From Peptococcaceae bacterium UBA6096 (GTDB lineage Bacteria > Bacillota > Peptococcia > DRI-13 > UBA5745), in NCBI GenBank assembly GCA_002435905.1, contig DIWW01000016.1, forward strand, positions 8,389 through 72,388: a stretch of DNA of 64,000 nucleotides, written 5' to 3'. The number at the start of each line of letters is the position of its first letter. The stretch's first letter is position 1. Below the pieces are notes generated by a model. The model had not been told where the DNA came from and did not search any database. It saw only the letters and a program-made list of their open reading frames with translations. A program made the translations under genes and the position numbers. Shown here one piece after another: positions 1 through 64,000 of this stretch.

Positions 1-1138
1 TGCGCGACATTATCATTTTTTCTATTGTTCTTGATCGCAGTTGCTCGGGGGAAATGTATAAAAGTGTGGCTGTACCATTCGCTATGCGTTCAAATGCATC
101 TGAACGTTCAATAGGACTTAGCAACCCATTTACGGTAACTGCATCAATAATGCCGAATTCATTCAGATTGTCTACCTGATCCTTCATCAGAGACTGGAGC
201 GGCGAAATAACAACAGTCAAACCGTGAACGGTCTTGCCCGACATCAACGCCGGCAACTGGAATGTAATTGACTTGCCCCCTCCAGTAGGAAAGACCGCAA
301 GTAGTGATTTACCATCGACAGCTGCTTGGGCTGCTTTTTCTTGAAGAGGCTCGCCGTTATATGTACGAAAACTATCATATCCGAATATTTTTTTCAGCTC
401 CTTGTGGATATTCAGCACTTCTGAACAGTAACTGCACCCGGCATCACAAGGAGTGTTTCGCAGAAATTTTATTACATTTTCAATCTTCGGATAATTTTTA
501 AGAAGCCACAGAGGTGTAATTGAATGATAATCATCGCTTCCGATCAGAGCAAGTGCATAGGCTAACTCCACAGGATAATGCTTAATCAATAGCGAGATAT
601 CAGCATTTGAGCATATTTTGCCTTTAAATTCGATCGCAATGAGTTTTTCTACATTGGATCCATATGGTACAAAATTTATATAATCAAAAAAGCTTTTGAA
701 TTCCTCAAATTGATATAATAGACAGCAGTATATTTGCTTCATTTGTGATGATAGCGTGTTGAAAGCATTGACTTCATCATAAAAGAGCTTTTCTGCTTTT
801 TGAGCGTCATTAAGCGGATTATTAAGTTCATCTGATTGGAGCTTATCATCCTTCAATAAAGCGTGGTAAGGCCTCTTTGGGAAGAGCAGTGGAGAAAGAT
901 ATAAAGTATCAATATATTTATCAGTAATGCCTCCACTTATGTGAGGCTTGATGAACACCATATCATGGTGAAAAATATTGTGCCCACAGAGGAATTCTGT
1001 TCCGGAGATAAAGGCACAAAAATCTCGCACAGATGCGCTGTGAAACGTGGATCGATCACTGCGCACTGCACCTAAATCATGTATTTTTTTATCATCGACT
1101 CCTACTTCGCTATCGATAAATACAATCGATTTTGCCAT
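1..1138 (-). CDS. RecQ-family SF2 DNA helicase with N-terminal DnaQ-like (DEDD) exonuclease domain; N-terminal part only, the rest lies beyond the left window edge
   Basis: Absent from the ORF track because it runs off the window. My translation from ATG 1138-1136 (GGAG RBS at 1145-1148) reads MAKSIVFIDSEVGVDD...GHNIFHHDM (Exo I/II-like motifs). It continues ...LLAVFPTGGGKSITFQLPAL...VVISPLQSLMKDQV (RecQ motifs I and Ia) and stays open to position 1. Confidence 0.75.
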   Translation of the reverse strand, partial: MAKSIVFIDSEVGVDDKKIHDLGAVRSDRSTFHSASVRDFCAFISGTEFLCGHNIFHHDMVFIKPHISGGITDKYIDTLYLSPLLFPKRPYHALLKDDKLQSDELNNPLNDAQKAEKLFYDEVNAFNTLSSQMKQIYCCLLYQFEEFKSFFDYINFVPYGSNVEKLIAIEFKGKICSNADISLLIKHYPVELAYALALIGSDDYHSITPLWLLKNYPKIENVIKFLRNTPCDAGCSYCSEVLNIHKELKKIFGYDSFRTYNGEPLQEKAAQAAVDGKSLLAVFPTGGGKSITFQLPALMSGKTVHGLTVVISPLQSLMKDQVDNLNEFGIIDAVTVNGLLSPIERSDAFERIANGTATLLYISPEQLRSRTIEKMIMSR

Positions 1139-1420
1139 TTTACTCTCCTTCGAAAATGCTTCTTGCCTCATATTTCAACAATATCTACCGATTTTGACTA
1201 ATCGCCATCGTTCAATACTCAATAAGTAATATCAACTGGCGTATATCCATTACCAGTAATATCTTGCCAAAGCAAGTTGCTATGTCATAATTATCCATTG
1301 GAGAATATTGCTAGCCAATTGATCGCGGCGACGTAATTTCTAATAACCCCGTCCTTCTGGATCATTTTATTTATGGGGCAGGCATTCCTTGCTCCCCCTG
1401 CAATTTATAAATTCATCAAA

Positions 1421-4327
1421 TCAATTCTCTAAATAATTGAGCATATTGTCATCTACCGGTACCTTGATATAAAATTTAATATTTACAATTGAAAGTTCAG
1501 CACCTTCATTATTCTTAATTTTTTCTTGCTTGAAATCATAGGGTTCCAAATCCCCCATATAATAGAAATCCGCCCCTTCCCCATCGCTCTTTTTGACAAA
1601 CAAAGGAATTCTTAACCCCTCTTTATAATTCTTTATTTGAACAACCTCGGGTGAGGATAATGTCACTCTATTACGAGTCATCCAGTTAAACTGGTATTTA
1701 TTGATAAAGTAATCCTCATATTTTGTGCTTTCGGTAATATCATCTTTCTTTTCATAAGTTACAAAAATCGGACATGTTTTATTTTTTATCCTATATCCAT
1801 ACATGGTTGATGCTTCATCTTTTTCCCAATTTAATATTTTACAAACATCCTTACGAGAATACTTCTGATAAATCAAAAATCCATCATAGTATTTATCTAA
1901 AGAAAATGCAGCATCAAATTTCTGGATGGCATATTTTAGAGTATCCAGAAGAAAAAGTTTGAAATACTCGTTGCTCGTTGCATCATATAGACTTGAAGAA
2001 ATTTCAAACAATTTTTCCTGAAACGATACACTACCTTTTACCTTGTATTTTTCTTGATCCTGCGCCTTGAGGAATTCTGCATTTAGGCATGCCACTGAAG
2101 ATGTTATTGTCTTATCACTCGGAAAATAACCAAATTGTTCGTTGATGGTTTGCATAAAAGCATCATACGAAACCTTGCCCTTATCAATGAGCATTTTCAG
2201 AAGCAAGATATCCTCGATTCTTTTGGCATTACAAATTTCTTTAGAATAAAATTCTAATAACTTCATTTCATTCTGGGATAGTCTTCCCATAATGGACGTT
2301 TCAATTTTAGATATAAAAGAATAATATGACCCCGCATATTCTACATAAGCGTATGGATCTCGACTACCGTGCTCAGTAAAATCACACATATCAGGAATTT
2401 TTCCAAGTTTAAACTTTAATAGTCGATAGTCTTCAACCATGTCTTTTTTATTTGAAAGATTGGTCGAATTGATTGCATCAAATATTCTCTGTTTTGTTAT
2501 GAAATCAAAATTGATTGTTGAAGAACCCGGAATAAAGCTGCTTCCACTATTAATGAGCTTTCTAATATTATCTTTATTATATGAACTATCTCCATAAAGC
2601 GCTATAGGCACTAAATAATTATTTGCGTAGTTGCCGATAAAATCAACGACTGTGAGATATTCTTTCTCTGAATTTTTTCTCAAACCTCTTCCTAGTTGCT
2701 GTACAAAAACGATTGCTGATTGAGTTGGTCGAAGCATAATTATCTGATTTACGGATGGTATATCGACGCCTTCATTAAAAATATCAACTGTAAATATATA
2801 GTCTAATGCATTTTTACCCTCATCTTGCTCAAGACGTTTAATACTATCTTCTCTTAGTGATTCGCTACTACTCCCATTCAGAGCTATGGTCCTGTACCCA
2901 TGTTTTAGAAACTCGTTTGCTAGATATTTTGCTTCTTCATTTCGACTACAAAAGACCAGTCCTTTTATTCTACCTTTGTCACAACCATAAAACTCCGCAA
3001 AATTCTTAATTTTGTCAATGCGCTCATTACTCGTCAAAATATTGAAATCCGCCTTATCATCGAGAAGAACCCCATCAACCTCTATGTCGCTAACCCCGTA
3101 ATAATGAAACGGCACTAACATGTTTTCTTCTAGTGCTTGGTTAAGCCTTATTTCATAAGCAATATTATAGTCAAATGTTTTATATATATCATATCCATCT
3201 GTGCGTTCTGGTGTAGCAGACATCCCAAGAAGAAACTTAGGTGTAAAATACTCGATTATCTTTTGATAGGTGTTGGCACCCGAACGATGTACTTCATCAA
3301 TTACGATGTAATCGAAATAATCCTTAGGAAAACTACTGAGTGTATCATCCTTTGACAGGGTTTGGATTGTTGAAAAAATGAAATCAGCATTTATTGATCT
3401 TTCATGACCGCTTAAAATACCCATTGTTTTTTTATATCCAAATATTGTCTTATAACTTGTCATTGCCGCTTTTGCAATATTCTCTCTGTGAATAATAAAC
3501 AATAGGCGCCTTGGATCAAATTTTAAAGCATCAAACGCCGATAAATATGTCTTGCCGGTTCCTGTAGCAGAAATAAGCAACGCTTTATTTTTACCTTCCA
3601 AACGTAATTTATCCAACGAGGCTAAGGCATTGATTTGCATTTTATTTGGACTAATTCGTTTAATATTTAAAATATTTGATTCAATCTCACCATTATATAA
3701 ACTGTTGGTTTTTGAATTACTATTTCGTATAAGCTTTTGATCATTATATATTTTTGCATATTCATCGATCCATGCTTCATCTACCATTGTAGCGTTTTCA
3801 TAGGTTTGATCAAATTCCTGTAGCGTATTGATAATTAAAGCACCTGCTTCTGATGTAGATACTTTAATGTTCCATTCCTTATTCATAGATAAAGCATTCT
3901 GTGTTAAATTACTGCTACCAACGATTAAAGAATAAATTTCGCCTTTTTTAAAAATATATCCCTTGGCATGAAAGTTACCCTCCGTAACAATCTTAAGCTT
4001 GATATTTTTTAATGATAACAATCGTTTCAAAGCTGCAGGCTCTGTAAAATTTTGGTACTGTGATGCAACAATTTTCCCCTTAATGCCTTTCCCCTCAAGC
4101 TCTTTTAATGTATTTATCAATACTGCAACACCGCTATTGGTCACAAATGCAACTGAAAAAAAGAACTCCTCACAATTCCGAAGTTCTTTGATCAAGTTGG
4201 TTAAGATTTTTAGGCCGCGCTTGCTGTCATTTATTAACAAACATGGTTGATACTCTTCCAAAGAAGCTGTCGTACTATTAATAAATCCAGTATATAAGCT
4301 ATCTGATAAATTCTTTTCAGTATTCAT
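1421..4327 (-). CDS. PLD-family (single HKD) nuclease domain + SF2 (ResIII/DEAH) helicase + C-terminal DUF3427-like region, 968 aa
   Basis: N-terminus has NFHAKGYIF...VGSSNLTQNAL (HxK...GSxN PLD motif). Helicase motifs: ISATGTGKTYLSA (Walker A), VIDEVHRSG (DEVH), LLGMSATPER (SAT), VQQLGRGLR (motif VI). The ~350-aa C-terminal region resembles the DUF3427 architecture. Very AT-rich. Confidence 0.85.
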   Translation of the reverse strand: MNTEKNLSDSLYTGFINSTTASLEEYQPCLLINDSKRGLKILTNLIKELRNCEEFFFSVAFVTNSGVAVLINTLKELEGKGIKGKIVASQYQNFTEPAALKRLLSLKNIKLKIVTEGNFHAKGYIFKKGEIYSLIVGSSNLTQNALSMNKEWNIKVSTSEAGALIINTLQEFDQTYENATMVDEAWIDEYAKIYNDQKLIRNSNSKTNSLYNGEIESNILNIKRISPNKMQINALASLDKLRLEGKNKALLISATGTGKTYLSAFDALKFDPRRLLFIIHRENIAKAAMTSYKTIFGYKKTMGILSGHERSINADFIFSTIQTLSKDDTLSSFPKDYFDYIVIDEVHRSGANTYQKIIEYFTPKFLLGMSATPERTDGYDIYKTFDYNIAYEIRLNQALEENMLVPFHYYGVSDIEVDGVLLDDKADFNILTSNERIDKIKNFAEFYGCDKGRIKGLVFCSRNEEAKYLANEFLKHGYRTIALNGSSSESLREDSIKRLEQDEGKNALDYIFTVDIFNEGVDIPSVNQIIMLRPTQSAIVFVQQLGRGLRKNSEKEYLTVVDFIGNYANNYLVPIALYGDSSYNKDNIRKLINSGSSFIPGSSTINFDFITKQRIFDAINSTNLSNKKDMVEDYRLLKFKLGKIPDMCDFTEHGSRDPYAYVEYAGSYYSFISKIETSIMGRLSQNEMKLLEFYSKEICNAKRIEDILLLKMLIDKGKVSYDAFMQTINEQFGYFPSDKTITSSVACLNAEFLKAQDQEKYKVKGSVSFQEKLFEISSSLYDATSNEYFKLFLLDTLKYAIQKFDAAFSLDKYYDGFLIYQKYSRKDVCKILNWEKDEASTMYGYRIKNKTCPIFVTYEKKDDITESTKYEDYFINKYQFNWMTRNRVTLSSPEVVQIKNYKEGLRIPLFVKKSDGEGADFYYMGDLEPYDFKQEKIKNNEGAELSIVNIKFYIKVPVDDNMLNYLEN

Positions 4328-4733
4328 TATTTATTTCACCATTTACTATTTGTTTAACAATCGGAATATCGGCCGCTGCCCAATCGAGTGTCAGCAGTTT
4401 ATCTTTTGTTAACCACACATGATCCGCATGTTCTTTTCTAACAAATTCTTTTTTATTGACGTTGCAAATATAGCTATGCATGATAATCCCAAAATCAGGA
4501 TACTGGTGTTGTACAGTCAAAAAGAAGTTTTTCTCTTCTATATTTACCTCGATATCCATTTCTTCTTTCAGTTCTCTTTTAAGTGCATCAACACAACTTT
4601 CCCCAGGTTCGACCTTTCCCCCTGGGAATTCATATTTATGGGATAAATATTCATGCTGATTCTCGCCTCTTTGCATACATAGGATTTCTTTGTCATAAAT
4701 TATTACTGCGGCAACAACCTCTATTGTTTTCAT
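4317..4733 (-). CDS. NUDIX hydrolase (MutT-like nucleoside triphosphate pyrophosphohydrolase)
   Basis: Nudix box GGKVEPGESCVDALKRELKEEMDI fits GX5EX7REUXEEXGU. The stop overlaps the downstream helicase start by 11 nt (4317-4327). Confidence 0.9.
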   Translation of the reverse strand: MKTIEVVAAVIIYDKEILCMQRGENQHEYLSHKYEFPGGKVEPGESCVDALKRELKEEMDIEVNIEEKNFFLTVQHQYPDFGIIMHSYICNVNKKEFVRKEHADHVWLTKDKLLTLDWAAADIPIVKQIVNGEINNEY

Positions 4734-5008
4734 AATCGGCCTCGCTTAATAAAATTTAATAAATATCACTATCCAGTCCTAACAAGTTAAGTATATAGAA
4801 ATTTCCCTATTCAATAACCTGCCCTGCATACTCGATTCATTCTCAATAAATATTTTTATATATTCCACGAAAATTATAATAACCCTTTAATTATCATTTA
4901 GACGTCATATAAAATATTAAAGCAATATTTAAGGATTGTATAATCACTCCCAGCAATCAATGCTATACTTATATTGACATAATTTCAATATAAGCGGGGC
5001 ACGCAGCA

Positions 5009-6043
5009 ATGAACGAGATCTTGATCTTCCAAAACATCTCCCCGTCCCTGGAATCCTATTGGCGTTCCATCATTCTGTTTGGCCGCAACGTGGCCTCCTA
5101 CAAATTCGCTTTGGCAAAATCCTTGCTGGAAATCCTCCCATCCGGCCAATCGGAAATAACCCTGGAGGCTTTGGCGGAGCCCTTTTCCCGCAACCTTTGC
5201 GAACATTTGAAGACTGCTCCCAAACAAGCCACCAGCAGCAGCAGCCAATTCCTGGATTCTTGCAGAGCCTTCAACGACGGTGGGATTTCACAAGAAGAAT
5301 TACTTGATGTCACGCGTAAAAAAGGGTTTAATAATGTCATTGATGCTTTTCATGTGGTCAACGACGATCCCATCCCGCTTCAGTTCTATACCAAGGACTA
5401 CTCAGGCCGCAGCAAAAAAATCATCCTCACCGATGATCTATTCAGACTTAGTGAATCACTGGCCTTTGATGATTTTTCCTCCGAAGCCGAATCCCGCTGG
5501 AATCTGGTGGAAACCGCATGGGAGCTTGGTGTATCAAGAAATCTGCTGAATGTCCAATACGACGGCCAAAACAAACTGCTGTTCATTTATGGTAAACTTC
5601 GCCGAAAGCAGGTCACCTCGGCCATCAGCGCTTTGAACGGCTACCAAAAGGGCAAATGCTTCTACTGCTTTGGCGACATCGCCATCCACGGCTCCCTCCA
5701 TCTCGCCTGTGACGTGGATCATTTTTATCCCTATACCCTGCAGCCCTTTCATCCTCAAATCAATTTCAATGGCGTCTGGAATCTGGTGCTCAGCTGTCCC
5801 AACTGCAACCGCGGCCCCAAGGGAAAATTCGCGCGAATCCCAGCCCTCAAATACCTGGAACGGCTCCATCGCCGTAATGAATTCCTGATCAGCAGCCACC
5901 ATCCCCTCCGGGAAACCATCATGAACCAAACCGGCCAAACCCCGCCAGACAGAATAAAATTCCTCAAAGATATGGACAGAATATCCATCGATCTCTTGAT
6001 CCACCGCTGGGAAACACCCCAGACTGGCCCAACCACATTCTAA
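5009..6043 (+). CDS. HNH endonuclease domain protein with ~210-aa uncharacterised N-terminal domain
   Basis: C-terminal KGKCFYCFGD...CDVDHFYPY...WNLVLSCPNCNRGPKGKF shows CxxC...DH...N...CxxCN, a beta-beta-alpha-Me HNH signature. No clear SD sequence upstream. Confidence 0.8.
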   Translation: MNEILIFQNISPSLESYWRSIILFGRNVASYKFALAKSLLEILPSGQSEITLEALAEPFSRNLCEHLKTAPKQATSSSSQFLDSCRAFNDGGISQEELLDVTRKKGFNNVIDAFHVVNDDPIPLQFYTKDYSGRSKKIILTDDLFRLSESLAFDDFSSEAESRWNLVETAWELGVSRNLLNVQYDGQNKLLFIYGKLRRKQVTSAISALNGYQKGKCFYCFGDIAIHGSLHLACDVDHFYPYTLQPFHPQINFNGVWNLVLSCPNCNRGPKGKFARIPALKYLERLHRRNEFLISSHHPLRETIMNQTGQTPPDRIKFLKDMDRISIDLLIHRWETPQTGPTTF

Positions 6044-6062
6044 GAACACCAAGGAGCATCAT

Positions 6063-6650
6063 ATGGACAAAACCCTCCAATACTACAACGAAAACGCCAA
6101 AGCCTTTGTGGAAGGCACCTGGGGCGCCGATGTTTCCGGTCTCTACGCCTTCTTGCAGAAATACGTCAAACCCGGCGCCGCCATCCTGGACCTGGGCTGC
6201 GGCTCCGGCCGGGACAGCCTTTATTTCCTTTCCAAGGGCTATCAAGTATGCGCCGTGGACGGTTCAGAGGAACTATGCAAAATGGCGGCGGAGCGGATTG
6301 GCCGGCCGGTAGAATGCAAGCTGTTCCAGGACATCGACGACGTAGACCAGTTTGACGGCATTTGGGCCTGTTCCTCCCTGCTTCACGTCCCATATGACCA
6401 GCTGCCGTCTATCCTGGACAAACTGCACACCGCCCTCAAGGCCAAGGGCTATCTGTACCTATCTGCCAAGTACGGCACCTTCTCCGGCGAACGGAACGGA
6501 CGCTACTTTACGGATCTGGACGAGGCCCGGCTTGAGGATCTCCTCAAAAAAGCTAAGGGCTTCAGCATCGTCGAAACCCGCATCACCACCGATGTCCGGC
6601 CCGGACGCGAAGACGAAAAGTGGCTCAACGCCATCCTTCAAAAGCTATAG
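6063..6650 (+). CDS. Class I SAM-dependent methyltransferase (small-molecule/protein type)
   Basis: Motif I ILDLGCGSGRDS, post-I AVDGSEEL, motif II-like FDGIWACSSLLHVP. RBS AAGGAG lies 6 nt upstream. Starts 19 nt after the HNH gene. No DPPY/NPPY or C5-MTase motifs. Confidence 0.85.
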   Translation: MDKTLQYYNENAKAFVEGTWGADVSGLYAFLQKYVKPGAAILDLGCGSGRDSLYFLSKGYQVCAVDGSEELCKMAAERIGRPVECKLFQDIDDVDQFDGIWACSSLLHVPYDQLPSILDKLHTALKAKGYLYLSAKYGTFSGERNGRYFTDLDEARLEDLLKKAKGFSIVETRITTDVRPGREDEKWLNAILQKL

Positions 6651-6686
6651 CGCAAAAATCATCGAACCGTAAGGAGGCCGCCCATC

Positions 6687-6941
6687 ATGATCGCATGGAA
6701 AACCGAGTACAAAGGCACCAAAATCGAGGTTCGCAACAGCCACCAAAAAATCGAGCTGGTCGTAGATGACAATATCGTAGATGCCTGCCAGGACTTGAAA
6801 TTCAAAGGCAAATCCATGGAGCTAAAGGCTGATCACGATGGTCACCTGATCCGCTGCGTCTTTGAAAAAAAGGTTCTGTGCATGATGGCCAAAATCTATT
6901 ACGACGACCGGATGCTGGAGGGCAAAGAAATCGTCATCTGA
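6687..6941 (+). CDS. Hypothetical 84-aa protein
   Basis: Strong RBS AAGGAGG 9 nt upstream. Starts 36 nt after the methyltransferase gene and is followed by a terminator hairpin. No recognisable motif. Confidence 0.55.
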   Translation: MIAWKTEYKGTKIEVRNSHQKIELVVDDNIVDACQDLKFKGKSMELKADHDGHLIRCVFEKKVLCMMAKIYYDDRMLEGKEIVI

Positions 6942-6942
6942 A

Positions 6943-6985
6943 AACAACGCAAGCCATGATCTATGTGGCTTGCGTTGTTAATTTA
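6943..6985. terminator. Hairpin terminator between the convergent 6687-6941 (+) gene and the DUF2779/micro-ORF (-) unit
   Basis: AACAACGCAAGCCA-loop-TGGCTTGCGTTGTT, a perfect 14-bp stem, followed by AATTT. Confidence 0.6.
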
Positions 6986-7026
6986 TATGCTGTTGATGCG
7001 ACAGCCCCGCTCATAATTCATCCATG

Positions 7027-7107
7027 TTATTTCCAGCTGAAAGACTTGATCAGCTTATACAGCACAATGATCGGCAGCAACAGAATATAGAATATGACTC
7101 TGATCAT
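7027..7107 (-). CDS. Possible 26-aa hydrophobic micro-protein (MIRVIFYILLLPIIVLYKLIKSFSWK)
   Basis: My own translation; too short for the ORF track. RBS GGGAGG lies 6 nt upstream of the ATG. Starts 38 nt downstream of the DUF2779 stop on the same strand. Predicted single TM helix. Confidence 0.3.
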   Translation of the reverse strand: MIRVIFYILLLPIIVLYKLIKSFSWK

Positions 7108-7145
7108 CCACCGCCTCCCTGCCTTCATCTAGTCAGTACTCTGCC

Positions 7146-9122
7146 TCAGCAACCAACCATAGCCTTCCATCCCTCATAGATCATCACCATGGCAAAGGTG
7201 TCCAATTCACAATACTTCAGCAAGGCCTTCTCGATTTCCCCCCGCTCATAATCCGACATCTCTTCAAACTGCATCCTGGCGTAGGCGGTCATGGCAGCGC
7301 CGCCGTCCCGCAATTCATTGGCCGCGCTGAGCAATTCATAATCCTTATCCGAGACATCCTCAAACATTTTAGGCAGCAGCTTATACGGATCCAGCACCTT
7401 GCCATTCTCCATGACGATCCATTGCCAGTCCTTATAGTTCAAACTGGCAATGCCGCCAGCCGCGCCATAGATGGGCTTTGAATATTTTTGCTGCAGATAG
7501 GGAGAGCTGTTGAGGATCGCCGGCAGCACATACTTGATCGAATTTGAGCCTTTGGTGGCGGGATCATAGTAGTATCGCTTTTCCAACTCACAGAGGTCGA
7601 TCATCGAACGCGGCCCCGACCAGGCGTCCACACAGCCGTGGGTCGATGTCGTAATGCTGCGGATAAAGCAGCTCAGTGCCTCCCGATCCGGGATGTCGCT
7701 GGGATCCTCCTGCAGCTGCCTGTAGATCAGGTTCAAATAGCTGTTTTCGTGGGCGGCATAGCGGAAGATGCTGCCTTCGTCCTGCTCCAGTGCCTGCTTC
7801 AGGCTGCGCAAAAAATCATAATTAGGAAACACCCCCGGCACTGCATTCAAATACTGCCCCCGGTGCTCGATCCGACCGTCTGCATGGACCATGTGGTGCG
7901 AATATTGAAAGGCGATCCCTTCATAAGGGTGTCTTCCCTTGTTGAAAGGAATGGCCATCATGGAGGTTTCAAAGTCAATAAAATGCAGCGGATAGATCCA
8001 AGTTTCCATTTCACGGCGCAGATTCTCTGCATCGATCCAATACGTCATGTCGTTGAACTTCGCTTTGCTCACCTGAAGCCATTGACGCTGGCTGGCCGAC
8101 AAGCCCGGTTTTGCGTCGCTTTTGGGATGGATATCCTCCTCCTGAAGGTTCTCCAGCTTGATGCACCGGTCACTCAAATATTGATCTTTCTTCCGGAAAT
8201 TCCAGATCTCCAGAATGTTGGGCTCTTGAAAATCCTCCTCCTCCCAACATAGGCATTCCTTCCAACATTCCTGGAAGCCGCTCTTGAGGCCCTTCGCTGC
8301 ATCCTCCGCAGTGACCTTAAATTCGCAGCCGGCGCATACCTTGGTCAAAACGGGTTGGATTTTCATATCCTTCTCATAGCAATCGGCCAAATAGGCCGCA
8401 TAGTCCCCAAAGCCGGCCGGCTGCCCATCCATTTCATAATTTTCACTGTAAATCATATCGCAGCAGTCATCTGCGTTGATACGGCATAGGATCGGCACGG
8501 AAAGGTCCTCGGCGCTCAGCCTTGGCGATACCGCAATGCTTTTTCTTCCCCTGGCATCCGTTATGATCCGAAACTTCTGGTTCAGACCGTTGGTAGGACA
8601 AAGGGCTTTTTTATCTGCAAGCATCAAGTAGGCCGCCACCGAGCATTCAGGCATTGCCTGCTGGAGGACGTATTTCTGAAAAGCTACATCATAGAGATAA
8701 GGCATCCATTCCGAGGTAATGGAGCCATCTTTATTGAGAAAGGCTGCATCGGAAGGGAATTCCACAGACTTAGCCTTGACCTCCACCAGCTCCAGCCGGG
8801 AACCCTTTTTGATCAGGATATCAACCCGCACAAACAGGTTCTCATAACAAACAGCCGCCTCATAGATGATCGCTTGATCTTGCTTCAGCAGTTCGCTGGT
8901 TTGCCGCAGCGCTTCCCTCTGCTCCAGCATCTTGACGTCATGACCGCCTGGGAAATAATGCTTGGCTAGCTCACCCACCTGAAAGCCCCCTTCGGCCAGG
9001 GCTTCCAGAAAGGAATCCTCCAGCTTCTGGTTGGCGTACGCCGGTTTACCGGTGTAGTAAAGCTTGGTGGGGCACTCCATGGCCAGTTTGAATCGGGATT
9101 TGGTCAAATATCTGGGCTGCAT
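7146..9122 (-). CDS. DUF2779-family protein with N-terminal PD-(D/E)XK (Cas4/RecB-like) nuclease fold and Cys cluster
   Basis: MQPRYLTKSRFKLAMECPTKLYY resembles the typical DUF2779-family N-terminus. RVDILIK...LELVEVKAKS gives D...ExK. Cys cluster CAGCEF...ECWKECLCW. I prefer the start at M25 (9122), which has GAAGG 7 nt upstream; the ORF track start is 9194. Confidence 0.7.
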   Translation of the reverse strand: MQPRYLTKSRFKLAMECPTKLYYTGKPAYANQKLEDSFLEALAEGGFQVGELAKHYFPGGHDVKMLEQREALRQTSELLKQDQAIIYEAAVCYENLFVRVDILIKKGSRLELVEVKAKSVEFPSDAAFLNKDGSITSEWMPYLYDVAFQKYVLQQAMPECSVAAYLMLADKKALCPTNGLNQKFRIITDARGRKSIAVSPRLSAEDLSVPILCRINADDCCDMIYSENYEMDGQPAGFGDYAAYLADCYEKDMKIQPVLTKVCAGCEFKVTAEDAAKGLKSGFQECWKECLCWEEEDFQEPNILEIWNFRKKDQYLSDRCIKLENLQEEDIHPKSDAKPGLSASQRQWLQVSKAKFNDMTYWIDAENLRREMETWIYPLHFIDFETSMMAIPFNKGRHPYEGIAFQYSHHMVHADGRIEHRGQYLNAVPGVFPNYDFLRSLKQALEQDEGSIFRYAAHENSYLNLIYRQLQEDPSDIPDREALSCFIRSITTSTHGCVDAWSGPRSMIDLCELEKRYYYDPATKGSNSIKYVLPAILNSSPYLQQKYSKPIYGAAGGIASLNYKDWQWIVMENGKVLDPYKLLPKMFEDVSDKDYELLSAANELRDGGAAMTAYARMQFEEMSDYERGEIEKALLKYCELDTFAMVMIYEGWKAMVGC

Positions 9123-9234
9123 ACACACGCCTTCTTTCTGCATCGGCTTGGATACACACAAAATGCTTCCAATCTCAAAGATTCCATGGATCATCGGATC
9201 CAGGTTCCCTAATTTCTATAATACACCCATTTTG

Positions 9235-9252
9235 TGTGCGATGGATCGCACA
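9235..9252. promoter_or_regulatory. Perfect 8+8 inverted repeat TGTGCGAT-GG-ATCGCACA in the divergent intergenic region (candidate operator)
   Basis: Read directly from the sequence. Lies between the divergent DUF2779 and GHKL ATPase genes. A TGGTAAAAT extended -10-like element sits at 9341-9349 on the + strand. Confidence 0.35.
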
Positions 9253-9399
9253 GATTAAATCGGCTTCTTGCCTGTTCTTAAATTCAAAGGCAAATCCAGG
9301 GATACAAAGGTCTGATCGATGCAAATTCTCTGATTATTTATGGTAAAATAGAACCAACACACCCACTGACTGAATCCCAAGGACGAGGAGGATGGAACC

Positions 9400-11301
9400 A
9401 TGACCATTTTCAAATTGCCGGTGGATCAACGGGTCATCGACATCGACTCCCGACGCTTTGCCTCGGTGGAAAAAGCCATTGTGGAGCTGATCACCAACAG
9501 CGACGACAGCTACAGCCGCATGGAGCAGGCAGAGCTGCCGGTCAGCGGCACCATAGCCATTCGCTATGAACGCCACCAAAGCGGCGCCGTGCTCATCGTT
9601 GCCGACCAGGCTGAAGGCATGTCCTTTGAGCAGCTTCATTCCGTCCTCTCCTATGGCGGGGCCTACAGCCAAATGGCCCGGGGGCTTGCCGGCGGCCGCG
9701 GCTACTTTGGCCGGGGCCTGAAGCAGGCCATCTACGGCCTGGGCCATGGCTGGATCGAAACGATCTACAAGGGCCGCTTCGGACGGGTCGATCTTTTTAC
9801 GGACGAAAACGGCGCCTATTTGTTTGATGACGGGGATCAGGACCGGGCAGCCCAAGAAAGAGACTATGCCCGTCTGGGCATTCCGGCCGAAGGCAACGGC
9901 ACCCAGGTGACCATCATCATTGAAAATCCCCAGACCAACATCCCTTATTTTAATTCTCTTGTTTTTTCCATTTCCAACAACATCTATCTGCGGGATATCC
10001 TGGGGCGGCGCCAGGTCAGCATGATTAATTTGAATCAGGCCAAAAGCAAGCAGACGGCCTTGCCCTTGGTTTATGCGGAACCGGAGGCTGATCTGCTGGT
10101 CGGCCCCGAGGCCCCGGGCCTGTTCCGATATCAAGAGGTCCAATATTCCTTTGACCTGACCTTAAAAAAGGCCCTGGATGCGGATTTGGTCCTGAAAGGC
10201 GACGAACGGACCAACGGTCTGCTGGTGATCTCCGGCACCGCCGTCTTTGACTGCCAATTTTTCCGTTTTGAAAACCAACTAGGCACCGAATATTTATTTG
10301 GTACGGTCCATTGTCCGGGATTGGCCAAAATGCTGGTTAATGGCAAGCCCATCATCAGCGACGAACGAGAAGGCTTGAATATGAAGGAGCCCTTTGCCGC
10401 AGCTTTTGGTGAAGCGGTGAGCGACATGATCGCCGGATACATCAAGAATGAACAAATCAGGCTGAGCCATGTGGATTATGCCAAGACCTCCATGCGCACC
10501 CGGAATATGATCCGGCAGGTTTTGCAGCGGATGAATCAGATCGCCATCGAAGATCTGGGGATCATCCTGCCCCCGGGCCCCGGTTCCGGCCGCTATGGCC
10601 AATTTGATACGGGACGGCCTTCCGTCCTACGTTTCACGACCCCCTTCTATTACCGAAAGGTTGACCATCCCTTTCATGTCAAGATGATCGCGGACCGCAA
10701 TCAAATTCAGGACCAGGAGCTTTTGTCAATAACCTATCAATTGCCGGACAGCATCCGGATCGAGCCCAACTTCACAGGCGTGATGGTGGCGGATCTGCCA
10801 GAAAATGGCCATTTGGAATGGACGGTCATCGGCAATATGATCGGCGCAAAAGGGATCATCGAGGTGGCCACGGGAGATTTTCGGGCCTCAGCGGAAATCG
10901 TCATTGCAGAGAACGCCTCAGGGAAAGGGTACGGCAATGTCTCCAGCAAGCCCAGCATCCCATGGAATATGGACAACTCCATCGATATCTTCGCCGGCTA
11001 TGAACTGCGGAATCTGGACAATGATCTGGACCGGGCGGTTTATCTTCCAGAGGAGCGTCTGATCATCATCAACACAGAGGCCCCCACCGTTCGGCTCTAT
11101 GTCAACGGGCAAGGCCATTTCAAGGATGGCGCCCGGCTCTTGCTGGCGGAATTGTTGTTGGATGTCATCACCGATGAGCTTTCCCGCCGCTACGTGGACC
11201 GGACCACCCAGAAGGGGCAGGCCGAAGCCTACAAGCAGGCGAAGCATGATTTGATCCGGCGCTACGGCTTGGAGATCCATTCGATTCTACTGGGGGAATA
11301 G
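9400..11301 (+). CDS. GHKL-superfamily (MORC/Hsp90/MutL-like, HATPase_c_3-type) ATPase, 633 aa, large uncharacterised C-terminal region
   Basis: Bergerat-fold motifs: N-box VELITNSDDSY, G1-like VADQAEGMS, G2-like GGRGYFGRGLKQAIYG. RBS GAGGAGG. Confidence 0.75.
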   Translation: MTIFKLPVDQRVIDIDSRRFASVEKAIVELITNSDDSYSRMEQAELPVSGTIAIRYERHQSGAVLIVADQAEGMSFEQLHSVLSYGGAYSQMARGLAGGRGYFGRGLKQAIYGLGHGWIETIYKGRFGRVDLFTDENGAYLFDDGDQDRAAQERDYARLGIPAEGNGTQVTIIIENPQTNIPYFNSLVFSISNNIYLRDILGRRQVSMINLNQAKSKQTALPLVYAEPEADLLVGPEAPGLFRYQEVQYSFDLTLKKALDADLVLKGDERTNGLLVISGTAVFDCQFFRFENQLGTEYLFGTVHCPGLAKMLVNGKPIISDEREGLNMKEPFAAAFGEAVSDMIAGYIKNEQIRLSHVDYAKTSMRTRNMIRQVLQRMNQIAIEDLGIILPPGPGSGRYGQFDTGRPSVLRFTTPFYYRKVDHPFHVKMIADRNQIQDQELLSITYQLPDSIRIEPNFTGVMVADLPENGHLEWTVIGNMIGAKGIIEVATGDFRASAEIVIAENASGKGYGNVSSKPSIPWNMDNSIDIFAGYELRNLDNDLDRAVYLPEERLIIINTEAPTVRLYVNGQGHFKDGARLLLAELLLDVITDELSRRYVDRTTQKGQAEAYKQAKHDLIRRYGLEIHSILLGE

Positions 11302-11404
11302 TTCCATAAGGCTACGACAAGCGACTGCTTGCTTATGGTGAATAGATGAACTCTCCTCTATGCTTGCCCTAGACCCTTTTCTGAAACATAAGGCATAATT
11401 CGCA

Positions 11405-11441
11405 TAAAAAAACTATCGGATCTTTTTCCGATAGGTTTTTT
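11405..11441. terminator. Bidirectional intrinsic terminator (GHKL gene / TRAP operon)
   Basis: AAAAAAA-CTATCGGA-tctttt-TCCGATAG-GTTTTTT: an 8-bp stem flanked by an A-run and a T-run. Confidence 0.7.
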
Positions 11442-11503
11442 ATAGCCGCTAGCGGCTTCTATATCATTGAGGGAGGGTTGAGCAACAGGATTGTTCGATC
11501 AGA

Positions 11504-12778
11504 TCAGCCAAGCAGCGTGGGGAGCCAGAGTGTTAAGGACGGTACGAAGCTAACCAGCGCCAGGATGAACAGTGCAATCACCAGAAATGGCAAGCATGCT
11601 TTGAAGGATCCACCCATGGTCGTATTGCCCAGCTTGGTCCCCACCAGCAAGGAAATGCCAACGGGTGGCGTAATGCAACCAATATAAATATTGATGCAAG
11701 TGATAATACCGAACTGTATCAAATTGATTTCATAGGCATTGACCAGACTCAGCATCAGCGGCACCATCATCACGATGATACAGTTGCCTTCCATCAGGCA
11801 GCCCAGCACCAGATAAATGACGTTGATCAACAGGATCACCGCCACCTTAGAGCTAGCCACCGCCTGTATCGCCTCAGCAAACAAACTTGGGAGCTGAGAA
11901 GAAATCACAACGTAAGCAGACGACTTGGACAAGCCCACCAGGATCATAATCGCCGCTACCGAGATCGTTGTTTCATACAGGGTATTCAAAAGGTTCTTGA
12001 AGCTGATTGTTTTGTAAATGAACATGCCGACAAGTCCGGCATAAACCGCAGAAATCGCAGCAGCCTCCGTCACCGTGCAAATCCCGCCGAAGATGAGTCC
12101 CAGCACCAGGATCGGCATCAGCAGCGCCCAGACGTTGTCCTTCATGGCCGCCATCTTTTCTTTCATGGTGGTGGCAGGCTGCATCGGCAATTGGTTTTTG
12201 TAACCGTAGTAAAGTGTATAAATCAAGAAAAGGATCGTGCAAAGAATCGCTGGGGTCGCCGTCGCCATAAACAGTTTCTGAATCGATGTCTCTGTCAGGC
12301 TGGCGTACACCACCAGGGAAATGGAAGGCGGTATCATCGGTCCTAGCAACGATGAGCAGCTTGCGCAAGCCACAGCATAGTTGTCATCGTAACCCTCTTT
12401 TTTCATGGCCGGTACGGTCATGCCGCCAACCGCCGCCACCGTGGCAACGGCAGAACCGGATATGGCGCCGAACAGGGCGGAGGCAAGGACAGTGACGGAA
12501 CCAAGGCTGCCTCGGACCCTTCCCAGGGCAATATTGGATGCGGAAATCAGTTTCTGCGTGATCCCCTGGGCCATCAGATTACCAGCGAGAATGAACAGCG
12601 GAATCGCCAGAAGAGACGCTGAATTCAATCCAAGAAAGGCTTTTTGCGCAATTGCCTGCAGCGGAAAACCCACATACATCATCGCGGTCATCGTAGCAAC
12701 CCCAATGGCTAAATAAATCGGCAAACCGAAAAATGCCAATACAACCAATAATAAAAAGACGAGTAATCCTGCATTCAC
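11504..12778 (-). CDS. dctM: TRAP transporter large permease subunit
   Basis: 424-aa polytopic membrane protein with DctM-like sequence. The GTG start overlaps the dctQ stop (GTGA). Confidence 0.85.
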   Translation of the reverse strand: MNAGLLVFLLLVVLAFFGLPIYLAIGVATMTAMMYVGFPLQAIAQKAFLGLNSASLLAIPLFILAGNLMAQGITQKLISASNIALGRVRGSLGSVTVLASALFGAISGSAVATVAAVGGMTVPAMKKEGYDDNYAVACASCSSLLGPMIPPSISLVVYASLTETSIQKLFMATATPAILCTILFLIYTLYYGYKNQLPMQPATTMKEKMAAMKDNVWALLMPILVLGLIFGGICTVTEAAAISAVYAGLVGMFIYKTISFKNLLNTLYETTISVAAIMILVGLSKSSAYVVISSQLPSLFAEAIQAVASSKVAVILLINVIYLVLGCLMEGNCIIVMMVPLMLSLVNAYEINLIQFGIITCINIYIGCITPPVGISLLVGTKLGNTTMGGSFKACLPFLVIALFILALVSFVPSLTLWLPTLLG

Positions 12779-13308
12779 GCGTTGTTCGCCCCCTTCTGTA
12801 GGGCGCCGCCCTTAAATTTCCTGAACTCCCCGAAGTTCTTGGCAATGTTTTCAATGGAAAATAAGATCAGCAGGATCGAGCCGATGGGGAAGGCATAATA
12901 AACGTGCCGTATTAAAATAGGCAAGGTGGTGGAGGCTCCGGTTGCATGCTGGATCAGGCTGATGCTATAAGCGCAAAAAACAATCATAAATGCGATGGCT
13001 ACGATGGAACTGACCGCAGTGATCAGGCAGCGGGTGCTATATTTCATAAAGTTTAGGAGGAAGTCCACCTGCAAATGGCTTTCCTTCCGCACTGCGATGG
13101 AAATACCCAATAAGACGCTGTATATGCATAGATATAAAGACAGTTCCTCACACCAGGGCTGTGCATTTGAAAAGATATATCTCATGATGCACTGGTAGCA
13201 CATGATCAGGGTGATCCCGGACAATAAGCCGATTTCAATGACCCTCAGGATCTTTTCAACGACGTCCAGAAAACCGGAGTATTTTTTCAGCACTAATTTC
13301 ATCTCCAT
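12775..13308 (-). CDS. dctQ: TRAP transporter small permease subunit
   Basis: 177 aa with 4 predicted TM segments, positioned between DctP and DctM. Confidence 0.8.
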   Translation of the reverse strand: MEMKLVLKKYSGFLDVVEKILRVIEIGLLSGITLIMCYQCIMRYIFSNAQPWCEELSLYLCIYSVLLGISIAVRKESHLQVDFLLNFMKYSTRCLITAVSSIVAIAFMIVFCAYSISLIQHATGASTTLPILIRHVYYAFPIGSILLILFSIENIAKNFGEFRKFKGGALQKGANNA

Positions 13309-13376
13309 CCATCTGAAATGCTTCTAAGGATAGGGCTATGACGGCGGAACCGCCGCCATAGCCCTATGAATTAATG

Positions 13377-14429
13377 TTATTTTGAGGGATCGGCAGCCTT
13401 GATTGCGTTGGCATATTCCACAAGGCCGGGGTACTTCGCTTCCAGGAAACCGTCAAGGGCTTGCTGCCACAGCGTCACATCGGTATCAACAAACTCTAAA
13501 CCGGCATCAACGCAAATCTTACGTTTCTCTTCGGTAGCCGTCAGGATGGAGTCCGTGCAGGATTTTCCGGCCTCAACCGCGGCATCCCGGATGATCGTCT
13601 GGTATTCTGCAGGAAGAGAGGCGAAGTATTTCTTGTCCATGATGAAGGAATCCGTCGTATACACGTGCTCGGTTTCAATGATGTAATCCGTGGCCTCATG
13701 CCAGGACAAGCTGACAATGTTGGTCAGGCCGTTTTCTGCACCGTCGACGGTACCCTGCTGGATCGCAGTGAACACTTCACTGCCGCCCAGAGGGGTCGGG
13801 GAAGCCCCCAGCCATGCCCAAGTGTCCAGATACATGGGGATGGTGGGCGTACGCAGCTTAAGACCCTTGACATCCGCGGGACTCTCTACCTTCTTGTTGG
13901 TACACATCACGCGGATACCCTGCAGGGCGGCGCCCATGATCTCCATGTTGCTTTCATCGCCCATATCCTTCAGGATTTTTTGTCCGACTTCGCCTTCCCA
14001 AACCGCTCTCCAGTGATCGACGCTGGAATACATGTAGGGTGCAGCGTCAATGTTCGCCAGAGGAGAAATCGATGCCAGGTTGGCAGTCGCTTCATACACG
14101 ATGTTGCAAATGCCCATGCTCAGGCCTTCCAGGCAGTCCGCGGTGTTGCCCAAAGAGGAGCTGGGATACAATTCCACGGTGATGTTGCCGTTGGTCTTCT
14201 CATTGACGGTCTTGGCAAACAGTTCTGCAGACTTGTATACAGGGTCGGACTCGCCGATGCTCAGATGCATCTTCATGGTATAGGCTTTATCGCTCGCCGC
14301 CGCGGTACCGGAAGCTGCCGCAGCAGTTGTCGTAGCAGTAGCCGCCGCGCTGCCGGAAGAACCGCAGCCCGCCAGTAAAGACAGGCACATGATGGCGCAC
14401 AATACGATGGAAACAACCTTTTTACTCAT
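13377..14429 (-). CDS. dctP: TRAP transporter substrate-binding lipoprotein
   Basis: Signal peptide with lipobox LLAGCGSS. DctP-family sequence. Start placed at ATG 14429 (GGAGG 8 nt upstream) rather than TTG 14444. Confidence 0.85.
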   Translation of the reverse strand: MSKKVVSIVLCAIMCLSLLAGCGSSGSAAATATTTAAAASGTAAASDKAYTMKMHLSIGESDPVYKSAELFAKTVNEKTNGNITVELYPSSSLGNTADCLEGLSMGICNIVYEATANLASISPLANIDAAPYMYSSVDHWRAVWEGEVGQKILKDMGDESNMEIMGAALQGIRVMCTNKKVESPADVKGLKLRTPTIPMYLDTWAWLGASPTPLGGSEVFTAIQQGTVDGAENGLTNIVSLSWHEATDYIIETEHVYTTDSFIMDKKYFASLPAEYQTIIRDAAVEAGKSCTDSILTATEEKRKICVDAGLEFVDTDVTLWQQALDGFLEAKYPGLVEYANAIKAADPSK

Positions 14430-14567
14430 TTTTATTTCCTCCAAATTTTATTGATTTTTGTAGGGAACTTTGCATGTTTACTATTGTACTATTTCTGCGT
14501 TCTCTTTTCGATAGCCAAATGCTCGAGATTCAAAGGGGATATAATGCGATACTTAATGCGCTTGTGC

Positions 14568-15593
14568 TTAGGGCTTCAGAATCGTTTTAACACATTCCCC
14601 CTTCAGCATCATGTCCAGTCCCTTTTCATAATCTTCCAAGGGCAGAGTATGGGTTACGATCGGCTCCAAATCCAGGCCGGCAGCAAACATACCGTTCATG
14701 TCTTCCCAGGTATTGAAAATCCTTCTGCCCGCAATACCTTTTAATGTAATGCCTCGATAAATAAATTCAGAAAAATTCACATTGGGCCTCTCGCTGGGCA
14801 GTCCCACAAAAACGATTTTGCCTTCCGGCCGGACAAAGCGGAACACACTTTCGATGCCCTTGGCATTGCCGGAGTATTCCAGCACCACGTCCGCTCCATA
14901 CGTTGCGATGCTCTTGATGACTTGCTCCGCATTTTCTTTCGCTGGGTTGATCACCACATCCGCTCCCATATTCTTGGCCAACTCAGCCCGGGTGGAATTC
15001 GGTTCCACTGCAATCACCCGCGCGGCCCCGCATAGCTTGGCAACCGCAACGGCCATGGCGCCGATGGGTCCGCAGCCATTCACAACCACCTTCCGGCCGG
15101 ACACCGGATATTGCATCACGCCGTGGACCGCAGCGCCCAAGGGCTCCATCAGGCATAAATACTCAGGCTTCACGCTGGGATCGCAAACCACGACGTTTTG
15201 ATACGGCAAGGAGATATATTCCGCAAAGCAGCCGTCCCGGTTGACGCCGATCAACCCGCTGTGGGGGCACACATGCCGCTCGCCGATCCGGCAGATTTCG
15301 CAGCTGTTGCAGGGAATATGGGTTTCAGCGGACACCACGTCGCCAACCTTGACGCCTTTGACCTTGGCGCCGACCTTGACGACTTCGCCGGAAAACTCGT
15401 GTCCTATCACAATCGGAGGGGTTACATAGCGTTGCGCCCAGTCATTCCAGCCCTGAATGTGCACATCCGTGCCGCAAACCGCCGTGGCCAGGACTTTGAT
15501 GAGAACATCGTCCTCGCCATATTCCGGGATTTCTCTTTGCACAAACTGCAAGTTCCCAGCGCCTGCAGCCGTCTTCATTACACATTTCATCAT
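14568..15593 (-). CDS. Zn-dependent medium-chain alcohol/polyol dehydrogenase (threonine/sorbitol dehydrogenase-like)
   Basis: AVCGTDVH, GHEFSGEV, the structural-Zn Cys cluster CNSCEICRIGERHVC, and GCGPIG Rossmann motif. Confidence 0.85.
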   Translation of the reverse strand: MMKCVMKTAAGAGNLQFVQREIPEYGEDDVLIKVLATAVCGTDVHIQGWNDWAQRYVTPPIVIGHEFSGEVVKVGAKVKGVKVGDVVSAETHIPCNSCEICRIGERHVCPHSGLIGVNRDGCFAEYISLPYQNVVVCDPSVKPEYLCLMEPLGAAVHGVMQYPVSGRKVVVNGCGPIGAMAVAVAKLCGAARVIAVEPNSTRAELAKNMGADVVINPAKENAEQVIKSIATYGADVVLEYSGNAKGIESVFRFVRPEGKIVFVGLPSERPNVNFSEFIYRGITLKGIAGRRIFNTWEDMNGMFAAGLDLEPIVTHTLPLEDYEKGLDMMLKGECVKTILKP

Positions 15594-15615
15594 GGCCTAC
15601 TCTTCTTTCTGTCGT

Positions 15616-16473
15616 TTATTCGTTGGCTGCAATCACCAATTCAAACAGGATCAGGACAGGATTCTCTCCTCTGCGCAGCTTGCCGAAATGGATGGTCCCC
15701 GCGGCATCGATCAGTGCAGTGTAAAAATCAACCTGAATCTCTCCGGCAGCATCGGTCCATACCTTGCCGTCCAAGGCGATCAGTTCCGTCGGGATTTCCT
15801 CGATGATGTTGCCATCCTGGAAATCACCGCCCACCGTGCTGCCAATCGCGGTCCAAAGCGTCCCATCCGAAACACCGTGTTTCTTGCAGATCGCGGCAAT
15901 GGTCTCCAGCAGATCCTCATTGGCTTTGACGGTGGCAATGATGCACTTCCTGCCGCCCTGACCTGCTTCATTCTTCTGCAGGGGATCGTAAATTGTGAAG
16001 TTCGTTTCCGGATCGTAGACCGAATTGATCTCGACGGACTTGGTATAAAAAGCAATGGCCACCGCATCCTCCGCCACCATGCTTTGAGCCGGGAGAATAT
16101 GCCCTCCCTTTTGTATTTCCCCATCCTTCCATAGTCCGTGAAAATGCATGGAGGGGATATTTTCGCGAATCCCATACGTGGCGTTCGCATAGTCAATATG
16201 GATCCCTTCCGGGACTGTATAGGTTTCGCTATAATAAGCCGCATGCTGGTCATCCGAAGAATAGGTCGGCATGACATAATTGACCGGAGCAAGCTTCAGT
16301 CCTTCGAACCGAATGCCGGCGCCGCGGATCCCCATGGGCTCCAGCACCTGAGAAACCGCATCGATCAATTTGCTGCCTTTCCTCAATGGAACTTCAACAA
16401 TGCTCAAAGGGCCTTCCTTGCTGATCACCTTTTCTGCTGACACAGGCCCCGGATGTTTGATTTTCCTTGCCAT
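15616..16473 (-). CDS. Hypothetical protein, possibly tandem PPC/DUF296-like domains
   Basis: Two halves with similar patterns (PLRKGSKLIDAV...GIRGAG and VKANEDLLETIAAICKKHGVSDG). The family assignment is from memory only. Confidence 0.4.
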   Translation of the reverse strand: MARKIKHPGPVSAEKVISKEGPLSIVEVPLRKGSKLIDAVSQVLEPMGIRGAGIRFEGLKLAPVNYVMPTYSSDDQHAAYYSETYTVPEGIHIDYANATYGIRENIPSMHFHGLWKDGEIQKGGHILPAQSMVAEDAVAIAFYTKSVEINSVYDPETNFTIYDPLQKNEAGQGGRKCIIATVKANEDLLETIAAICKKHGVSDGTLWTAIGSTVGGDFQDGNIIEEIPTELIALDGKVWTDAAGEIQVDFYTALIDAAGTIHFGKLRRGENPVLILFELVIAANE

Positions 16474-16513
16474 TCTAAATTCTCCTCATCAACGTGTTGA
16501 CTCCGATGGGCGG

Positions 16514-17500
16514 CTATTTGACCCAGTCTCTGACCTGCCGGATGATCGCCTTGGTGGAAACGCCGTAAGTATCCTGGAGCGCTTCCAGGGTGCCTGCTGC
16601 AAGGTACTGATCCGGCAATGCGATTTTTTTCAAGTCGCAGGATACCTTTTCATCCATAAGCAAAGATGCAACCAGACTGCCCAAACCGCCTACAATGGTG
16701 TGATTTTCTGCTGTAATGACCAGACGTCCAGACTTTTTCACTTCGTTCAGAATCGTCTCCTGATCCAGCGGCTTTATGGTGGGAACATGCAGTACCGCCA
16801 CATGGATGTTGTCCTGCTCCAGGATTTCGGCGGCATCGAGACAGCGCATGGTCATCAATCCGGTGGAAATCATCAGCGCATCGTTACCCTCCCTCAGCAC
16901 CTTCGCCTTGCCTAGTTCGAACTTGTAATCATATCGGTCCAGGACCATGGGAACCCGGTTGCCGCGAAGAAGTCTCATGTAGACCGGCCCGTCGTATTCA
17001 GCCATCGCCCGGGTCGCTTGAGCCACTTCCACCGCATCGCAGGGGTCTATAATCATCAAATTGGGCATCGCACCGAGGATCGCAAGATCATCGGTTGCCT
17101 GGTGGCTGGGACCATAGCCGGACTGCAGGCCCGGCAGACCGCCGATGATTTTCACATTGCTGTTATGCTCGCAGATGGCCTGAGAAATAAAATCATAGCA
17201 TCTTCTTGCAATGAAGGAAGCATAGGTGGTGGCAAAGGGGATGAAACCCTCCTTCGCCAGGCCGCCCGCCGCGCACATCAGCAGCTGCTCGGACATGCCC
17301 ACATTGTAAAAACGATCGGGGTACGCATCTCTGAAAACATGAATGTCTGTATACTTTGCCAAGTCAGCACTTAAGCCGACAATTTTATCATTTTCTTTTG
17401 CCAGTTCGATCAAGGTTCTTCCAAATGGCGCATCGGCTGTCGGATGATTGTTTTCGATGTTCGAGTCACTGATGACACTCTGAATGCCAGGCTTGCCCAT
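16514..17500 (-). CDS. Transketolase, C-terminal (pyrimidine-binding) subunit of a split transketolase
   Basis: 328-aa sequence typical of the TktB-type subunit. Its ATG overlaps the stop of the upstream subunit (TAATG). Confidence 0.85.
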   Translation of the reverse strand: MGKPGIQSVISDSNIENNHPTADAPFGRTLIELAKENDKIVGLSADLAKYTDIHVFRDAYPDRFYNVGMSEQLLMCAAGGLAKEGFIPFATTYASFIARRCYDFISQAICEHNSNVKIIGGLPGLQSGYGPSHQATDDLAILGAMPNLMIIDPCDAVEVAQATRAMAEYDGPVYMRLLRGNRVPMVLDRYDYKFELGKAKVLREGNDALMISTGLMTMRCLDAAEILEQDNIHVAVLHVPTIKPLDQETILNEVKKSGRLVITAENHTIVGGLGSLVASLLMDEKVSCDLKKIALPDQYLAAGTLEALQDTYGVSTKAIIRQVRDWVK

Positions 17501-18324
17501 TAATTCTCTCCCCTTTCCAGTTCTTGATATGCACGCACCCAGCCTTCATCGTTCAAGCTGATGAAATGGCTCTTGGGATCGCCGATCAGGAAAGGGATTC
17601 CTTTGCCGGGAACTGTATCGCAAAGGATCACACTGGGCTTTTCCTCAGCGGAGGCCTTCGCGTTGTCGATAGCGGTCATCAATGCAGATATGCTGTTGCC
17701 GTCGATCCTTTGAACGTAAAAATTGAATGCCTTGAACTTATCGGTTAAAGGCTCCGTGTCCAGCACGGTGCTGGTCTTACCGTCCGCCTGAATCCCGTTG
17801 ACGTCGACCAACGCGATGATGTTGTTCAGTTTATAGCTTCCAGCGGACATGGCGGCTTCCCATACCGGGCCTTCCGCCAGCTCGCCGTCGCCCATCATCA
17901 CATAAACACGGGCATCCGATCCCTTTTTTTTCAGCCCCAGCGCCATACCAACCGCAATCGGCAAGCCGAGGCCGATGGATCCGCCGGATATCTCGATCCC
18001 GGGCGTATAGGCAGGCATGCTGGACATTGGCAGACGGCTGTTGTCCAAGCCGTAGGTATCCAGTTCTTCCTTCGGTATAATACCTGCCTCTGCCATGGCC
18101 GCATACACCGCAATCGCGTTATGACCGGCCGACAGCAGGAAACGATCCCTGCCTTCCCACTTGGGATCTTCAGGACGATATTTCATTGCATAAAAGTATA
18201 AGACCGTTAAAAAGTCAGCCGCGCCCACCCCCTGGGCAATGAAACCTTTTTTGTCGATCTGGGCCATTTTCAGCACATTTTTCCGAACTTCAAAGGCCTT
18301 TTCGATGAGTTCTTCCTTCTTCAT
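17500..18324 (-). CDS. Transketolase, N-terminal (TPP-binding) subunit
   Basis: GDGELAEGPVWEA is a TPP-binding GDG motif. 274 aa. Confidence 0.85.
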   Translation of the reverse strand: MKKEELIEKAFEVRKNVLKMAQIDKKGFIAQGVGAADFLTVLYFYAMKYRPEDPKWEGRDRFLLSAGHNAIAVYAAMAEAGIIPKEELDTYGLDNSRLPMSSMPAYTPGIEISGGSIGLGLPIAVGMALGLKKKGSDARVYVMMGDGELAEGPVWEAAMSAGSYKLNNIIALVDVNGIQADGKTSTVLDTEPLTDKFKAFNFYVQRIDGNSISALMTAIDNAKASAEEKPSVILCDTVPGKGIPFLIGDPKSHFISLNDEGWVRAYQELERGEN

Positions 18325-18421
18325 ACGATCCCCCTTCGGTGTTGTTTCTTTTAAACATCCAACATAGGATGTTCACATGTTGAATGTTACCATACGTCAA
18401 TTTATCTGTCAATCATGAGCA

Positions 18422-18463
18422 TAAAAAAAACACCCCTGATTTTTTCCGTCGAATCAGGGGTGT
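18422..18463 (-). terminator. Intrinsic terminator after the GntR gene
   Basis: ACACCCCTGATT-loop-AATCAGGGGTGT, a 12-bp stem, followed on the minus strand by TTTTTTTT. Confidence 0.75.
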
Positions 18464-18466
18464 CGT

Positions 18467-19210
18467 TTATTTATCGTTGCCATATTTACCTAGGGTATTA
18501 AACCAGAAACAATAGCTGCGATCGATGGTTTTGTAGAGTTCTTCCGGATCATCCCCTGCCAGCTTTTCCAAAATGTCGCTGTGGCTTTTGATGATATGTT
18601 CGGGACTGTCTTTTAGAATGTCTTCGATTGTTTTCAAAAGGAAATCCTTGGTGATCTGAACGATGGTGTCGTAGGTCGTCACCACCGCGATGTTGTGAGT
18701 GGCCAGCGCCAGTTCATGGTGGAAGGCGATATCTTTTTCGGCGATTTTATAAGGATCCTTTTCCCCTTGTGCAAAGCAATCCACTAAATCCTTATGCTTC
18801 GCGTAGAGTTTTTTCCACTCGTCCTCGCTGATTCCTGTTTCATAAAGCAGCTGCAGGATCCCGTTGTCGATCAGTTTTCTTAACCCGACCAATTCTTTGT
18901 AGGCGCTCTCTTTTTGAAGGATGATTCCGTAGAGCATGGGATCGAGCACCTTGGGAGAGAATCCATCGCAGACGTAGGTGCCGTCTGCACGACGGATTTC
19001 TAAAATACCATAGGCAACCAGGATCCGGATGGCTTCTCGTATCGTATTGCGCCCGACGCCAAATGCATTCGCCAGCTCTGTCTCTGTAGGGATCTGGGTT
19101 CCGGGCTTCAACTCGCCGTTCATAATGGCGTTGGTCAGGCGCGAAACCACCGTATCGACCACGGACGTTGCTTTGATGGGGGCAAGGTATCGTCCTTTCA
19201 TTTCTTCCAT
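18467..19210 (-). CDS. GntR-family (FadR/FCD subfamily) transcriptional regulator
   Basis: wHTH segment ELANAFGVGRNTIREAIRILVAYGILEIRRADGTYV plus a C-terminal all-helical FCD-like domain. Confidence 0.85.
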   Translation of the reverse strand: MEEMKGRYLAPIKATSVVDTVVSRLTNAIMNGELKPGTQIPTETELANAFGVGRNTIREAIRILVAYGILEIRRADGTYVCDGFSPKVLDPMLYGIILQKESAYKELVGLRKLIDNGILQLLYETGISEDEWKKLYAKHKDLVDCFAQGEKDPYKIAEKDIAFHHELALATHNIAVVTTYDTIVQITKDFLLKTIEDILKDSPEHIIKSHSDILEKLAGDDPEELYKTIDRSYCFWFNTLGKYGNDK

Positions 19211-19601
19211 TCCATTTTTAACCTCTGTCTCTATTTTAGTACTCAGGCACCAGGGCCCTTTTAGCCTGAGTATGCCTGTCGACCTTTTCCCGAATGCAAT
19301 CCTGAATCTAACAAATGAATTATAAAAAAACTTGCTTAATTATAAACGATTGATTTTATCCACGCAAGGAAAGATGATTAAAAATTTCACATGCATTGTA
19401 AGATTGCCGTCTGTTTCTCACGGATACTGTAACACAATAAATGAAAATTCGGCAATCCCTATTTTTTCTCTCAAGGGCGTTGTGCGGGTTGCAGCCGACA
19501 AATGCCGTCCTTCTGCCTTCGTCCAGGACTCGGGCTTCCACTTTCCGGACAGGAAAAGGGCACCGCCTTTGCGCACAAATGGTTGGCGGCGCCCGTGTCA
19601 C

Positions 19602-20474
19602 TTATTGTTTTTCTACCGCGATCCAGACTTCGCAGCCATAATCCGGCGAGGCCATGTCCCCCTCGGGGTAAACCTCCATATCGATCTCGTTTTTCGGCGC
19701 ATACTCCGAGGTTGGAAAAAATTCGGAATAGATGCGGCGCCAGAGATCTTGGATGGCGCCCGGCATCGGGCCTTTGCACTTAAAGATGGCCCAGGTCCTT
19801 GCGGGGATCTCGCGGATTTGGAAGCCCGACCGCAGCGGCGTTTTCCCGTTATAGCCTGCGCCGATCCCATAGGGGAACTCCCCTTGGCAGCCGTCGCCGT
19901 AGCAGATTCCTAAAATCCTGCCGTCGAAAACACCGCCGCCGCTGTAGGCGCACAGGGTCTCAATGGTGCCGTCGGCATGGGCGCTGGCCCAGAATTTCGG
20001 GATCTCCTTCAGGTTGGAGTCGTCCTTCGTCGAGAACAGCCTGACCTTCTCGATCACCTTGAACGCTTCTTTGTCTTCAATTCGGTAATCCATCATATGA
20101 CCGCCTTCCATCACAAGTTTGACGGAGAGTCTGGAAAAGGATTTGAGCGGGGCGCCGGCTTTTTTCGCCTGGGATGGGGTGATGCCGTGGAATTTTTGGA
20201 ATGCCCGTCCGAAGCTTTCCGGACTGTCGTAGCCGTATTTCAGGGCTACGTCGATGACCTTGCGGTCGGATGCGGCAAGCTCCATGCCGGCCAGGGTGAG
20301 TCGCCGGGCGCGGATGTACTCGCCCAGGGTACAACCGCAGAGGATCCCGAAAATGCGCTGAAAATGAAAACTGGAGGCGCAGGCCTGCTTGGCGATGTCG
20401 TCATAGTCCAGCGTCTGGGTGATGTTCTCCTCGATGGTGTCGATGGCATGCTGGATGCCGATGATCCAGTTCAA
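19602..20474 (-). CDS. AraC-family regulator with C-terminal GyrI-like effector-binding domain
   Basis: N-terminal HTH_18-like region (ALKYGYDSPESFGRAFQKFHGITPSQ). The C-terminal ~150 aa is GyrI-like. Confidence 0.8.
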   Translation of the reverse strand: MNWIIGIQHAIDTIEENITQTLDYDDIAKQACASSFHFQRIFGILCGCTLGEYIRARRLTLAGMELAASDRKVIDVALKYGYDSPESFGRAFQKFHGITPSQAKKAGAPLKSFSRLSVKLVMEGGHMMDYRIEDKEAFKVIEKVRLFSTKDDSNLKEIPKFWASAHADGTIETLCAYSGGGVFDGRILGICYGDGCQGEFPYGIGAGYNGKTPLRSGFQIREIPARTWAIFKCKGPMPGAIQDLWRRIYSEFFPTSEYAPKNEIDMEVYPEGDMASPDYGCEVWIAVEKQ

Positions 20475-20687
20475 ATCATTTCACCTCCCTCCGTTTAATG
20501 TGATTATAGAAGGTTCCATCATAAATCTCGTGACTTTTTGTGCGGAGCTGTGCGGGGTGCAGTGTATGAGGGTGTGGGCCCTTCCCCTAAGGTCATCATA
20601 GAGAAATGGATTTTTAATGTCAATTCTAATCTTGATCCCTGATTTGCCGGTATCGGCAATATTTTCGTATTTTTGTGATCGCGAATT

Positions 20688-20716
20688 TTGCATTTTTGCC
20701 GATAGTGGGGTATACT
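20688..20716 (+). promoter_or_regulatory. Sigma-A-type promoter candidate upstream of the Fic gene
   Basis: TTGCAT-17 nt-TATACT read directly from the sequence. A TTGCCGgtatCGGCAA palindrome lies just upstream (20644-20659). Confidence 0.4.
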
Positions 20717-20752
20717 TGATTTATCCGATTCAAAGGGCGAGGAGGAATTTGC

Positions 20753-21640
20753 GTGCAGTACCTGTCCGTTGCACACATCGCAAAAAAGTGGAAGCTTTCC
20801 GAGCGAAGCGTTCGAAATTACTGTGCCGAAGGGAAAATCCCCGGTGCTTTTCTCACGGGCAAGACCTGGAACATCCCGGCGGACGCACAAAAACCGCCCC
20901 GTAAAAATAAAGCCAACGAGCCCAGCAATGTTGCCTATCGATTGAAAACTGAAAAGCAGAGCCGGCTGTCCGGCGGCATTTACCATAAAGTACAGATCGA
21001 GCTGACCTTCAACTCAAACCATATGGAGGGCAGCACCCTGACCCATGAGCAAACACGGCATATCTTTGAAACCTCCACCATCGGCATCACAGACCAGTCG
21101 GTCAATGTGGACGATATCATTGAGACCGCCAACCATTTTCGGTGCATCGATTCCATCATCGACCGTGCCCATGCTGCACTGAGCGAAAATTACATCAAAG
21201 AACTGTATCTCCTCTTGAAAAGCGGTACCGGAGACAGCCGAAAAGACTGGTTCGCTGTGGGGGAATACAAAAATAGGCCCAACGAAGTCGGGGGCATGGA
21301 AACGACGCTGCCGGAGAATGTTCACAAAGAAATGCAGTCGCTCTTGTCCGCCTACCTTGCCAAAGCAACAAAAAGCCTTGAAGACATCCTCGACTTCCAT
21401 GTCCGTTTCGAGCGGATCCATCCCTTCCAGGACGGCAATGGCCGCGTCGGCCGGCTGATCATGTTCAAGGAATGCCTGAAATATGGCATCGTCCCCTTCA
21501 TCATTGAGGATGCCTTGAAGCTGTTTTATTACCGTGGGCTCAAAGAATGGGGCTGTGAGAATGGGTATCTCACCGACACCTGTCTGACCGCACAGGATAA
21601 ATTTAAGACCTATCTGGACTATTTCCGGATCGGGTACTGA
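20753..21640 (+). CDS. Fic-family protein with N-terminal HTH
   Basis: Fic motif HPFQDGNGRVGR. The N-terminal segment SVAHIAKKWKLSERSVRNYCAEGKIPGA is HTH-like. SNHMEG fits the (S/T)xxxE(G/N) auto-inhibition motif. GTG start with GAGGAGG RBS. Confidence 0.85.
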   Translation: MQYLSVAHIAKKWKLSERSVRNYCAEGKIPGAFLTGKTWNIPADAQKPPRKNKANEPSNVAYRLKTEKQSRLSGGIYHKVQIELTFNSNHMEGSTLTHEQTRHIFETSTIGITDQSVNVDDIIETANHFRCIDSIIDRAHAALSENYIKELYLLLKSGTGDSRKDWFAVGEYKNRPNEVGGMETTLPENVHKEMQSLLSAYLAKATKSLEDILDFHVRFERIHPFQDGNGRVGRLIMFKECLKYGIVPFIIEDALKLFYYRGLKEWGCENGYLTDTCLTAQDKFKTYLDYFRIGY

Positions 21641-21789
21641 AATGCAACGTCTGGGCTCCTTTTCGCCCCTATTCTAAAAGTCCTTCGTTTTTTTGTTGTC
21701 CAAGCTACAAAAGTCGTTCGACTTTTTGTATTATGAGAATGAACTGACGTGCCATATTTGCATCCATAAATATTTGAAAGGGTTCTGCC

Positions 21790-22485
21790 ATGAATAAAAT
21801 TCGTTTTCAAATTGAAAACATACCGGCAATCCTATGGGGTGAACCATCCCCAAAAATCTATCTTTATGTTCACGGCAAGGGCGGCCGTAAAGAAGAATCC
21901 GAGGGTTTCGCTGAAATAGTCTGCGGAAAAGGCTGGCAGGTTTTGAGCATCGACTTGCCGGAACATGGGGAACGCAGCTTCGAAAAGAACACCTTGAAAC
22001 CCTGGCAAGCTGTCCCTGAACTGCAAAACGTGATGCAGTATCTTAAGCTCCGATGGGAAACCATCGGGCTGCGGGCAAACAGTCTTGGCGCCTGGTTCAG
22101 CATGCTGGCTTTTGAAAATGAGGTTTTTGCGAAATGCCTGTTTGTTTCCCCCATTCTTGATATGGAGCATCTTATTTGCAATATGATGCAATGGGCTTCC
22201 GTATCCGAAGAAACCCTTCGGCAGAAACAGGAAATCCAAACGCCTTTTGGCGAAACTCTGTCCTGGGAATATCTTGCCTACACCAGAAAGTATCCGATTT
22301 TAAAATGGCCTTCGCCCACCTCCCTATTGTATGCCGGGAAAGACAATCTGACAGAGCGTTGGGTTGTGGATGCCTTTTGCGCACGTTTCCATTCGGACGT
22401 ATCGTTAATGGATAACGGGGAGCATTGGTTTCATACCGCCCAGCAGCTGGCGGTTCTTGACCAATGGACGGAGAGCAACACGTAA
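21790..22485 (+). CDS. Alpha/beta hydrolase
   Basis: YVHGKGGRKEE and the nucleophile elbow ANSLGA. 231 aa. Confidence 0.7.
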   Translation: MNKIRFQIENIPAILWGEPSPKIYLYVHGKGGRKEESEGFAEIVCGKGWQVLSIDLPEHGERSFEKNTLKPWQAVPELQNVMQYLKLRWETIGLRANSLGAWFSMLAFENEVFAKCLFVSPILDMEHLICNMMQWASVSEETLRQKQEIQTPFGETLSWEYLAYTRKYPILKWPSPTSLLYAGKDNLTERWVVDAFCARFHSDVSLMDNGEHWFHTAQQLAVLDQWTESNT

Positions 22486-22508
22486 CTGCCCAGACTTCAA
22501 GGAGGTCC

Positions 22509-23345
22509 ATGATGGGTAAAAGAAGATTCATCAACGATAGCATTGACTACATCCTGCAGCATCTTGACGGGAACCTTTCGGTCAAAGATGTTGCGGATCA
22601 CTTTAATTATTCGGAATTCTATTTCAGCAGAGCGTTCAAGGCAGCAACCGGCGAAAGTGTCTACGCCTTCATCAAACGTCTGAAAATGGATCAAAGCGCC
22701 ATTGATCTTAAACTGGAGAGGCATAAATCGATTACCGACATAGGGCTGGATTATGGATACAGTTCATCGAATTATAGCTCTGCCTTCAGAAAGCACCATC
22801 AACGGTCGCCTGTGGAGTTTCGTAAATCCACCCGTGAAACGGTCACCGCGAATCCTTTTCACCCCGAAAAGCTGGAAAGCTTCATGACCTTTGAGGAATA
22901 CGCCTCCAAAATAAGCATTCAAATTCTGGACGAAACCACCGTCCTTTATGAGCGGTTTATTGGAAATTACGAAGAACTTAAAGAGAAATGGTTTCAGTTT
23001 ATGGAAACCTACAAAGACTTCATCAACACTGAAACGCGCATGATTGAACGCTTTTTTGATGATCCAGCGATTGCCTCCCCAACCTGTTGTCTATGCGATC
23101 TATGCATCACCGCCGAAGAAAACTGCAATTTGGAAAATATAACCAAAATCAAAGGCGGACGCTTCGCTGTCTATCGATTTGAAGGGGAAATAAAGGACAT
23201 CTTCTGCACCCTTCAAGGTGTTTTTTGTGTTTGGCTGCCCCACAGCGGATACGAAATGAGCGAACGATACGGCTTGAATATTTATCGGGCGATGGATCGA
23301 ACCCATGGCAGGGTCGTAATGGATTTATGCATTCCCATCCAATAG
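22509..23345 (+). CDS. AraC-family regulator with GyrI-like domain
   Basis: HTH segment DVADHFNYSEFYFSRAFKAATGESVYAFIKRLK plus a GyrI-like C-terminus. Start at ATG 22509 with AAGGAGG RBS; the ORF track start is 22464. Confidence 0.8.
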   Translation: MMGKRRFINDSIDYILQHLDGNLSVKDVADHFNYSEFYFSRAFKAATGESVYAFIKRLKMDQSAIDLKLERHKSITDIGLDYGYSSSNYSSAFRKHHQRSPVEFRKSTRETVTANPFHPEKLESFMTFEEYASKISIQILDETTVLYERFIGNYEELKEKWFQFMETYKDFINTETRMIERFFDDPAIASPTCCLCDLCITAEENCNLENITKIKGGRFAVYRFEGEIKDIFCTLQGVFCVWLPHSGYEMSERYGLNIYRAMDRTHGRVVMDLCIPIQ

Positions 23346-23463
23346 GGCAAGAATTCAGAAGTAAAACCTCGGGCTTTTTTTTATAATGAATTATCCGATG
23401 AAGGTGGTTCTTATGGAAAGAAGCCTGCTTTCGTCGGAAATCAACAAAATACGGAGGTTCTCT

Positions 23464-24012
23464 ATGTTTGATATTCGAAAACTTCAGGAACAGATCATTT
23501 TTGATGCCGTTAAAAACCACAGCGATTCTGATACAGCAAAGGAAATCGTCTATGGGATCGACCCGTCTGCAGTGCGCGAGGAAAATGCCCACTGGGTAAA
23601 GTCCACCATGGGCCGAATGGAAAACAAATTCGATCATGAACAAGTTAAACAGATCCGGATGAATTGTCAGTGCGGCTACGGAATGGACGAAAAGCTTGCC
23701 CTGGTCAAAGAACTGATGTCCGGCGCCTCCAATCTGGAAGAATTTGCAAATTCGGAGCAAGCCAGAGCGGCAGGGCTGTTTTGCGAAGACGGGACCCTTT
23801 ATCTGCAGTTTACATTCTGTCCTTGTCCCATGGTTGCCGACGTCGACAAATTCGAAACGAATACCTGGTGTCAGTGCACCACAGGCTACAGTCAGGTGCT
23901 TTTTGAAAAGGCCTTCGGCTGCAAAGTCGACGTTGAATTATTAAAAAGCATAAAAATGGGGGATGAGCGTTGTCTCATGAAAATCCTTCCTTCTGGTCCA
24001 ATCTGGGAATGA
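23464..24012 (+). CDS. Hypothetical Cys-rich protein
   Basis: Cys motifs CQCG, CPCP, CQC and CLM. Start at ATG 23464 with GGAGG 7 nt upstream. Confidence 0.5.
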   Translation: MFDIRKLQEQIIFDAVKNHSDSDTAKEIVYGIDPSAVREENAHWVKSTMGRMENKFDHEQVKQIRMNCQCGYGMDEKLALVKELMSGASNLEEFANSEQARAAGLFCEDGTLYLQFTFCPCPMVADVDKFETNTWCQCTTGYSQVLFEKAFGCKVDVELLKSIKMGDERCLMKILPSGPIWE

Positions 24013-24021
24013 GGAAATCCA

Positions 24022-24059
24022 AAGGGCTGCCGGCATGGTTTGATCCATCGGCAGCCCTT
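24022..24059. terminator. Hairpin terminator between convergent genes
   Basis: AAGGGCTGCCG-loop-CGGCAGCCCTT, an 11-bp stem. Confidence 0.6.
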
Positions 24060-24085
24060 CGTCATTTTCTACATCCCAATATGCT

Positions 24086-25318
24086 CTAGAACGTCAGCCC
24101 AAGGCCTCCGAGCCGCTGCTTCAGCTCGTTGATGATTGCCCGCTCCGCTTCCACCCCATCGGCTTCAAAGGTCACGGAAAATCGCAAAAAGCCGCCGCAA
24201 TCATCCCAGGGCACCACCGAAACGTTGGCCTTTAAGATTAGGTATTCCGCCGCCTCGAAGGCGGAGTTGAACTGAACGCCGTGTTTCGCGCCCATGGGCT
24301 TTTCCACGTAGCAATAAAAAGAACCTTTCGGCTTCTTTGCATGAAAGCCCAGCTCATTCAGCGCCGGCACCAGCAGATCGAACCGTCTGGAATACTTTTC
24401 GCATATCGCATCCGTAAGCTCCGGATGGGACAAGGCGTACACCCCGGCCTTTTGGATCGCCCGGAACTGGCCGGAGTCCGTATTGTCCTTGATGTTGGCA
24501 TAGGCAGAAACCAGCTTCGGATTCCCGGCCAAAAATCCCAGCCGCCAGCCGGTCATATTGAAGGCCTTGGACATGGACTGGATTTCCGCACCGACCTGGA
24601 TGGCCCCCGGCATGGACAAGAAGCTTAAAGGCTTGGTTCCGTCATAGGTCAGGGCCGCATAGGCCGCGTCGTGGATCACCGCCACATCCTTCTTTTTGGC
24701 GAAGTGGATGACTTTTTCAAAAAAGTCATCCGTGGCCACCTGCCCCGTGGGATTGTTGGGGTAGTTGATGTACAAGACCTTGCTGCGCCGGCATACGTCG
24801 TCAGGGATCCCTTCAAGGTCCGGATAAAAATCATTTTCTTCGGTCAAGGGAAGACGATAGACTTCGCCGCCTAAATATTTGGTGTAAGTGCCAAGCACCG
24901 GGTACCCCGGCACGGTCATCAGGCTGATGTCCCCCGGATTGATCAGGCAAAGGGGCAGCATGGCCAGAATAGGCTTTGTTCCGATGCCGTGGACAATGTT
25001 CGCGAAGGGGTCCAGTCCTTTGACATGATAGACCCTTTCCATATAGCTTGCCGCCGCGATTTGGTATTCCGGGATCCCGTTATCGGAATAAAAACGGTTG
25101 CAGGCTTTTCCGCTTTCTTCGTTCAGAATCGCAACCACCGTTTCATCCGCCGGTTGGTCGGGCTCGCCCACGCCCATGTCGATCAATTTCAACTCCGGCA
25201 TGATTTTCGCGGCTTCAGCCTTCAATCGCTTGATCTTCTCAAACTTGTAGATCACCGTGTCTTCTCCGAAGCTTTCCCCGCCCAGACGTTGGGCAATTTT
25301 ATTTCTAAAATGATCCAT
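24086..25318 (-). CDS. Class I/II PLP aminotransferase, probable LL-diaminopimelate aminotransferase
   Basis: Aminotransferase fold (SMSKAFNMTGWRLG carries the PLP-lysine motif). Co-transcribed downstream of lysA under a lysine riboswitch. Confidence 0.7.
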   Translation of the reverse strand: MDHFRNKIAQRLGGESFGEDTVIYKFEKIKRLKAEAAKIMPELKLIDMGVGEPDQPADETVVAILNEESGKACNRFYSDNGIPEYQIAAASYMERVYHVKGLDPFANIVHGIGTKPILAMLPLCLINPGDISLMTVPGYPVLGTYTKYLGGEVYRLPLTEENDFYPDLEGIPDDVCRRSKVLYINYPNNPTGQVATDDFFEKVIHFAKKKDVAVIHDAAYAALTYDGTKPLSFLSMPGAIQVGAEIQSMSKAFNMTGWRLGFLAGNPKLVSAYANIKDNTDSGQFRAIQKAGVYALSHPELTDAICEKYSRRFDLLVPALNELGFHAKKPKGSFYCYVEKPMGAKHGVQFNSAFEAAEYLILKANVSVVPWDDCGGFLRFSVTFEADGVEAERAIINELKQRLGGLGLTF

Positions 25319-25384
25319 GGTGGTCCTCCTGTCTTTTCGATAAGTTCTTGAAATTCGATGATCATCTTTCGGTACGCCTCCCGC

Positions 25385-26641
25385 CTAGAGCCGTGAAAAA
25401 TCCAGGGTGGCGAACAAATCTTCCATAGTCTCCGCCCGGCGGATCAGGCTGCTTCGGCCGTTGCCGTGCCACAGCACTTCGGCGGAGCGGAGCTTGCCGT
25501 TGTAATTGAAGCCCATGGCGTGGCCGTGGGCGCCGGTATCATGGATCACCAGGATGTCGCCCCGGTCAATGGGCGGCAGGGCCCGGTTGATGGCAAACTT
25601 GTCATTGTTTTCGCAAAGCCCGCCGGTCACATCGTAGATATGGTCCAGGGGCAGGTCCTCTTTGCCCACCACGGTGATGTGATGGTAGGAACCATACAGC
25701 GCCGGCCGCATCAGGTCGGCCATACAAGCATCCAGGCCCACATACTGTTTGTAGATATCCTTCTTGTGCAGAACCTGGGTGATCAGGGTGCCGAAGGGTC
25801 CGGTCATATAGCGGCCGCATTCCATGGCGATTTTCATGGGGTGGAGGCCATGGGCCGTGATTTTTTCGTCATAGGCCTGCTGCAGGCTTCGGGAAATCAG
25901 GTCCAGGTCCACGTCCTGCTGCTCCGGCCGATAGGGTATCCCGATGCCGCCGCCCAGGTTGAGCAATTCGATGCGGATGCCCAATTCCTGGTAGATCTCC
26001 ACCGCCAGGTCAAACATCATGTTGGTGGCGGTTTCAATGAAATAATAGGGATCCAGCTCGTTGGAGATGACCATGGTATGCAGCCCGAAGCGCTTGGCCC
26101 CTTTGGCCTGCATGCTGCGATAGGCCTCAAAAAGCTGGGCTTTGGTCAGGCCGTACTTGGCTTCCTCCGGCTCGCCGATGATGGCGTTGCCGCCGGAACG
26201 CAAAGGTCCCGGATTGTAGCGGAAACAGATCATCTCCTGGATCCCGGCATGCTGTTCCAGATAATCCACATGGCTGATGTCGTCCAGGTTGATGATGGCC
26301 CCCATTTGGCTGGCCTTCACGTATTCCGACCCCGGCGTATTGTTGGAGGTGAAAAGAACCTCTTCCCCCTTCATGCCCACCCGCTCCGCCAGCAGCAGCT
26401 CCGCCATGGAGCTGCAATCGGCGCCGCAGCCCTCCTCCATGAGGATCTTCATGATGTAGGGATTGGGCGTGGCTTTCACGGCAAAATAATTTTTGAAATC
26501 CGGCGCCCAGGCAAAGGCGGCAGATAGTTTTCGCGCGTTCTCGCGGATCCCCTTCTCATCATAGACGTGAATGGGGGAACCGTATTCCTTGATCAGGGCC
26601 TCGATCTGGTTCCGGTTGTAGGGCAACGTTTTGCTGGTCAT
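25385..26641 (-). CDS. lysA: Diaminopimelate decarboxylase
   Basis: Orn/DAP/Arg decarboxylase family (FAVKATPNP carries the PLP Lys; NLGGGIGIPY). The L-box leader sits upstream. Confidence 0.85.
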   Translation of the reverse strand: MTSKTLPYNRNQIEALIKEYGSPIHVYDEKGIRENARKLSAAFAWAPDFKNYFAVKATPNPYIMKILMEEGCGADCSSMAELLLAERVGMKGEEVLFTSNNTPGSEYVKASQMGAIINLDDISHVDYLEQHAGIQEMICFRYNPGPLRSGGNAIIGEPEEAKYGLTKAQLFEAYRSMQAKGAKRFGLHTMVISNELDPYYFIETATNMMFDLAVEIYQELGIRIELLNLGGGIGIPYRPEQQDVDLDLISRSLQQAYDEKITAHGLHPMKIAMECGRYMTGPFGTLITQVLHKKDIYKQYVGLDACMADLMRPALYGSYHHITVVGKEDLPLDHIYDVTGGLCENNDKFAINRALPPIDRGDILVIHDTGAHGHAMGFNYNGKLRSAEVLWHGNGRSSLIRRAETMEDLFATLDFSRL

Positions 26642-26671
26642 AGGGAATCACTCCTTCTAGATCGTCACCAG

Positions 26672-26908
26672 GAAAAAAAGAACGGTTGGGAGAGAGATCT
26701 CTCGCCAACCGTCGTCATGCCTGAAAAAGGGCAATCGCCAAGGCCTGCAAGATAGCACTCCACCCGTTAGGTGACAGTCCTGCACCTCTTCGATGCAGAC
26801 CCGGCCATGATCCGCCAGCCCGCGAACCAATACCTCGGCGATCATTCCTTTCCCTGTCCTTCATCGCTGGCTAGCTCTGGACAGGTACTCTTAATGGATC
26901 GCACCTCT
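26672..26908 (-). promoter_or_regulatory. Lysine riboswitch (L-box) with intrinsic terminator
   Basis: The minus strand reads AUAGAGGUGCGAUCC..AAGAGUA..GGAAAGGAAUGAUCGCCGAGG..GGACUGUCA..UGGAGUGCUAUC, matching conserved L-box blocks. It ends in the terminator ACGGUUGGCGAGAGA/UCUCUCUCCCAACCGU + UUUUUUU (26672-26713). Confidence 0.85.
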
Positions 26909-27058
26909 ATCTTTCCTGTATGAATTTATATCAGTATCTTACAAAAGATTTGTTCTGTCAACCTATTTTTTGAATTATGGAGGGTATTTCCTCATGATGC
27001 CGCTCCGCGGCCGTGGTGGTTTCAACAAAATAGGCTGCGGAACGCAAGGTCGCCTTTT

Positions 27059-28951
27059 CTAATATTTTCTTAAAATGCTGCCCATATCACGGATAAACTC
27101 CCGGATTCGATATAATTCGCTTTCACGGCTGACGCCTCTCCAGGCTTGGCAGTAATCCATGATCCAGCTTTCCATTTTTCTGGCCATGTCCCAAGGCGTG
27201 TCTGCGGGCTGGACATCCTGTCCATATTCCTTTTGCTTAATGATCAAGGCGATTCCCTGAACCAAGGCAACGCCCCGGACAGCCAGATAGAATTCTGTTA
27301 TTTCTTGCTGAAGGCCTTTTCGCGTGATGCTGTCATTTATTTTAAGCTGCTTCATGATGTCCGCACAACTGGAAAGAGCTGTCTTGAGCTGGTCTTCTGA
27401 GATCTGCATCATCTTGGTCTTGATCGTTTCATGCATCCATATCCCGCAAAGCTCATACGTCTGGCCCAGGACTTTGAAGTCCCTAAAGTAGACCAAGTCC
27501 TCGATGGTCACCAGCTCATGATGGGAAAGTTCCCGCAGAATTCCTACAATTTCCTTGCGCTGATCCTTATATTCCAAAGAAGATATCAGCTGGTCGATCT
27601 CTTGAATCGATCGATGGTCATCCACATTCCAGCTTTGCGCCGCGCCATAGATCATGCACGGTATGCTGAGCGCAGGCATATTGATACCGCCGCAATCTCC
27701 CCAATCCGTATTTAAAACCCCTTCGGCATGAACGGTTTTACCCAATAAGGCCATTTCTCGGATGTTGGAAAAACTGAGGTCATAGGCATTGACCAGCCGG
27801 TTGTGTCCGGAAACACTCGGGCACACATATTGTTTAAGGCCCTTGTCTGAAAATATTTTTACGGTTTCTTCCTTCGCCCCACTGTCATAATACCAGTTCA
27901 GGCATGTCACTTCCGTTCTGAATCGGCTGATGATATCCGGATTGTTATGTAAAACATCTCCCCATAGCATCACCTCTTTGCCCTTGCTTTGAAGATGTTC
28001 AATTAACTGATCGACAAAAGAAAAATACAATTCACCATACGTCATTTTTTCAGCCAGTTCAGCGCTTCTCCCTTTGCCTAATTCAAAGGTTTCATCACAG
28101 CAGATATTGATTTTCTTGCTTCGGAATAAAGGAAGATACTGGTCGATCATCCCGGTGATCAGAGCCAGACTGCCCGGATCGGCCACATTGATCGTATAAT
28201 GCCTCATCCGATTATGCCAGGCAAAGACCTCTTCCTGCCCAGAATCGATTTCTCTATATTTTTTGAAACTGACCGAGCGGAGCAAATCATAAAGATGCCC
28301 AAAGGTGGCAATACAAGGCACAAGTTCAATGCCCCGCAAATGACAATATCGATCCAGCTCAAGGATCTCTTCCTGGGTCCATGGGTCCGTTTGCGACCAA
28401 ACTTCTTCAAAGCCGTCCAGTCGCAGGCTGCTCTCCATATACAACTGAAGCTGGTTGATTTTATACAGTGACAATTTATCGATAAAAGCCTTCAAGCTCG
28501 ATAGGGAAGGTACCCTTCCGCGGCTCACATCAAGCAAATAACCTCGGTTTGAATAGGATGGGTGATCGATGATATGAACACAACCGATCTCCCCTCCGGA
28601 TGTCTTGCAGAGCTGGACCAGGGTGGCCATACCATACAGGAAATCCTTGCTGCAGCCAACGGCGATGGTGATTTTATCCGGCGTGACGGTCAGATGATAG
28701 GTTTCTTTTTCACTGCCGGTTTCATTTAACTCAAAATAAATGCAATTTTTATTGCCGTTGCTTTCCTGATGCGGCAGGATCTTCACAGGGAGCTTGATGG
28801 AAAGGATTTTTTGGATCTCCTCCTGCAGAAATTTCGCAGTTTCCAAAGCAAAATCATCAAAGGCTGCATCCAGATGAATCGCTGTATTGTGGTCCATGGA
28901 GAAGATGCCTTCGCAAGGTATGATGTGTTGCGGCAAGGGTATCAGCTGCAT
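27059..28951 (-). CDS. Glycoside hydrolase family 20-like beta-N-acetylhexosaminidase
   Basis: The N-terminus MQLIPLPQHI and overall sequence are GH20-like. Start at M22 (28951) with AAGGGG RBS; the ORF track start 29014 overlaps the upstream gene. Confidence 0.7.
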   Translation of the reverse strand: MQLIPLPQHIIPCEGIFSMDHNTAIHLDAAFDDFALETAKFLQEEIQKILSIKLPVKILPHQESNGNKNCIYFELNETGSEKETYHLTVTPDKITIAVGCSKDFLYGMATLVQLCKTSGGEIGCVHIIDHPSYSNRGYLLDVSRGRVPSLSSLKAFIDKLSLYKINQLQLYMESSLRLDGFEEVWSQTDPWTQEEILELDRYCHLRGIELVPCIATFGHLYDLLRSVSFKKYREIDSGQEEVFAWHNRMRHYTINVADPGSLALITGMIDQYLPLFRSKKINICCDETFELGKGRSAELAEKMTYGELYFSFVDQLIEHLQSKGKEVMLWGDVLHNNPDIISRFRTEVTCLNWYYDSGAKEETVKIFSDKGLKQYVCPSVSGHNRLVNAYDLSFSNIREMALLGKTVHAEGVLNTDWGDCGGINMPALSIPCMIYGAAQSWNVDDHRSIQEIDQLISSLEYKDQRKEIVGILRELSHHELVTIEDLVYFRDFKVLGQTYELCGIWMHETIKTKMMQISEDQLKTALSSCADIMKQLKINDSITRKGLQQEITEFYLAVRGVALVQGIALIIKQKEYGQDVQPADTPWDMARKMESWIMDYCQAWRGVSRESELYRIREFIRDMGSILRKY

Positions 28952-28973
28952 AATTTTCCCCTTTTTCATGATT

Positions 28974-29888
28974 TTATTCGCATCTTGTCTCTTTTTTATG
29001 TAAATAACAAGCACCCTTCGTTACGGAAACCTGGTTGATGATCAGGTCGGTCAGCCCCACCTCGCGCTCTAAACAATGCTTGAATTCATGGCGGACGATA
29101 TGGATTTGTTCAAGGATGCTGCCGCTGACGCCCACAGGAACCGGCTCATGAATGCCAAGCTTTGGATAGAGTCTCTGCGTCATAAGGGCCAAATCTTTTC
29201 CTGCCTGCTTAAGAATCTCCATTGAAACTTCATCCGAAGCTTCAGCAAGCTCTGCCACCATGGCTGCATAGGCTGCGATCTTCCCCTTGTCTGCTGAATG
29301 AACAAATCCTTTAAGATCATTGACCTTTCCCAAATGAAGGGCTTTGAAAAGGGTTTGAGTGAGCCGGCTGCGCCGGAGGCCTAAATCTTCTTCCAGGGTC
29401 ATACGTTTGAATGCCTGGAGGGCGATATGATAACCGCTCCCCTCATCCCCTAAAACATGGCCCCAGCCACCCGTGGTGGCATGCTTCCCTTTGTACAGAC
29501 CAAAGGCGACCGAGCCTGTTCCGGATAGAGTGACGATTCCATCTTCACCCCCAAGGATCGCCGCATGGGCAAGTACTGAGTCATGGAGTCCGCAGACCCT
29601 GCAATGATACTGATTTGTAAGCAAGGCATCGATTTTCGCGGCATAGTCCTGAACCTCAATGCCTGCAATGCCTAAATAAATGCCTAGACATTCTTCAGCG
29701 CCCTTTCCGCAGGCATTGATTCTGCACTGCTCGATGGCCTGGATGATATGTTCTGTCGCCTTGTCATAGTTCATGTAGAGGTTCCCGTAACCTGACAAAC
29801 CGATGCCCAGTTCTTGGTCTTCTAAACTGTAGGCAATGGCCTCTGTTTTGGTACCCCCTGCATCGACGCCGATGATATAGTTCATCAT
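28974..29888 (-). CDS. BadF/BadG/BcrA/BcrD-type ATPase, N-acetylglucosamine kinase-like
   Basis: IIGVDAGGTKT phosphate-1 motif. Lies in a GlcNAc utilisation context. Confidence 0.75.
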   Translation of the reverse strand: MMNYIIGVDAGGTKTEAIAYSLEDQELGIGLSGYGNLYMNYDKATEHIIQAIEQCRINACGKGAEECLGIYLGIAGIEVQDYAAKIDALLTNQYHCRVCGLHDSVLAHAAILGGEDGIVTLSGTGSVAFGLYKGKHATTGGWGHVLGDEGSGYHIALQAFKRMTLEEDLGLRRSRLTQTLFKALHLGKVNDLKGFVHSADKGKIAAYAAMVAELAEASDEVSMEILKQAGKDLALMTQRLYPKLGIHEPVPVGVSGSILEQIHIVRHEFKHCLEREVGLTDLIINQVSVTKGACYLHKKETRCE

Positions 29889-29993
29889 ATTATTTCCCTT
29901 TTTTGTATTTGTAAAATCATGGTCATCACAGCAAGCCTGCGGCGTTCTTTTTCATGAACATTGTCAGCGATGATGATTCTCACGGTTGCCTCC

Positions 29994-31160
29994 CTAATTC
30001 GACTGAAAAATTGTTTCTCCTGCAGATAAGGTCCGTTTTATATTCAATGCCTCATCAAAAATAACCAAATCGGCATCTTTTCCGATTTCTATGCTCCCTT
30101 TTGCATGATCCACATGAAGTAATTTGGCTGGATTGAGGCTGGCTAAAGCAACCGCCTCGAATATTTTTATGTCCGTATATTTTAATATGTTCCCTACGGC
30201 TTGGTTCAGCTTCAGAATACTTCCGGCTAAGGTTCCATCCGGCAGTCTCACTGAATCCTGATTGACCATGACCGTTTGCCCGCCAAGATCCCAGCTGCCC
30301 GGCTTCATAAAGCCCGCCCGGATGGAATCTGTGATCAAAATCATTTTATCCTTTCCCTTCGCATTGAGCAGGGTCTGGAAGATGGCCGGATGGGTATGCA
30401 CCGTATCGGCAATCAATTCAAAACTTATATTGCTATTGAATATAGCGCCCAGGACACCGGGTGCCCGATGATGGAAAGGCGGCATGGCATTAAACAGATG
30501 TGTGGCATGGCTTACCCCATGCCGTATTGCTGCCATGGCGGTTTCATAGTCCGCAGCGGTATGCCCCATGGACAGCACGATATCGCAATCCTCCTGAACA
30601 CGCCGGATAAAATGAAATTGAGGATCTTCCTCCGGCGCTAAGGTGATGATTTTGATGATATCGGTATAGTTTCGAATAAAATCAAAATCCGGTTTGCATA
30701 AATACGCTTCCTTATGGGCCCCCTTATATTGAGCACTTATAAAAGGCCCTTCCATATGGGCGCCCAATATTTTGGCTCCTTTGAAATCTGCCTTCATGCC
30801 CTCTCCAATGGCATCCAGCGCCTTCCATATTTTTTGTTTTTCCATGGACATGGTGGTCGGCAAAAATCCTGTCACGCCGCTTTTCGCAATGGTTTGGCTG
30901 ATGATTCTTAACGCGGAAATTTCGCCGTCCATGGTATCCCTTCCGCCTGCACCGTGGATATGGATATCAATGAATCCCGGAGAAACGTAGTCCCCCCGGG
31001 CGTCGATGATCTCCATTTCATTCGTCAAGCCCCTATGGCTTAAGTTTTCTTCCTCCAGGATATCAATGATTTTTTCATCAAAGAGCAATGCTTTATTGAG
31101 CAGGATCTCATTTTCTAAGATGATTTTCCCACCCTTTATCAACGTATATTTTTTTTTCAT
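29994..31160 (-). CDS. nagA: N-acetylglucosamine-6-phosphate deacetylase
   Basis: DIHIHGAGG metal-binding motif. 388 aa. Confidence 0.9.
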   Translation of the reverse strand: MKKKYTLIKGGKIILENEILLNKALLFDEKIIDILEEENLSHRGLTNEMEIIDARGDYVSPGFIDIHIHGAGGRDTMDGEISALRIISQTIAKSGVTGFLPTTMSMEKQKIWKALDAIGEGMKADFKGAKILGAHMEGPFISAQYKGAHKEAYLCKPDFDFIRNYTDIIKIITLAPEEDPQFHFIRRVQEDCDIVLSMGHTAADYETAMAAIRHGVSHATHLFNAMPPFHHRAPGVLGAIFNSNISFELIADTVHTHPAIFQTLLNAKGKDKMILITDSIRAGFMKPGSWDLGGQTVMVNQDSVRLPDGTLAGSILKLNQAVGNILKYTDIKIFEAVALASLNPAKLLHVDHAKGSIEIGKDADLVIFDEALNIKRTLSAGETIFQSN

Positions 31161-31209
31161 GATCCGTCCTCAGCCTTCACCGATTTTACAATGCTCTGCA
31201 AGAAACAAC

Positions 31210-31503
31210 TCAATCCAACGTTAAGATATAAAATCCCATAAGTATCAGGTTGGCCAGCACATAAATCGCCAGCAAAGCTTTGCTGACGACATTCCATCGT
31301 TCCCCATGCAGGAGCGATTGCCCAATGGCATAGGATGAATGGAATGTGAACGCCGCCTGGGCGGGAATGAAAAGATATTTCAAATGGATCAGCGAAGAAA
31401 TTTGCGGTATGGCGATCCTTTTTAGGGTATCCAGGCCGGTCAGCATATAGATCATAAAACAAACCATAAGGATCCATGCAGAGATTCGGTTAATTGTCGA
31501 CAT
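31210..31503 (-). CDS. Small integral membrane protein (possible MsrQ-like partner)
   Basis: MSTINRISAWILMVCFMIYMLTG... has about 3 TM segments and conserved His residues. Overlaps the upstream gene by 14 nt. Confidence 0.55.
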   Translation of the reverse strand: MSTINRISAWILMVCFMIYMLTGLDTLKRIAIPQISSLIHLKYLFIPAQAAFTFHSSYAIGQSLLHGERWNVVSKALLAIYVLANLILMGFYILTLD

Positions 31504-32194
31504 CCGCTTCATTGCTATAGCCTCTCTCTTCCCAATATCCCTTATAATCCGCATCCTCCGACAGCTCGATCCGGTTGATCCATTTGATCCACTTATAGCC
31601 CAGTTTATCTTCAGCAATCAGCTGAAAGGGATAGCCTCTTTCCGCAGGTAGAACCACCCCATTGATTTTGTAAGCCATGATCATTTCTTTATCCAGAATC
31701 GTTTGCAAGGGCAGCGAGGTGGTATAGCCATCCACCGAATAGAAAATCACCGTGTTGGCCTCGGCTTTGACCTTGGCCCCATCCAACAAGTCTTTCAGTA
31801 AAACCCCTTCCCAGAGGATCTTCGCACTCCAGCCTTCCACACAATGCAGCGTCACCATTTTCGTATAATTTTCATAGGCAAGCACCTGGTCATAGGTCAA
31901 GGCTGCCAGCTGTTCCACAAGGCCGTCGATCTGCAGACGATAGGTGCTGATATCCACCGCTTGAGGACCTTTGATCGAATTTTCCCTGAAATCCAGGATG
32001 GAGTTCAAGGCTTCGCCCTCATATTCGAAGATTTCGATTTTTGTCAGCTCCGAAAGGTCAGAACCTGTCGGGAGGCTTGTTTCCCCCGGACTGCATCCTG
32101 AAAATCCGGAGACAAGGGCTATACTAAGAATTAGCAGACTAAGCGCTTTTGCCATGGAATGTCTGGGTTTACGATCCTGCGTCACGATATGCAT
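31490..32194 (-). CDS. Molybdopterin-dependent oxidoreductase-like lipoprotein (sulfite oxidase/YedY fold)
   Basis: Lipobox FSGC. VTLHCVEGWS and GYPFQLIAEDKLGYKWIKWI are typical of the Oxidored_molyb domain. Confidence 0.7.
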   Translation of the reverse strand: MHIVTQDRKPRHSMAKALSLLILSIALVSGFSGCSPGETSLPTGSDLSELTKIEIFEYEGEALNSILDFRENSIKGPQAVDISTYRLQIDGLVEQLAALTYDQVLAYENYTKMVTLHCVEGWSAKILWEGVLLKDLLDGAKVKAEANTVIFYSVDGYTTSLPLQTILDKEMIMAYKINGVVLPAERGYPFQLIAEDKLGYKWIKWINRIELSEDADYKGYWEERGYSNEADVDN

Positions 32195-32245
32195 CGGTGA
32201 ACCCCCTTTCCCGTCAAAAGAAACAAATCATCAGACTGCAGCGAC

Positions 32246-32485
32246 TCACTTCTTGCCTTGTCTGAACATATCCAGCACGGAAAGTGCGATACCAATTCCC
32301 ATTAAACTATAGCCCACCCATCGGTTTTCACCAAACATGATCCCTGCCAGCACAAAGACAAAGGCCACGGCGGCGAGGGGACTCAATCTTTTTCTTTTCG
32401 GATTCTTTCGATTCACTAATATCCAAAAAGCAAGGAGCGCCAAAATGATGCCGGCGATGGCCAGCCAGGTTTGATCGATTTCCAT
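32246..32485 (-). CDS. Small membrane protein, 79 aa
   Basis: Three hydrophobic segments. No other evidence. Confidence 0.45.
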   Translation of the reverse strand: MEIDQTWLAIAGIILALLAFWILVNRKNPKRKRLSPLAAVAFVFVLAGIMFGENRWVGYSLMGIGIALSVLDMFRQGKK

Positions 32486-32576
32486 GTTTTACCCCTCTTT
32501 CTTTGCCGTAAGGTTATCGTTTTGTTTCCCTGTTCGTATCACACAGGTCCCAGTCTGATCATGTCATCCCCCAAGG

Positions 32577-33119
32577 TCATTCATCCGAAGCCGATCGATC
32601 CTCATGATCTACGAGGGTAAATTTCCAGGAACAATTGCAGGTTTCATCGGTGATTTCAGGATAGCAGCTGATGGCTTCGCATTCGAATCGATCATCGATC
32701 GTTTTGGCGAAATGAGCGTATTCAATCATGCCCACAGATCGGCAGGGATGAAAGTCCATGCCCTTTCGTTTTCGGGCGTTTTGAACCCGGCAATCCAAGG
32801 TTCGATAAATCAGCACCTTGTCTTTGGCCAGGATCTCGTCCTTGTTAATATTGGCGTACATTCGCAAGGATAAGGCTTTCTTAAGCCCATCAATTCCCGA
32901 CCGTTCCGGTAATTGCAAAAAATTCTTGATTCGGCCAGCCTCAATCACTGTAAAATTTCTCCAGGCATTTTCATCATGCTTGATGGCTTCTTCCATCCCG
33001 TATTTTTGTTCGATGGACTGAAACCAAACACCATCCATAGCCAGCCAATTCTTGGAATAGATATCGAGCAATTCAAGCAATTCAGCTTTTTTAAGATTTT
33101 TGATCGCTACATTTCCCAT
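32577..33119 (-). CDS. Hypothetical Cys-containing protein
   Basis: 180-aa ORF divergent from the MerR regulator. C-terminal Cys pattern C..C..CxC. No secure family call. Confidence 0.55.
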   Translation of the reverse strand: MGNVAIKNLKKAELLELLDIYSKNWLAMDGVWFQSIEQKYGMEEAIKHDENAWRNFTVIEAGRIKNFLQLPERSGIDGLKKALSLRMYANINKDEILAKDKVLIYRTLDCRVQNARKRKGMDFHPCRSVGMIEYAHFAKTIDDRFECEAISCYPEITDETCNCSWKFTLVDHEDRSASDE

Positions 33120-33288
33120 GCATGCTTTCCTACAATTCCTTGTAAATTTTGCAATTCGGCCTTCCCCATCACTGCAATCTATAGATAATTATACCATCTT
33201 TCGAATCAATAAAATATCCTTCTCCACTGCCGGTGTCCGCATCCAGCTTGATGATCCATCCATGCGCTTCGGTGTTAAAAATTCACCC

Positions 33289-33319
33289 TTGACTGTAACG
33301 CAACGTCATAGTTTACTAT
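33289..33319 (+). promoter_or_regulatory. MerR-type promoter with 19-bp spacer
   Basis: TTGACT-19 nt-TACTAT. The spacer contains TGAC-N11-GTCA dyad ends. Lies directly upstream of the MerR/TipA-like gene. Confidence 0.55.
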
Positions 33320-33342
33320 AGTACATGAAAGGGGGCCTTCCC

Positions 33343-34089
33343 ATGAATGCCAAAGACGTTGCCGGCCTGGCCGGCATCAGCGTGCGCACGCTGCATCATT
33401 ACGACCACATCGGTTTGCTTCGCCCCAGCCGCAACCATGAAAACGGCTATCGTGAATACACCGACAGCGACCTGGATCAGCTGCAGCAGATCCTCTTTTT
33501 TCGGGAATGTGGTTTCCCCCTGGCCAAAATCCAGAGCCTGCTCCAAAATCCTGCCTTCCATCGTGAAGAAGCCTTTCAGCTGCAGAGGAAGTATCTTCTC
33601 CACGAAAAGCAACGCATTGAAACCATGCTCAACACCCTGGAACGAACCATAAAATCCATGAAGGGAGAAATCACCATGAGCTCAAAAGAAAAATTCGGCG
33701 GCTTTGACATGAACCATAATCCTTACGAGGACGAAGCCCGCAAGCTGTGGGGTGACGAATCCGTCAACCGCAGCAACGCCTTTATCCAATCCCTGTCAGA
33801 GAATGAAAAAGAATCCGTGGCCAAGGGCATGGACGACCTGTTCAGGTCGCTGGCTGATCTCCGCCATGAAGATCCTGCCTCGGACATTGCCCAAAAGGCC
33901 ATGGCCTTGATGTTCAAGCACTTCAACCAAAACTTCGGCCATACCTACACACCGGAGGTCTTTGCCGGCGTGGGCCAGCTCTACGTTGCCGACGAACGCT
34001 TTACCCAAAACATCGACCGTTATGGCCATGGGCTTTCCACATTCCTTGCCGAAGCCATGGCTATCTTTGCCCAAAGGCAAACAAAATAG
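33343..34089 (+). CDS. MerR-family regulator with TipAS-like C-terminal domain
   Basis: [21 protein letters not shown] is a MerR HTH. The C-terminal region is TipAS-like. Start at ATG 33343 with AGGGGG RBS. Confidence 0.85.
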
Positions 34090-34180
34090 CCGCTTCGGCA
34101 GCGGCTATGGATTCCTTTAGGGTCAATCAATCGAACCAAAGCAACGGCAAGCTTCGCAGTCAGGGCGGCTTGCCGTTTGT

Positions 34181-35431
34181 TCATTCCTTATGGATGTCCA
34201 GGTCATCGATTTTGACCGCCCTGGTATGCTTGATGGGCAGCCATACGGTTTGCTTTTTAATGAAGCACAGGATATTGATGGGCAGCCAGCTAACGATAAA
34301 AAACCAGAAGGCCAAAATCCCCCTGAGCATTTTACCGATCTTCTTGCGTTCGATCACAATAACAGCCAGCGCCAAAGCGGTGGTCACCACATAAGAATAG
34401 ACAATGGGCAAAACAACCTGGTATAAGAAATCCGTTTTGGATATGCCGGCCAGTCCCGCAAAGTTTAGATGATACAGGGAAATAAAAATCAAACCGACCA
34501 GCACCAGGACCTGGATGACAGGGACCATAGAAAACATCGCTAGGTCAAAGCAGGTTGCATTTCTATGGAGGATCGCACATTTCATCAGCTTCTTGAAATA
34601 GAGCTTCATGCACTGCAGCAATCCGGCAGACCAGCGGATCCGCTGGTCCCAAGACTGAGCAAAGGTCAGGGGTTGTTCATCATAGACGATGGCATCCGGG
34701 ATCCAGTGGATTTTTTCTCCCGCCATGGCGCATTGGATCGTAAATTCCACGTCCTCCGTAATGGCCGTGGTATGCCAGCCCTTATGTCCTTTGATCACTT
34801 CTGCGCTGACAAAAAAGCCGCTGCCATTGATCAACGCCGATAAATTCAGGATGCTCCTGGCGTGGTTAAGGAACCGGTTGTCCATGTAATAAAAAATGGT
34901 GTAGCAGCTGGCAATGACGCTATCGTATGGATTTTTGCTTTCCCGATAACACTGTCCGACCTTAGCGCCCCGGCTCATGGCACGGTTCATTTCCAACAGG
35001 AAATCCTCATGGACCAAGTTGTCCGCGTCAATGATACAAAATGCGTCATAGACATCGTCCTGCTGCAGGATGCTGTCAAAATATTCGTGAAGCACATCGC
35101 CTTTGGATTTGATGACGCTTTTGCACTCATAGACCAGAGCCCCTCTGGCCAGGGCGAATTCTTTGGTGCGGTCGGTGCAATTATTTGGGATCACGACGAT
35201 GTCATAGAGTTCCTTGGGATAGGTCTGTTTTTGCAGGCTGTCAATCAAATCCCCGATCACCAGCTCCTCGTTTCGGGCCGCAATCAGGAAGGCGAATTTG
35301 TAATGGGGCGAATAGGCCTCGCCTTTTTTATGTGGCAGCAATGAAAAAAGTGCGACCATCACGTAATAGGAGGCAAAGATGGTTAATATTAAGCCCATGA
35401 CCCACAGGGTGCTTTGAAAAATATCTGCCAT
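34181..35431 (-). CDS. Membrane-bound family 2 glycosyltransferase (processive, IcaA/PgaC-like topology)
   Basis: GT2 motifs (AARNEE, IIDADN, a QRIRWSAG QxxRW-like motif) with flanking TM segments. Confidence 0.8.
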   Translation of the reverse strand: MADIFQSTLWVMGLILTIFASYYVMVALFSLLPHKKGEAYSPHYKFAFLIAARNEELVIGDLIDSLQKQTYPKELYDIVVIPNNCTDRTKEFALARGALVYECKSVIKSKGDVLHEYFDSILQQDDVYDAFCIIDADNLVHEDFLLEMNRAMSRGAKVGQCYRESKNPYDSVIASCYTIFYYMDNRFLNHARSILNLSALINGSGFFVSAEVIKGHKGWHTTAITEDVEFTIQCAMAGEKIHWIPDAIVYDEQPLTFAQSWDQRIRWSAGLLQCMKLYFKKLMKCAILHRNATCFDLAMFSMVPVIQVLVLVGLIFISLYHLNFAGLAGISKTDFLYQVVLPIVYSYVVTTALALAVIVIERKKIGKMLRGILAFWFFIVSWLPINILCFIKKQTVWLPIKHTRAVKIDDLDIHKE

Positions 35432-35558
35432 GCTTAAGTAGCCTCCGCGCTGTATTTAATGCTTTAGATTTACATTTTATCATTATTTCCTATAAAACTA
35501 TAGCAATATTCGCAAGATCCGCTTTTTTCTTTTGGAGCGTCCGCCGACTGCCGGTGCC

Positions 35559-36872
35559 TCATGAAGCACAGCCGCAGTCTTGGCTTGCGGTGCTCAGATC
35601 ATCATGGGAAAAGACCAGCGCTTGCCGAAGGACCGGGTCCCAGAGAATATGCCCGCCGAAGGCTTCAACCAGCGCCCTGGCCGGGAGCATGATCCTTCCC
35701 AGTTCCAGGATCTCCGGTGAAGTATCCATGGCCCTTTCTACCCCGTTGATCCGGAGCAATTTTTGGCCCAGCGCCAGTTGGACGGTTTGGTCACCTTTGG
35801 TCAAGGTCACGGTTCTGTTCCCCCCATCCCAGAGAATATCCCTCTCCCTGATCCCCATGGCTAGGGCGATAGGGCGCAGGGGGAGATAGGTGCGCCCCTC
35901 ACGGATATAAGGCGCCGCATCCAGTGTGCTTTCTTCGCTTCTTAAATCATAAAGCACGCTGCCGATGGTAAAGCGGGAATAGTCACACTCAATGGGAAGG
36001 GAAAGGTCCCTGCTCCAGGCCACCCAGGAGGGGTCGTAAATTGAAACGTTACCATAATCCAGGATTTGTGTCAATACGAAATAATTCAGGGATGACTGGA
36101 AACCGCTGTGGCAATAAACGATGATCGGAGTTTCTTCGTTGATGCCCTTCTGAAGGTAAAGGGCTCTGAGCTCGTCCACGCTCTTTAACCGTCCTGCCCC
36201 ATCCAGCTGATCCCTCCAATCGATGTTGATGGCGCCGGGGATCCTGCCTCTCCGTGCAGCGGGGGCTGTCAGGATCTGCCCGCTGAACTCTGCGGCACTT
36301 CGGTTGTCGATCAACTGAATATTTCCGCTCATGCTGGAACGAAGCTGGGATGTGCTGGTGTTGATTTTTGTCTGAAATTTCAGCGGGTCCAAGTTGAAGT
36401 CGCTGGGCACAAGGTTCGGTATTTCCTGGGAAATCCCATAGCCCAGGTCTTTCCAGGTCTGCAGGTTGCCATTCAAAACATGGACCGGCCCAATCCCATA
36501 ATGAGTCAGGGTCCACCAGAGCCGCGTGGCGTCATAAGCCGTTTGGCTATAGATATAAAGCGCCGCCCCATTCTGGATGCCCAGCCGGCTGAAAAGCCTT
36601 TCCATCTGGGAAACCGTCAGCAGCTCGCTGGGAACCGGATCCCAGGGATTGGCCAGATCGGAACGTTGGAGATTGATTGCGCCGGGTATATGGCCTGCAG
36701 CATATACTTCCGCAGGGCTCACATCCAATACGGCCGTGTTGGGATCAGACAGAACAAGATTGAGCTCCGCCTCGGTGACCAAAACGCCCGGTTCTGCCAA
36801 AACCGGCAGCGGATTCGTCAGTAAAATCGCGGCTGTAAATACAGAAAACAAAGCTGCTTTGAATTTCCTCAT
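35559..36872 (-). CDS. Secreted tandem-rhodanese sulfurtransferase fused to a copper-amine-oxidase N-terminal-like domain
   Basis: Signal peptide MRKFKAALFSVFTAAILL. Active-site loop YCHSGFQSS. C-terminal LPLRPIALAMGI...MLPARALVEAFG repeat. Start at M31 with GGAGG RBS. Confidence 0.7.
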   Translation of the reverse strand: MRKFKAALFSVFTAAILLTNPLPVLAEPGVLVTEAELNLVLSDPNTAVLDVSPAEVYAAGHIPGAINLQRSDLANPWDPVPSELLTVSQMERLFSRLGIQNGAALYIYSQTAYDATRLWWTLTHYGIGPVHVLNGNLQTWKDLGYGISQEIPNLVPSDFNLDPLKFQTKINTSTSQLRSSMSGNIQLIDNRSAAEFSGQILTAPAARRGRIPGAINIDWRDQLDGAGRLKSVDELRALYLQKGINEETPIIVYCHSGFQSSLNYFVLTQILDYGNVSIYDPSWVAWSRDLSLPIECDYSRFTIGSVLYDLRSEESTLDAAPYIREGRTYLPLRPIALAMGIRERDILWDGGNRTVTLTKGDQTVQLALGQKLLRINGVERAMDTSPEILELGRIMLPARALVEAFGGHILWDPVLRQALVFSHDDLSTASQDCGCAS

Positions 36873-36889
36873 TATGGATCCTCCTCTTA

Positions 36890-37975
36890 TCATGATCGTT
36901 GATTTGATTCGTATGCCCTGAAATCGGAAAAGGTATCGGTTTCGATCATTTGCGGCCGCCAAAGGCTTGAATTGGAGAGGACCGCCCTTCGCTCAGGGTC
37001 CTCCGTCAGCACTTTGGTCAGGAAGGGACTGCCCTCTTTTGAAACGTTGCTCTTGAGAAAGCCTAGCTCTCGGGGAATCCTGCCGCCTTTTTCGTAACAG
37101 GTATCCCAAATGCACAGGAGGGTATGGTCCCGCTTCAAGTCCAGCATAAGCTTGGCATAGGCAGCCGTCAGCTTTTCTTCATCCTCTGTATCGCAGTGAA
37201 CGGCGGCTAGGTTGGCGGTGACGAACCGGTCGCTGCGCCGGTAGTCTTTGACCAAAAAAGAAGCGATGGGCATCTCTCCTTCCCTTGCTTCGTAAAAGAC
37301 ATATCCATCGGCAAGCTTCCAGTCCTGCATTTCGGGGGTGGCGTAAAAAGACAAAGCGTCTGGGTTGCGGACGCCCTCCATCCAGCCTTCCGGCATTCGG
37401 TCACGTTTTTGCACCCTGATATTTTTAAGGCCGGCGGCCTTCCAACGGATTTTCAGCCACAAAATCTCCATAGCGGCGTTGGCCAAAGAGGGAACGCGGC
37501 GGCTGAACCGCTCCTGCAGCACGGTCTTTGCGTCAATGGGCAGATATAGCTTTTTGATCCGGCAGGTCACCGTCCAACCGAGCTTGATAAAGGCGCCGTA
37601 GGATTTGTTGTTGGGGAAGGTGATCATCACATCCCAGCCTTGGTCTGCATAATAGGCTTCGGCGTATTTCAGGATTCCTGTGAAGATCCCCCGGCCCTGA
37701 TAGGCCGGATCCACGCAGACATCACAGGGCTGGATGGCGCTATAAATTGTGTTTTGGTAGATATATTGAAGGGGCACATAGGTGCTCAATCCGATGATCC
37801 GTTCTCCCTCTATGGCGCAAAAAACATTGGATGCTTTGCTGAGAGGATTCATATAATGTTTTTGATGCCACATGGATTCCGTTTCACTGCTGCCAAAGGC
37901 TTTGTTGAAAAGAGCCACCTGCTGTGGAATCGAGTCTTTTTCAGCCATTTGATAGGTATAGTCATCCATGCCCAT
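36890..37975 (-). CDS. GNAT-family acetyltransferase, 361 aa
   Basis: VDPAYQGRGIFTGIL is an acetyl-CoA binding motif. Confidence 0.7.
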   Translation of the reverse strand: MGMDDYTYQMAEKDSIPQQVALFNKAFGSSETESMWHQKHYMNPLSKASNVFCAIEGERIIGLSTYVPLQYIYQNTIYSAIQPCDVCVDPAYQGRGIFTGILKYAEAYYADQGWDVMITFPNNKSYGAFIKLGWTVTCRIKKLYLPIDAKTVLQERFSRRVPSLANAAMEILWLKIRWKAAGLKNIRVQKRDRMPEGWMEGVRNPDALSFYATPEMQDWKLADGYVFYEAREGEMPIASFLVKDYRRSDRFVTANLAAVHCDTEDEEKLTAAYAKLMLDLKRDHTLLCIWDTCYEKGGRIPRELGFLKSNVSKEGSPFLTKVLTEDPERRAVLSNSSLWRPQMIETDTFSDFRAYESNQRS

Positions 37976-38002
37976 CCCCCCCTTTTCCTGCCGGGCTGGC
38001 CA

Positions 38003-38965
38003 TCAGAAGTCCCCCCGGGCGATTTCTTGCATATTTCTGCTTAAAAAGCCGTATTGTTGCTTCAGACTCTGATAATAATCCAGAATGTCCCTTACCTGTT
38101 CCAGGGATATTTGGGGGTTGAAGCCCATATTATGAGGGTGCCACCACAAGTGGAAGACCAGTCCTTTTTGGGCGGCCTGCCGCATTTGGCCTTTGATCCG
38201 GGCAAGCTTGAGCCCCTCCAACCCGGCCAGTTCCATTGAATAGGGCCTGAAAAAGCGGGACCCGGTGATGTTCACCATGTGTTTCCCGTCAGGGATCGGA
38301 GGCGGATAGCCGTTGTGGCCCGTCAAAGGAAGATAGGCATCCAGAAGCCGAAACATACGCTTAACCGGAACCGGCTTGATCCTGTAGATCCAGTTCTCTT
38401 CCTGCCCTCGATAGGCTGTGAACCCAATTTCAAAACATTTTTCGATGTAGTCGCTTCTGCATTCGTTCCTGGGAAATATAATCGATGTGATCCGGCAATC
38501 CACTTTTTCGGCAATGCGGAGAGCAGCCGCCAGATCAGCTTCGAAGGTCTCCGAGGTTTGCCCTCGTTCATTGCAATAATAATGGGAAAAGGTATGGGAG
38601 GCGATTTCTTGATAAGGGGTCTTTTGAATGGCTTCGATCAGGGATTTTCCATAAAATATCGGATCGCTGGACTCATCCTCCCCAAGGGAATCCAGCAATC
38701 GATAACCAGAGCGTATAGGGTTGGTGTACTGGGGCAGCTGGACTGGCAAATATTTTAAGATTTCTTCTTTGTTGTCCGCGAACAGGAATCCGACCACCGC
38801 CCAGGTCCCATGGATCTCATAAGCCTTTAATAGCTCCAGCATCTCTTTGGCCGCCTGTTTTCCCGCAAGGATGGCAGGGCCGAACCGCTGGATCTTCTGC
38901 GAATCATGAACTCCCCAAAAATGTTCAACATCCATTGAAATGCACAGGATTCCGGGCCTGCTCAT
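38003..38965 (-). CDS. Polysaccharide deacetylase family protein
   Basis: ISMDVEHFWG and ASHTFSHYY are NodB-like His motifs. Confidence 0.75.
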   Translation of the reverse strand: MSRPGILCISMDVEHFWGVHDSQKIQRFGPAILAGKQAAKEMLELLKAYEIHGTWAVVGFLFADNKEEILKYLPVQLPQYTNPIRSGYRLLDSLGEDESSDPIFYGKSLIEAIQKTPYQEIASHTFSHYYCNERGQTSETFEADLAAALRIAEKVDCRITSIIFPRNECRSDYIEKCFEIGFTAYRGQEENWIYRIKPVPVKRMFRLLDAYLPLTGHNGYPPPIPDGKHMVNITGSRFFRPYSMELAGLEGLKLARIKGQMRQAAQKGLVFHLWWHPHNMGFNPQISLEQVRDILDYYQSLKQQYGFLSRNMQEIARGDF

Positions 38966-39087
38966 AAAGATTATCCTTTCATTTTTTACTTAATTCTAAC
39001 ATATTTCAGACTATTTGCATAATTATCTGGAAATTTCTTCTTGTTTCCCTTGCCTTAAGGCAAAGCGTCAGCATCCTCTTTCAAATC

Positions 39088-39123
39088 ATAAAAAGGCAGC
39101 GGCGCCTTCTTCGCACCGCTGCC
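39088..39123 (-). terminator. Intrinsic terminator after nifU
   Basis: GGCAGCGG-loop-CCGCTGCC followed by TTTTTAT on the minus strand. Confidence 0.65.
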
Positions 39124-39143
39124 CAAGGGAATGCTTGTGATTT

Positions 39144-39575
39144 TTAATGGCAGCAGCCATGATCGCAATCAGCGCACTCGCTGAAAAGGCTGGGATCGTA
39201 GGCAATGCCTTTACGGTCATAATAATTCTTCACGGCGGCCTTTACCGCTTCCTCCGCCAGCACCGAGCAATGGATTTTTTGGACCGGCAGTCCATCCAGG
39301 GCCTCCACCACCGCTTTGTTGGATAAGGTCATGGCTTCCTCCACGGTTTTTCCCTTGATCATCTCCGTGGCCATGCTGCTGGTGGCAATGGCCGAACCAC
39401 AGCCGAAGGTGTTGAATTTTACATCCTGGATAATGCCCTCTTCGATTTTTAGATACATCCGCATAATGTCGCCGCATTTGGCGTTTCCCACTTCGCCGAC
39501 GCCGTCCGCGTCCTCGATTTTTCCCACATTCCGGGGATTGGTGAAATGATCCATAACTTTTTCAGTGTATAACAT
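39144..39575 (-). CDS. nifU: Fe-S cluster assembly scaffold (NifU/IscU-like)
   Basis: GNAKCGD...FGCGSAIA...HCS conserved Cys ligands. Confidence 0.9.
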
Positions 39576-40752
39576 AGTCAGCCTTTCCTTTCTGTAAATC
39601 GTCCCAGACGGGTGATATGGAGCGTAAATAGTCTACAACCTGTGGAACGGTTTGGATCATAGAATCAACTTCTTCTTTTGTATTATGTTCACAGAGGGAT
39701 AACCGCAAGGAGCCGTGGGCCACCTCATGGGACCTTCCAATGGCCAGCAGCACATGGCTGGGGTCCAGGGATCCGGAGGTACAGGCGGATCCGCTGGAGG
39801 CTGCGATCCCCTTCATGTCCAGAAGCAGCAGCAGGGATTCTCCTTCGATCCCCTCAAAACACATATTGACGTTGCCGGGAAGTCTGTTTTCCATATCGCC
39901 GTTCACCACGGAATGAGGAATTTTTGAAAGCCCTGCAATCAATTGGTCTCTTAGGCTGGTCACATAAGCAGTCTGCGGGCCCATGGATCCGCAGGCTTCC
40001 TCCAGCGCCGCGGCCATGCCCATGATGGCGGGGATATTCTCCGTGCCTGCTCTTTTGCCGCGCTCCTGGGCGCCGCCATGGATGATGTTCGTCAGCGGGA
40101 TGCCTTTTCTTGCGTAGAGAACGCCGGCACCCTTGGGGCCATGGAATTTGTGGGCGGACAAGGAAAGCATATCAATGTTCATACCCTTGACATCGATGGG
40201 CAGATGCCCTGCTGCCTGGACAGCGTCGGTATGGAACAAAACCCCTTTTTCCCGGCAGATGCTGCCGATTTCCGCGATGGGCTGGATGGTGCCGATTTCG
40301 TTGTTTGCAAACATAATGGTCACCAGGGCGGTATCCTGCCGCAGGGCAGCGGCCACGTCTTCGGGCTTCACAAGCCCTTTTTCATAAACATCAAGCAGGG
40401 TGATCTCAAAGCCTTGCTTTTCCAAATTCTCCAGGGTGTGCAGGACGGCATGATGCTCGAATTTTGATGAAATGATGTGTTTCTTGCCTTTCGCCGCGCC
40501 CATCATGGCGCCGGATAGAATGGCTTGGTTATCCGCTTCGCTGCCGCCGGAGGTGAAATAGATTTCCCGGGCTGTGCAGCCCAGATGACCGGCCACGACT
40601 TCCCTGGCTTGACCTAAGGCCTCTGCCGCTTCCTGTCCATGGGAATGGAGGCTGGAGGGATTGCCGTAAATCTTATCCATGTACGGCAGCATGGCATTGA
40701 TGGCCGTCTGGCTCATTTGGGTGGTCGCCGCATTATCTGCGTAAATTCTCAT
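39562..40752 (-). CDS. nifS: Cysteine desulfurase
   Basis: [11 protein letters not shown], the [13 protein letters not shown]-Lys motif, and the SSGSACTS active-site Cys. Overlaps nifU by 14 nt. Confidence 0.9.
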
Positions 40753-40894
40753 ATTTTTCATTCCTCGCATTTCCTATAGGTTTTATAGGAATTATACACC
40801 AAGGCTCTTTGGGTTGTCAATACTTCCCTATCATATTTATAGGATTTAACAGCAAGCACACTGAGTCGGGAAAAAGTCGCCCGATCACCGAAGC

Positions 40895-41332
40895 CTATGA
40901 GATGCAATCTTCTGCTGAGCTGCTGCCGGCTTGCAGGACCAAATCCGCAAGGGTTACACTTTCCAGATAGTCTTCGATCCGCCGATCCAGCTCCCGCCAC
41001 ATGGGAAGGGTGGCGCATCGGCCGGCACGGGGGCAGAGACTCTCGACCATATCCAGGCAAGACACAGGGGCAAGACTTCCCTCCGCCGCTTTTAAGATGG
41101 CGCCGACCGTATACTTTTCCGATGACTTGGCAAGACGGTAGCCTCCACCTTTGCCGCGGGAGCTGAGTACGAAGCCCGCTTTGCTCAATAGGCCTATAAT
41201 CATTTCCGAGTATTTTTCGGAGATTTCCTGCCGCTGGGATATATCTTTCAAGGGTATGTACGCACCGGTATCCTGCTGCGCCAGGTCTACCATGATTCTT
41301 AGGGCATACCGTCCTTTGGTTGAAATCTTCAC
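40895..41332 (-). CDS. Rrf2-family regulator (IscR/CymR-like)
   Basis: VKISTKGRYALRIMVDLA. GTG start at 41332 with AAGGAGG RBS. The longer track ORF (to 41497) is an upstream extension. Confidence 0.85.
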   Translation of the reverse strand: MKISTKGRYALRIMVDLAQQDTGAYIPLKDISQRQEISEKYSEMIIGLLSKAGFVLSSRGKGGGYRLAKSSEKYTVGAILKAAEGSLAPVSCLDMVESLCPRAGRCATLPMWRELDRRIEDYLESVTLADLVLQAGSSSAEDCIS

Positions 41333-41481
41333 ACCGGCCACCTCCTTAATATTTTCTATAATACTATAGGTTTTGTAGGATTTCAAGCCGCACCCCCCAA
41401 ACAAAAAGAGACTTCCAATGAAGTCTCTTTTTGGAGGCAAACCCCTGCGGGAAGGCAGAGTTTCATAAATCACTGGATCGG

Positions 41482-41670
41482 CTAGTCCATGCAGCACTCG
41501 GCGCCGATCTGGTCACTGATTTGATTGAGGGTTGTAAACAATTGATTGAAGGCATGCTGGATTTCCCAGGTCATTTCCGTATCAAAGTCGATGTTCTTGT
41601 ATTTGATCCCCAGCAAAGTCAAATCGGTGTCGGTATCGCTTCCAATGTAATCGATCATGATTTTTTCCAT
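41482..41670 (-). CDS. Hypothetical acidic 62-aa protein
   Basis: MEKIMIDYIGSDTDTD... with AAGGAG RBS 7 nt upstream. No homology recognised. Confidence 0.4.
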   Translation of the reverse strand: MEKIMIDYIGSDTDTDLTLLGIKYKNIDFDTEMTWEIQHAFNQLFTTLNQISDQIGAECCMD

Positions 41671-41904
41671 ATACATTCTCCTTCGTCTCACGTGGCACTG
41701 TTCAGCAATGTTGGCCTGACCGGTCGATCGTGGGCCTATGGGTGTATTCTATTTTGAATGATAAAGGATTCATCGGACCGCATCAACCATCGTTATTATT
41801 TAGACTTTCTCTCAAGCTGCAATTAACAAGGTTGCAAGCCTCGCCAAGATGGATTGCTATTTTATTATGAAACTTTGCGATTAATTTAACAATCGACCCG
41901 AAAT

Positions 41905-41939
41905 GAAAAAGGCCTCTCCGGATTCACCCGGAAGAGGCC
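41905..41939 (-). terminator. Intrinsic terminator after the carbonic anhydrase gene
   Basis: GGCCTCTTCCGG-loop-CCGGAGAGGCC followed by TTTTTCATTT on the minus strand. Confidence 0.65.
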
Positions 41940-41982
41940 ATCGCTTTCTCACAACCCTAAGTTCCATTGCCGAAACCTATCT

Positions 41983-42522
41983 TTACATCATATCGACCTT
42001 CCCGGTGACCGGGTCCATGATCATTCCATAAACCTGGATATCCCCGGGAATCAGAGGATGCTCCAGGATATTCCGCATCGTGGCCTTCACCGAGCTTTCC
42101 ACGCAGTCAAAGCCCCGCAGCCAAACGTCAAAGTCCACGCCGCAGAATTTGATCAAATCAATGGTTTCCTTGTGGATGCCTCGTTGCTGCATTTTTTCCT
42201 GGATGGCTTGGTTGTCGATGTTTTGCATGCCGCAATCCCGGTGGCCTACCACCAGGATGGTGTCCACCTCCAGATTGTAGATGGCAATGATCAGACTGCG
42301 CATCACGCTTCCGAAGGGGGAGGAAATCACGGCGCCGGCGTTTTTGATCATTTTCACATCGCCGTTCCGCATGCCCAGCGCAGCCGGCAGCAGCTCGGTC
42401 AGCCGGGTGTCCATGCAAGTCAGGATGGCGATCCGTTTGTTGGGCAGCTTGCTTGTCATGAATTGCTCGTATTGCTTTTCTTCAACAAATTCCTGGTTGC
42501 TTTTCAAAATATCCCGGATCAT
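41983..42522 (-). CDS. Beta-class carbonic anhydrase
   Basis: CMDTR...HRDCGM Zn ligands. The start is M5 (42522) or M1 (42534). Confidence 0.85.
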   Translation of the reverse strand: MIRDILKSNQEFVEEKQYEQFMTSKLPNKRIAILTCMDTRLTELLPAALGMRNGDVKMIKNAGAVISSPFGSVMRSLIIAIYNLEVDTILVVGHRDCGMQNIDNQAIQEKMQQRGIHKETIDLIKFCGVDFDVWLRGFDCVESSVKATMRNILEHPLIPGDIQVYGMIMDPVTGKVDMM

Positions 42523-42530
42523 TCCGCACC

Positions 42531-42779
42531 TCATTTCTTTTCTGAAGAATAACTCAGAATAAATTTTCCATAGGTTTTGATCATATCCAGCACCACCCTG
42601 GCCTTGCCGCTAAACAATAGGGAAAACTCCGCTGCGAAAAAGAATCTGCATTCTTCACATAGACCCGGAATGTCGATGCAGCGGCCGCAAACCCATTGTT
42701 TCCCGTTTTCGATGACAACACACTGGTAACAGGGTGTCTTGAATCCATGGATTTTGCGAATGTGTCTACGGTCAAGGGC
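42531..42779 (-). other. 82 sense codons in frame immediately after the RluA-family TAA stop, encoding a Cys-rich (CxxC-x10-CxxC, CxxC) peptide with no canonical start codon
   Basis: My translation: ALDRRHIRKIHGFKTPCYQCVVIENGKQWVCGRCIDIPGLCEECRFFF...SSEKK. Its TGA overlaps the ATG at 42534 (ATGA). Confidence 0.3.
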
Positions 42780-43700
42780 TTATCGTTCATTAAACAAGCG
42801 CAAAAACTCAGGGGGTATGGGCGCTTCAAAATACATAGGCTGCTTCGTGACTGGATGGCGAAAAGCCAAAATCTGGGCGTGCAGCGCCAGCCGTCCCATG
42901 GGGTCCGTCTTGGCGCCATATTTTTTATCCCCGAGAATGCTATGCCCGATATCTTTCATGTGCACACGGATTTGGTTTTTTCGGCCGGTTTCCAGGTGGA
43001 TCTTCAGCAGGGAACGGGTCCCTGTGCTTTTCAGCACCTGATAATGGGTGATGGCGACCGCACCTTCCCCGGGCTTGGTGGTGCTGTACATCATTTTAGT
43101 TTTGGTCTCTGCCAACCTTGATGAAATGGTCCCCTCTGGTTTTCTGACCGGTCCTTCCACCGCGGCAAGGTAAGCCCGTTCCGTCACCATGCTTTTCCAG
43201 TGGTTCTGGAACTGGTTTTTCACCGCTTCGCTTTTGGCGAACAACATGACGCCGGAGGTGTCCCGGTCCAGCCGGTGTACGATAAAAAGCCTGTTGCCGG
43301 GATCCGTCCTGTGGACATGGTTCATGAGCAGATGATAGGCGGTTTTTTCTTTTTCTGCTTCCGAGGCAATGGTCAGCAGACCGGAAGGTTTGTTGATTAC
43401 AATAAGGTAAGGGTCTTCGAACAAAATTTCCAGGCCCTTCACCGTTTCCGGCGCCTTGGCATGGGACCAGTCAATGACCACCTCCTGGCCCGCCGAAAGC
43501 AATTGATTGTATTGTTTGACCACCTTCCCGTCGGCAGAGACCTGCCCCCGGGTCAGCAAGGCTTTGATGTGGTTCCTCGTTCGATCCGGCAGCTTCTCGA
43601 TGAGAAATACCATCAATTCAACCGGCGCCCCGACCTGCAGACGTGTCTTTTTCTCTCGGGGCTTCAGGCCTGCCTGATTCCCGGAATTCTGTTGCTTCAT
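42780..43700 (-). CDS. RluA-family 23S rRNA pseudouridine synthase with S4 domain
   Basis: HRLDRDTSGVMLFAKS catalytic motif. N-terminal S4-like region. Confidence 0.9.
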   Translation of the reverse strand: MKQQNSGNQAGLKPREKKTRLQVGAPVELMVFLIEKLPDRTRNHIKALLTRGQVSADGKVVKQYNQLLSAGQEVVIDWSHAKAPETVKGLEILFEDPYLIVINKPSGLLTIASEAEKEKTAYHLLMNHVHRTDPGNRLFIVHRLDRDTSGVMLFAKSEAVKNQFQNHWKSMVTERAYLAAVEGPVRKPEGTISSRLAETKTKMMYSTTKPGEGAVAITHYQVLKSTGTRSLLKIHLETGRKNQIRVHMKDIGHSILGDKKYGAKTDPMGRLALHAQILAFRHPVTKQPMYFEAPIPPEFLRLFNER

Positions 43701-43740
43701 GAAGTCCTCCTTGGCGCGTTGGTCGGGTCCGGCAACCGAT

Positions 43741-44133
43741 TCATTTGCTGAATTTCAGCATTTCCTTCCACTCCATCAAGGTGTCATGGTCCCTGCTGAC
43801 ATCCTTGATCACCAGGTTTTCAAACCGGCTCAGCCGCTTTCTGGTCAAAACCGCCATCTTCAGGACATCCCTGTTTTGGGTGGTGGTGGTTCCTTTGATG
43901 ATTTCGATAAGGGCTGAGTCATTCACATAGACGATGATTTCCTCAGCCGCGTGATCCTTCAGCTCATTCAAAAGTGTCTGCAAGGCGACTTGGCCTACCA
44001 CCGCCGGCTTTCTGTAGTCCAGCATCAGGGATTTCTTGAAGATCAGCGTTTCATCGCTGAAAACGCAGTATTGTACCTGGATATCCTCACCTTCATAGGT
44101 GGTCGAGATACCTGCCAAATATGCTTTGATCAT
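43741..44133 (-). CDS. Hypothetical 130-aa protein
   Basis: Start at MIKAYLAG with GGAGG RBS 7 nt upstream. No catalytic motif recognised. Confidence 0.5.
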   Translation of the reverse strand: MIKAYLAGISTTYEGEDIQVQYCVFSDETLIFKKSLMLDYRKPAVVGQVALQTLLNELKDHAAEEIIVYVNDSALIEIIKGTTTTQNRDVLKMAVLTRKRLSRFENLVIKDVSRDHDTLMEWKEMLKFSK

Positions 44134-44199
44134 TTGCTGCCTCCGTCTCAATGATTCGTAGGATCGCCCTCCGGGGAGGTGCCCGGCCAACGATTCTGT

Positions 44200-44677
44200 T
44201 TCCTACCCATCAGTATAAACCATCCGGCAAGAATTGTCTGCCTCTGTGTTCAGGCTGGCGCGGCCTTGCTTGCTAAAGATCAGAAATATTCTTTAAAATA
44301 ATGAATTAGAGCAAGCATTTCATGATTCCTGAGGAACCAATCATACTTGCCCTAATCCTTGGGGTGGCTTTGCAACTCTGCATGCCTCCTTAGTGTATTC
44401 CTTGAATTTCGCTTCTGCAGTTTGGTTACTGCTTTGCTACTCTGTTTGCCTGTCGAGCCTTCCGGTTTCTTCTGAGTGCTTGTTCAGGTGATGTTGAGAT
44501 ATATCCAGTTATCTGGAGGATGTGTATCTCAAGGGGGAACCTGGCCACATCTGCAGACTATCCTGTACATTCTCTGTGCAGCCTTGCAGCTTTCACCTTA
44601 GCCTCTTTGGGATTCCTTCTGGTCGGGCAAACTCTTCAAGGTTCCCTAGTACTTTAACTTTCGTTGTTTCCTAGGTT
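44200..44677 (-). ncRNA. Candidate structured RNA or long 5' leader, class unknown
   Basis: No ORF of 60 aa or more in any frame between 44191 and 44944. A near-consensus promoter lies directly upstream. Several stems can be drawn by hand, e.g. GGGAACCU...AGGUUCCC spanning ~125 nt, GAGAUA..UCCAG-AUAA-CUGGA..UAUCUC, and GCUUGCU...AGCAAGC. Confidence 0.3.
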
Positions 44678-44683
44678 GACTTT

Positions 44684-44712
44684 ATTATAAAGGATGAAAG
44701 GGAAAAAAGCAA
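44684..44712 (-). promoter_or_regulatory. Near-consensus sigma-A promoter (TTGCTT-17 nt-TATAAT)
   Basis: -35 at 44707-44712 and -10 at 44684-44689 on the minus strand, with an exact 17-nt spacer counted by hand. Confidence 0.55.
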
Positions 44713-44811
44713 GGGCTTTTGCGCGAATTTTTTAATTATTTATGTTTTTCTGTGTCTTTATTTTTATATATTCTGTTTATTTACAAGAATTAGGGGAGAA
44801 AGAATTAAGAA

Positions 44812-44933
44812 GGGACGGTGACTTTTTGCGCGCCTCGCACAGAAGGGGACAGAGCAAAAAGTGAATAAATCCCGGGGTTTCTTTGCTTTGCTCTGTCCCT
44901 AATCTGCGTCCGCCGCAAAAAGTCACCGTCCCC
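44812..44933. repeat. 122-nt two-tier inverted repeat (19-bp + 13-bp perfect helices) immediately after secF; probable terminator or REP/MITE-like element
   Basis: GGGACGGTGACTTTTTGCG (44812-44830) pairs with 44914-44932. GGGACAGAGCAAA (44846-44858) pairs with 44887-44899. Confidence 0.6.
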
Positions 44934-44947
44934 TAAAAGGTAAAATG

Positions 44948-45886
44948 TTAAGCCTTGGCTGTTTTTCTTGCTTTGCTGAGATCAGCTTTGCGATTCTGCC
45001 ACATGGTCCACAGGGGGCCTGCAATGCAGATGGTGGAGTAGCAGCCGGAGATCGTGCCGAACATCATGGGCAGGGCAAACCGGCGGATGGATTCGATGTC
45101 ATAAATCTGAGCAAAGATATAAACGATGGTGATGCTCAGGAAAACTGCTACGTTGGTGTTGATGGAGCGGGACATGGACTGGTTGATGCTGATATCCACC
45201 AATTCTTCCATGGAGACCTTCTTGCTCATCAGGCGCTCGTTTTCCCGGATCCGGTCGTAAATAACGATGGTATCGTTGATGGAGAAACCGATGATGGTCA
45301 GCATGGCCGCGATATAGGAGTCGTTTAAGGGAATTTTGAAAACAATGAAGGTCGCTGTCACAATGAGGGCGTCATGGATCAAGGCCACAATGGCCATGGC
45401 GCCGGCAGACAGACCGCCGATGTTTCTGAAGCGAATGCCCACATACAGCATGATCAGCAGGAAGGAAAGGCCGATGGCAAACAGGCCGTTTCTAAAGAAC
45501 TTCGCGCCGATAAAAGGCTCAACCGTCAAGGACTCGGCCAGTGCCAGCTTGGAATCCGGATAAGCCGTCAGGATCGTGGCAGTAATGATCTCTTGATCCT
45601 GGGTCGTAATGGCCTCGTTGCTTGCTAAACTCACGGTGATCTTCTGCTCGTCTTTCGCCATGTTGGACTCCAGCAGACAATCGGTGGGTCTTCCGATGGC
45701 TTCTTCGATCAAATCGCCGGTTTTCTCAGCGTCGATGGTGCCTTCGTAGGTATATTTCAGAATCGTGCCGCCTCTGAACTGGATATCCAGCTGGATACCG
45801 TTCACAAACATAGCCACGACCCCCAATAGGATCAAGGCAATGGAGATGGCGAAATAGGTCTTTCTATGCTGATAAAATCTGATCAT
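44948..45886 (-). CDS. secF: Protein translocase subunit SecF
   Basis: 312-aa polytopic protein with a SecF-like sequence. Overlaps the secD stop by 4 nt. Confidence 0.9.
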   Translation of the reverse strand: MIRFYQHRKTYFAISIALILLGVVAMFVNGIQLDIQFRGGTILKYTYEGTIDAEKTGDLIEEAIGRPTDCLLESNMAKDEQKITVSLASNEAITTQDQEIITATILTAYPDSKLALAESLTVEPFIGAKFFRNGLFAIGLSFLLIMLYVGIRFRNIGGLSAGAMAIVALIHDALIVTATFIVFKIPLNDSYIAAMLTIIGFSINDTIVIYDRIRENERLMSKKVSMEELVDISINQSMSRSINTNVAVFLSITIVYIFAQIYDIESIRRFALPMMFGTISGCYSTICIAGPLWTMWQNRKADLSKARKTAKA

Positions 45887-47151
45887 TTGACGATCCCCCT
45901 TGCACCGAAATATTGCGGCTTGCGCAGTTGATTGAAATCACTCAAAGAGCGGATCATGAGCCGAGAGGCCGTCACGCCGGCGATGAAGTTCATAATGACG
46001 CCGCACAGGAGCGTGTAGCCGAATGACAGCGTAGAGCCGGAGCCAAAGATGATCAGCATGATGGCAACAATGATCACGGTGATGTTGCCGTCGAAGACGG
46101 AGGAAAAGGCTTTGTCGAAACCGGCGTCGATGGCGCCCCACAAAGTCTTTCCGGCGTTCAATTCTTCTTTGATACGCTCGGCTACGATCACGTTGGCGTC
46201 CACACCCATCCCGATGGACAGGATGACGCCGGCAATACCGGGCAGGGTCAGGGTGAACTGCGGAACGGATAAAGCCAGCAGCTGACCGGCGACCTGCAGC
46301 ATCAGGGCGATGCATGCCACCAGGCCGGGCAGGCGATAATAGAGCAGCATGAACAGGCAGATCAGGCCAAAGGCCACTTTGCCGGCAAGCACCATGATGG
46401 TCAGAGCGCTGCTGCCCAGGGTGGGGCTGATGATGTTGGAGTTTTTGGCGACCAGGGAGAAGGGCAAAGCGCCGGAGTTGATTTGGTCAGAGAGGGCTTT
46501 GGCAGATTCCAGGCTTTCCATGTTGGTGATGTTGGCCATTCCGCCGGTGATCTTCTCTTCAACGGTGGGTGCGGAAATCAAGGTGTCATCCATAAAGATG
46601 GCGATCCTCTGTCCCACCAGCTTGCCGGTGGCTTCTTCGAATTTCTTGGCGCCCTCACTGGATAATTCAAGAATTACGATGGGTTGTTGGTTCTGGGGAC
46701 TGAGCTGGGCATAGGTATTGGCAACATCGGTGCCCTCCAGGACCACATTGTCTTCCGGATCCCTGAAGGTCAGCTTGGCAGTTTGGCCAAGCTCCGACAC
46801 GGCTTTCTGGGGATCGAAATCCGCTTCATCGGATTTCCAGGGAAAACGCACGATGATCTTGCCGTTGCTCTTGTCGATGGTCACATCACGGTCTGTGATG
46901 TTGGCCGCGTCCATACGGGTCTCAATGATGGCCTTGGCTGATTCAAGTTCGCTAACGGTGGGCACCCGATCCAGATCCTTGGGTTCGTAGGTGGCCTCCA
47001 CACCGCCGCGGATATCGATGCCGTAACGCATCAAGCCGGCGCCTTTGATTTCAAAATCACCGATCTTCAGGCCGAATACAGCCAGCAGCATCAAGGCTGC
47101 TGTGATAAATGCTACAATAAAGAACATGTATTTCGAACGAAAAAATTGCAT
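45883..47151 (-). CDS. secD: Protein translocase subunit SecD
   Basis: 422 aa with a large periplasmic loop and 6 TM segments. SecD-like. Confidence 0.9.
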   Translation of the reverse strand: MQFFRSKYMFFIVAFITAALMLLAVFGLKIGDFEIKGAGLMRYGIDIRGGVEATYEPKDLDRVPTVSELESAKAIIETRMDAANITDRDVTIDKSNGKIIVRFPWKSDEADFDPQKAVSELGQTAKLTFRDPEDNVVLEGTDVANTYAQLSPQNQQPIVILELSSEGAKKFEEATGKLVGQRIAIFMDDTLISAPTVEEKITGGMANITNMESLESAKALSDQINSGALPFSLVAKNSNIISPTLGSSALTIMVLAGKVAFGLICLFMLLYYRLPGLVACIALMLQVAGQLLALSVPQFTLTLPGIAGVILSIGMGVDANVIVAERIKEELNAGKTLWGAIDAGFDKAFSSVFDGNITVIIVAIMLIIFGSGSTLSFGYTLLCGVIMNFIAGVTASRLMIRSLSDFNQLRKPQYFGARGIVK

Positions 47152-47208
47152 TGATAATTCCCTCCATTTTGTTTTCTATGGTCCACACCGGATTCTCCGC
47201 CGGCACCG

Positions 47209-47625
47209 TCACTTCATGCCGTCTTTTTTATGGAGGTGGCTTACGATCCGGCTGCAGGCCGGTTCGAGGTTGATAACCTCTGAAGCCTTGATATAACAGA
47301 CCAGCCACGCTGCCATGGTTAAGGAGAGCAGGCTGAAGTCAGAAGATCCGTGTTTTGCCCGGGTTCCCCGTGACAAACCGCCTTGAGAAAGGCTTGCCGC
47401 CGGGAAAGCCTCCCGGAATTCCAAACGATCGAACCAATCATAGATCAGGCTTTTCATCGAAGATGGATAGGCGGCGTTTCCATGATCAGCAGCCTGGGCT
47501 GCCAGCACATCCTTCAAAAGGCTGTGATCCGGGGAAAGTACGGTATGATCAACCACTGCACCAAGGATCAATAGGCACAAAAGGAGACCTGTGAGCATGC
47601 ATCGGCGATTGATCTTGATCTGCAT
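47209..47625 (-). CDS. Hypothetical membrane-anchored protein
   Basis: MQIKINRRCMLTGLLLCLLILGAVV is a signal or anchor sequence. AGGAGG RBS lies 10 nt upstream of M21. Confidence 0.5.
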   Translation of the reverse strand: MQIKINRRCMLTGLLLCLLILGAVVDHTVLSPDHSLLKDVLAAQAADHGNAAYPSSMKSLIYDWFDRLEFREAFPAASLSQGGLSRGTRAKHGSSDFSLLSLTMAAWLVCYIKASEVINLEPACSRIVSHLHKKDGMK

Positions 47626-47693
47626 CTTCCACAGTCCTCCTTTCATTTCACGCCTCGGTCCGCCGGGCCCTGCTGAATTTGCCATACTTGGTA

Positions 47694-47722
47694 ATTATAG
47701 ATAGATTGATATCTGATGTCAA
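47694..47722 (-). promoter_or_regulatory. Consensus sigma-A promoter TTGACA-17 nt-TATAAT
   Basis: Both hexamers match exactly, with a 17-nt spacer, on the minus strand upstream of the 47209-47625 gene. Confidence 0.65.
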
Positions 47723-47829
47723 TCCTCTCCAAGCCTGGAATGGCAACAAAAAAGAGCCCTGCTGAAGCTTCAAAGCTTTAACGGGCCCCTTCGATATGTG
47801 AAACGCTCCGCCGCACCCCGCGGCGGTCA

Positions 47830-49077
47830 CTAAAACTTTCTTGTGAACAGGTCGCTGTGCTCCAGCAAGCTTTCCACCGTATCGAAACCCAGCTGATGCA
47901 GCATTTCCGTGACATTGGGATTTTCCACCGGTGTTGCGTAGATGGCTTCATTGCCATAGGTTTCCACATTTTCTCTTCCGAGACTTCGGTCTATGATGGC
48001 CTTGGGCCCTCCGACACAGCCCCCCACGCAGCCCATGCCTTCGAAAAAGTTTGCCGTGGTCTTGCCGGCCAACAGGTCATTGAGCATGGCCTTGCAGGCA
48101 ACGACCCCATCGGCCTGCTGGGTCCGGATCTGGATGGTGCGCTGGGGGTTCAGATGCTCCACCGTTCGCTTCACCGCTTCACTGACGCCGCCGTTGCGTG
48201 CATAAATCCTGCCGGCCCGGGAGGAATGATCGCTTTCGCTTTCCTCCAGGGAGACCGGGTCAATCTCCATGGCATCGAAAATATCCTGCACCTCCTGAAA
48301 GGTCAGGACAAAATCCACCGCGCCGGCCAGATCCGCCTCCCTGGCTTCTGATTTTTTGGCGATGCAGGGCCCGATGAAGACCGTGACGGCTTCCGGATGC
48401 ATTGATTTGATCATCCGACCGCTGGCGATCATGGGGGACACGGAGCCGGGAACATAAGGCATCAGCTGGTGGTACACCTTGCGGATCATGGCGATCCACA
48501 TAGGACAGCAGCAGCTGGTCAGCTGATAGTCCGATTCTTTTTGGATGTTGCGGTCAAATTCCAGGGCTTCCTTGAGGGTCAGGATGTCGGCAAACAAAGC
48601 CACTTCCACCATGCCGTAAAAGCCGACACGCTTCAGCGCTGTTCTCAGTCTGCCCGGTGTGACCTCAGGCCCGAATTGGCCGTAAAAAGCCGGGGCCACC
48701 AAGGCATAAACCAGATTTTCACCAGAACAGATCGCATTCAAGGCTGGAATGATATCCTTGCTGGCCATGAGCTTTTGGGCATGACAGCGGTCGATGCAGA
48801 TACCGCAGCCTACACAAAGGGTGTTGTCAATGGCGATGCTTCCATCCTTGCCCGGCCGGACAGCTTCAAAATCACAGCCTGCCGCGCAGCGGTCCTGTTC
48901 CTCCGGCGAGCAGTCACAGTTTCCCAGGCGCCAGACCAGAGGATGCTGCTGCGGCCGCAGAAGGCAGTCCAGCTGGACCGCGGCTTCGCCCTCTGCCTTG
49001 ATCGCTATGGAGCCGCCGCCCTTGCTTTGGATCGTATCCTTGACCAGCCGCCGATACAATTCTTGAAACGTCGTCAT
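47830..49077 (-). CDS. [FeFe]-hydrogenase-like protein (4Fe-4S ferredoxin-type domain + H-cluster domain)
   Basis: CVGCGICIDRC ferredoxin motif. H-cluster motifs TSCCCPMW, GPCIAKKSE and MGCVGGCVGGP. Confidence 0.8.
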   Translation of the reverse strand: MTTFQELYRRLVKDTIQSKGGGSIAIKAEGEAAVQLDCLLRPQQHPLVWRLGNCDCSPEEQDRCAAGCDFEAVRPGKDGSIAIDNTLCVGCGICIDRCHAQKLMASKDIIPALNAICSGENLVYALVAPAFYGQFGPEVTPGRLRTALKRVGFYGMVEVALFADILTLKEALEFDRNIQKESDYQLTSCCCPMWIAMIRKVYHQLMPYVPGSVSPMIASGRMIKSMHPEAVTVFIGPCIAKKSEAREADLAGAVDFVLTFQEVQDIFDAMEIDPVSLEESESDHSSRAGRIYARNGGVSEAVKRTVEHLNPQRTIQIRTQQADGVVACKAMLNDLLAGKTTANFFEGMGCVGGCVGGPKAIIDRSLGRENVETYGNEAIYATPVENPNVTEMLHQLGFDTVESLLEHSDLFTRKF

Positions 49078-49134
49078 GAGGGTCCCTCGCCTTTCTCTTG
49101 AAGCATCAGGTTCTTTTGACTGGGCAGCTGTGAG

Positions 49135-49512
49135 CTATTTGTCCTGGTCTGCGCTGCCCTGGGGAAAGACCTCGTCATGAGGAAGCTGCGGCGCATCGGC
49201 CCAAAGCCGCTCTAAATTGTAGAAACTCCGCTCGTCTTCCTGGAAGATGTGGATGATGACCGCGCCAAAATCCAGCAGGATCCAACGGCCTTCCTGAAAT
49301 CCTTCCACCCGGCTGATGGTAAAGCCGGCATCCTCAAGGGCATCTCTGACCGCATCGGCCAAGGCTTGGGTCTGCGCACGGCTGTTGCCTGTACCGACAA
49401 CGAAATAATCCGTGATCACGGTCAGGTCTTCCAATTTAAGCACGGTGATCTTGGATCCTTTTTTTGCATCCATGGAACGGGCGGCCAAGATGGCCATTTC
49501 TTTACTGTTCAT
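49135..49512 (-). CDS. rsfS: Ribosome silencing factor
   Basis: Sequence typical of RsfS/Iojap (DYFVVGTGNSRAQ, WILLDFGAVIIHIF). Confidence 0.9.
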   Translation of the reverse strand: MNSKEMAILAARSMDAKKGSKITVLKLEDLTVITDYFVVGTGNSRAQTQALADAVRDALEDAGFTISRVEGFQEGRWILLDFGAVIIHIFQEDERSFYNLERLWADAPQLPHDEVFPQGSADQDK

Positions 49513-50183
49513 GAGGGTCTCCTTTCAAAGTCGACACATTTTTTGTTCGCTTCGGGATGGTTTGTTTGATATTCGAATTCAGTCTCCGCCAGCCATTGCC
49601 GGCAGGCCACCATACCTTGGTGGACCGGTACTTTTTTTCGATCCAGAAAGATGAAGGTCTGGTCGATGGATTCCAGCATGGCGACCTTCAGATCAATCAG
49701 CGCCAGGGCCCGCAGCTCGGCGATTCCCTGATAGCTGCGGCCAGGCTCGATCAGATCCGCCAGAAAAACGATGCAGGCTTCGATGCTCATATGGGGCGCG
49801 GCCGTGGTATGATAACGGATCGATTCCAGAACGATGGGGTCTTTAACACCCCATTGGGTTTCCGCCATCCAGGCCGCCACCGGTCCATGCAGGATCGAAG
49901 GGTTCTCTTGCTCTGCCGGGTCCGTGATCATACCTTGTTCTTCGGCGATGGCCAAAAGCTGGCGGTCCTTCATTTCCTTGGCACTGTCATGAAGCAAGCC
50001 GGCCAAGGCGATTTTTACAGGATCGCCGCCATAGAGCCGGCTTAAGGCCACCCCGGTCTCCGCCACCTTCAGACTGTGCTCCAATCGTTTGGCGCTCAGC
50101 TGCCGGGTCATGAGTTCCAGGTAATAAGGCCACTTGGGATCGTAATCTTCAGGGCTCATGATGAAATCCTGCAATTCAGTCAT
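49509..50183 (-). CDS. yqeK: HD-domain bis(5'-nucleosyl)-tetraphosphatase YqeK
   Basis: RLEHSLKVA...LLHDSAKE HD motif. Conserved nadD-yqeK-rsfS order. Confidence 0.85.
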   Translation of the reverse strand: MTELQDFIMSPEDYDPKWPYYLELMTRQLSAKRLEHSLKVAETGVALSRLYGGDPVKIALAGLLHDSAKEMKDRQLLAIAEEQGMITDPAEQENPSILHGPVAAWMAETQWGVKDPIVLESIRYHTTAAPHMSIEACIVFLADLIEPGRSYQGIAELRALALIDLKVAMLESIDQTFIFLDRKKVPVHQGMVACRQWLAETEFEYQTNHPEANKKCVDFERRPS

Positions 50184-50854
50184 TCATTGTCACCTATTGT
50201 CTGATATAAATCATTTTTATAAATATAAACCTCGACAGATTCCGGCAGGAGATACTTGATGGTCCTTCCTTCGGCCACCCTGCGGCGGATATCCGTGGAA
50301 GAAATCGCCATGGCCGTGACCTCGATGGGGATGATTTTCTTGAGGTATTCTGGCTTCAGGTGTTTTTTGACGTTCCGCTCCATTTCGGATAGATTGTAGC
50401 CGGGGCGCGTCGCCGCAATGAAGGTGCAGTTCTCAAAAAGGCGGTCCACGTCTTTCCATGTGATGATCTCCAGGATCGCATCGGCGCCGGTGATAAAATA
50501 AATCTCGCTGTCTGACCGTAAAAGCTCCCGGAAATACATGACGGTATCGATGGCGTAGGAGGCCCCCGGCCGGCTGATCTCAACACGGGATACTTCAAAA
50601 TACGGATTGGTCACTGTGGCCAGCTCCGTCATGAGATACCTTTTTTCTTTGGAGGTAATGGGTTGGCCGGCTTTATGGGGCGGCTGCCCGGAAGGAACAA
50701 AAACCACTTTGTCCAGTTCAAAACAGGAGCGGACTGCTTCCGCGGTGACCAAGTGTCCTTGGTGGATCGGATCGAAGGTCCCTCCCATGAGGCCCATGCG
50801 TTTGACGTTGCTGAGATGAAGTTCTTCATGGCTAAAGGCCAGGTCTTCGCTCAT
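50180..50854 (-). CDS. nadD: Nicotinate-nucleotide adenylyltransferase
   Basis: GGTFDPIHQGH motif. The start may instead be M20 (50797). Confidence 0.9.
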   Translation of the reverse strand: MSEDLAFSHEELHLSNVKRMGLMGGTFDPIHQGHLVTAEAVRSCFELDKVVFVPSGQPPHKAGQPITSKEKRYLMTELATVTNPYFEVSRVEISRPGASYAIDTVMYFRELLRSDSEIYFITGADAILEIITWKDVDRLFENCTFIAATRPGYNLSEMERNVKKHLKPEYLKKIIPIEVTAMAISSTDIRRRVAEGRTIKYLLPESVEVYIYKNDLYQTIGDNE

Positions 50855-50858
50855 GGTT

Positions 50859-52112
50859 TTATCCTCTCACTTGTCCGTTTCCGCGGATAATATACTTGAT
50901 GGTGGTCATTTCCTTGAGGCCCATGGGACCCCGGGCATGCAGCTTCTGGGTGCTGATGCCCATTTCGGCGCCGAATCCGAATTGGCCGCCGTCCGTAAAA
51001 CGGGTGGAGGCGTTCACATACACCGCCGCCGCGTCCACCTGGGCTGTAAAGCGCTGGGCGTTGGCATAGTTGTTGGTCACAATCGCTTCTGAGTGTTTTG
51101 TGCCGTAACGATTGATATGCTCGATGGCTTCTTCCAGGCTGTCTACCACTTTCACCGCCAGGATCAAATCCAGGAACTCGGTTTCATAATCGGTTTCCGT
51201 GGCCTCCAGGATGTCCGGGATCCAACGGCAGGTCTCGGGACAGCCCCGGAGCTGGACCCCTTTATCCATCAGCGCCCGGCCGGCCAGGGGCAAAAAGGCC
51301 TCGGCAGCCTCGCGATGCACCAGCAGCGTTTCCGCCGCGTTGCAGACTCCGGTGCGCTGGGTTTTCGCGTTGATTATAATGTCGCAGGCCATTTGCAGGT
51401 CCGCAACCGCATCCACATAAATATGGCAGTTGCCGGTGCCGGTCTCAATCACCGGGACGGTGGCGTTCTCCAGGACAGATCGGATCAGGCCGGCGCCGCC
51501 CCGGGGGATCAGCACGTCCAGATATTGGTTCATGCGCATCATTGCGGAAGCTGCTTCCCGGCTGGTGTCCTCCACCAGCTGGATGGCTCCGGCGGGCATG
51601 CCGGCGCGTTCTCCTGCTTCCCGCAAAACATGAACGATGGCCCGGTTGGATTCCAGGGCATCACTGCTGCCCCGCAGCAGCACGCTGTTGCCGGTCTTCA
51701 GGCAAATGCCCGCAGCGTCCGCAGTCACGTTGGGCCGGGCCTCATAGATAATGCCCACAACGCCCAAAGGGACCCGGACCTTGTTGATTTCGATATCTTT
51801 AGCGCCTTTCCAGCCGGCTTCCACCTCGCCCACCGGATCCTTCAGGTCCACCAGGTCCAGCAAACCCTTGGCCATGTCTTCGATCCGGTCCTGGTTCAGT
51901 CCCAGCCGGTCAATGAAGGCATTGGCGGCTCCTTTTTCTCTGGCAGCGGCCACATCCCTGCCGTTGCATTCGATGATGTAGCCGCTGCGGTCTTTCAGTG
52001 CTTTGGCCAAGGCTTTCAATATCTCATTTTTTTGAACGGCGCTCATCTGGCCCAAAATATAGGCGCTTTCTTTGGCTGTTTTTCCTTGTTCCAAGAGTGT
52101 TTCCTTCGTCAT
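50859..52112 (-). CDS. proA: Glutamate-5-semialdehyde dehydrogenase
   Basis: 417-aa sequence typical of ProA (TGVCNAAETLLVH). Confidence 0.9.
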   Translation of the reverse strand: MTKETLLEQGKTAKESAYILGQMSAVQKNEILKALAKALKDRSGYIIECNGRDVAAAREKGAANAFIDRLGLNQDRIEDMAKGLLDLVDLKDPVGEVEAGWKGAKDIEINKVRVPLGVVGIIYEARPNVTADAAGICLKTGNSVLLRGSSDALESNRAIVHVLREAGERAGMPAGAIQLVEDTSREAASAMMRMNQYLDVLIPRGGAGLIRSVLENATVPVIETGTGNCHIYVDAVADLQMACDIIINAKTQRTGVCNAAETLLVHREAAEAFLPLAGRALMDKGVQLRGCPETCRWIPDILEATETDYETEFLDLILAVKVVDSLEEAIEHINRYGTKHSEAIVTNNYANAQRFTAQVDAAAVYVNASTRFTDGGQFGFGAEMGISTQKLHARGPMGLKEMTTIKYIIRGNGQVRG

Positions 52113-52122
52113 AATTGCCTCC

Positions 52123-53256
52123 TCAAAGCCATAGGGACAGGTTGTCCCGGTGGATGACCTCTACTTCGTGTCCTTGTCCAAGAATGGAATCGATTTCATG
52201 GCTGTGCCGTCCCATGATCCGGACAATGTCTCCATCACTGTAATTGACAATGCCCCGGGCAATCACACGCCCCTCCGACAGGACTTCAACAACAGCCCCT
52301 CGGGTAAACTTGCCCTCCACCTGGGAAATGCCTTTGGGAAGAAGGCTCTTGCCATTCTTCACAATGGCCTCCGCCGCGCCCTTGTCCACGGTCAGGCTCC
52401 CTGCCCGCCGGGTGCTGAAGGCCAGCCAGCCTTTCCGGCTGCCTAAGGGATGCTGTTTCGCAAGGAAGAGCGTCCCCTTCCCTGGAGTGCCGTTTAAAAA
52501 CTGCAGGCAATCCGATGCGGCGCCATTGGTCAGAACCATGGGGATCCCTTGGGTCACAGCGATCCTTGCTGCCGCGATTTTCGTCTGCATGCCGCCGCTG
52601 CCAAATTTCGATCCCGGATCCCCAGCCAGGGCCTCGATCTCCGGAGTGATCTCTTCCACCAAGGGAATCAGCCGGGCATCGGCTTCTTTTCGGGGATCGG
52701 CCGTGTACAAGCCATCGATGTCCGACAAGAGGACCAAAAGATCCGCATCCACCAACCCAGCCACCATGGCAGCCAGGGTATCGTTATCGCCGACCTTGAT
52801 CTCATCAAAGGTCACCGTGTCATTCTCATTGATGATCGGCACTGCCCCATATTGGATGATTTTTTTTAAGGTATTGCGGGCATTCAGGTAGCGGCTGCGA
52901 TCCGCCACGTCATCCTTGGTCAGCAATACCTGGGCCACTGCGGTGCCATATTCGCTGAAGAGCTTTTCGTAGGTCTGCATGAGGATGCCTTGTCCGATGG
53001 CAGCCAGCGCCTGTTTGGCGGGGATCTCTTTGGGCCGCTGCCGGATCCCCAATCGGCCCATGCCGGCGCCGATGGCGGCGGAAGTCACCAGAATGACCTC
53101 ACGGTCCTGGTTTTTCAAATCCGCCAGCTGACGGACCAAATGCTCCATCCGCATCAAATTCAGGTTGCCGGTCTCATGGGTCAGCGTGGAGGTGCCCACC
53201 TTGACCACGATGCATTTTGCATTTCTAAGCTGCTGCCATGCGGTTGCTTTGTCCAT
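52123..53256 (-). CDS. proB: Glutamate 5-kinase with PUA domain
   Basis: VVKVGTSTLT and VTSAAIGAG motifs. C-terminal PUA domain. A TGGTATAAT extended -10 lies at about 53293-53301 on the minus strand. Confidence 0.9.
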   Translation of the reverse strand: MDKATAWQQLRNAKCIVVKVGTSTLTHETGNLNLMRMEHLVRQLADLKNQDREVILVTSAAIGAGMGRLGIRQRPKEIPAKQALAAIGQGILMQTYEKLFSEYGTAVAQVLLTKDDVADRSRYLNARNTLKKIIQYGAVPIINENDTVTFDEIKVGDNDTLAAMVAGLVDADLLVLLSDIDGLYTADPRKEADARLIPLVEEITPEIEALAGDPGSKFGSGGMQTKIAAARIAVTQGIPMVLTNGAASDCLQFLNGTPGKGTLFLAKQHPLGSRKGWLAFSTRRAGSLTVDKGAAEAIVKNGKSLLPKGISQVEGKFTRGAVVEVLSEGRVIARGIVNYSDGDIVRIMGRHSHEIDSILGQGHEVEVIHRDNLSLWL

Positions 53257-53386
53257 TTTACCCTCCTGCTTATCCGAAAACCATTGCTTTACATTATACC
53301 ATGGATTGAAAAGAAGGGCACACCTTAGAACAGGTATGCCCTCATTCTGATATCTTTGGCCGTCTGCTCACAGACGCTGCTGGATC

Positions 53387-53932
53387 TTAATAATTAGGGT
53401 TCGCTTTCAATTCAAAGAAAGCCTGGGGATGATCGCAGACAGGGCATTTATCCGGCGCCATTTTGCCGAAATGGATATGGCCGCAGTTCCGGCAGAACCA
53501 CACGGTTTCCTCGCCTTTTTGGAAGATGATGCCGTCTTTCAGATTGCCCAACAGCTTGCGGTAACGGGCTTCATGATCTTTTTCGATCTTGCCGACGCCT
53601 TCGAAGAGTTCGGCAATATGATCAAAGCCCTCTTCTTTGGCCTCTTTGGCAAATGTGGCGTACATATCGGTCCATTCGTAGTTTTCGCCGTCTGCGGCGT
53701 CCGCCAGATTGACGACCGTATTGGGGACACATCCGCCGTGGAGCAGCTTGAACCAAATTTTGGCGTGGGCCATTTCGTTGTGGGCTGTTTCTTCAAACAG
53801 GGCGGCCACTTGCTCCATACCCTCTTTGCGGGCTTGGGATGCATAATAGGAGTATTTGTTGCGGGCTTGGCTCTCGCCGGCAAAAGCAGCCTGGAGATTT
53901 GCTTCGGTTTTGGTTCCTTTGATTTCTGTCAT
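53387..53932 (-). CDS. rbr: Rubrerythrin
   Basis: ExxH di-iron motifs plus a C-terminal rubredoxin-like CRNCG...CPVC. Confidence 0.9.
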
Positions 53933-54098
53933 GATGTTTCCCCTTTCGTATATAAATTTCTCTACTGAAAATAAAGAACAAGATCATTCATGATTTTTTC
54001 TTTATTAGTAATATTTTATAATAAAGTTCGGCTTTTTACAACAAGAGAAAACACCCTCCGGGCCCGGAAGGTGCTTGATCTGAACGTCAAAGGCTGTT

Positions 54099-54902
54099 TT
54101 ATGCTTGGTTTTCCCGGGACTCCGGGATCCTGCCGATATTGCGGAACCGTTGATACCGCTGCTCCAGTAAAGTTTCCACAGGCAGCGCTTTCTTTTCGGT
54201 CAATTTTTCGTTCAGTGCGATCATCAGCTGGGCGTAAAGGGTCTTGAAGTTCCCCCTGGGTTCCTTGAAGATGCGTTCGATCACACCAAAGCCTAAAAGA
54301 TCCTCAGCGGTCAGTTTTAATTGTTCGCTGGCGTCTTTGATCTTTGAAGCGTCTTTCCAGAGAATGCTGGCGGCTCCTTCCGGAGAAATGACAGAATACA
54401 CCGAGTTCTCCAGCATCCAGACCTCGTCGGCTACAGCCAGGGCCAAGGCGCCGCCGCTGCCGCCTTCACCGATCACGATGGATAGGATCGGTGTTGCCAG
54501 CGTCGACATTTCCAGAAGATTTTCAGCGATGGCCTGTCCCTGGCCCCGTTCTTCCGCCCCAATCCCGCAGTAAGCGCCGGAGGTGTCCACAAAGCAGATC
54601 ACCGGCCGTTTGAATTTTTCTGCCTGCTTCATCAGGCGCAGGGCTTTACGGTAGCCTTCCGGATGGGCTGAGCCAAAGTTCCGGCTGATCTTGTCCTTCG
54701 TATCATGACCTTTTTCAAGGCCGATCACGGTCACGGGCATTTTCCCCAGACGGGCAACGCCGGCGATGATCGCCTTGTCATCGCCAAAGCACCGGTCCCC
54801 ATGGAATTCGATAAAATCGCTGAACATATTCTGGATATAATCCAAGGCGGTGGGCCGGCCTTTGGCCCGGGCCGCACAAACGCGCTCATAGGCTGTCGTC
54901 AT
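54099..54902 (-). CDS. accA: Acetyl-CoA carboxylase carboxyltransferase subunit alpha
   Basis: Sequence typical of AccA ([18 protein letters not shown]). Confidence 0.9.
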
Positions 54903-54903
54903 A

Positions 54904-55770
54904 TTAATTCTCCTTCTTCCGATGGAGCGTCAGCAGTTTCGCCAGCAGCTTTTTCTGCTCCCGGCGATCTACGATCCGGTCGATATAGCCTCTTTCCAGC
55001 AAAAACTCCGCCCGCTGGAAACCTGCTGGCAGTTTCTGTTGGATGGTCTGCTGGATCACCCGCGGTCCCGCAAAGCCCACCAGCGCCCCCGGCTCCGACA
55101 GGATGATGTCTCCCAGCATGGCAAAGCTGGCCGTTACGCCGCCGGTGGTCGGATCCGTCAAAACCGGGATGTAGAGATTGCCGGCATCGCTATGCCGTTT
55201 CACGGCACCGCTGGTTTTGGCCATCTGCATCAGGGACAGGATCCCTTCCTGCATCCGGGCGCCGCCGGAGACCGTAAATCCGATCACCGGCAGATGATCT
55301 TCCGTTGCCTTCTCAAAAAGCCGGGTGATTTTTTCTCCGACGATGGTTCCCATACTGCCCATCATGAAAAAGGGCTCCATGATGAATATTCCGCAGGGCT
55401 GTCCGCCGATCATTGCGAAACCGGTGATCACCGCTTCGTTTTCAGCGCTTTCCAAGGTGGCATTGCGAAGTTTTCTGTCGTATTCAGGGAAATTCAGCCG
55501 GTTGGTGGAGGTCAGCGCTTCATCGATTTCCCGGAAACTGTCCTGGTCTGTGATCAAATTGAGCCGCTGACGGCTGTTGATTCGAAAATGATGTCCGCAT
55601 TTCGGACAGACATGCTCGTTTTCTTCCAGCTCCCCTGTGAACAGGGTTTTTTTGCAGGCAGGACAATTGACGCACATTTCATCCGGAACGCTGGGCTCGG
55701 CAAACCGTAACGCTTTATCCTTAAGCTCCAGCTCAATGACAGGTCTTTTGAACAAACTCTTTTTTAACAT
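54904..55770 (-). CDS. accD: Acetyl-CoA carboxylase carboxyltransferase subunit beta
   Basis: Zn ribbon CPACK...CPKCGHH. Start at ATG 55770 with AGGGGA RBS; the alternative GTG at 55788 overlaps the accC stop. Confidence 0.9.
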
Positions 55771-55784
55771 GGTTATCCCCTGCC

Positions 55785-57119
55785 TCACTTCAGCTCATTG
55801 AGAAAGTTCGTTGTGTAGGTGCCGTCAATAAAGGCCGGTTCGGAAATCAGCCGAAGCTGCAAATCCCGGTTATGGTGGATCCCTTCGATGACCAGCTCAC
55901 ACAAAGCAGCCTGCATCTTGACCAGGGCCTCTTTCCGCGTCTTGCCGTGAACGATCAGCTTTCCGATCAGGGAGTCGTAAAAAGGCGGAATTTCATAGTC
56001 CTGGAACAGCGCCGTATCAAACCGCACCTCCGGGCCTCCCGGAATGTGCAGAAGGCTGACCGTACCGCTGCAGGGCTGAAAGTTTTTTTCAGGATTCTCC
56101 GCGTTGATCCGGCATTCCAGGGCATGGCCGGAAAATTGGACGTCTTCCTGGGTAAAATTCAGCTGCAGGCCGCCGGCAACACGGATCTGCCATTTGACCA
56201 GGTCCAAACCCGTCAGCATTTCCGTGACCGGATGCTCCACTTGGAGCCGGGTGTTCATTTCCATGAAATAAAATTTGCCGTCACGGGCCAATAAAAATTC
56301 TAAGGTGCCCAGGCCTTGGTAGCCAACCGCCAACGCTGCCTTCACCGACAAGTCCATCAGCTTCTGGCGCATCTTCGGCGTCAGGGCCATGGAGGGGCTT
56401 TCCTCGATCAGTTTCTGGTTCTTACGCTGCATGGAGCATTCCCGCTCCCCCAGGCAAACGCAGTGTCCGGCGCTGTCGCACAGGATTTGGGTCTCAATAT
56501 GCTTCACAGGGAACAGGAACTTTTCAAGGTATAAGCCTCCGTCACCGAAGGCTGCCTGGGCTTCCGCCGAGGCCGACATAAAAGCGCCGGCCAGTTCCCT
56601 TTCTTCATTCACGATGCGGATCCCCCGGCCTCCGCCGCCGGACCGGGCCTTCAGCAGGACCGGGTAGCCGATCCGGTTTGCCAGGGCCAGCGCTTCCTGA
56701 GGATTTTCCAGCCGCTGGCTTCCGGGAATAATCGGCAGTCCGGCCGCTTCCATGGTCTGGCGGGCTTCGTCCTTATCACCCATTCTGCGGATCACATCCG
56801 AGGCGGGCCCGATGAATACCAGATTGCAGCGGGAACATAAATCTGCAAAACGAGCGTTCTCCGATAACAAACCGTAGCCGGGATGGATGGCCTGGGCGCC
56901 GCTGGCGATGGCTGTGGACAGGATTGCCTGGATATTTAAATAACTCTGCTGTGCCGGTGCCGGTCCGATGCAATAGCTTTCATCTGCCAGCTTCACATGC
57001 AAAGCTTCCTTGTCTGCCTGAGAATAAACAGCCACGGTGGCAATCCCCATCTCTTTGCAGGCTCTGATGATTCGTACTGCGATCTCGCCCCGATTAGCGA
57101 TCAATACTTTTGAAAACAC
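55785..57119 (-). CDS. accC: Biotin carboxylase
   Basis: MFSKVLIANRGEIAVRIIRA. ATP-grasp fold. Confidence 0.95.
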   Translation of the reverse strand: MFSKVLIANRGEIAVRIIRACKEMGIATVAVYSQADKEALHVKLADESYCIGPAPAQQSYLNIQAILSTAIASGAQAIHPGYGLLSENARFADLCSRCNLVFIGPASDVIRRMGDKDEARQTMEAAGLPIIPGSQRLENPQEALALANRIGYPVLLKARSGGGGRGIRIVNEERELAGAFMSASAEAQAAFGDGGLYLEKFLFPVKHIETQILCDSAGHCVCLGERECSMQRKNQKLIEESPSMALTPKMRQKLMDLSVKAALAVGYQGLGTLEFLLARDGKFYFMEMNTRLQVEHPVTEMLTGLDLVKWQIRVAGGLQLNFTQEDVQFSGHALECRINAENPEKNFQPCSGTVSLLHIPGGPEVRFDTALFQDYEIPPFYDSLIGKLIVHGKTRKEALVKMQAALCELVIEGIHHNRDLQLRLISEPAFIDGTYTTNFLNELK

Positions 57120-57137
57120 GCCGTGGCCTCCTTCCGA

Positions 57138-57563
57138 TTATTTGGTTTCATGGTCAACCAGGGCAAAGGAAAATTCGCCGGTGATGGCCACCACGCCGTC
57201 CACCGTGCCCCGGCCGGAGGCAAAATAAAAAGGCGGTTTGGCTTTGGTCATCTGACAATGCATTTCCAAGGTGTCTCCGGGCTTCACCGGCTTCTTGAAC
57301 CGGACATTGTTGAGTCCCGTATAATAAGGCGTCTTGCCGATGGCTTTTTCCACTAGAAAAGCACAGCATACCTGGGCCATGATCTCACAGAGGATGACGC
57401 CGGGCACCACCGGATTTCCCGGAAAGTGACCCTGCAAAAACCATTCATCCCCCCGAACCGTATAGCGGCCCAGGGCATTGCCTTCGGCGTCTTGTTCCAC
57501 CTCATCCAACAGCAGCATAGGCTCCCGATGGGGCAGGATCTTTTTGATTGCTTCGCGGTCCAT
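57138..57563 (-). CDS. fabZ: 3-hydroxyacyl-ACP dehydratase
   Basis: LPHREPMLLLD and HFPGNPVVPGV motifs. Confidence 0.95.
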   Translation of the reverse strand: MDREAIKKILPHREPMLLLDEVEQDAEGNALGRYTVRGDEWFLQGHFPGNPVVPGVILCEIMAQVCCAFLVEKAIGKTPYYTGLNNVRFKKPVKPGDTLEMHCQMTKAKPPFYFASGRGTVDGVVAITGEFSFALVDHETK

Positions 57564-57566
57564 CGC

Positions 57567-57995
57567 TTACTCCTTTGCCAGCTTGAACAAAACCTGGCCG
57601 TATTCCACGACCTGTGCGTTCTCCGCGCAGATCTCCACGACCCGGCCGGAGGTTTCAGCTGTGATTTCGTTCAAAAGTTTCATCGCTTCAATAATACAGA
57701 CCACATCGCCCATATTGACATAGTCGCCCACTTTCACGAAGGGCTCAGCCTCCGGAGAAGGCGCCTGATAAAACAATCCCACCATGGGCGACTTGATTTC
57801 TTCGTAGTTGCCGGCTGCCGCGGGAACCAAAACAGGTTCAGCCTGGCTTGGCAGCGAAACCGCAATGGGTTTCTCAGCGGCTGCCACGGGTTGGCGTTCC
57901 AAATGGATAATGGTCTCGCCTTCCGTAATTTCTACCAGGGACAAACCGCTTTCTTTCATAATGGCGGCAATTTCCCGGATATTTTCATAATTCAT
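57567..57995 (-). CDS. accB: Biotin carboxyl carrier protein
   Basis: [11 protein letters not shown] biotinylation motif. Confidence 0.9.
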
Positions 57996-58041
57996 GCCAT
58001 CACGGCCCTTTCAAATCATTCTTAGGTTCTTGCGCTGGTTA

Positions 58042-59280
58042 TTATTCAGGCCACCGCTTAAAGGCAACGCAGCCATTGTGGCCGCCGAAGCCAAGGGACA
58101 GGGACAAAGCAAGATCCGCTTGGGTTTTTCTTGCTGTATTAGGGATATAATCCAAATCGCAGGCCTCGTCCTTTTCCTGATAACCGATGGTGGGCGGCAG
58201 GACCCCGTTTTGGAGCGCCAGGACAGAAGCAATGGCTTCCACCGCGCCAGCCGCGCCCAGCATATGGCCTGTCATGGATTTGGTGGAGCTGATGGCGGCT
58301 TCGTAGGCTTTTTCACCCAAGGCATTTTTGATGGCCTGGGTTTCTGCCTTGTCATTAAGGGGGGTGCTGGTCCCATGGGCGTTGATGTAGATCATTTCCG
58401 TTCCGATCAAGTCGGACTCTTCCATGGCCTGCTTCAGCGCGCGGCCGCTGCAGAGGGCCTCGGGATGGGGCGCTGTGATATGGTACGCATCACAGGTATT
58501 GCCATAGCCGGTGATCTCCGCGTAGATTTTCGCGCCGCGGGCTTTGGCATGCTCATATTCTTCCAGAATGAGGGTTCCGGCGCCTTCGCCCATCACAAAG
58601 CCATCCCGGCGTTTGTCGAAAGGGATCGAGGATTCCGCCGGCAGGTTCCGGGTGGTCAATGCCATACAATTGGTAAACCCTGCAACCGCCAGGGGAACGA
58701 TGGTGGCTTCGGTGCCGCCGGCAATGATGGCGTCGGCATAGCCGTGCTTTATGGCTCGATAGGCTTCCCCGATGGCATGGGTGGATGTGGCGCAAGCGGT
58801 CACCACCGGCAAGGAAGGCCCTTGGGCATTGAACCGGATGGCAACATTTCCCGAAGCCATGTTGGCGATCATCATGGGGATAAAGAAGGGGGAGATCCTT
58901 CCTGGCCCATTGGTCAGGTACTTTTCAGCTTCTTTGAGATAAACCTGCATGCCGCCGGTGCCGGAGCCTACATAAACCCCCAGACGCGCCGGATCGATCT
59001 TGCCCTCCAGGCCGCTGTCCGCCATGGCCTGGATCGATGCCGCCATGGCATACTGAACAAAGGGATCCATTTTTTTCGCTTCGCTTTTATCCACCCAAGC
59101 TGCCGGATCAAAATCTTTGACTTCGGCGGCAATTTTTACCTTGAAGTTGGACGTATCGAATTTCGTGATAAAATCAATGCCGCATTGGCCGTTCACCAGA
59201 TTCTGCCAAAACTCGGGCACACTGTTGCCCACCGGTGATATAACGCCCAAGCCTGTTACAACGACTCTTTTCATAGTCAT
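58042..59280 (-). CDS. fabF: 3-oxoacyl-ACP synthase II
   Basis: MKRVVVTGLGVISPVGN and the active-site region ACATS. Confidence 0.95.
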   Translation of the reverse strand: MTMKRVVVTGLGVISPVGNSVPEFWQNLVNGQCGIDFITKFDTSNFKVKIAAEVKDFDPAAWVDKSEAKKMDPFVQYAMAASIQAMADSGLEGKIDPARLGVYVGSGTGGMQVYLKEAEKYLTNGPGRISPFFIPMMIANMASGNVAIRFNAQGPSLPVVTACATSTHAIGEAYRAIKHGYADAIIAGGTEATIVPLAVAGFTNCMALTTRNLPAESSIPFDKRRDGFVMGEGAGTLILEEYEHAKARGAKIYAEITGYGNTCDAYHITAPHPEALCSGRALKQAMEESDLIGTEMIYINAHGTSTPLNDKAETQAIKNALGEKAYEAAISSTKSMTGHMLGAAGAVEAIASVLALQNGVLPPTIGYQEKDEACDLDYIPNTARKTQADLALSLSLGFGGHNGCVAFKRWPE

Positions 59281-60362
59281 AATTTCCCTTCTGCATATTC
59301 AAGCGCCAGGTCTTGAAACAATTGCTTAACTGAAACGATCTCTTTGATCCGATAGCCATTGGCTCCGATAAAGGCGAAACCATCCTTCATCCTGCCTCTG
59401 CAAGCATTGATCAACGCAACGGAAATACAATAGGGACTGGAATCCGGTTTGCAGGTTGAGATGCAGTGGAAGGGACAGTTGGCCGGCCGCTTTTCCCCCT
59501 GACTGACTTTCTCCAGGAACACATTGCGAATGGCTCTTCCCGGCATGCCCACCGGACTTTGGATGATTTCGATGTCTTCTTCTTTACAATTCAAATAGGC
59601 TTGTTTAAATTCCATATCCGCGTCGCACTCGTCGGTGGTCACAAAGCGGGTCGCCATCTGCACTGCGCTGGCACCCATCTCCAGGAACCGTTTCATGTCG
59701 CCGCCGGTAAAAATACCGCCTGCCGCAATCACCGGGATCTTCCGGCCGCTCTCTTCTTCCAGGGGCCGGACCGCTTCAAGGACCTGCGGCACCAGTTTTT
59801 CCAATTGGTATTCCGGATCCTCGATCTGCTCTCGTTTGAAGCCCAGATGGCCGCCGGCCATGGGTCCCTCCACAACAAAGGCATCCGGTATATAGTTGTA
59901 TTTTTCCTTCCACCATTTGCTGATCACCTTGACGGCTTTGGCAGAAGATACGATGGGCACCAGTTTGGTTTTGCCGTCCAAGCCGGCGACTTCCGGCAGA
60001 TTCAAAGGCAGGCCTGCCCCTGCAAAAATCACGTCAATGCCTTCCTCAACAGCGGCCTTGGCCAACTCCGCGAAGTCCGACAAGGCAACCATGATGTTGA
60101 TGCCCAAAACGCCCTTGGTCTTGGCTCGGGCGTTGCGGATCTCTTCCTTGACCGCCCGGACGTTGTCGATTTTCCCGGGTTCTTCGCTGTTTTTCCGGAT
60201 CATGCCGATGCCGGCCGCCGAAATAACACCCAAACCGCCTTCATTGGCGACGGCGGCGGCTAATCCCGACAGGGAAATGCCGACGCCCATACCGCCCTGG
60301 ACGATGGGGATCGGTACGGTCAGATTGCCGATTTGGAGTGGTTCACAATCAAAATGCACCAT
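59277..60362 (-). CDS. Nitronate monooxygenase/FabK-like FMN oxidoreductase with Cys-rich C-terminal extension
   Basis: PIVQGGMGVGIS and AGGIFTGGD are TIM-barrel FMN motifs. C-terminal CPFHCISTCKPDSSPYC. Start at M19 with GAGGA RBS. Confidence 0.7.
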   Translation of the reverse strand: MVHFDCEPLQIGNLTVPIPIVQGGMGVGISLSGLAAAVANEGGLGVISAAGIGMIRKNSEEPGKIDNVRAVKEEIRNARAKTKGVLGINIMVALSDFAELAKAAVEEGIDVIFAGAGLPLNLPEVAGLDGKTKLVPIVSSAKAVKVISKWWKEKYNYIPDAFVVEGPMAGGHLGFKREQIEDPEYQLEKLVPQVLEAVRPLEEESGRKIPVIAAGGIFTGGDMKRFLEMGASAVQMATRFVTTDECDADMEFKQAYLNCKEEDIEIIQSPVGMPGRAIRNVFLEKVSQGEKRPANCPFHCISTCKPDSSPYCISVALINACRGRMKDGFAFIGANGYRIKEIVSVKQLFQDLALEYAEGKL

Positions 60363-60419
60363 GGTTTCCTCACTTCTCCGGTCAACCGGAATAAATTCAT
60401 TTGCAGCTCCGTCCATGGT

Positions 60420-61160
60420 TTACATGCAAAGTCCGCCATCCACCTGGATCACAGCGCCTGTCATATAACCTGCCTCATCGCTGGCCAGAAAGGCCACCGC
60501 GTGGGCAATGTCTTCCGGCGTCCCCATGCGCTTCAGGGGGATCGCCGCCACCGTGGCTTCTTTAACTTTTTCCTGCAGTCCCTGGGTCATATCCGTTTCA
60601 ATGAATCCCGGGGCCACTGCGTTGCAGGTCACATTGCGCAAGGCCAGCTCTTTGGCCACCGCTTTGGTCAGCCCGATCATCCCTGCCTTGGCTGCCGAGT
60701 AGTTGGCCTGCCCGGCATTTCCGGTGATCCCGGAGACGGAGGCGATGTTGATGATCCGGCCGCTTCGGCGCTTCATAAATAATGGATAGGTATGCTTGAT
60801 CATATTGAAGGCGCCCTTAAGATTGGTGTCAAGCACCAAGTCAAAGTCCGCTTCTTTCATGGACAGAACCAAGCTGTCCCGGATGATGCCCGCATTATTG
60901 ACCAGGATGTGGATGTCTCCGCATTCCTGGGTCACTTGTTTGACCAGCTGGGCCGTGGCCTCAAAATCTGCCACGTTGCAGCAATAGGCTGCCGCTTTAA
61001 CGCCCAATTGGCGGATCTGCTCACAGGTTTCGGCCGCGGCCGCTTCATTGCCTGCGTAGACGATCACAATATCCGCGCCGCAGGCTGCCAGCTTCAAAGC
61101 GATAGCTTTGCCGATCCCTCTGGAACCTCCGGTGATTAACGCTGTCTTTCCCTTCAGCAT
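60420..61160 (-). CDS. fabG: 3-oxoacyl-ACP reductase
   Basis: ALITGGSRGIG and the YSAAK catalytic motif. Start at ATG 61160 with AAGGAGG RBS. Confidence 0.95.
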   Translation of the reverse strand: MLKGKTALITGGSRGIGKAIALKLAACGADIVIVYAGNEAAAAETCEQIRQLGVKAAAYCCNVADFEATAQLVKQVTQECGDIHILVNNAGIIRDSLVLSMKEADFDLVLDTNLKGAFNMIKHTYPLFMKRRSGRIINIASVSGITGNAGQANYSAAKAGMIGLTKAVAKELALRNVTCNAVAPGFIETDMTQGLQEKVKEATVAAIPLKRMGTPEDIAHAVAFLASDEAGYMTGAVIQVDGGLCM

Positions 61161-61170
61161 GGCTGCCTCC

Positions 61171-62094
61171 TTATTTGCTGTCATTGTCGAACAATGCCTG
61201 AACGGCGGTCACACCCTGCATGTCTTCCACGTTCAGGGCCTTGGCCTCCGGAACGATCTTCCGGATCAGTCCGGTCAAGGTTTTCCCCGCGCCGACCTCC
61301 ACAAAGATTTCTGTGCCGGCCGCCGTCATGGCTTCGATGCTGCGCTGCCAATAAACAGGATGGTTCACCTGATCCGCGATGGTCTCTTTGATCCGCTGCC
61401 CGTAAGACTCTGCGTTCAGGTTGGAGTAAACCGGCATCACTGGTTCTTTTAGTTGGAGGGGCTCCAAGGCCTGAACCAAACCGGCGTGAACTTCATTCAT
61501 AAAAGGGGAGTGAAACCCGCCGCTGACCGGCAGGAGCAATGCCTTGCCGCCCGCAGCCTGGATCGCTTGGCTGAATTCAGGCTGCTTCTCTTTGGAAATG
61601 GCCACCACCGTCTGCTCCTGGCTGTTGTAATTCACAGGATAGGCCGCTTCAAAGGCTCGGCACACGTCTTCCACCTGGGAACCTGACAGCTTCAGGACCG
61701 CCAGCATGGCGCTGGGATTTTTTTCAGAGGCAGCTTTCATAAGCGCAGCCCGTTGGCATACAAAACGGAAGCCTTCCGCGAAATCGAAGACGCCGGCAAA
61801 GGTCAAGGCTGCGATCTCTCCCAAAGAAAATCCCGCAACCCAGTTCGGCTGGATACCGCTGGCTTGCAGCGTGTATGCCGCGGCCAGGTCCACGCAAAAC
61901 AGACAAGGCTGTGTATTCGCGGTATCTGCCAGTTCCGCCGGAGTACCTTCAAAGCATTGTGCGATGATTCCGGGCCGAATGGCTTCCGCCTGGTCAAAGA
62001 CAGCCTTTGCGGCTGCGCTTCCTTCGTAAAGGTCGCGTCCCATGCCGCTGTATTGAGCGCCTTGACCTGCGAAAACAAAGGCAGTCTTAACCAT
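61171..62094 (-). CDS. fabD: Malonyl-CoA:ACP transacylase
   Basis: FAGQGAQY and the active-site GFSLGE. Confidence 0.95.
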   Translation of the reverse strand: MVKTAFVFAGQGAQYSGMGRDLYEGSAAAKAVFDQAEAIRPGIIAQCFEGTPAELADTANTQPCLFCVDLAAAYTLQASGIQPNWVAGFSLGEIAALTFAGVFDFAEGFRFVCQRAALMKAASEKNPSAMLAVLKLSGSQVEDVCRAFEAAYPVNYNSQEQTVVAISKEKQPEFSQAIQAAGGKALLLPVSGGFHSPFMNEVHAGLVQALEPLQLKEPVMPVYSNLNAESYGQRIKETIADQVNHPVYWQRSIEAMTAAGTEIFVEVGAGKTLTGLIRKIVPEAKALNVEDMQGVTAVQALFDNDSK

Positions 62095-63028
62095 TGGAAG
62101 GCCTCCTTAACAAAGCTTCGGCCTCCTCAAACATTTCCCGGATGATTTCGGCGGCTGGCAGTTCTTTTTTAACCATGGCCGCGATTTGTCCCGCCATAAA
62201 GCATCCTGTTTTTTCATCACCTTCCACAGCGGCCCTGCGCAAAGCGCCGGCGCCCATGGCCTCCAGCTGTTCGTTGGAGATGGTGCTGTCAAATTCCTTC
62301 TGGGCGAAATCACGGGAGAACGGGTTTTTCAGAGAACGCACCGGATGGCCCAGCCGTTTTCCGGTGGAGATGGTATCAATATCTTTGGCCTTTAAAATCT
62401 TGTTTTTATACGTGCGATGGACTTGGCATTCATCCGCAACCAGGAACCGGGTCCCCACCTGGACACCCACGGCGCCCAGCATGAAAACAGCTGCGATACC
62501 CCGACCGTCGGCAATCCCGCCGGCTGCGATCACAGGAATACTCACTGCGTCACAAACCTGGGGCACCAAGGTCATGGTGGTCAATTCACCGATATGGCCG
62601 CCGGATTCACAGCCCTCTGCGATCACTGCGGCGGCGCCGTTGCGGGCCACCAGCTTGGCGATGGCCGTGGAAGGAACCACCGGGATCACTTTGATGCCGG
62701 CAGCCACCCAATCGGCCATATATTTGGAAGGATTCCCTGCCCCGGTGGTGACCACCGGGATCTTTTCCTCAATGACCACCTTGGCCACTTCGTCGGCAAA
62801 GGGGCTCATCAGCATGATATTGACGCCGAAAGGCTTGTCCGTCATGGTTCTGGCCTTGGCGATCTCCTTGCGCAGCCAGGCTGCGTCGGCATTCATGGCT
62901 GAAATGATCCCCAATCCGCCGCCATTGGATACTGCGGCCGCCAGATGGGCATCGGCAATCCAGGCCATACCGCCCTGGATGATGGGATAATCAATTCCCA
63001 ACAGATCACAAATAACAGTCCGGATCAT
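62087..63028 (-). CDS. fabK: Enoyl-ACP reductase II (FMN-dependent)
   Basis: YPIIQGGMAWIADA and AAGGIADGRG. Its position between acpP and fabD is typical for fabK. Confidence 0.85.
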   Translation of the reverse strand: MIRTVICDLLGIDYPIIQGGMAWIADAHLAAAVSNGGGLGIISAMNADAAWLRKEIAKARTMTDKPFGVNIMLMSPFADEVAKVVIEEKIPVVTTGAGNPSKYMADWVAAGIKVIPVVPSTAIAKLVARNGAAAVIAEGCESGGHIGELTTMTLVPQVCDAVSIPVIAAGGIADGRGIAAVFMLGAVGVQVGTRFLVADECQVHRTYKNKILKAKDIDTISTGKRLGHPVRSLKNPFSRDFAQKEFDSTISNEQLEAMGAGALRRAAVEGDEKTGCFMAGQIAAMVKKELPAAEIIREMFEEAEALLRRPSNG

Positions 63029-63032
63029 TGGA

Positions 63033-63251
63033 TTACTTCCCTTCGTCGATCAGTTTTACAATATCTTTGACCTGATGCAATTCTTCTTCCATTTCGATGG
63101 GACGGCCGAATTCTTCTTCCATGGTCATGATCAGTTCGACCATGTCCAGGGAGTCCAGTTCAAGGTCCCGCAAATTGGTTTCCAGGGTGATGGTGGCTGC
63201 GTCGATTTCCTTGTAATCCGCCAGGATTTTTGCTACTTTTTCAAATGTCAT
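63033..63251 (-). CDS. acpP: Acyl carrier protein
   Basis: The LDSLDMVEL phosphopantetheine Ser motif. Start at M19 of the track ORF with GGAGG 9 nt upstream. Confidence 0.9.
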   Translation of the reverse strand: MTFEKVAKILADYKEIDAATITLETNLRDLELDSLDMVELIMTMEEEFGRPIEMEEELHQVKDIVKLIDEGK

Positions 63252-63353
63252 ATGATTCATCCTCCATTTTTTTGTTTTTTTGAATATCCTTAATGCTTTT
63301 GGCATTAATGCGGTGTTGCGCGGCCTGGGGCCGGTAGGCGTCGTTTCGTTAGA

Positions 63354-64000
63354 CTAACTAATTAATGCATCGCTAGCATTGCCTTCAGTGCGGGATTTGA
63401 TGACCCCCTTGGTCTCATGCCAGCGAATCAGGCAGGCGCCGGTGGTCAATCCGGCTCCGAAGGCGCTCAAGGCCAAGAGCTGGCCTTCCTTGATCTGGTC
63501 TGCCTTGTTCAGCTCATCCAGTAAAATCGGAAGGCTGGCGGCGGAGGTATTCCCGTAGCGGGCGATGTTGGATGGGAATTTTGCCTCCGGCTGGTTAAGC
63601 CGGTTCCGTACAGCCTCCAGGATCCGGCGGTTGGCCTGATGAAGAAGGAACCAGTCCACATCATCCAGGGATGCGCCATCCTTTTCAATGACCGTTTGCA
63701 GATCCCGCACGGCGGCGGCCACAGCGAATTTGTAGACTTCAGGTCCGTTCATGACCAGCCGCTCGATGGGTTTGATTTCCGGAGTCAGCGGGCAGTTCCC
63801 CCCATCCGGGCGGGCCCGAAGCAAGGCGTCATCGCCGCAGGCGGTCAAATGGGTGGTTTTTAGCCCCTGGCCTTTGGTCACCACCACAGCGCCGGCGCCA
63901 TCCGCAAAAACAATGCAGCTGCCCCGGTCCGTCCAGTCCACGATTCGGCTCATGGCCTCCGCGCAGACGATCAGGATGGTTTCAGCCCGGCCGGTCTCCA
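63354..64000 (-). CDS. fabH: 3-oxoacyl-ACP synthase III, C-terminal part (N-terminus beyond the right window edge)
   Basis: The frame stays open to 64000 (...ETILIVCAEAMSRIVDWTDRGSCIVFADGAGAVVV...). FabH-typical motifs, including HQAN and GNTSAAS. Confidence 0.9.
   Translation of the reverse strand, partial: ETGRAETILIVCAEAMSRIVDWTDRGSCIVFADGAGAVVVTKGQGLKTTHLTACGDDALLRARPDGGNCPLTPEIKPIERLVMNGPEVYKFAVAAAVRDLQTVIEKDGASLDDVDWFLLHQANRRILEAVRNRLNQPEAKFPSNIARYGNTSAASLPILLDELNKADQIKEGQLLALSAFGAGLTTGACLIRWHETKGVIKSRTEGNASDALIS

What the first reader, a model, noticed from the sequence alone, without database searches (positions are those of the whole stretch)
1..4733. AT-rich three-gene module NUDIX -> PLD(HKD) nuclease/SF2 helicase/DUF3427 -> exonuclease-RecQ: candidate uncharacterised nucleic-acid defence system
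Seen in sequence: three co-directional minus-strand genes. The NUDIX stop overlaps the 968-aa helicase start by 11 nt, which suggests translational coupling. A 282-nt gap then leads to a RecQ-type helicase carrying an N-terminal DEDD exonuclease domain, truncated by the window edge. Hand-counted 60-nt lines give ~28% GC at 1981-2040 versus ~57% at 5161-5220, so the module is compositionally foreign to the rest of the window. Established: a single HKD motif defines PLD-family nucleases (Nuc/BfiI/NgoFVII type); the Walker A, DEVH, SAT and QxxGRxxR motifs define an active SF2 helicase; the Nudix box is intact; DUF3427 has no assigned function. Inference: a nuclease-helicase fusion combined with a nucleotide pyrophosphatase and a second exonuclease-helicase looks like an anti-phage or anti-plasmid surveillance module. 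The arrangement does not match the named systems I can recall. DISARM needs DrmA/DrmB and a methylase. In Mokosh the helicase is N-terminal, the PLD is C-terminal, and there is no DUF3427. Hachiman, Gabija and Nhi also have different architectures.
Basis: partly seen in the sequence, partly recalled or inferred. Interest (0 to 1): 0.75.

Follow-up and report, generated by a model that had tools for sequence, protein, structure and literature searches.

The report
SauUSI-type restriction enzyme with NUDIX partner
The "new defence system" is mostly a known one: a SauUSI-family enzyme that cuts methylated-cytosine DNA, with the small NUDIX gene long known to travel with it, next to a large unrelated helicase; what is new is a testable idea of what the NUDIX partner does.

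Summary

The interpretation as an unnamed system is not correct. The 968-aa protein is an end-to-end homologue of SauUSI, the Staphylococcus aureus Type IV restriction enzyme for 5mC/5hmC DNA (PDB 7CLG, E 5e-221; PADLOC mREase_IV, E 4e-226). Its catalytic His/Lys, ATPase motifs and 5mC pocket are conserved. DUF3427 is SauUSI's coupler plus SRA-like target-recognition domain.

The upstream NUDIX gene is the partner already reported in 2011. It is not needed for restriction (2012). In my loci, 67 of 102 NUDIX relatives lie within 3 kb of a SauUSI-like gene.

The third gene is the start of a 1603-aa protein: an exonuclease-like domain, a RecQ helicase and a UvrD helicase. It has no conserved neighbours and is absent from all 212 SauUSI- or NUDIX-seeded loci. 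It is a neighbour in the island, not a system component.

One new lead emerged. The NUDIX is 50% identical to Bacteroides fragilis Q5LBB1, which hydrolyses 5-methyl- and 5-hydroxymethyl-dCTP at about 5e6 M-1 s-1. These are the modifications SauUSI attacks. It may clear such nucleotides from the pool. This is inferred, not shown.

The parts
4317..4733 (-). NUDIX hydrolase, 138 aa. It is the conserved partner gene of SauUSI-family enzymes and a probable 5-substituted (d)CTP pyrophosphohydrolase.
   Evidence: Pfam NUDIX E 4e-16. PADLOC PDC-S07 E 9e-46. 50% identical over 133 aa to PDB 3GWY = Q5LBB1_BACFN. Nudix box at residue 39. A SauUSI-like gene lies within 3 kb in 67 of 102 related loci.
4317..4327 (-). 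11-nt overlap between the NUDIX stop codon and the SauUSI-like start codon, consistent with translational coupling.
   Evidence: Read directly from the sequence. Overlapping or near-abutting junctions are also seen in homologous loci such as L151, L152 and L153.
1421..4327 (-). SauUSI-family Type IV modification-dependent restriction endonuclease, 968 aa.
   Evidence: PDB 7clg_A (953 aa) E 4.7e-221, aligned 7-968 against 8-953. PADLOC mREase_IV PDLC03658 E 3.9e-226 over 6-968. Pfam PLDc_2, ResIII, Helicase_C and DUF3427.
3743..4327 (-). PLD-family nuclease domain, about aa 1-195, with catalytic H120/K122 and the GSSNLT motif.
   Evidence: PF13091 E 1.9e-10 and RE_NgoFVII E 8e-6. H120/K122 align with SauUSI H119/K121. 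SauUSI H119A is the nuclease-dead mutant (PMC7913695).
2438..3655 (-). SF2 helicase-like ATPase/translocase, about aa 225-630.
   Evidence: ResIII E 2.5e-37 and Helicase_C E 2e-13. Walker A at 254-260, DEVH at 344, SAT at 370, motif VI at 543-550.
1424..2251 (-). DUF3427 region, aa 693-968: the coupler plus the SRA-like target-recognition domain for 5mC/5hmC.
   Evidence: PF11907 E 1.3e-80. Pocket residues Y845, F855, V856, D872 and W882 align with SauUSI Y831, F841, I842, D858 and W868; M829 is replaced by Y843 (PMC7913695).
1139..1420 (.). 282-nt intergenic spacer between the SauUSI-like gene and the large helicase gene.
   Evidence: The promoter/terminator scan was uninformative: 26 promoter-like sites against 22 expected, and no terminator-like site in the gap.
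1..1138 (-). First 379 codons of a 1603-aa protein. The exonuclease-like domain and a helical region with conserved cysteines span aa 1-245. The RecQ-type SF2 helicase starts at about aa 246. The UvrD-type SF1 helicase lies beyond the window edge.
   Evidence: Identical contigs L218 and L304 give the complete 1603-aa gene. Pfam on the full-length homologues L061 and L060 finds DEAD, Helicase_C, UvrD-helicase and UvrD_C. NCBIfam recQ_fam 283.6 bits against a 219.8 cutoff. N-terminal fold result.
4734..4995 (.). AT-rich leader upstream of NUDIX (about 29% GC) and the right-hand boundary of the low-GC island.
   Evidence: GC steps from 0.26-0.31 to 0.52 at about position 5000. In identical contigs the island runs about 12.6 kb, ending about 7.6 kb beyond the window's left edge.

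Best explanation
The locus is an ordinary member of the SauUSI family of Type IV modification-dependent restriction systems. It is carried on a horizontally acquired AT-rich island of about 12.6 kb.

**The 968-aa enzyme.** By homology with SauUSI, its C-terminal SRA-like domain flips out 5-methyl- or 5-hydroxymethyl-cytosine in foreign DNA. This switches on the SF2 ATPase, which translocates along the DNA. The dimeric single-HxK PLD nuclease then cuts, repeatedly, and shreds the modified DNA.

**The NUDIX gene.** It is translationally coupled upstream and is the family's usual partner. It is not needed for restriction. The most likely role (inferred) is a house-cleaning pyrophosphohydrolase for 5-methyl-dCTP, 5-hydroxymethyl-dCTP and 5-methyl-CTP. 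That would have two effects:
1. Modified dCMP salvaged from shredded invader DNA, or made by phage enzymes, could not be re-incorporated into the host chromosome. The chromosome would otherwise become a SauUSI target.
2. The hm-dCTP pool of hmC-containing phages would be drained.

**The downstream gene.** It encodes a 1603-aa protein with an exonuclease-like domain, a RecQ helicase and a UvrD helicase. It is a separate stand-alone gene that shares the island and is not a required component.
For: **Identity of the enzyme (shown).**
- End-to-end match to SauUSI.
- All catalytic, ATPase and 5mC-pocket residues conserved except M829 to Y843 (PMC7913695).

**Partner status of NUDIX (shown).**
- 11-nt overlap in the window.
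- A SauUSI-like gene directly downstream in 18 of the 23 closest NUDIX loci.
- A SauUSI-like gene within 800 nt in 49 of 79 loci seeded with 3GWY.
- A SauUSI-like gene within 3 kb in 67 of 102 loci overall, spread over Bacillota, Bacteroidota, Proteobacteria, Spirochaetota and others.
- The linkage is published (PMC3141236), and deleting the nudix gene does not relieve restriction (PMC3312211).

**NUDIX chemistry (inferred).**
- 50% identity over the full length to Q5LBB1_BACFN.
- For that enzyme, kcat/Km is 4.8e6 for 5-Me-dCTP, 4.4e6 for 5-hydroxymethyl-dCTP and 6.7e6 for 5-Me-CTP, with much lower activity on canonical NTPs (PMC5158307).
- The best NCBIfam similarities include NudG, the pyrimidine dNTP diphosphatase whose best substrate is 5-methyl-dCTP (PMC5158307 Table 3).

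**Independence of the third gene (shown).**
- No homologue in 53 + 80 + 79 loci seeded on SauUSI or NUDIX.
- No conserved neighbour in 80 loci of its own family.
- Different GC: 0.40 against 0.33-0.35 for the pair.
- A 282-nt gap separates it from the SauUSI-like gene.
Against: - No substrate data exist for this NUDIX or for the S. aureus one. At 50% identity, specificity can differ.
- The protein falls below NCBIfam's NudG and MutT equivalog cutoffs (88.9 against 156 bits).
- Many SauUSI homologues lack a NUDIX neighbour. All 11 Fusobacterium loci do, so the partner is dispensable.
- The gene most similar to Q5LBB1 in my loci (Bacteroides hominis, 88% identity) is not next to a SauUSI-like gene.
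- The PADLOC PDC-S07 model also hits core-genome NUDIX genes. It is reported in 99% of Enterobacter genomes (PMC12851794).
- Some association of the large helicase with modification-dependent enzymes is real. A SauUSI-like gene lies 10 nt upstream of a truncated copy in L054/L055. SauUSI-like genes are also nearby in L101, L107 and L133, and McrC in 3 loci. A functional link cannot be excluded.
Confidence: 0.8

Rival explanations
1. NUDIX, the PLD-helicase-DUF3427 protein and the exonuclease-RecQ(-UvrD) protein form one integrated, previously undescribed three-component defence system. The second helicase-nuclease would process or amplify the breaks made by the first.
For: - The three genes are co-directional and lie in one AT-rich island.
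- In L054/L055 a SauUSI-like gene of a different subfamily (33% identity, PADLOC PDLC03659) is followed after 10 nt by a 72%-identical but truncated copy of the same helicase.
- L133 carries the helicase, NUDIX and a fragmented SauUSI-like gene within 10 kb. L101 and L107 also pair the helicase with SauUSI-like genes.
- The authors of PMC6765204 suggested testing DUF3427 enzymes together with RecQ-like helicases.
Against: - 0 of 212 loci seeded on SauUSI or NUDIX contain the helicase. This includes the closest SauUSI relatives at 59-63% identity.
- At least 75 of 80 helicase loci have no SauUSI-like gene, and no neighbour is conserved.
- Gene order and orientation differ among the few co-occurrences.
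- SauUSI alone restricts in vivo and in vitro (PMC3141236, PMC7913695).
- GC content differs between the pair and the helicase.
Confidence: 0.1
2. The NUDIX is a generic MutT/NudG-type mutagenic-nucleotide sanitiser, for example for 8-oxo-dGTP or 2-OH-dATP. It would be co-inherited with SauUSI with no link to modified cytosine. Alternatively, as first suggested in 2011, it deals with products of the enzyme's ATP hydrolysis.
For: - Public sources name close homologues '8-oxo-dGTP diphosphatase'.
- NCBIfam MutT models score E 1e-19 to 1e-21.
- PDC-S07 hits core genes in Enterobacter (PMC12851794).
- About 25 of 102 subfamily loci show no restriction-related neighbour, and lower-identity relatives in Ca. 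Scatosoma never do.
- The 2011 suggestion is in PMC3141236.
Against: - The closest characterised relative, at 50% identity, prefers 5-substituted cytidine triphosphates by a wide margin (PMC5158307).
- Similarity to MutT is much weaker: PDB 1mut E 2.5e-9 against 1e-37 for 3GWY.
- A generic sanitiser has no reason to be translationally coupled to a 5mC/5hmC-specific nuclease across at least five phyla.
- From general knowledge of the family: Nudix enzymes act on nucleoside diphosphates linked to another moiety and do not hydrolyse free pyrophosphate.
Confidence: 0.2
3. The 1603-aa protein (exonuclease-like domain, RecQ, UvrD) is itself an unrecognised stand-alone defence or anti-mobile-element enzyme. 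It would tend to sit beside modification-dependent restriction systems while acting independently of them.
For: - In this genome it lies in a foreign AT-rich island.
- It is 55-82% identical across distant phyla, which suggests horizontal transfer.
- Its neighbourhoods are variable, with recurrent Fic/wHTH (6 loci), McrC (3), SauUSI-like (3 in the clustering, up to 5 counting other co-occurrences) and RhuM (2) genes.
- Its RecQ part resembles the defence helicases DpdF and PsyrT (E 1e-97 and 3e-82), and its UvrD part resembles GajB (E 3e-48).
- There is no full-length PADLOC or NCBIfam model.
Against: - It is present in more than 590 species genomes. In many loci it sits among ordinary metabolic genes, including a Bacteroides finegoldii record. 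That fits a repair or recombination helicase equally well.
- No phage record carries the full-length architecture, and only 11 plasmid records do.
- I made no enrichment test against a background.
Confidence: 0.25

Closest known systems
SauUSI (Staphylococcus aureus SAUSA300_2431; PDB 7CLG), a Type IV ATP-dependent 5mC/5hmC-specific restriction endonuclease
   Same: - Same length class (968 aa against 953 aa) and the same domain order: PLD nuclease, SF2 ATPase, coupler, SRA-like TRD.
- Alignment covers 7-968 against 8-953.
- Catalytic H/K, Walker A/B, motif III, motif VI and five of the six 5mC-pocket residues are conserved.
- A NUDIX gene sits immediately upstream, as in S. aureus (PMC3141236, PMC3312211).
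   Different: - The sequence is diverged. The closest genomic relatives in my loci are 59-63% identical.
- The pocket residue that fills the gap left by the flipped base is Tyr (Y843) instead of Met-829.
- The recognition sequence and activity are untested.
- The gene lies in a low-GC island of a roughly 52% GC host, from environmental metagenomes.
Q5LBB1_BACFN (PDB 3GWY) and E. coli NudG (Orf135): Nudix pyrophosphohydrolases for 5-substituted (d)CTP
   Same: - 50% identity over the whole protein to Q5LBB1.
- Same size and an intact Nudix box.
- NudG is among the best NCBIfam similarities.
   Different: - Below NCBIfam's NudG equivalog cutoff.
- Substrates are untested.
- The characterised enzymes were studied as mutagenic-nucleotide sanitisers with no reference to restriction. 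The nearest Q5LBB1 relative in my loci (B. hominis, 88% identity) is not next to a SauUSI-like gene.
PADLOC PDC-S07, a single-gene 'phage defence candidate'
   Same: The window NUDIX matches the model over its full length at E 9e-46.
   Different: PDC-S07 is a bioinformatic candidate with no reported function. It is also detected in about 99% of Enterobacter genomes (PMC12851794), so a hit does not show a defence role.
S. aureus DinG and human WRN: a DEDD 3'-5' exonuclease fused to the N-terminus of a helicase
   Same: The third protein has an N-terminal RNase H-like domain whose best structural match is the DinG exonuclease domain. A RecQ-family helicase core follows, as in WRN.
   Different: - No sequence-level match to any exonuclease family.
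- Foldseek E is only 2.6e-3.
- Motif III has an invariant Asn instead of His or Tyr.
- The protein carries a second, UvrD-type SF1 helicase.
- It lacks the RQC/HRDC region needed to reach the RecQ equivalog score (330 against 640 bits).
McrBC and other modification-dependent (Type IV) systems
   Same: Same logic: attack DNA carrying 5mC or 5hmC, with no cognate methyltransferase. McrC genes and one McrB-like gene occur next to relatives of the helicase and of the NUDIX respectively.
   Different: Unrelated proteins: a GTP-dependent AAA+ motor plus a PD-(D/E)xK nuclease, against a single-chain PLD/SF2/SRA enzyme.

Membership tests
SauUSI-family Type IV restriction endonuclease | N-terminal PLD-family nuclease with a single HxK catalytic motif | tested here: met
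   PF13091 E 1.9e-10. H120/K122 align with SauUSI H119/K121.
SauUSI-family Type IV restriction endonuclease | Central SF2 helicase-like ATPase with motifs I, II, III and VI | tested here: met
   ResIII E 2.5e-37 and Helicase_C E 2e-13. GTGKT at 256-260, DEVH at 344, SAT at 370, QQLGRGLR at 543.
SauUSI-family Type IV restriction endonuclease | C-terminal coupler plus SRA-like TRD (DUF3427) with the 5mC-binding pocket | tested here: met
   PF11907 E 1.3e-80 over 693-966. Y845, F855, V856, D872 and W882 match Y831, F841, I842, D858 and W868. M829 is replaced by Y843 (PMC7913695).
SauUSI-family Type IV restriction endonuclease | End-to-end collinearity with SauUSI | tested here: met
   7clg_A E 4.7e-221, 7-968 against 8-953. 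PADLOC PDLC03658 covers 6-968 against 7-953 of 953.
SauUSI-family Type IV restriction endonuclease | ATP-dependent cleavage of 5mC/5hmC DNA and not of unmodified DNA | not testable with these tools
   Needs biochemistry or in vivo restriction assays.
SauUSI-family Type IV restriction endonuclease | Host lacks a C5-cytosine methyltransferase that would create target sites | tested here: inconclusive
   tblastn with one C5 methyltransferase query finds nothing in the 64-kb window. The rest of the genome is not available.
NudG/Q5LBB1-type 5-substituted (d)CTP Nudix pyrophosphohydrolase | Intact Nudix box GX5EX7REUXEEXGU | tested here: met
   G39 KVEPG E SCVDALK RELKEE MDI. Only the last G is replaced, by D.
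NudG/Q5LBB1-type 5-substituted (d)CTP Nudix pyrophosphohydrolase | Score above NCBIfam's curated equivalog cutoff for NudG (PRK10546) | tested here: not met
   88.9 bits against a cutoff of 156. It should not be filed as a NudG orthologue.
NudG/Q5LBB1-type 5-substituted (d)CTP Nudix pyrophosphohydrolase | Close full-length homology to a biochemically characterised member | tested here: met
   50.4% identity over 133 aa to 3GWY/Q5LBB1. Kinetics are in PMC5158307.
NudG/Q5LBB1-type 5-substituted (d)CTP Nudix pyrophosphohydrolase | Preference for 5-Me-dCTP or 5-hm-dCTP over canonical dCTP | not testable with these tools
   Needs enzyme kinetics.
DEDD (DnaQ-like) 3'-5' exonuclease, N-terminus of the third protein | Sequence match to an exonuclease family (RNase_T, DNA_pol_A_exo1 and similar) | tested here: not met
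   No Pfam hit at E<0.01 for residues 1-240. A profile of 20 homologues finds nothing in PDB sequences; best E is 0.28, to an unrelated protein.
DEDD (DnaQ-like) 3'-5' exonuclease, N-terminus of the third protein | RNase H-like exonuclease fold | tested here: inconclusive
   Model pLDDT 87.8. The best Foldseek hits are all DEDD domains but weak: DinG 9ii8 E 2.6e-3 with TMq 0.46, and RNase AS with TMt about 0.5. No hit reaches E 1e-3.
DEDD (DnaQ-like) 3'-5' exonuclease, N-terminus of the third protein | Four invariant acidic residues plus a His or Tyr in motif III | tested here: inconclusive
   D9, E11, D59 (and D77) and D111 are invariant in 61 homologues. The position five residues before D111 is an invariant Asn (N106), not His or Tyr. 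I did not superpose the residues on a solved active site.
RecQ family helicase (third protein) | NCBIfam recQ_fam subfamily cutoff, and the RecQ equivalog cutoff | tested here: met
   On the full-length 1603-aa protein, recQ_fam scores 283.6 against 219.8, which is met. The RecQ equivalog scores 330 against 640, which is not met. It is a RecQ-family core, not a RecQ orthologue.
   The helicase is found in 0 of 53, 0 of 80 and 0 of 79 loci seeded on SauUSI or NUDIX. All three families occur together only in L133, in a different order and with a fragmented SauUSI gene.

The most novel reading that the evidence does not exclude
The NUDIX partner of SauUSI-family enzymes is a dedicated 5-methyl- and 5-hydroxymethyl-dCTP pyrophosphohydrolase. 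It would act as the missing self-protection arm of a Type IV restriction system. Modified dCMP released from shredded invader DNA, or made by phage, could then not be recycled into the host chromosome and provoke self-cleavage. It would also starve hmC phages of their special nucleotide.

A weaker addition: the adjacent 1603-aa protein (exonuclease-like domain, RecQ, UvrD) belongs to an unnamed family found in more than 590 species. That family may be a stand-alone defence gene that tends to settle beside modification-dependent nucleases.
Probability: 0.4. Interest if true: 0.6.

Novelty: new member of a known kind. Interest (0 to 1): 0.33.

Why it matters
**As a defence system, the locus is not new.** SauUSI is among the best-studied Type IV enzymes, and its NUDIX neighbour has been on record since 2011.

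**The value lies in joining two unconnected strands of literature.**
- The SauUSI papers left the function of the linked pyrophosphohydrolase open, and showed only that it is not needed for restriction.
- A Nudix specificity screen found that a homologue, 50% identical to this NUDIX, is a near-diffusion-limited 5-methyl- and 5-hydroxymethyl-dCTPase. That work did not mention restriction.

**The combined idea.** Modification-dependent restriction may come with nucleotide-pool hygiene. This would explain how cells tolerate an enzyme that attacks a base their own polymerase could incorporate from salvage. I found no paper that makes this link. It can be tested directly with purified protein and a nudix deletion strain.

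**Annotation point.** PADLOC's orphan candidate PDC-S07 is, in part, simply the SauUSI partner gene.

Tried and rejected
1. **Extending the contig by an exact-match scan.** A 39-nt tag from the end of L220/L221 found 0 hits in metagenome contigs. I extended instead by looking up the window's own proteins. That reached the far island boundary but showed no integrase, tRNA or flanking repeats.
2. **Promoter and terminator scan of 1-5100.** It gave 26 promoter-like sites against 22 expected and no terminator in the 282-nt gap. It cannot say whether the helicase is co-transcribed.
3. **First fold search with the 379-aa model.** Only the RecQ part was matched. I had to re-model residues 1-245 alone.
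4. **Sequence profile of the N-terminal domain against PDB.** Nothing was found.
5. **McrB-like neighbour as support for a link to modified cytosine.** The B. hominis NUDIX (88% identical to 3GWY) sits next to an MrcB_N/AAA_5 protein in strain Tbg-374. The same gene in a second strain does not (L225). That protein hits only PADLOC candidate PDC-M26A. This is weak support and I did not rely on it.
6. **A shared four-gene island with L133** (helicase, AAA_14/DUF4143, NUDIX, SauUSI). The two AAA_14 proteins are not significantly similar (E 0.17), and the L133 SauUSI gene is fragmented. I rejected it as common ancestry.
7. **The roughly 650-aa 'Exo-RecQ' proteins that dominate the homologue list.** In the loci I examined these are contig-truncated or split copies of the 1600-aa gene. 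L057 is split into 601 + 997 aa, and L054 is cut by an integrase cassette. They are not a separate short family.
8. **Identity of PDB 5X1X** (44% identical 'MutT'). No paper was found.
9. **No background-controlled test of defence-gene enrichment** around the helicase family.


Full report
**1. Checking the observation**

- A 138-aa NUDIX gene at 4733..4317.
- A 968-aa gene at 4327..1421, whose ATG lies 11 nt upstream of the NUDIX stop.
- A 282-nt spacer at 1139-1420.
- A third co-directional gene that starts at 1138 and runs off the left edge after 379 codons.

The hand-counted GC values are exact: 28.3% and 56.7%. The region 1-4985 is 34.7% GC and the rest of the window is 51.8%, with a sharp step at about position 5000.

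Pfam finds NUDIX in the small protein. In the large one it finds PLDc_2, ResIII, Helicase_C and DUF3427, the last at E 1.3e-80.

**2. What the central gene is**

The 968-aa protein is a full-length homologue of SauUSI, the Type IV restriction enzyme of Staphylococcus aureus.
- phmmer against PDB sequences gives 7clg_A (953 aa) at E 4.7e-221, aligned 7-968 against 8-953.
- PADLOC's 'mREase_IV' model PDLC03658, which is 953 positions long, matches end to end at E 3.9e-226.

SauUSI cleaves DNA carrying 5-methylcytosine or 5-hydroxymethylcytosine in an ATP-dependent way (PMC3141236). Its crystal structure shows four parts: a dimeric PLD nuclease, an SF2 translocase, a helical coupler, and a C-terminal SRA-fold domain that flips out the modified cytosine (PMC7913695). 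The coupler and the SRA domain together are what Pfam calls DUF3427.

Mapping the published residues through the alignment gives the following:

| SauUSI | Window protein | Role |
|---|---|---|
| H119/K121 | H120/K122 | PLD catalytic motif |
| T256 | T260 | Walker A |
| Y831, F841, I842, D858, W868 | Y845, F855, V856, D872, W882 | 5mC pocket |
| M829 | Y843 | Residue that fills the gap left by the flipped base (changed) |

**3. The NUDIX gene**

The linkage is already published.
- Xu et al. 2011 noted a conserved MutT/NUDIX gene (SAUSA300_2432) next to sauUSI. They reported at least 60 SauUSI-like enzymes linked to such a gene and left its function open (PMC3141236).
- Monk et al. 2012 deleted the gene in strain Newman. 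The strain did not gain the transformable phenotype of the sauUSI mutant, so the NUDIX is not required for restriction (PMC3312211).

I re-measured the linkage in four ways:

| Seed | Result |
|---|---|
| Window SauUSI-like protein, 53 genome loci | NUDIX adjacent in 6, in three different arrangements; absent from all 11 Fusobacterium loci |
| Window NUDIX, 23 loci at 45% identity or more | SauUSI-like gene directly downstream in 18 |
| Window NUDIX, 57 loci at 43% identity or less (mostly Ca. Scatosoma and other Clostridia) | SauUSI-like gene downstream of the NUDIX in none; one locus (L217, Clostridium perfringens) has one about 1 kb upstream; likely a housekeeping paralogue |
| 3GWY sequence, 79 loci | SauUSI-like gene within 800 nt in 49 |
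| Combined set, 102 loci (a few are duplicates) | SauUSI-like gene within 3 kb in 67 |

The linked pairs span several phyla. Tight or overlapping junctions like the one in the window are common.

**4. What the NUDIX probably does (inferred)**

- Its closest solved relative is 3GWY, at E 1e-37 and 50% identity over 133 residues.
- 3GWY is Q5LBB1_BACFN. Nguyen et al. 2016 measured kcat/Km of 6.7e6, 4.8e6 and 4.4e6 M-1 s-1 on 5-Me-CTP, 5-Me-dCTP and 5-hydroxymethyl-dCTP. Activity was about 50-fold lower on 5-OH-dCTP and low on canonical NTPs (PMC5158307).
- E. coli NudG, whose best substrate is 5-methyl-dCTP, is among the best NCBIfam similarities, though below its curated cutoff.

These are the two modifications that SauUSI recognises in DNA. 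Neither body of literature makes the connection, and three full-text searches found no paper that does.

The mechanism I consider most likely is pool sanitation. After SauUSI and host exonucleases degrade 5mC DNA, salvaged 5-methyl-dCMP could be re-phosphorylated and incorporated into the chromosome. That would create targets for the cell's own enzyme, and the NUDIX would prevent it. The same activity would drain hm-dCTP in cells infected by hmC phages.

This fits three facts: the 2012 deletion result, which points to an accessory rather than essential role; the translational coupling; and the absence of the partner from some lineages.

It remains an inference for four reasons:
- There are no kinetics for this protein.
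- At 50% identity, specificity may differ.
- The nearest Q5LBB1 relative in my loci (Bacteroides hominis, 88% identity) is not SauUSI-linked.
- PADLOC's PDC-S07 model, which the NUDIX hits at 9e-46, is also found in 99% of Enterobacter genomes (PMC12851794). That hit says nothing about defence.

**5. The third gene**

The window's NUDIX and SauUSI proteins occur on 17 and 11 public contigs respectively. Over 10 kb, L218 and L219 are base-for-base identical to the window. They show that the truncated gene encodes 1603 aa.

Pfam on full-length homologues (L061, L060) finds a RecQ-type SF2 core at about 250-630 and a UvrD-type SF1 helicase at about 1045-1480. Nothing is called in residues 1-240.

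Family membership:
- The full-length protein passes only NCBIfam's generic recQ_fam cutoff and no equivalog.
- It matches no full-length PADLOC model. Its halves resemble DpdF/PsyrT and GajB.

The exonuclease claim:
- No sequence-level support.
- An AlphaFold model of residues 1-245 (pLDDT 87.8) gives, as its best PDB matches, the DEDD exonuclease domain of S. aureus DinG (E 2.6e-3, probability 1.0), RNase AS and several polymerase proofreading domains. None reaches E 1e-3.
- D9, E11, D59, D77 and D111 are invariant. So are N106, at the position of the motif III His/Tyr, and a C231-x3-C235-x2-C238 cluster.
- I rate the exonuclease fold as likely and the activity as uncertain.

**6. Is the third gene part of the system?**

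- The family is very widespread. More than 590 species genomes matched, at 55-82% identity across Bacteroidota, Bacillota, Kiritimatiellia and Deltaproteobacteria.
- Clustering the three ORFs on each side in 80 loci found no conserved neighbour. The largest real cluster is a Fic/wHTH protein in 6 loci. Next come McrC in 3, SauUSI-like in 3 and RhuM in 2. Many loci hold plain metabolic genes.
- None of the 212 loci seeded on SauUSI or NUDIX contains it.

Counter-examples exist:
- In L054/L055 a SauUSI-like gene of the other PADLOC subtype is followed after 10 nt by a 72%-identical copy truncated by an integrase cassette.
- L101, L107 and L133 also pair the two families, in other orders and orientations.

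I read this as co-residence in variable or defence islands rather than a shared mechanism. I give the integrated three-gene system about 10%.

**7. The island**

In the extended contigs the low-GC block runs about 12.6 kb. Its contents and GC values are:

| Gene | GC |
|---|---|
| NUDIX | 0.35 |
| SauUSI-like | 0.33 |
| Large helicase | 0.40 |
| 263-aa protein with a weak PASTA match | 0.33 |
| Small ORFs | not measured |
| AAA_14/DUF4143 ATPase | 0.38 |
| Ppnp-like protein, 105 aa | 0.37 |

Composition then returns to 47-50% at a sigma-54 activator gene. No tRNA, integrase or flanking direct repeat marks the ends.

On the window side, the normal-GC stretch 5009-11301 also looks like variable or defence content:
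- an HNH-like 344-aa ORF;
- a SAM methyltransferase with a PADLOC mad2 match;
- a DUF2779 protein;
- a HATPase_c_3 protein.

After that come TRAP-transporter genes.

**8. Verdict**

It is a defence locus, but a known one.
- The locus is a new member of the SauUSI family with its known NUDIX partner. A large stand-alone helicase lies beside it.
- The residual interest is the testable proposal that the partner is a 5-methyl/5-hydroxymethyl-dCTP sanitiser. A lesser point is the unnamed 1600-aa exonuclease-like/RecQ/UvrD family.

Noticed in passing
window 1-1138 (-); full gene in L218:13596-18407: The truncated gene belongs to an unnamed family of about 1600-aa proteins: an exonuclease-like domain, a Cys cluster, a RecQ SF2 helicase and a UvrD SF1 helicase. 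The family is present in more than 590 species genomes at 55-82% identity across distant phyla. It has no conserved neighbour and no dedicated PADLOC or NCBIfam model. RefSeq calls it only 'RecQ family ATP-dependent DNA helicase'.
   Followed up: partly
window 5009-6043 (+): A 344-aa ORF just outside the AT-rich island, with an HNH-like Cys/His motif (CFYCF...DHFYP...CPNCN). It has no Pfam or NCBIfam hit and only weak PADLOC PtuB (Septu HNH) similarity, E 3.5e-6. The gene callers of some identical contigs skip it and call a 121-aa ORF on the other strand.
   Followed up: partly
window 6063-6650 (+): A 195-aa class I SAM methyltransferase (Methyltransf_25, TehB-like) that matches the PADLOC model mad2 at E 3e-17. 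It is not a C5 DNA methyltransferase by Pfam.
   Followed up: no
window 7146-9194 (-) and 9400-11301 (+): A 682-aa DUF2779 protein and a 633-aa HATPase_c_3 (GHKL ATPase) protein sit divergently between the island and the TRAP-transporter genes. Neither has a PADLOC or NCBIfam hit. They may be further uncharacterised island content at normal GC.
   Followed up: no
L304:18118-21864 (same strain, beyond the window's left edge): The AT-rich island continues with a 263-aa protein (weak PASTA match), small ORFs, an AAA_14/DUF4143 ATPase (433 aa) and a Ppnp-like pyrimidine/purine nucleoside phosphorylase (105 aa). GC then returns to about 50% at a sigma-54 activator. No integrase, tRNA or flanking repeats were found.
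   Followed up: partly
L054:6844-11965 and L055 (Logan SRR11070359/61): A SauUSI-like enzyme of the second PADLOC subtype (PDLC03659, 1048 aa, preceded by a 72-aa HTH gene and with no NUDIX) is followed after 10 nt by a 654-aa copy of the Exo-like/RecQ protein. That copy is 72% identical to the window's and appears to be cut off by an HTH plus two-integrase cassette.
   Followed up: partly
L220 and L221 (JGI 3300001567, 3300000568): In two older JGI assemblies of the same locus, the SauUSI-like and helicase genes are broken into 3 and 2-3 ORFs. This could be real pseudogenisation in some strains or homopolymer sequencing errors in the AT-rich DNA.
   Followed up: no
L229:6001-12378 (Phascolarctobacterium MAG): Here the NUDIX homologue is followed by a C5 cytosine DNA methyltransferase, an AIPR abortive-infection protein and a protein with a DrmE C-terminal domain. 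This is a different cytosine-methylation-related context for the same NUDIX subfamily. DUF2075/Schlafen-type helicases flank it in 4 other loci (L233, L245, L269, L277).
   Followed up: partly
L224:3872-6411 (Bacteroides hominis Tbg-374): The NUDIX most similar to the characterised 5-Me-dCTPase (88% to 3GWY) sits divergently against a 699-aa MrcB_N + AAA_5 (McrB-like) protein that matches PADLOC candidate PDC-M26A. The second B. hominis strain (L225) lacks this neighbour.
   Followed up: partly
PADLOC model PDC-S07 (literature): PDC-S07 is reported as the most prevalent 'defence system' in Enterobacter, at 99% of genomes (PMC12851794). Since the model is a NudG/MutT-like NUDIX, such counts probably reflect a housekeeping gene and inflate defence-system tallies.
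   Followed up: no

Follow-up and report, generated by a model that had tools for sequence, protein, structure and literature searches.

SauUSI of Staphylococcus aureus USA300 (SAUSA300_2431; PDB 7CLG) is a type IV restriction enzyme composed of a PLD nuclease, an SF2 helicase and a DUF3427 domain. In S. aureus, it works alone (PMC3141236, PMC3312211). Its linkage to a NUDIX gene was published in 2011, with at least 60 homologues (PMC3141236, PMC3312211), and deletion of the NUDIX gene in S. aureus does not relieve restriction (PMC3312211). Another described family, the DUF2779 proteins, combines a solo-Cas4 with an exonuclease (PMC3985635, PMC13621843). A DUF2779 homologue, MMSYN1_0389, is quasi-essential in the minimal Mycoplasma JCVI-syn3.0, and this points to DNA maintenance rather than to defence. 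Members of both families lie close together at the left end of the window analysed here, a stretch of 64,000 nucleotides on a contig (C8) of a Peptococcaceae-like bacterium whose source is hydrocarbon-degrading enrichment cultures. An initial annotation had listed six nuclease, helicase and ATPase genes within 11.3 kb, and Pfam, PADLOC and motifs show all of them to be where it placed them. The region is likely to be a mosaic, strain-variable genomic island of independent one- or two-gene cassettes acting on nucleic acids, and not one multi-gene system.

The annotation also held that none of these genes forms a recognisable canonical unit. This does not apply to the NUDIX and PLD-helicase-DUF3427 genes (1421-4733), which, judged by sequence, make up a full-length type IV restriction operon of the SauUSI type, dependent on methylcytosine. 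The restriction endonuclease gene (1421..4327, minus strand; 968 aa, GC 33%) matches the PADLOC mREase_IV model across residues 6-968 (3.9e-226), and residues 7-968 are aligned to residues 8-953 of 7CLG (E 4.7e-221). In Pfam, the N-terminus matches PLDc_2 (1.9e-10) and RE_NgoFVII, the SF2 core ResIII (2.5e-37) and Helicase_C (2e-13), and the C-terminus DUF3427 (1.3e-80, profile positions 1-279 of 280). The three parts are thus collinear with SauUSI over the full length, with the PLD motif (HAKGYIF...GSSNLT) and the helicase motifs (GTGKT and DEVH) conserved in the alignment. The NUDIX hydrolase gene (4317..4733, minus strand; 138 aa; Pfam NUDIX 4e-16, PADLOC PDC-S07 9e-46), whose product is NudG/MutT-like with scores below the cut-offs, directly precedes the SauUSI-type gene in the operon, as SAUSA300_2432 does, and shares its last 11 nt, stop codon included, with the start of that gene. 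Unlike SauUSI, the homologue belongs to a host of a different class of Firmicutes. A full-length gene of this type is present in two of 41 relatives; in a sister species (G001) the homologue is 48% identical and again adjoins a NUDIX gene. By homology, the enzyme would couple ATP-driven translocation to cleavage by the PLD nuclease of incoming DNA bearing 5-methyl- or 5-hydroxymethyl-cytosine, and the same specificity and S5mCNGS site preference as in SauUSI are predicted from the sequence. Indeed, the host genome has no match to PF00145 (C5 cytosine methyltransferase), a family present in 9 of 14 control genomes, which fits and indirectly supports such targeting.

The annotation was right that the region is composite with two composition classes. 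Genes to the left of ~4990 have a GC content of 33-40% and those to the right 47-57%, while the genome mean is 50% (sd 4.5% in 2-kb windows, only 1% of which are at or below 36% GC). The step falls in an AT-rich intergenic region between divergent genes (4734..5008), of which the right ~70 nt, on the HNH promoter side, are kept in a close relative (L119/L120). The low-GC block has sharp edges and extends 7.5 kb to the left of the window, to C8:~830, that is, 830 bp from the contig end. It encodes Ppnp, an AAA_14/DUF4143 ATPase (PDC-S01), small ORFs, a PASTA-domain protein and a 1614-aa fusion helicase. The genes of the block find their best homologues in Clostridia and other Firmicutes. Matches of PADLOC to mREase_IV, PDC-S07, PDC-S01 and PDC-S04 all fall within about 30 kb, a cluster of known and candidate defence genes. 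In line with the suspected defence association, several genes fit models of defence or candidate defence families; the DUF2779 and GHKL proteins have no PADLOC match. Neither the island nor any of its cassettes is marked by an integrase, a transposase, a tRNA gene or direct repeats at the flanks, and C8:1-20000 contains no phage structural genes, conjugation genes or terminal repeats.

What had been named Exo-RecQ is a RecQ-type helicase gene cut by the window edge: only the N-terminal 390 of 1614 residues (RecQ-type DEAD; GC 40%) are encoded at 2..1171 on the minus strand, and the full gene (C8:4715-9559) runs 3.7 kb beyond the left edge. Pfam DEAD, Helicase_C, UvrD-helicase and UvrD_C matches in the full ORF reveal a RecQ-like SF2 motor joined to a UvrD-like SF1 motor. 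The exonuclease label derives solely from DxE, HNxxxxD and Hx4D motifs noticed on reading the sequence, together with a faint similarity to DinG-N (E 0.008). The family, with more than 8000 homologues around 1600 aa long, is stand-alone with varying neighbours and is 70-80% identical across many Clostridia, often among ribosomal or metabolic housekeeping genes. Among the 41 relatives, five have the full-length gene, one has a split copy, and two more have copies decayed by stop codons. PADLOC matches to DpdF, PsyrT and GajB are only partial. Membership in PsyrTA or Dpd was considered and rejected; the match covers only residues ~254-642 of 1614, and C8:1-20000 contains none of the partner genes PsyrA and DpdA-K.

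On the other side of the composition step, the HNH-344 gene (5009..6043, plus strand) encodes a protein with a winged-helix-like domain at the N-terminus and, after it, a zinc-finger HNH nuclease. Neither Pfam nor a sequence search of PDB gives a match; the nuclease is recognised by its CxxC...DH...N...CxxCN motif and by PADLOC PtuB/Cas9 HNH matches (1e-4 to 1e-6). In an AF2 model, the N-terminal domain (pLDDT about 85-90) has no significant PDB fold match and the HNH half is of low confidence; the best Foldseek matches are weak winged-helix domains (E >=0.1), and ScoMcrA (5ZMM), an SBD-HNH phosphorothioate-dependent type IV enzyme characterised by an N-terminal sulphur-binding domain, ranks 22 with E 1.4 against a model whose HNH half has that low confidence. 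Two genes not listed in the annotation follow on the plus strand: a 195-aa class I SAM methyltransferase of the TehB-like, small-molecule type (6063..6650; Pfam Methyltransf_25/11/12 and TehB), and an 84-aa ORF (6687..6941) found in the host's genus only, with a terminator of a 16-bp stem at 6943-6979. A classical restriction-modification system of types I-III was rejected, as this sole methyltransferase matches small-molecule families, no DNA-methyltransferase Pfam family is reported and the genome is devoid of PF00145. HNH-344 has more than 5700 homologues, which outside the genus share 47-67% identity across more than 10 phyla; 28 plasmids but no phages carry it, and among the 41 relatives it occurs in two, both of the host's own genus. 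In 42 of 72 loci a SAM methyltransferase gene follows the HNH-344 gene directly on its 3′ side, and in 6 more the two are neighbours (48/72), while HIT or PRA-PH/MazG-like enzymes are alternative partners. SRA-HNH, AspBHI-N-HNH, RloB, McrBC, type I R-M, DISARM, Lamassu and AbiE genes are among the neighbours in a tally made without a control set.

The DUF2779 gene (7146..9194, minus strand; 682 aa from the first ATG; Pfam PF11074, 3e-20, residues 404-552) occupies a 2.4-kb cassette (6956..9328). Its product consists of a Cas4-like PD-(D/E)XK N-terminal half, identified by motif reading and literature and not by a profile match, and an RNase-H-fold 3′-5′ exonuclease-like C-terminal half. In the sister species, a homologue with 64% identity is located among polyamine, aminotransferase and ABC transporter genes. 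The next gene (9400..11301, plus strand) encodes GHKL-633, an Hsp90/MORC/SMCHD1-like ATPase (Pfam HATPase_c_3, 2.3e-6) that also has a beta-rich domain and ends in a helical hairpin. Foldseek aligned its model (pLDDT 71.7) with Hsp90, SMCHD1 and MORC3 at E 6e-9 to 2e-8 in alignments of ~390-500 columns. The family, a single-gene one that has spread horizontally, counts about 510 homologues with 59-96% identity in Firmicutes, Negativicutes and Actinobacteria, without any conserved neighbour and without a PADLOC, plasmid or phage match, and in Raineyella the gene adjoins tsaD. Two of the 41 relatives have it.

A switch to transporter and metabolic operons had been noted from 11.5 kb onward. A TRAP transporter operon does start at 11504, within an 8.3-kb TRAP transporter/dehydrogenase/transketolase/GntR catabolic cassette (11308..19607), but the variable region resumes beyond it with the gene of an HTH-Fic protein (20753..21640, plus strand; SoFic-like; PADLOC candidate PDC-S04, 2e-108) between AraC/GyrI-like genes. 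The limits 1-11301 are thus those of the window edge and the inserted metabolic cassette, not of the island.

Comparison with the close relative L119/L120 shows how these pieces are exchanged. By blastn of L119 against C8, it shares with the host the helicase (92% nucleotide identity), the HNH-methyltransferase-84-aa segment (88%), the GHKL gene (85%) and the AraC-Fic segment (88%). In place of the low-GC, 3.75-kb SauUSI+NUDIX cassette (1188..4939), blastn and junction alignment revealed an unrelated, AT-rich spacer of about 165 nt; in place of the DUF2779 cassette there are 75 nt, and in place of the TRAP/transketolase locus 120 nt, so that GHKL abuts the AraC/Fic genes there. Downstream of the helicase the cargo is also different, with BnzB-like (6e-43), TerB and PDC-M09A-like (1.5e-25) genes, while the PASTA/AAA_14 side of the low-GC block is missing together with SauUSI+NUDIX. 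In the sister species the low-GC block is absent, and the GHKL, DUF2779 and HNH-methyltransferase genes are on three separate contigs, the former two among housekeeping genes. Each island family is patchy among the 41 relatives. The three clean cassette indels and the other defence-type genes beside the helicase bear out the proposal, which comparative genomics was to check, of a variable hotspot with alternative cargo; since only two relatives are informative, L119/L120 and the very fragmented G001, the term hotspot rests on few genomes. The unity implied for the six genes is not supported, as they sort into at least five cassettes, each gained or lost on its own. The island would comprise six cassettes, given here from left to right: the low-GC block, SauUSI+NUDIX, HNH-344+methyltransferase (with the 84-aa ORF), DUF2779, GHKL, and the sugar-catabolism insert followed by Fic.

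Other explanations were weighed against the mosaic of independent cassettes. Physical adjacency, the overlap of the NUDIX and SauUSI genes, and the strand and low GC that these two share with the helicase would suit one new multi-component defence system made of all six genes, or of the low-GC NUDIX, SauUSI-like and Exo-RecQ genes. Such a system is most improbable: L119/L120 keeps the helicase, HNH-methyltransferase and GHKL without SauUSI+NUDIX and DUF2779, the homologues of helicase, GHKL and HNH never have other island genes as neighbours, the genes are dispersed in G001, and SauUSI acts on its own in S. aureus (PMC3141236, PMC3312211). It is very unlikely that the island is the residue of an ICE, prophage or transposon that integrated and then lost its mobility genes; the sharp edges of the low-GC block and its homologues in Clostridia and other Firmicutes speak for such an origin, but C8:1-20000 has none of the integrase, transposase, tRNA, phage structural, conjugation or terminal-repeat features, and the block is not one unit, its helicase being in L119 without SauUSI+NUDIX and the PASTA/AAA_14 side. 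Several metagenome assemblies of independent origin (JGI, ENA, Logan) together yield 16-17 contigs with the same gene arrangement and the junctions on both sides, one contig being 296 kb long; the island junctions are therefore not an assembly artefact. L119 moreover shares the low-GC helicase beside the high-GC HNH gene. A chimeric MAG contig, by mis-assembly or mis-binning, with a composition step but no real island, consequently has next to no probability, even though the host genome is a 26-contig assembly with an estimated contamination of 4.8% and the block starts close to a contig end.

There is a better case, still an unlikely one, for restricting defence to SauUSI+NUDIX and regarding the host-GC genes, possibly along with the fusion helicase, as repair or maintenance genes that lie beside a restriction cassette by chance. 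The DUF2779 and GHKL proteins lack PADLOC matches; DUF2779 has a housekeeping context in G001 and the quasi-essential homologue in JCVI-syn3.0; GHKL adjoins tsaD in Raineyella; and the helicase is highly conserved and adjoins ribosomal or metabolic genes in Clostridia, so a repair role for it is possible. Against this, every one of these families is patchily distributed within the order, and an identity of about 60% between homologues of distant phyla implies horizontal transfer; decayed helicase pseudogenes persist in relatives, HNH-344 is repeatedly near restriction and Abi genes and is plasmid-borne, and DUF2779 is itself a clean indel.

In the mosaic of independent cassettes, SauUSI function is assigned by homology, and an anti-phage or anti-plasmid role of the other cassettes is presumed. 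HNH-344 may be a restriction-like nuclease and the SAM methyltransferase its helper, which would modify nucleotides or small molecules. We tentatively propose, at well below even odds, that HNH-344 with an adjacent small enzyme is an uncatalogued restriction-type module across many phyla, in parallel to SauUSI+NUDIX. The nuclease would read foreign or modified DNA, and its “house-cleaning” partner would act on modified nucleotides or bases, either shielding the host from re-incorporating modified nucleotides or depleting the invader's pool. If this is true, the island holds two independent examples of one design principle, and GHKL-633 and the Exo-RecQ-UvrD fusion are further single-gene systems. 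The pairing of two island nucleases with nucleotide- or small-molecule-acting helpers also revives the question, dating from 2011, of what the NUDIX partner of SauUSI does. The value of the island is in its leads: HNH-344 with a swappable small-enzyme partner, a 633-aa Hsp90/MORC-like ATPase and a 1600-aa exonuclease-RecQ-UvrD fusion. All three belong to large, horizontally spread families in a demonstrably variable locus, and each lends itself to cloning as a unit of one or two genes.

Known systems resemble the components to various extents. Like eukaryotic WRN, which combines a DEDD exonuclease with RecQ, the fusion helicase starts with an exonuclease-like head and continues with a RecQ-type SF2 core, and the region matched by the PADLOC PsyrT and DpdF models relates it to the RecQ-like defence helicases PsyrT/RqlH and DpdF. 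Unlike all of these, it has an additional complete UvrD-type SF1 motor, and unlike PsyrT and DpdF systems, to which it does not belong, it lacks PsyrA-like and Dpd partner genes. The DUF2779 protein resembles MMSYN1_0389 and other solo-Cas4-exonuclease fusions in PF11074 and in the D...ExK and Cys-cluster features of its N-terminal half, but here it is a dispensable cassette, while MMSYN1_0389 is quasi-essential. GHKL-633 has the Bergerat ATP-binding fold of prokaryotic MORC/paraMORC and Hsp90-type GHKL ATPases and, behind it, a transducer-like middle domain, and the fold match extends beyond the ATP-binding domain; it differs from Hsp90 and MutL in having no Hsp90 or MutL Pfam signature, and from the MORC/paraMORC and Hsp90-type ATPases in having no linked restriction, nuclease or helicase partner. 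Neither it nor the DUF2779 protein of this island is in the defence catalogues. As a whole, the island departs from typical defence islands in that neither an integrase nor a pair of core genes recognisable as hotspot flanks was found here, and in the sugar-catabolism cassette inside it. It is nevertheless an ordinary example of this known kind, with components known or already noted, and it agrees with the guilt-by-association concept of defence islands in its clustered known and candidate defence genes, presence or absence of cassettes, alternative cargo and patchy families.

The best-supported reading of the region is a mosaic defence island of independent cassettes. Gene calls and domain searches within window 1–11301 gave, on the minus strand, a RecQ-type DEAD domain ORF open at the window edge (2–1171), a 968-aa protein matching PLDc_2, ResIII, Helicase_C, and DUF3427 (1421–4327), and a 138-aa NUDIX protein whose stop codon overlaps the start of the 968-aa gene (4317–4733). 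These are followed on the plus strand by a 344-aa zinc-finger HNH motif protein, HNH-344 (5009–6043), a 195-aa TehB-like class I SAM methyltransferase of small-molecule type (6063–6650), and an 84-aa ORF (6687–6941), then by a 682-aa DUF2779 protein on the minus strand (7146–9194) and a 633-aa GHKL ATPase, GHKL-633, on the plus strand (9400–11301); a TRAP transporter operon begins from 11504. The GC content is 33–40% left of ~4990 and 47–57% right of it, and the 2-kb windows of the genome have a mean of 50% with a standard deviation of 4.5%, just 1% of them being at or below 36%. Because both the listed genes and the GC step are seen in the window, the initial annotation of six nuclease, helicase, and ATPase genes in two composition classes is confirmed.

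In the host genome (2.54 Mb, 26 contigs), the window covers positions 8389–72388 of contig C8 (DIWW01000016.1). The low-GC block extends leftward past the window edge to position ~830 of that contig, and the edge conceals a third of the island. The hidden portion encodes Ppnp, a 437-aa AAA_14/DUF4143 ATPase (PADLOC candidate PDC-S01, 3e-101), small ORFs, a 263-aa PASTA-domain protein, and the remainder of the ORF at 2–1171, a fusion helicase; beyond the block lie genes for a sigma-54 activator and FAD oxidoreductases. Exact-protein look-ups of the AAA_14 protein and Ppnp returned no match, probably reflecting differing start codons picked by gene callers, and a search of the region against the E. 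coli genome also gave none. JGI, ENA, and Logan assemblies, made independently from hydrocarbon-degrading enrichment cultures, contain an identical arrangement in 16–17 contigs, and therefore the junctions are not products of mis-assembly. In three JGI contigs of older metagenome assemblies (L012, L013, and L018), the genes for the 968-aa protein, a SauUSI homologue, and for the helicase are broken into 2–3 ORFs; because both genes are intact where the arrangement was assembled elsewhere, the breaks may be frameshift errors of the older assemblies. Neither tRNA genes, an integrase, nor direct or inverted repeats are present at the island edges or the SauUSI cassette junctions, and no mobility genes or repeats that would account for cassette exchange were found.

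The independence of the cassettes is seen in a close relative, L119/L120, recovered via a helicase of 93% identity. The shared segments have nucleotide identities of 92% (helicase), 88% (HNH-344, methyltransferase, and 84-aa ORF, 5009–6941), 85% (GHKL), and 88% (AraC-Fic), while three segments of the window are each replaced in the relative by a short spacer: SauUSI and NUDIX (1188–4939) by 165 nt, DUF2779 (6956–9328) by 75 nt, and a TRAP/transketolase locus (11308–19607) by 120 nt. The low-GC helicase gene (C8:4624–9575, window −3764 to 1187) is thus closer to its counterpart, at 92%, than are the adjacent genes of host-like GC (85–88%). A perfect 18-bp palindrome at 9235–9252 is located inside the DUF2779 indel and therefore travels with DUF2779, not belonging to the GHKL promoter common to the relative. 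The last of the three is an 8.3-kb indel against L119 that spans a catabolic locus of TRAP transporter, Zn-dehydrogenase, PCC-domain, split-transketolase, and GntR genes, and GHKL adjoins the AraC/Fic genes in L119 without it. What had been taken for ordinary metabolism beside the island is itself accessory cargo within the variable region, because the whole locus is an indel. To its right, at 19602–23345, an HTH-Fic gene (20753–21640) lies between two AraC/GyrI-like genes and is kept next to GHKL in L119; it matches PADLOC candidate PDC-S04 (2e-108) and has a weaker match to SoFic.

Downstream of the helicase, the PASTA, AAA_14, and Ppnp genes are replaced in the relative by other cargo: BnzB-like (6e-43), TerB, and PDC-M09A-like (1.5e-25) proteins. 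These 623-aa BnzB-like (Bunzi), 248-aa TerB-domain, and 340-aa PDC-M09A-like genes are encoded on one strand at L119:14991–18664 and may be a three-gene system. The relative also carries another PDC-S01 ATPase, together with the same Fic gene (PDC-S04). The sister species genome G001 lacks the low-GC block and has the remaining genes scattered: the HNH-344, methyltransferase, and 84-aa genes are on a 1.8-kb contig, GHKL is between a hydrolase-like ORF and a sigma-54 activator, and a DUF2779 homologue of 64% identity is found amid polyamine, aminotransferase, and ABC transporter genes. The contigs of G001 end at the relevant genes (C65, 1.8 kb; C351, 1.4 kb), which makes flank synteny in this genome uninformative. 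The sigma-54 activator beside its GHKL was considered as the left flank of the island and rejected, being just a 58%-identical paralogue. Because presence and absence in these relatives operate at the level of cassettes, a single six-gene or three-gene system is ruled out by the L119/L120 indels and the scattered G001 genes. The proposal of a variable hotspot with alternative cargo is borne out by the same indels and the different genes beside the helicase, as judged from few close genomes.

One cassette is of a canonical kind, that of the 968-aa protein, a full-length SauUSI homologue: PADLOC mREase_IV covers residues 6–968 (3.9e-226), and PDB 7CLG aligns residues 7–968 to its 8–953 (4.7e-221), with the PLD and helicase motifs kept. 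The upstream NUDIX gene matches PADLOC candidate type PDC-S07 (9e-46). At least 60 SauUSI-like genes are linked to a NUDIX hydrolase gene (Xu et al., 2011, PMC3141236), and deletion of the NUDIX gene in S. aureus did not relieve restriction (Monk et al., 2012, PMC3312211). The NUDIX gene here is this known partner of SauUSI. With the two matches and the published linkage, the view that nothing here forms a recognisable canonical unit is wrong for this pair, which is already known. Homology gives the defence role of the SauUSI homologue a good footing. The host genome lacks a C5 cytosine methyltransferase (PF00145), and nine of 14 control genomes have one; its absence agrees with a 5mC-dependent enzyme. 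A second-lineage SauUSI homologue with 48% identity and an adjoining NUDIX gene occurs in G001. At that locus (C57, 597–8931), the NUDIX gene is convergent with the homologue, and the flanks encode an unassigned protein of 655 aa, a phosphoribosyltransferase-domain protein, and an ABC/AAA_21 ATPase.

For HNH-344 and its methyltransferase, a defence role is reasonably supported by association. HNH-344 has more than 5700 homologues, with 47–67% identity outside the genus and in more than 10 phyla; among 41 relatives it is confined to its own genus. It occurs on 28 plasmids, and none was found in phages. Among 72 genome loci with enough room for a neighbour, the methyltransferase gene immediately follows that of HNH-344 in 42 and adjoins it in six more; at loci without it, the adjoining gene encodes a HIT hydrolase (4), a PRA-PH/MazG-like pyrophosphatase (3), or another methyltransferase (3). 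Neighbours include SRA-HNH, AspBHI-N-HNH, RloB, McrBC, type I R-M, and McrC genes, and in a descriptive tally of 140 nearest-neighbour ORFs, taken with no control set, strong PADLOC matches are to DrmD, DrmMII, LmuA, NsnB, AbiEii, and type II methyltransferases. In two MAGs (L030:1–9852 and L031:1–9852), HNH-344 and the methyltransferase take the eighth and ninth places in a compact run of genes on one strand (McrBC-like, 376 aa, 143 aa, NUDIX, 375 aa, 490 aa, 374 aa, HNH, MTase, PRTase-CE) that may be a larger composite system. HNH-344 itself has no match in Pfam or by PDB sequence search and only weak PADLOC matches to PtuB/Cas9-HNH. Its AF2 model contains a confident N-terminal domain (residues ~30–160, pLDDT about 85–90) with weak likeness to winged-helix domains; no match in the fold search, including that to ScoMcrA, is significant, so that an SBD-type reader domain is not borne out.

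For the helicase, GHKL-633, and DUF2779, a role in DNA maintenance is a serious rival to defence. The helicase gene, whose in-window part is the ORF at 2–1171, encodes 1614 aa in full: its head is exonuclease-like, its core is a RecQ-like SF2 helicase, and it also has an entire UvrD-like SF1 helicase. The head is called an exonuclease from DxE, HNxxxxD, and Hx4D motifs read in the sequence and a faint DinG-N match, profile and PDB sequence searches giving no confirming match to the head. PADLOC models of DpdF, PsyrT, and GajB cover only parts of the protein. Its more than 8000 homologues of ~1600 aa (70–80% identity in Clostridia MAGs), named simply “RecQ family helicase” at source, are stand-alone with varying neighbours. 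Among the 41 relatives, the gene is full length in five and split in two in a sixth. Decayed fragments with in-frame stop codons are seen in two family mates (G006:C62:51509–53482, 72% identity; G007:C38:122270–123172, 63% identity), and therefore the gene is dispensable and decaying there. GHKL-633 has ~510 homologues of near-constant length (59–96% identity) in Firmicutes, Negativicutes, and Actinobacteria. None of its neighbour genes is conserved, and searches against PADLOC, plasmids, and phages gave nothing. Its model matches the ATPase modules of Hsp90, SMCHD1, and MORC3 (E ~1e-8); PDB sequence searches with it and with DUF2779 were empty. DUF2779 is described as a fusion that joins a Cas4-like nuclease with an RNase-H-fold exonuclease (PMC3985635, PMC13621843); a homologue is quasi-essential in JCVI-syn3.0, and the family is uncharacterised in the literature.

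On the best-supported account, the mosaic defence island contains a single known type IV restriction operon alongside several PADLOC candidates and three or four families that are uncatalogued. Its pairings of a nuclease with a nucleotide helper, namely SauUSI with NUDIX and HNH-344 with the methyltransferase, HIT, or MazG proteins, may follow one design logic.

Follow-up and report, generated by a model that had tools for sequence, protein, structure and literature searches.

A putative stand-alone RNA gene of about 380 nt with a variable centre and a ribosome-binding-site-like 3′ module in a Peptococcaceae bacterium

The locus and the bounds of the RNA gene

The window, by which we mean the whole 64,000-nucleotide stretch of DNA from Peptococcaceae bacterium UBA6096 that was analyzed, contains on its minus strand a long interval between the stop codon of secF (44948) and the ATG of a hypothetical gene (44133-43741), which is followed by a gene for an RluD-type pseudouridine synthase. 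The same gene order is found in a congener (G001). As an earlier note on this DNA had claimed, the interval lacks open reading frames of 60 or more amino acids; this holds for 44190-44947, the range we checked, and the sole long frame belongs to the downstream gene, which extends up to 44190 if read from a TTG start. Comparison with relatives and structure prediction together show that positions 44677-44295 of the minus strand have the properties of an independent gene whose product would be a structured RNA of about 380 nt (383 nt), with a 5′ end predicted from the −10 box of a promoter and a 3′ end predicted from a terminator-like hairpin and its U-run.

The putative promoter (44712-44684, minus strand) consists of a −35 box TTGCTT (44712-44707), a 17-nt spacer and a −10 box TATAAT (44689-44684). 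It had already been pointed out in the earlier note and is kept as TTGATT-17-TATAAT in the congener and in a metagenome copy; further relatives carry TTGACA/TTGATT-17-TAnAAT in the matching position. A simple promoter scan overlooked the site in the window because TTGCTT agrees with TTGACA at just three of six positions. Directly upstream of the −35 box lies an A/T-rich element, AAUUAAAAAAUUCGCGCAAAAGCCC (44737-44713, minus strand), which corresponds to an AAAWTTC...AAAA block found at the same position in all 17 promoters that were aligned. It resembles an UP element and may well act as one. Since a near-consensus sigma-70-type promoter is here combined with an UP-like element, we infer that the promoter is strong.

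Sequence conservation outlines the gene sharply. Between the window and the congener, identity is 84.6% within 44683-44295, compared with 47% upstream and 49% in the 160-nt spacer downstream, and the adjacent coding sequences are 73% identical. In the congener and in the metagenome copy L038, which is identical to L039, both the promoter and the RNA, through the long hairpin and its U-run, are kept. About 160 nt separate this hairpin, referred to below as P6, from the next start codon. The transcript of 480-540 nt that had been proposed is therefore refuted: the drop in identity outside the bounds and the terminator-like hairpin place the 3′ end near 44295 and the length of the RNA at about 380 nt. 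P6 has the predicted features of an intrinsic terminator, being a G+C-containing hairpin with a U-run immediately behind it, at the edge of conservation; relatives likewise finish in UUUU(U), and their conservation stops at P6. A simple terminator scan, whose criteria were a 3-8-nt loop and a tail with five or more T, did not report it. The RNA is probably released at this hairpin. In the spacer beyond it lies a promoter-like site with a conserved −10 box TATACT (44217-44212), which is consistent with a separate promoter for the downstream gene.

The promoter, the terminator, G-U pairs in covarying helices and the folding energy are concordant in pointing to the minus strand as the transcribed one. 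Folding of 44677-44295 in this orientation gave −112.4 kcal/mol (z = −3.57), a minimum free energy (MFE) equalled by none of 100 shuffled sequences, and the plus strand of the same region had a z-score of −1.71. Many pairs of the 3′ module are G-U, which the opposite strand would read as A-C. A plus-strand element, TTGCTA-18-TAAAAT, had been named as a reason for doubt about the strand; the site exists, but it falls within the terminator and the sequence behind it, a part in which the congener mostly differs.

Helices of the predicted fold

The predicted fold comprises six helical elements, P1 to P6, all of which are reproduced by an unconstrained MFE fold of the window RNA. P1 (44675-44645, minus strand) is a hairpin formed by CCUAG and CUAGG, with an internal loop GAAAC/AAAGUA and an AAC-GAAA-GUU cap. 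Within the genus alone, three of its five pairs show compensation (CCUAG/CUAGG, CCCAA/UUGGG, UCCAG/CUGGA), and in most members of the family the two sides of the internal loop read GAAAY (5′) and (A/G)AGUA (3′). This GAA/AGUA loop may form an S-turn, presumably with a strand order opposite to that of the S-turn in the T-box specifier loop.

P2 is a long-range helix between CCUUGAA (44641-44635) and UUCAAGG (44406-44400). Its strands are 235 nt apart in the window RNA and 200-480 nt apart across members. The helix is CCUUGAA/UUCAAGG in this genus, where a U-A pair replaces the C-G of most members (CCCUGAA/UUCAGGG); GCCUGAA/UUCAGGC occurs in G041, ACCUAAA/UUUAGGU in G045, and more variants in further members. 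Next to P2, the strands GUUUGCC (44632-44626) and GGCAAAC (44450-44444), hand-picked and backed by covariation and the MFE fold, form P3.

For this 5′ part of the molecule, an alignment with MAFFT followed by RNAalifold misaligned the 3′ strand and yielded no structure; we used hand-anchored segments instead, extracted by eye for P1, P2 and P3 and joined by an artificial GAAA linker. In these alignments, in which the pairing counts are inflated because the register for two or three members was picked by complementarity, and the shuffle statistics because the sequences are related, P1 (13 sequences) had 92.3% of cells paired with five of five pairs changed on both sides, P2 (16 sequences) 97.3% with six of seven, and P3 (six sequence types) 97.2% with six of six; for P1 and P2 the covariation score was reached by none of 500 shuffles, and slid registers of P2 attained at most 55% pairing.

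P3 encloses a central domain of 175 nt (44625-44451, minus strand) that varies between lineages. The sequence in the window can be aligned only with those of the congener and of one metagenome copy, three near-identical sequences in all, and other members have unrelated central sequences of about 60 to about 400 nt. The internal fold of the domain is thus far a thermodynamic prediction, with a UCCAG-AUAA-CUGGA hairpin among its elements. This hairpin had been drawn by hand before and is plausible, with the qualification that variation in relatives is confined to its loop.

On the 3′ side of P3 the MFE fold places a junction segment, AGAGUAGC (44443-44436), and a hairpin, P4, of the form GCAG-UAACCAAA-CUGC (44432-44417), which together span 44443-44417 of the minus strand. 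Several member types, and the paralogues of the same genome, have an AGUAG(G/C) block in the matching position and, after it, a hairpin of varying sequence. From these comparisons P2 and P3 are shown, at the level of a predicted fold, to be stacked long-range helices that form, together with P4, a junction closing off the variable centre.

The 3′ module consists of P5 and P6. In P5 (44390-44363, minus strand) a Shine-Dalgarno-like (SD-like) AGGAGG box (44390-44385) pairs with GCCACC and encloses a UGCA-GAGU-UGCA hairpin, which holds a UUG triplet (44375-44373). P6 (44358-44295, minus strand) is a 15-bp stem, GGAUUAGGGCAAGUA/UGCUUGCUCUAAUUC, with an apical hairpin, followed by AUUAUUUU as an intrinsic-terminator-like 3′ end. 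Its stem is unusually conserved among members, in the form AAAGGGUAAGC...GCUUACCCUUU followed by the U-run. In an alignment of 18 sequences fitted to the covariance model, the module as a whole had 90.7% of cells paired and 26 of 32 pairs changed on both sides, a covariation that none of 500 shuffles reached, and P6 by itself 97.8% with 13 of its 15 stem pairs changed on both sides.

The helices that had been proposed by hand before fared differently against this fold. CCUAG/CUAGG is P1 and is backed by covariation; GCAG-UAACCAAA-CUGC is P4, whose equivalents in relatives differ in sequence; and AUGAUU..GGAAUCAU is real as the apical part of the terminator hairpin. Two others have to be abandoned: the 8-bp helix GGGAACCU/AGGUUCCC is interrupted by one or two mismatches in both of the nearest relatives and is in competition with the covarying P2, and the 7-bp helix GCUUGCU/AGCAAGC pairs the 3′ strand of P6 with an unconserved partner from beyond the 3′ end of the RNA.

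The UUG triplet in P5 begins a short frame, UUG CAA AGC CAC CCC AAG GAU UAG (44375-44352, minus strand; seven codons and a stop). A frame census over 29 members found, in all of them, the SD-like box and, 7-11 nt further on, UUG (23), CUG (5) or GUG (1); AUG occurred in none. In 29 of 29 cases this micro-frame ends after 6-11 codons, compared with 10 of 58 cases when the two remaining frames are read. It does so in at least eight different stop contexts (GGG UAA/UAG, GGA UGA, GAG UGA, GCU UGA, GGU UAA, GAU UAG, GAA UAA, AAG UAG), all of which lie either at the foot of P6 or within its 5′ strand. The encoded peptides are not conserved, as MQSHPKD in the window, MQYDLE, MHILTGKG, MEYHLEGKG and others illustrate. 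By covariation and in the MFE fold, both the SD-like box and the start codon are sequestered in P5.

Distribution and comparison with known RNAs

Searches at the level of BLAST yielded nothing beyond the congener and, in a single genome from a different taxonomic family, a 115-nt piece. We therefore report the distribution as seen with covariance models built from the 3′ piece in three rounds (R1 with 3 sequences, R2 with 6, R3 with 18). These detected full-length members in 11 of the 88 genomes of the organism's own class, and a search of 112 genomes from a second class added five true members. When the phylum, presumably Bacillota_B/Desulfotomaculota, was sampled evenly, there were matches in 16 of 401 genomes, one of them false (about 14 of 400 genomes with a homologue). 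Altogether the same architecture is spread over 16 taxonomic families. The search for relatives in genomes and metagenomes that the earlier note had called for has thus yielded homologues, with conservation and compensatory changes. Named carriers are metagenome-assembled genomes (MAGs) labelled "Peptococcaceae bacterium", "Firmicutes bacterium HGW-Firmicutes-12" and "Clostridia bacterium".

The covariance-model matches L010-L012, L043-L045 and L053 were removed, as reading them showed each to be the terminator of a coding gene upstream. A pattern scan of the genome collection gave nothing credible outside the class, the matches in Dialister, Azospirillum and Bacteroidia having no covariance-model score, and a metagenome scan for the window-type pattern returned just two identical copies, close to the congener.

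Members range in total length from about 300 to 622 nt and share a common order of elements. At the 5′ end these are the A/T-rich block, the promoter, a UCAAYC 5′ end, P1, CCCUGAA, 2-3 nt, GUUnnn and the variable centre; at the 3′ end nnnAAC, AGUAG(G/C), P4, AAA-UUCAGGG, an A-rich linker, AAGGAGG with its C-rich strand (P5), and P6. Several genomes have more than one copy. The genome studied here carries, in addition to the copy in the window, four paralogues of about 300 nt outside the 64 kb, all seen with R3 (two near-identical ones on contig C8 and single ones on C24 and C21), so that the window copy is the largest of five; the congener carries a second copy. Comparative searches thus show the putative RNA family to occur patchily across the phylum, with an invariant core and a centre that varies between lineages and between paralogues. 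Other genera of the same taxonomic family had no match, a patchiness that would be odd for a core function.

The family is absent from Rfam 15. At the gathering threshold, the sole match in the window was a lysine riboswitch elsewhere; in 43900-45000 at E ≤ 10 we obtained merely miRNA and snoRNA noise far below threshold; and in 19 loci of relatives and paralogues at E ≤ 1 the RNA remained unmatched. The models singled out in the earlier note (OLE, ROOL, GOLLD, raiA, HEARO, Clostridiales-1) were among those that gave no match, so the novelty stands, and the proposal of an unclassified large RNA is borne out by a conserved, structured and covarying molecule. Literature searches did not find a description of such an RNA. 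We rate the family, or class, as new.

That the RNA would not be RNase P RNA, tmRNA, 6S RNA or a T-box, as had been thought from its features, was also what we found. The genome has its RNase P RNA at C16:33635-34002 (RF00010, 314.6 bits), its single tmRNA on contig C9 (ARAGORN), with no tRNA-like domain at the locus, and a 6S RNA on C16 (RF00013 above cut-off); 6S RNA is likewise found above cut-off in 17 of 18 carrier genomes, and the fold described here is a multi-branch junction. The T-box model (RF00230) did not match, and the downstream genes are unrelated to aminoacylation.

Among known RNAs, those most comparable in general character are the large orphan RNAs of Firmicutes, raiA motif RNA, OLE and ROOL, which are also stand-alone RNAs of several hundred nucleotides with a covariation-backed multi-helix fold, lack a conserved coding partner on the transcript and have a function that cannot be deduced from context. 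The present RNA differs from them in that their Rfam models do not match, only the ends are conserved around a hypervariable centre, up to five paralogues occur per genome, and the 3′ end carries an RBS-like box with a micro-frame. OLE, moreover, has an oapA-like neighbour gene, and the RNA described here has none. With 6S RNA it shares the stand-alone gene, a strong-looking promoter of housekeeping type and the supposed binding to a protein machine, yet 6S is a rod of about 185 nt with a central bubble, whereas the fold here is a multi-branch junction of about twice that length. SR1/SR1P of B. subtilis and RNAIII/hld of S. aureus are likewise structured regulatory RNAs with an SD sequence and a short ORF; here, in contrast, the frame has 6-11 codons, never starts with AUG, encodes no conserved peptide and ends inside the terminator stem. 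Leader-peptide attenuators also combine, within a short distance, an SD sequence, an ORF of very few codons and a terminator hairpin, so that translation would be expected to disturb the hairpin, but in the present case there is neither a conserved downstream gene nor a run of regulatory codons, and the unit terminates a structured RNA of 300-600 nt.

Possible modes of action

The genomic context bears directly on how the RNA could act. In one subgroup the neighbours are genes for DUF4931 and for a PALP/TrpB-like protein; in other carriers they include a beta-CASP RNase, a Mg-chelatase-like ATPase, purC and a lipoprotein, tRNAs, groEL and gltD-like genes. The flanking genes are unrelated between lineages, and the five paralogues of the genome studied here have unrelated neighbours. 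Among the neighbourhoods of the carriers we saw no gene consistently linked to the RNA, and no partner protein was identified. Action in trans is the most likely mode, given these unrelated neighbours and the promoter-like sequences found ahead of the downstream genes.

The riboswitch-like leader envisaged in the earlier note would instead act in cis, as a riboswitch or attenuator controlling read-through into the hypothetical gene (44133-43741) and the RluD-type gene. These do share the strand of the RNA, with the terminator-like hairpin lying in between, the gene order is kept in the congener, and four members of another subgroup have the PALP/TrpB-like gene next to the RNA on the same strand. 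Across lineages, however, the downstream genes change altogether (hypothetical and rluD, TrpB-like, beta-CASP RNase, Mg-chelatase-like ATPase, lipoprotein, or genes on the opposite strand), and so do the neighbours of the five paralogues. The RNA has its own terminator-like hairpin, the spacer behind it is unconserved and bears the promoter-like site with a conserved −10 box, and a conserved alternative pairing of the antiterminator type was not seen. Genomic context thus largely refutes a leader, which we judge extremely unlikely. Less probable still, to the point of being negligible, is that no RNA gene exists and that the locus is a conserved regulatory region at the DNA level or a chance stem-rich spacer: compensatory changes occur in four separate helices, one of which spans 235 nt, the G-U pairs would be A-C on the opposite strand, the promoter and the terminator-like hairpin sit at the edges of conservation, and the architecture recurs in 16 taxonomic families. 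Slightly better, but still very unlikely, is a role in sequestering CsrA. RNAs of the CsrB type are rich in GGA motifs, which lie in hairpin loops, and the present family resembles CsrB and RsmZ in its multiple paralogues, which would titrate the protein, and in its conserved GGA-containing blocks, of which UUCA(A/G)GGAA and AAGGAGG, at a suitable spacing of about 13 nt, could bind a CsrA dimer. The organism has csrA, as do nine of the 11 carriers and only 29 of the 77 non-carriers of the class. This enrichment is nevertheless confounded by lineage, since csrA is found in 28 of 34 genomes of the order to which the window belongs, with or without the RNA, and one carrier (G045, 99% complete) has no csrA match. 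The conserved GGA sites, moreover, are only about two, both base-paired (in P2 and P5) instead of exposed in multiple loops, and what the family conserves are helices and junctions, not repeated motifs. For Hfq, a tblastn search of the genome with a B. subtilis sequence found no match, which is a weak negative.

A more serious contender, though one we still hold to be unlikely, is a dual-function RNA or small mRNA, in which the 3′ module would be a real translation unit and the 5′ domain a sensor that opens and closes the RBS; either translation would melt P5 and P6 and change stability or termination, or the tiny peptide (MQSHPKD in the window) would itself be the product. In a test for this, SD spacing, start codon and open frame were found in all 29 members. 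The preference for closure in frame 0 through at least eight different stop contexts argues for translation, and sequestration of the SD sequence and the start codon is known from regulated RBSs; the 29 cases nonetheless represent far fewer independent events, since many members share a GGGUAA/G stop by descent. Against a peptide gene stand the avoidance of AUG, with CUG throughout one subgroup, and the nature of the peptides, since products as short as 6-11 residues are not known to function on their own here. The 29 members showed neither conserved peptides nor the usual mix of start codons, the shared residues being only those dictated by RNA helices. In particular, the conservation of codons 2-3 is explained by RNA pairing: they make up the 3′ side of a covarying hairpin, and its 5′ side is not part of the frame. 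Given the unconserved peptides, the position of these codons and the sequestered SD sequence and start codon, we tentatively read the 3′ module as RBS-like and possibly addressable by ribosomes rather than as a peptide gene.

The reading we favour, and which we consider fairly probable, is that of a stand-alone RNA of about 380 nt from an uncatalogued family, released at P6 and acting in trans, with a scaffold core, a specificity centre and a gated 3′ module. The invariant core (the P1 loop, the P2/P3/P4 junction, and P5 with P6) would be the scaffold that one shared partner recognizes, be it a protein or the 30S subunit, and the variable centre would confer specificity on each paralogue. The RBS-like 3′ module would be a gated site, sequestered as it is in P5, whose opening to ribosome binding would alter the activity or stability of the RNA. 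A bolder version, which we offer tentatively and think rather doubtful, holds that this is a new class of RNA in which a large, paralogue-variable domain shut by long-range helices gates a built-in RBS with a frame of 6-11 codons running into the RNA's own terminator, several such specialised paralogues being present per genome; it would then be the loading of ribosomes, and not the peptide, that controls how active or how long-lived the trans-acting RNA is, or the RNA would titrate 30S subunits.

To our knowledge, few large and well-structured classes of bacterial RNA are still undescribed, and 6S, OLE, raiA and ROOL have each opened a line of work. The novelty that we propose here lies at the level of the RNA family or class, and the mechanism is put forward as a proposal. 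The family offers good handles for study in its clear bounds, its strong covariation, including a long-range helix across 200-480 nt, its modular division into core and centre, its paralogues and its RBS-like micro-frame at the 3′ end. The carriers are mainly poorly studied anaerobes known from MAGs; some, to judge from genome size and completeness, may be cultured strains, so the RNA should be testable. If its 3′ module recruits ribosomes, it would represent a new coupling of a regulatory RNA to translation.

Sequences flanking the RNA in the window

Between secF and the RNA promoter, directly 3′ of secF, lies a two-tier hairpin of 122 nt (window 44812-44933). This element, which does not belong to the RNA, resembles either a repeat element or the terminator of secF. 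The congener genome G001 and the metagenome copy carry a comparable GGGGACGGGG...CCCCGTCCCC hairpin at the equivalent position, upstream of the RNA promoter.

Downstream of the RNA, a gene on the minus strand (window 43741-44133) encodes a 130-aa protein without a match in Pfam. Its likeness to RNase HI is faint and sub-threshold (NCBIfam E = 0.0034, 17 bits; cut-off 300). The protein is kept in G001, where the gene order is identical. The sole Rfam match at gathering threshold in the whole window is a lysine riboswitch (RF00168, 118.7 bits; 26745-26917, minus strand).

Paralogues and a truncated family member

Outside the window, the genome contains four shorter paralogues of the same RNA architecture, about 300 nt long (L054-L057), on contigs C8 (165946-166054 and 171594-171702, both plus strand), C24 (66479-66588, minus strand) and C21 (37697-37800, plus strand). 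The C8 pair are near-identical duplicates spaced 5.6 kb apart, and the duplication takes in their upstream terminator as well.

The family member in genome G016 (L006 1501-1640, minus strand) is truncated to the 3′ module alone, about 125 nt, and is tightly flanked by purC and a lipoprotein gene. It has a promoter-like TTGTTT-17-TAGAAT element, and its UUCAGGG strand lacks an obvious 5′ partner.

Neighbouring genes in other family members

In one subgroup (L007, L008, L009, L016, L017), the RNA and a DUF4931 gene are divergently oriented and share a spacer, upstream of the RNA promoter, that contains the palindrome-like sequence ACGAATTTTnnAAAAATTC together with a CGAACAAT box. In the window's own genome, the RNase P RNA gene (C16:33635-34002) is followed directly by the DUF4931 homologue (C16:32742-33491).

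In the lineage of L033, L034 and L041 (genomes G318, G419 and G480), tRNA genes with their own terminators are located just upstream of the RNA gene, which places it there in a neighbourhood of stable-RNA genes.
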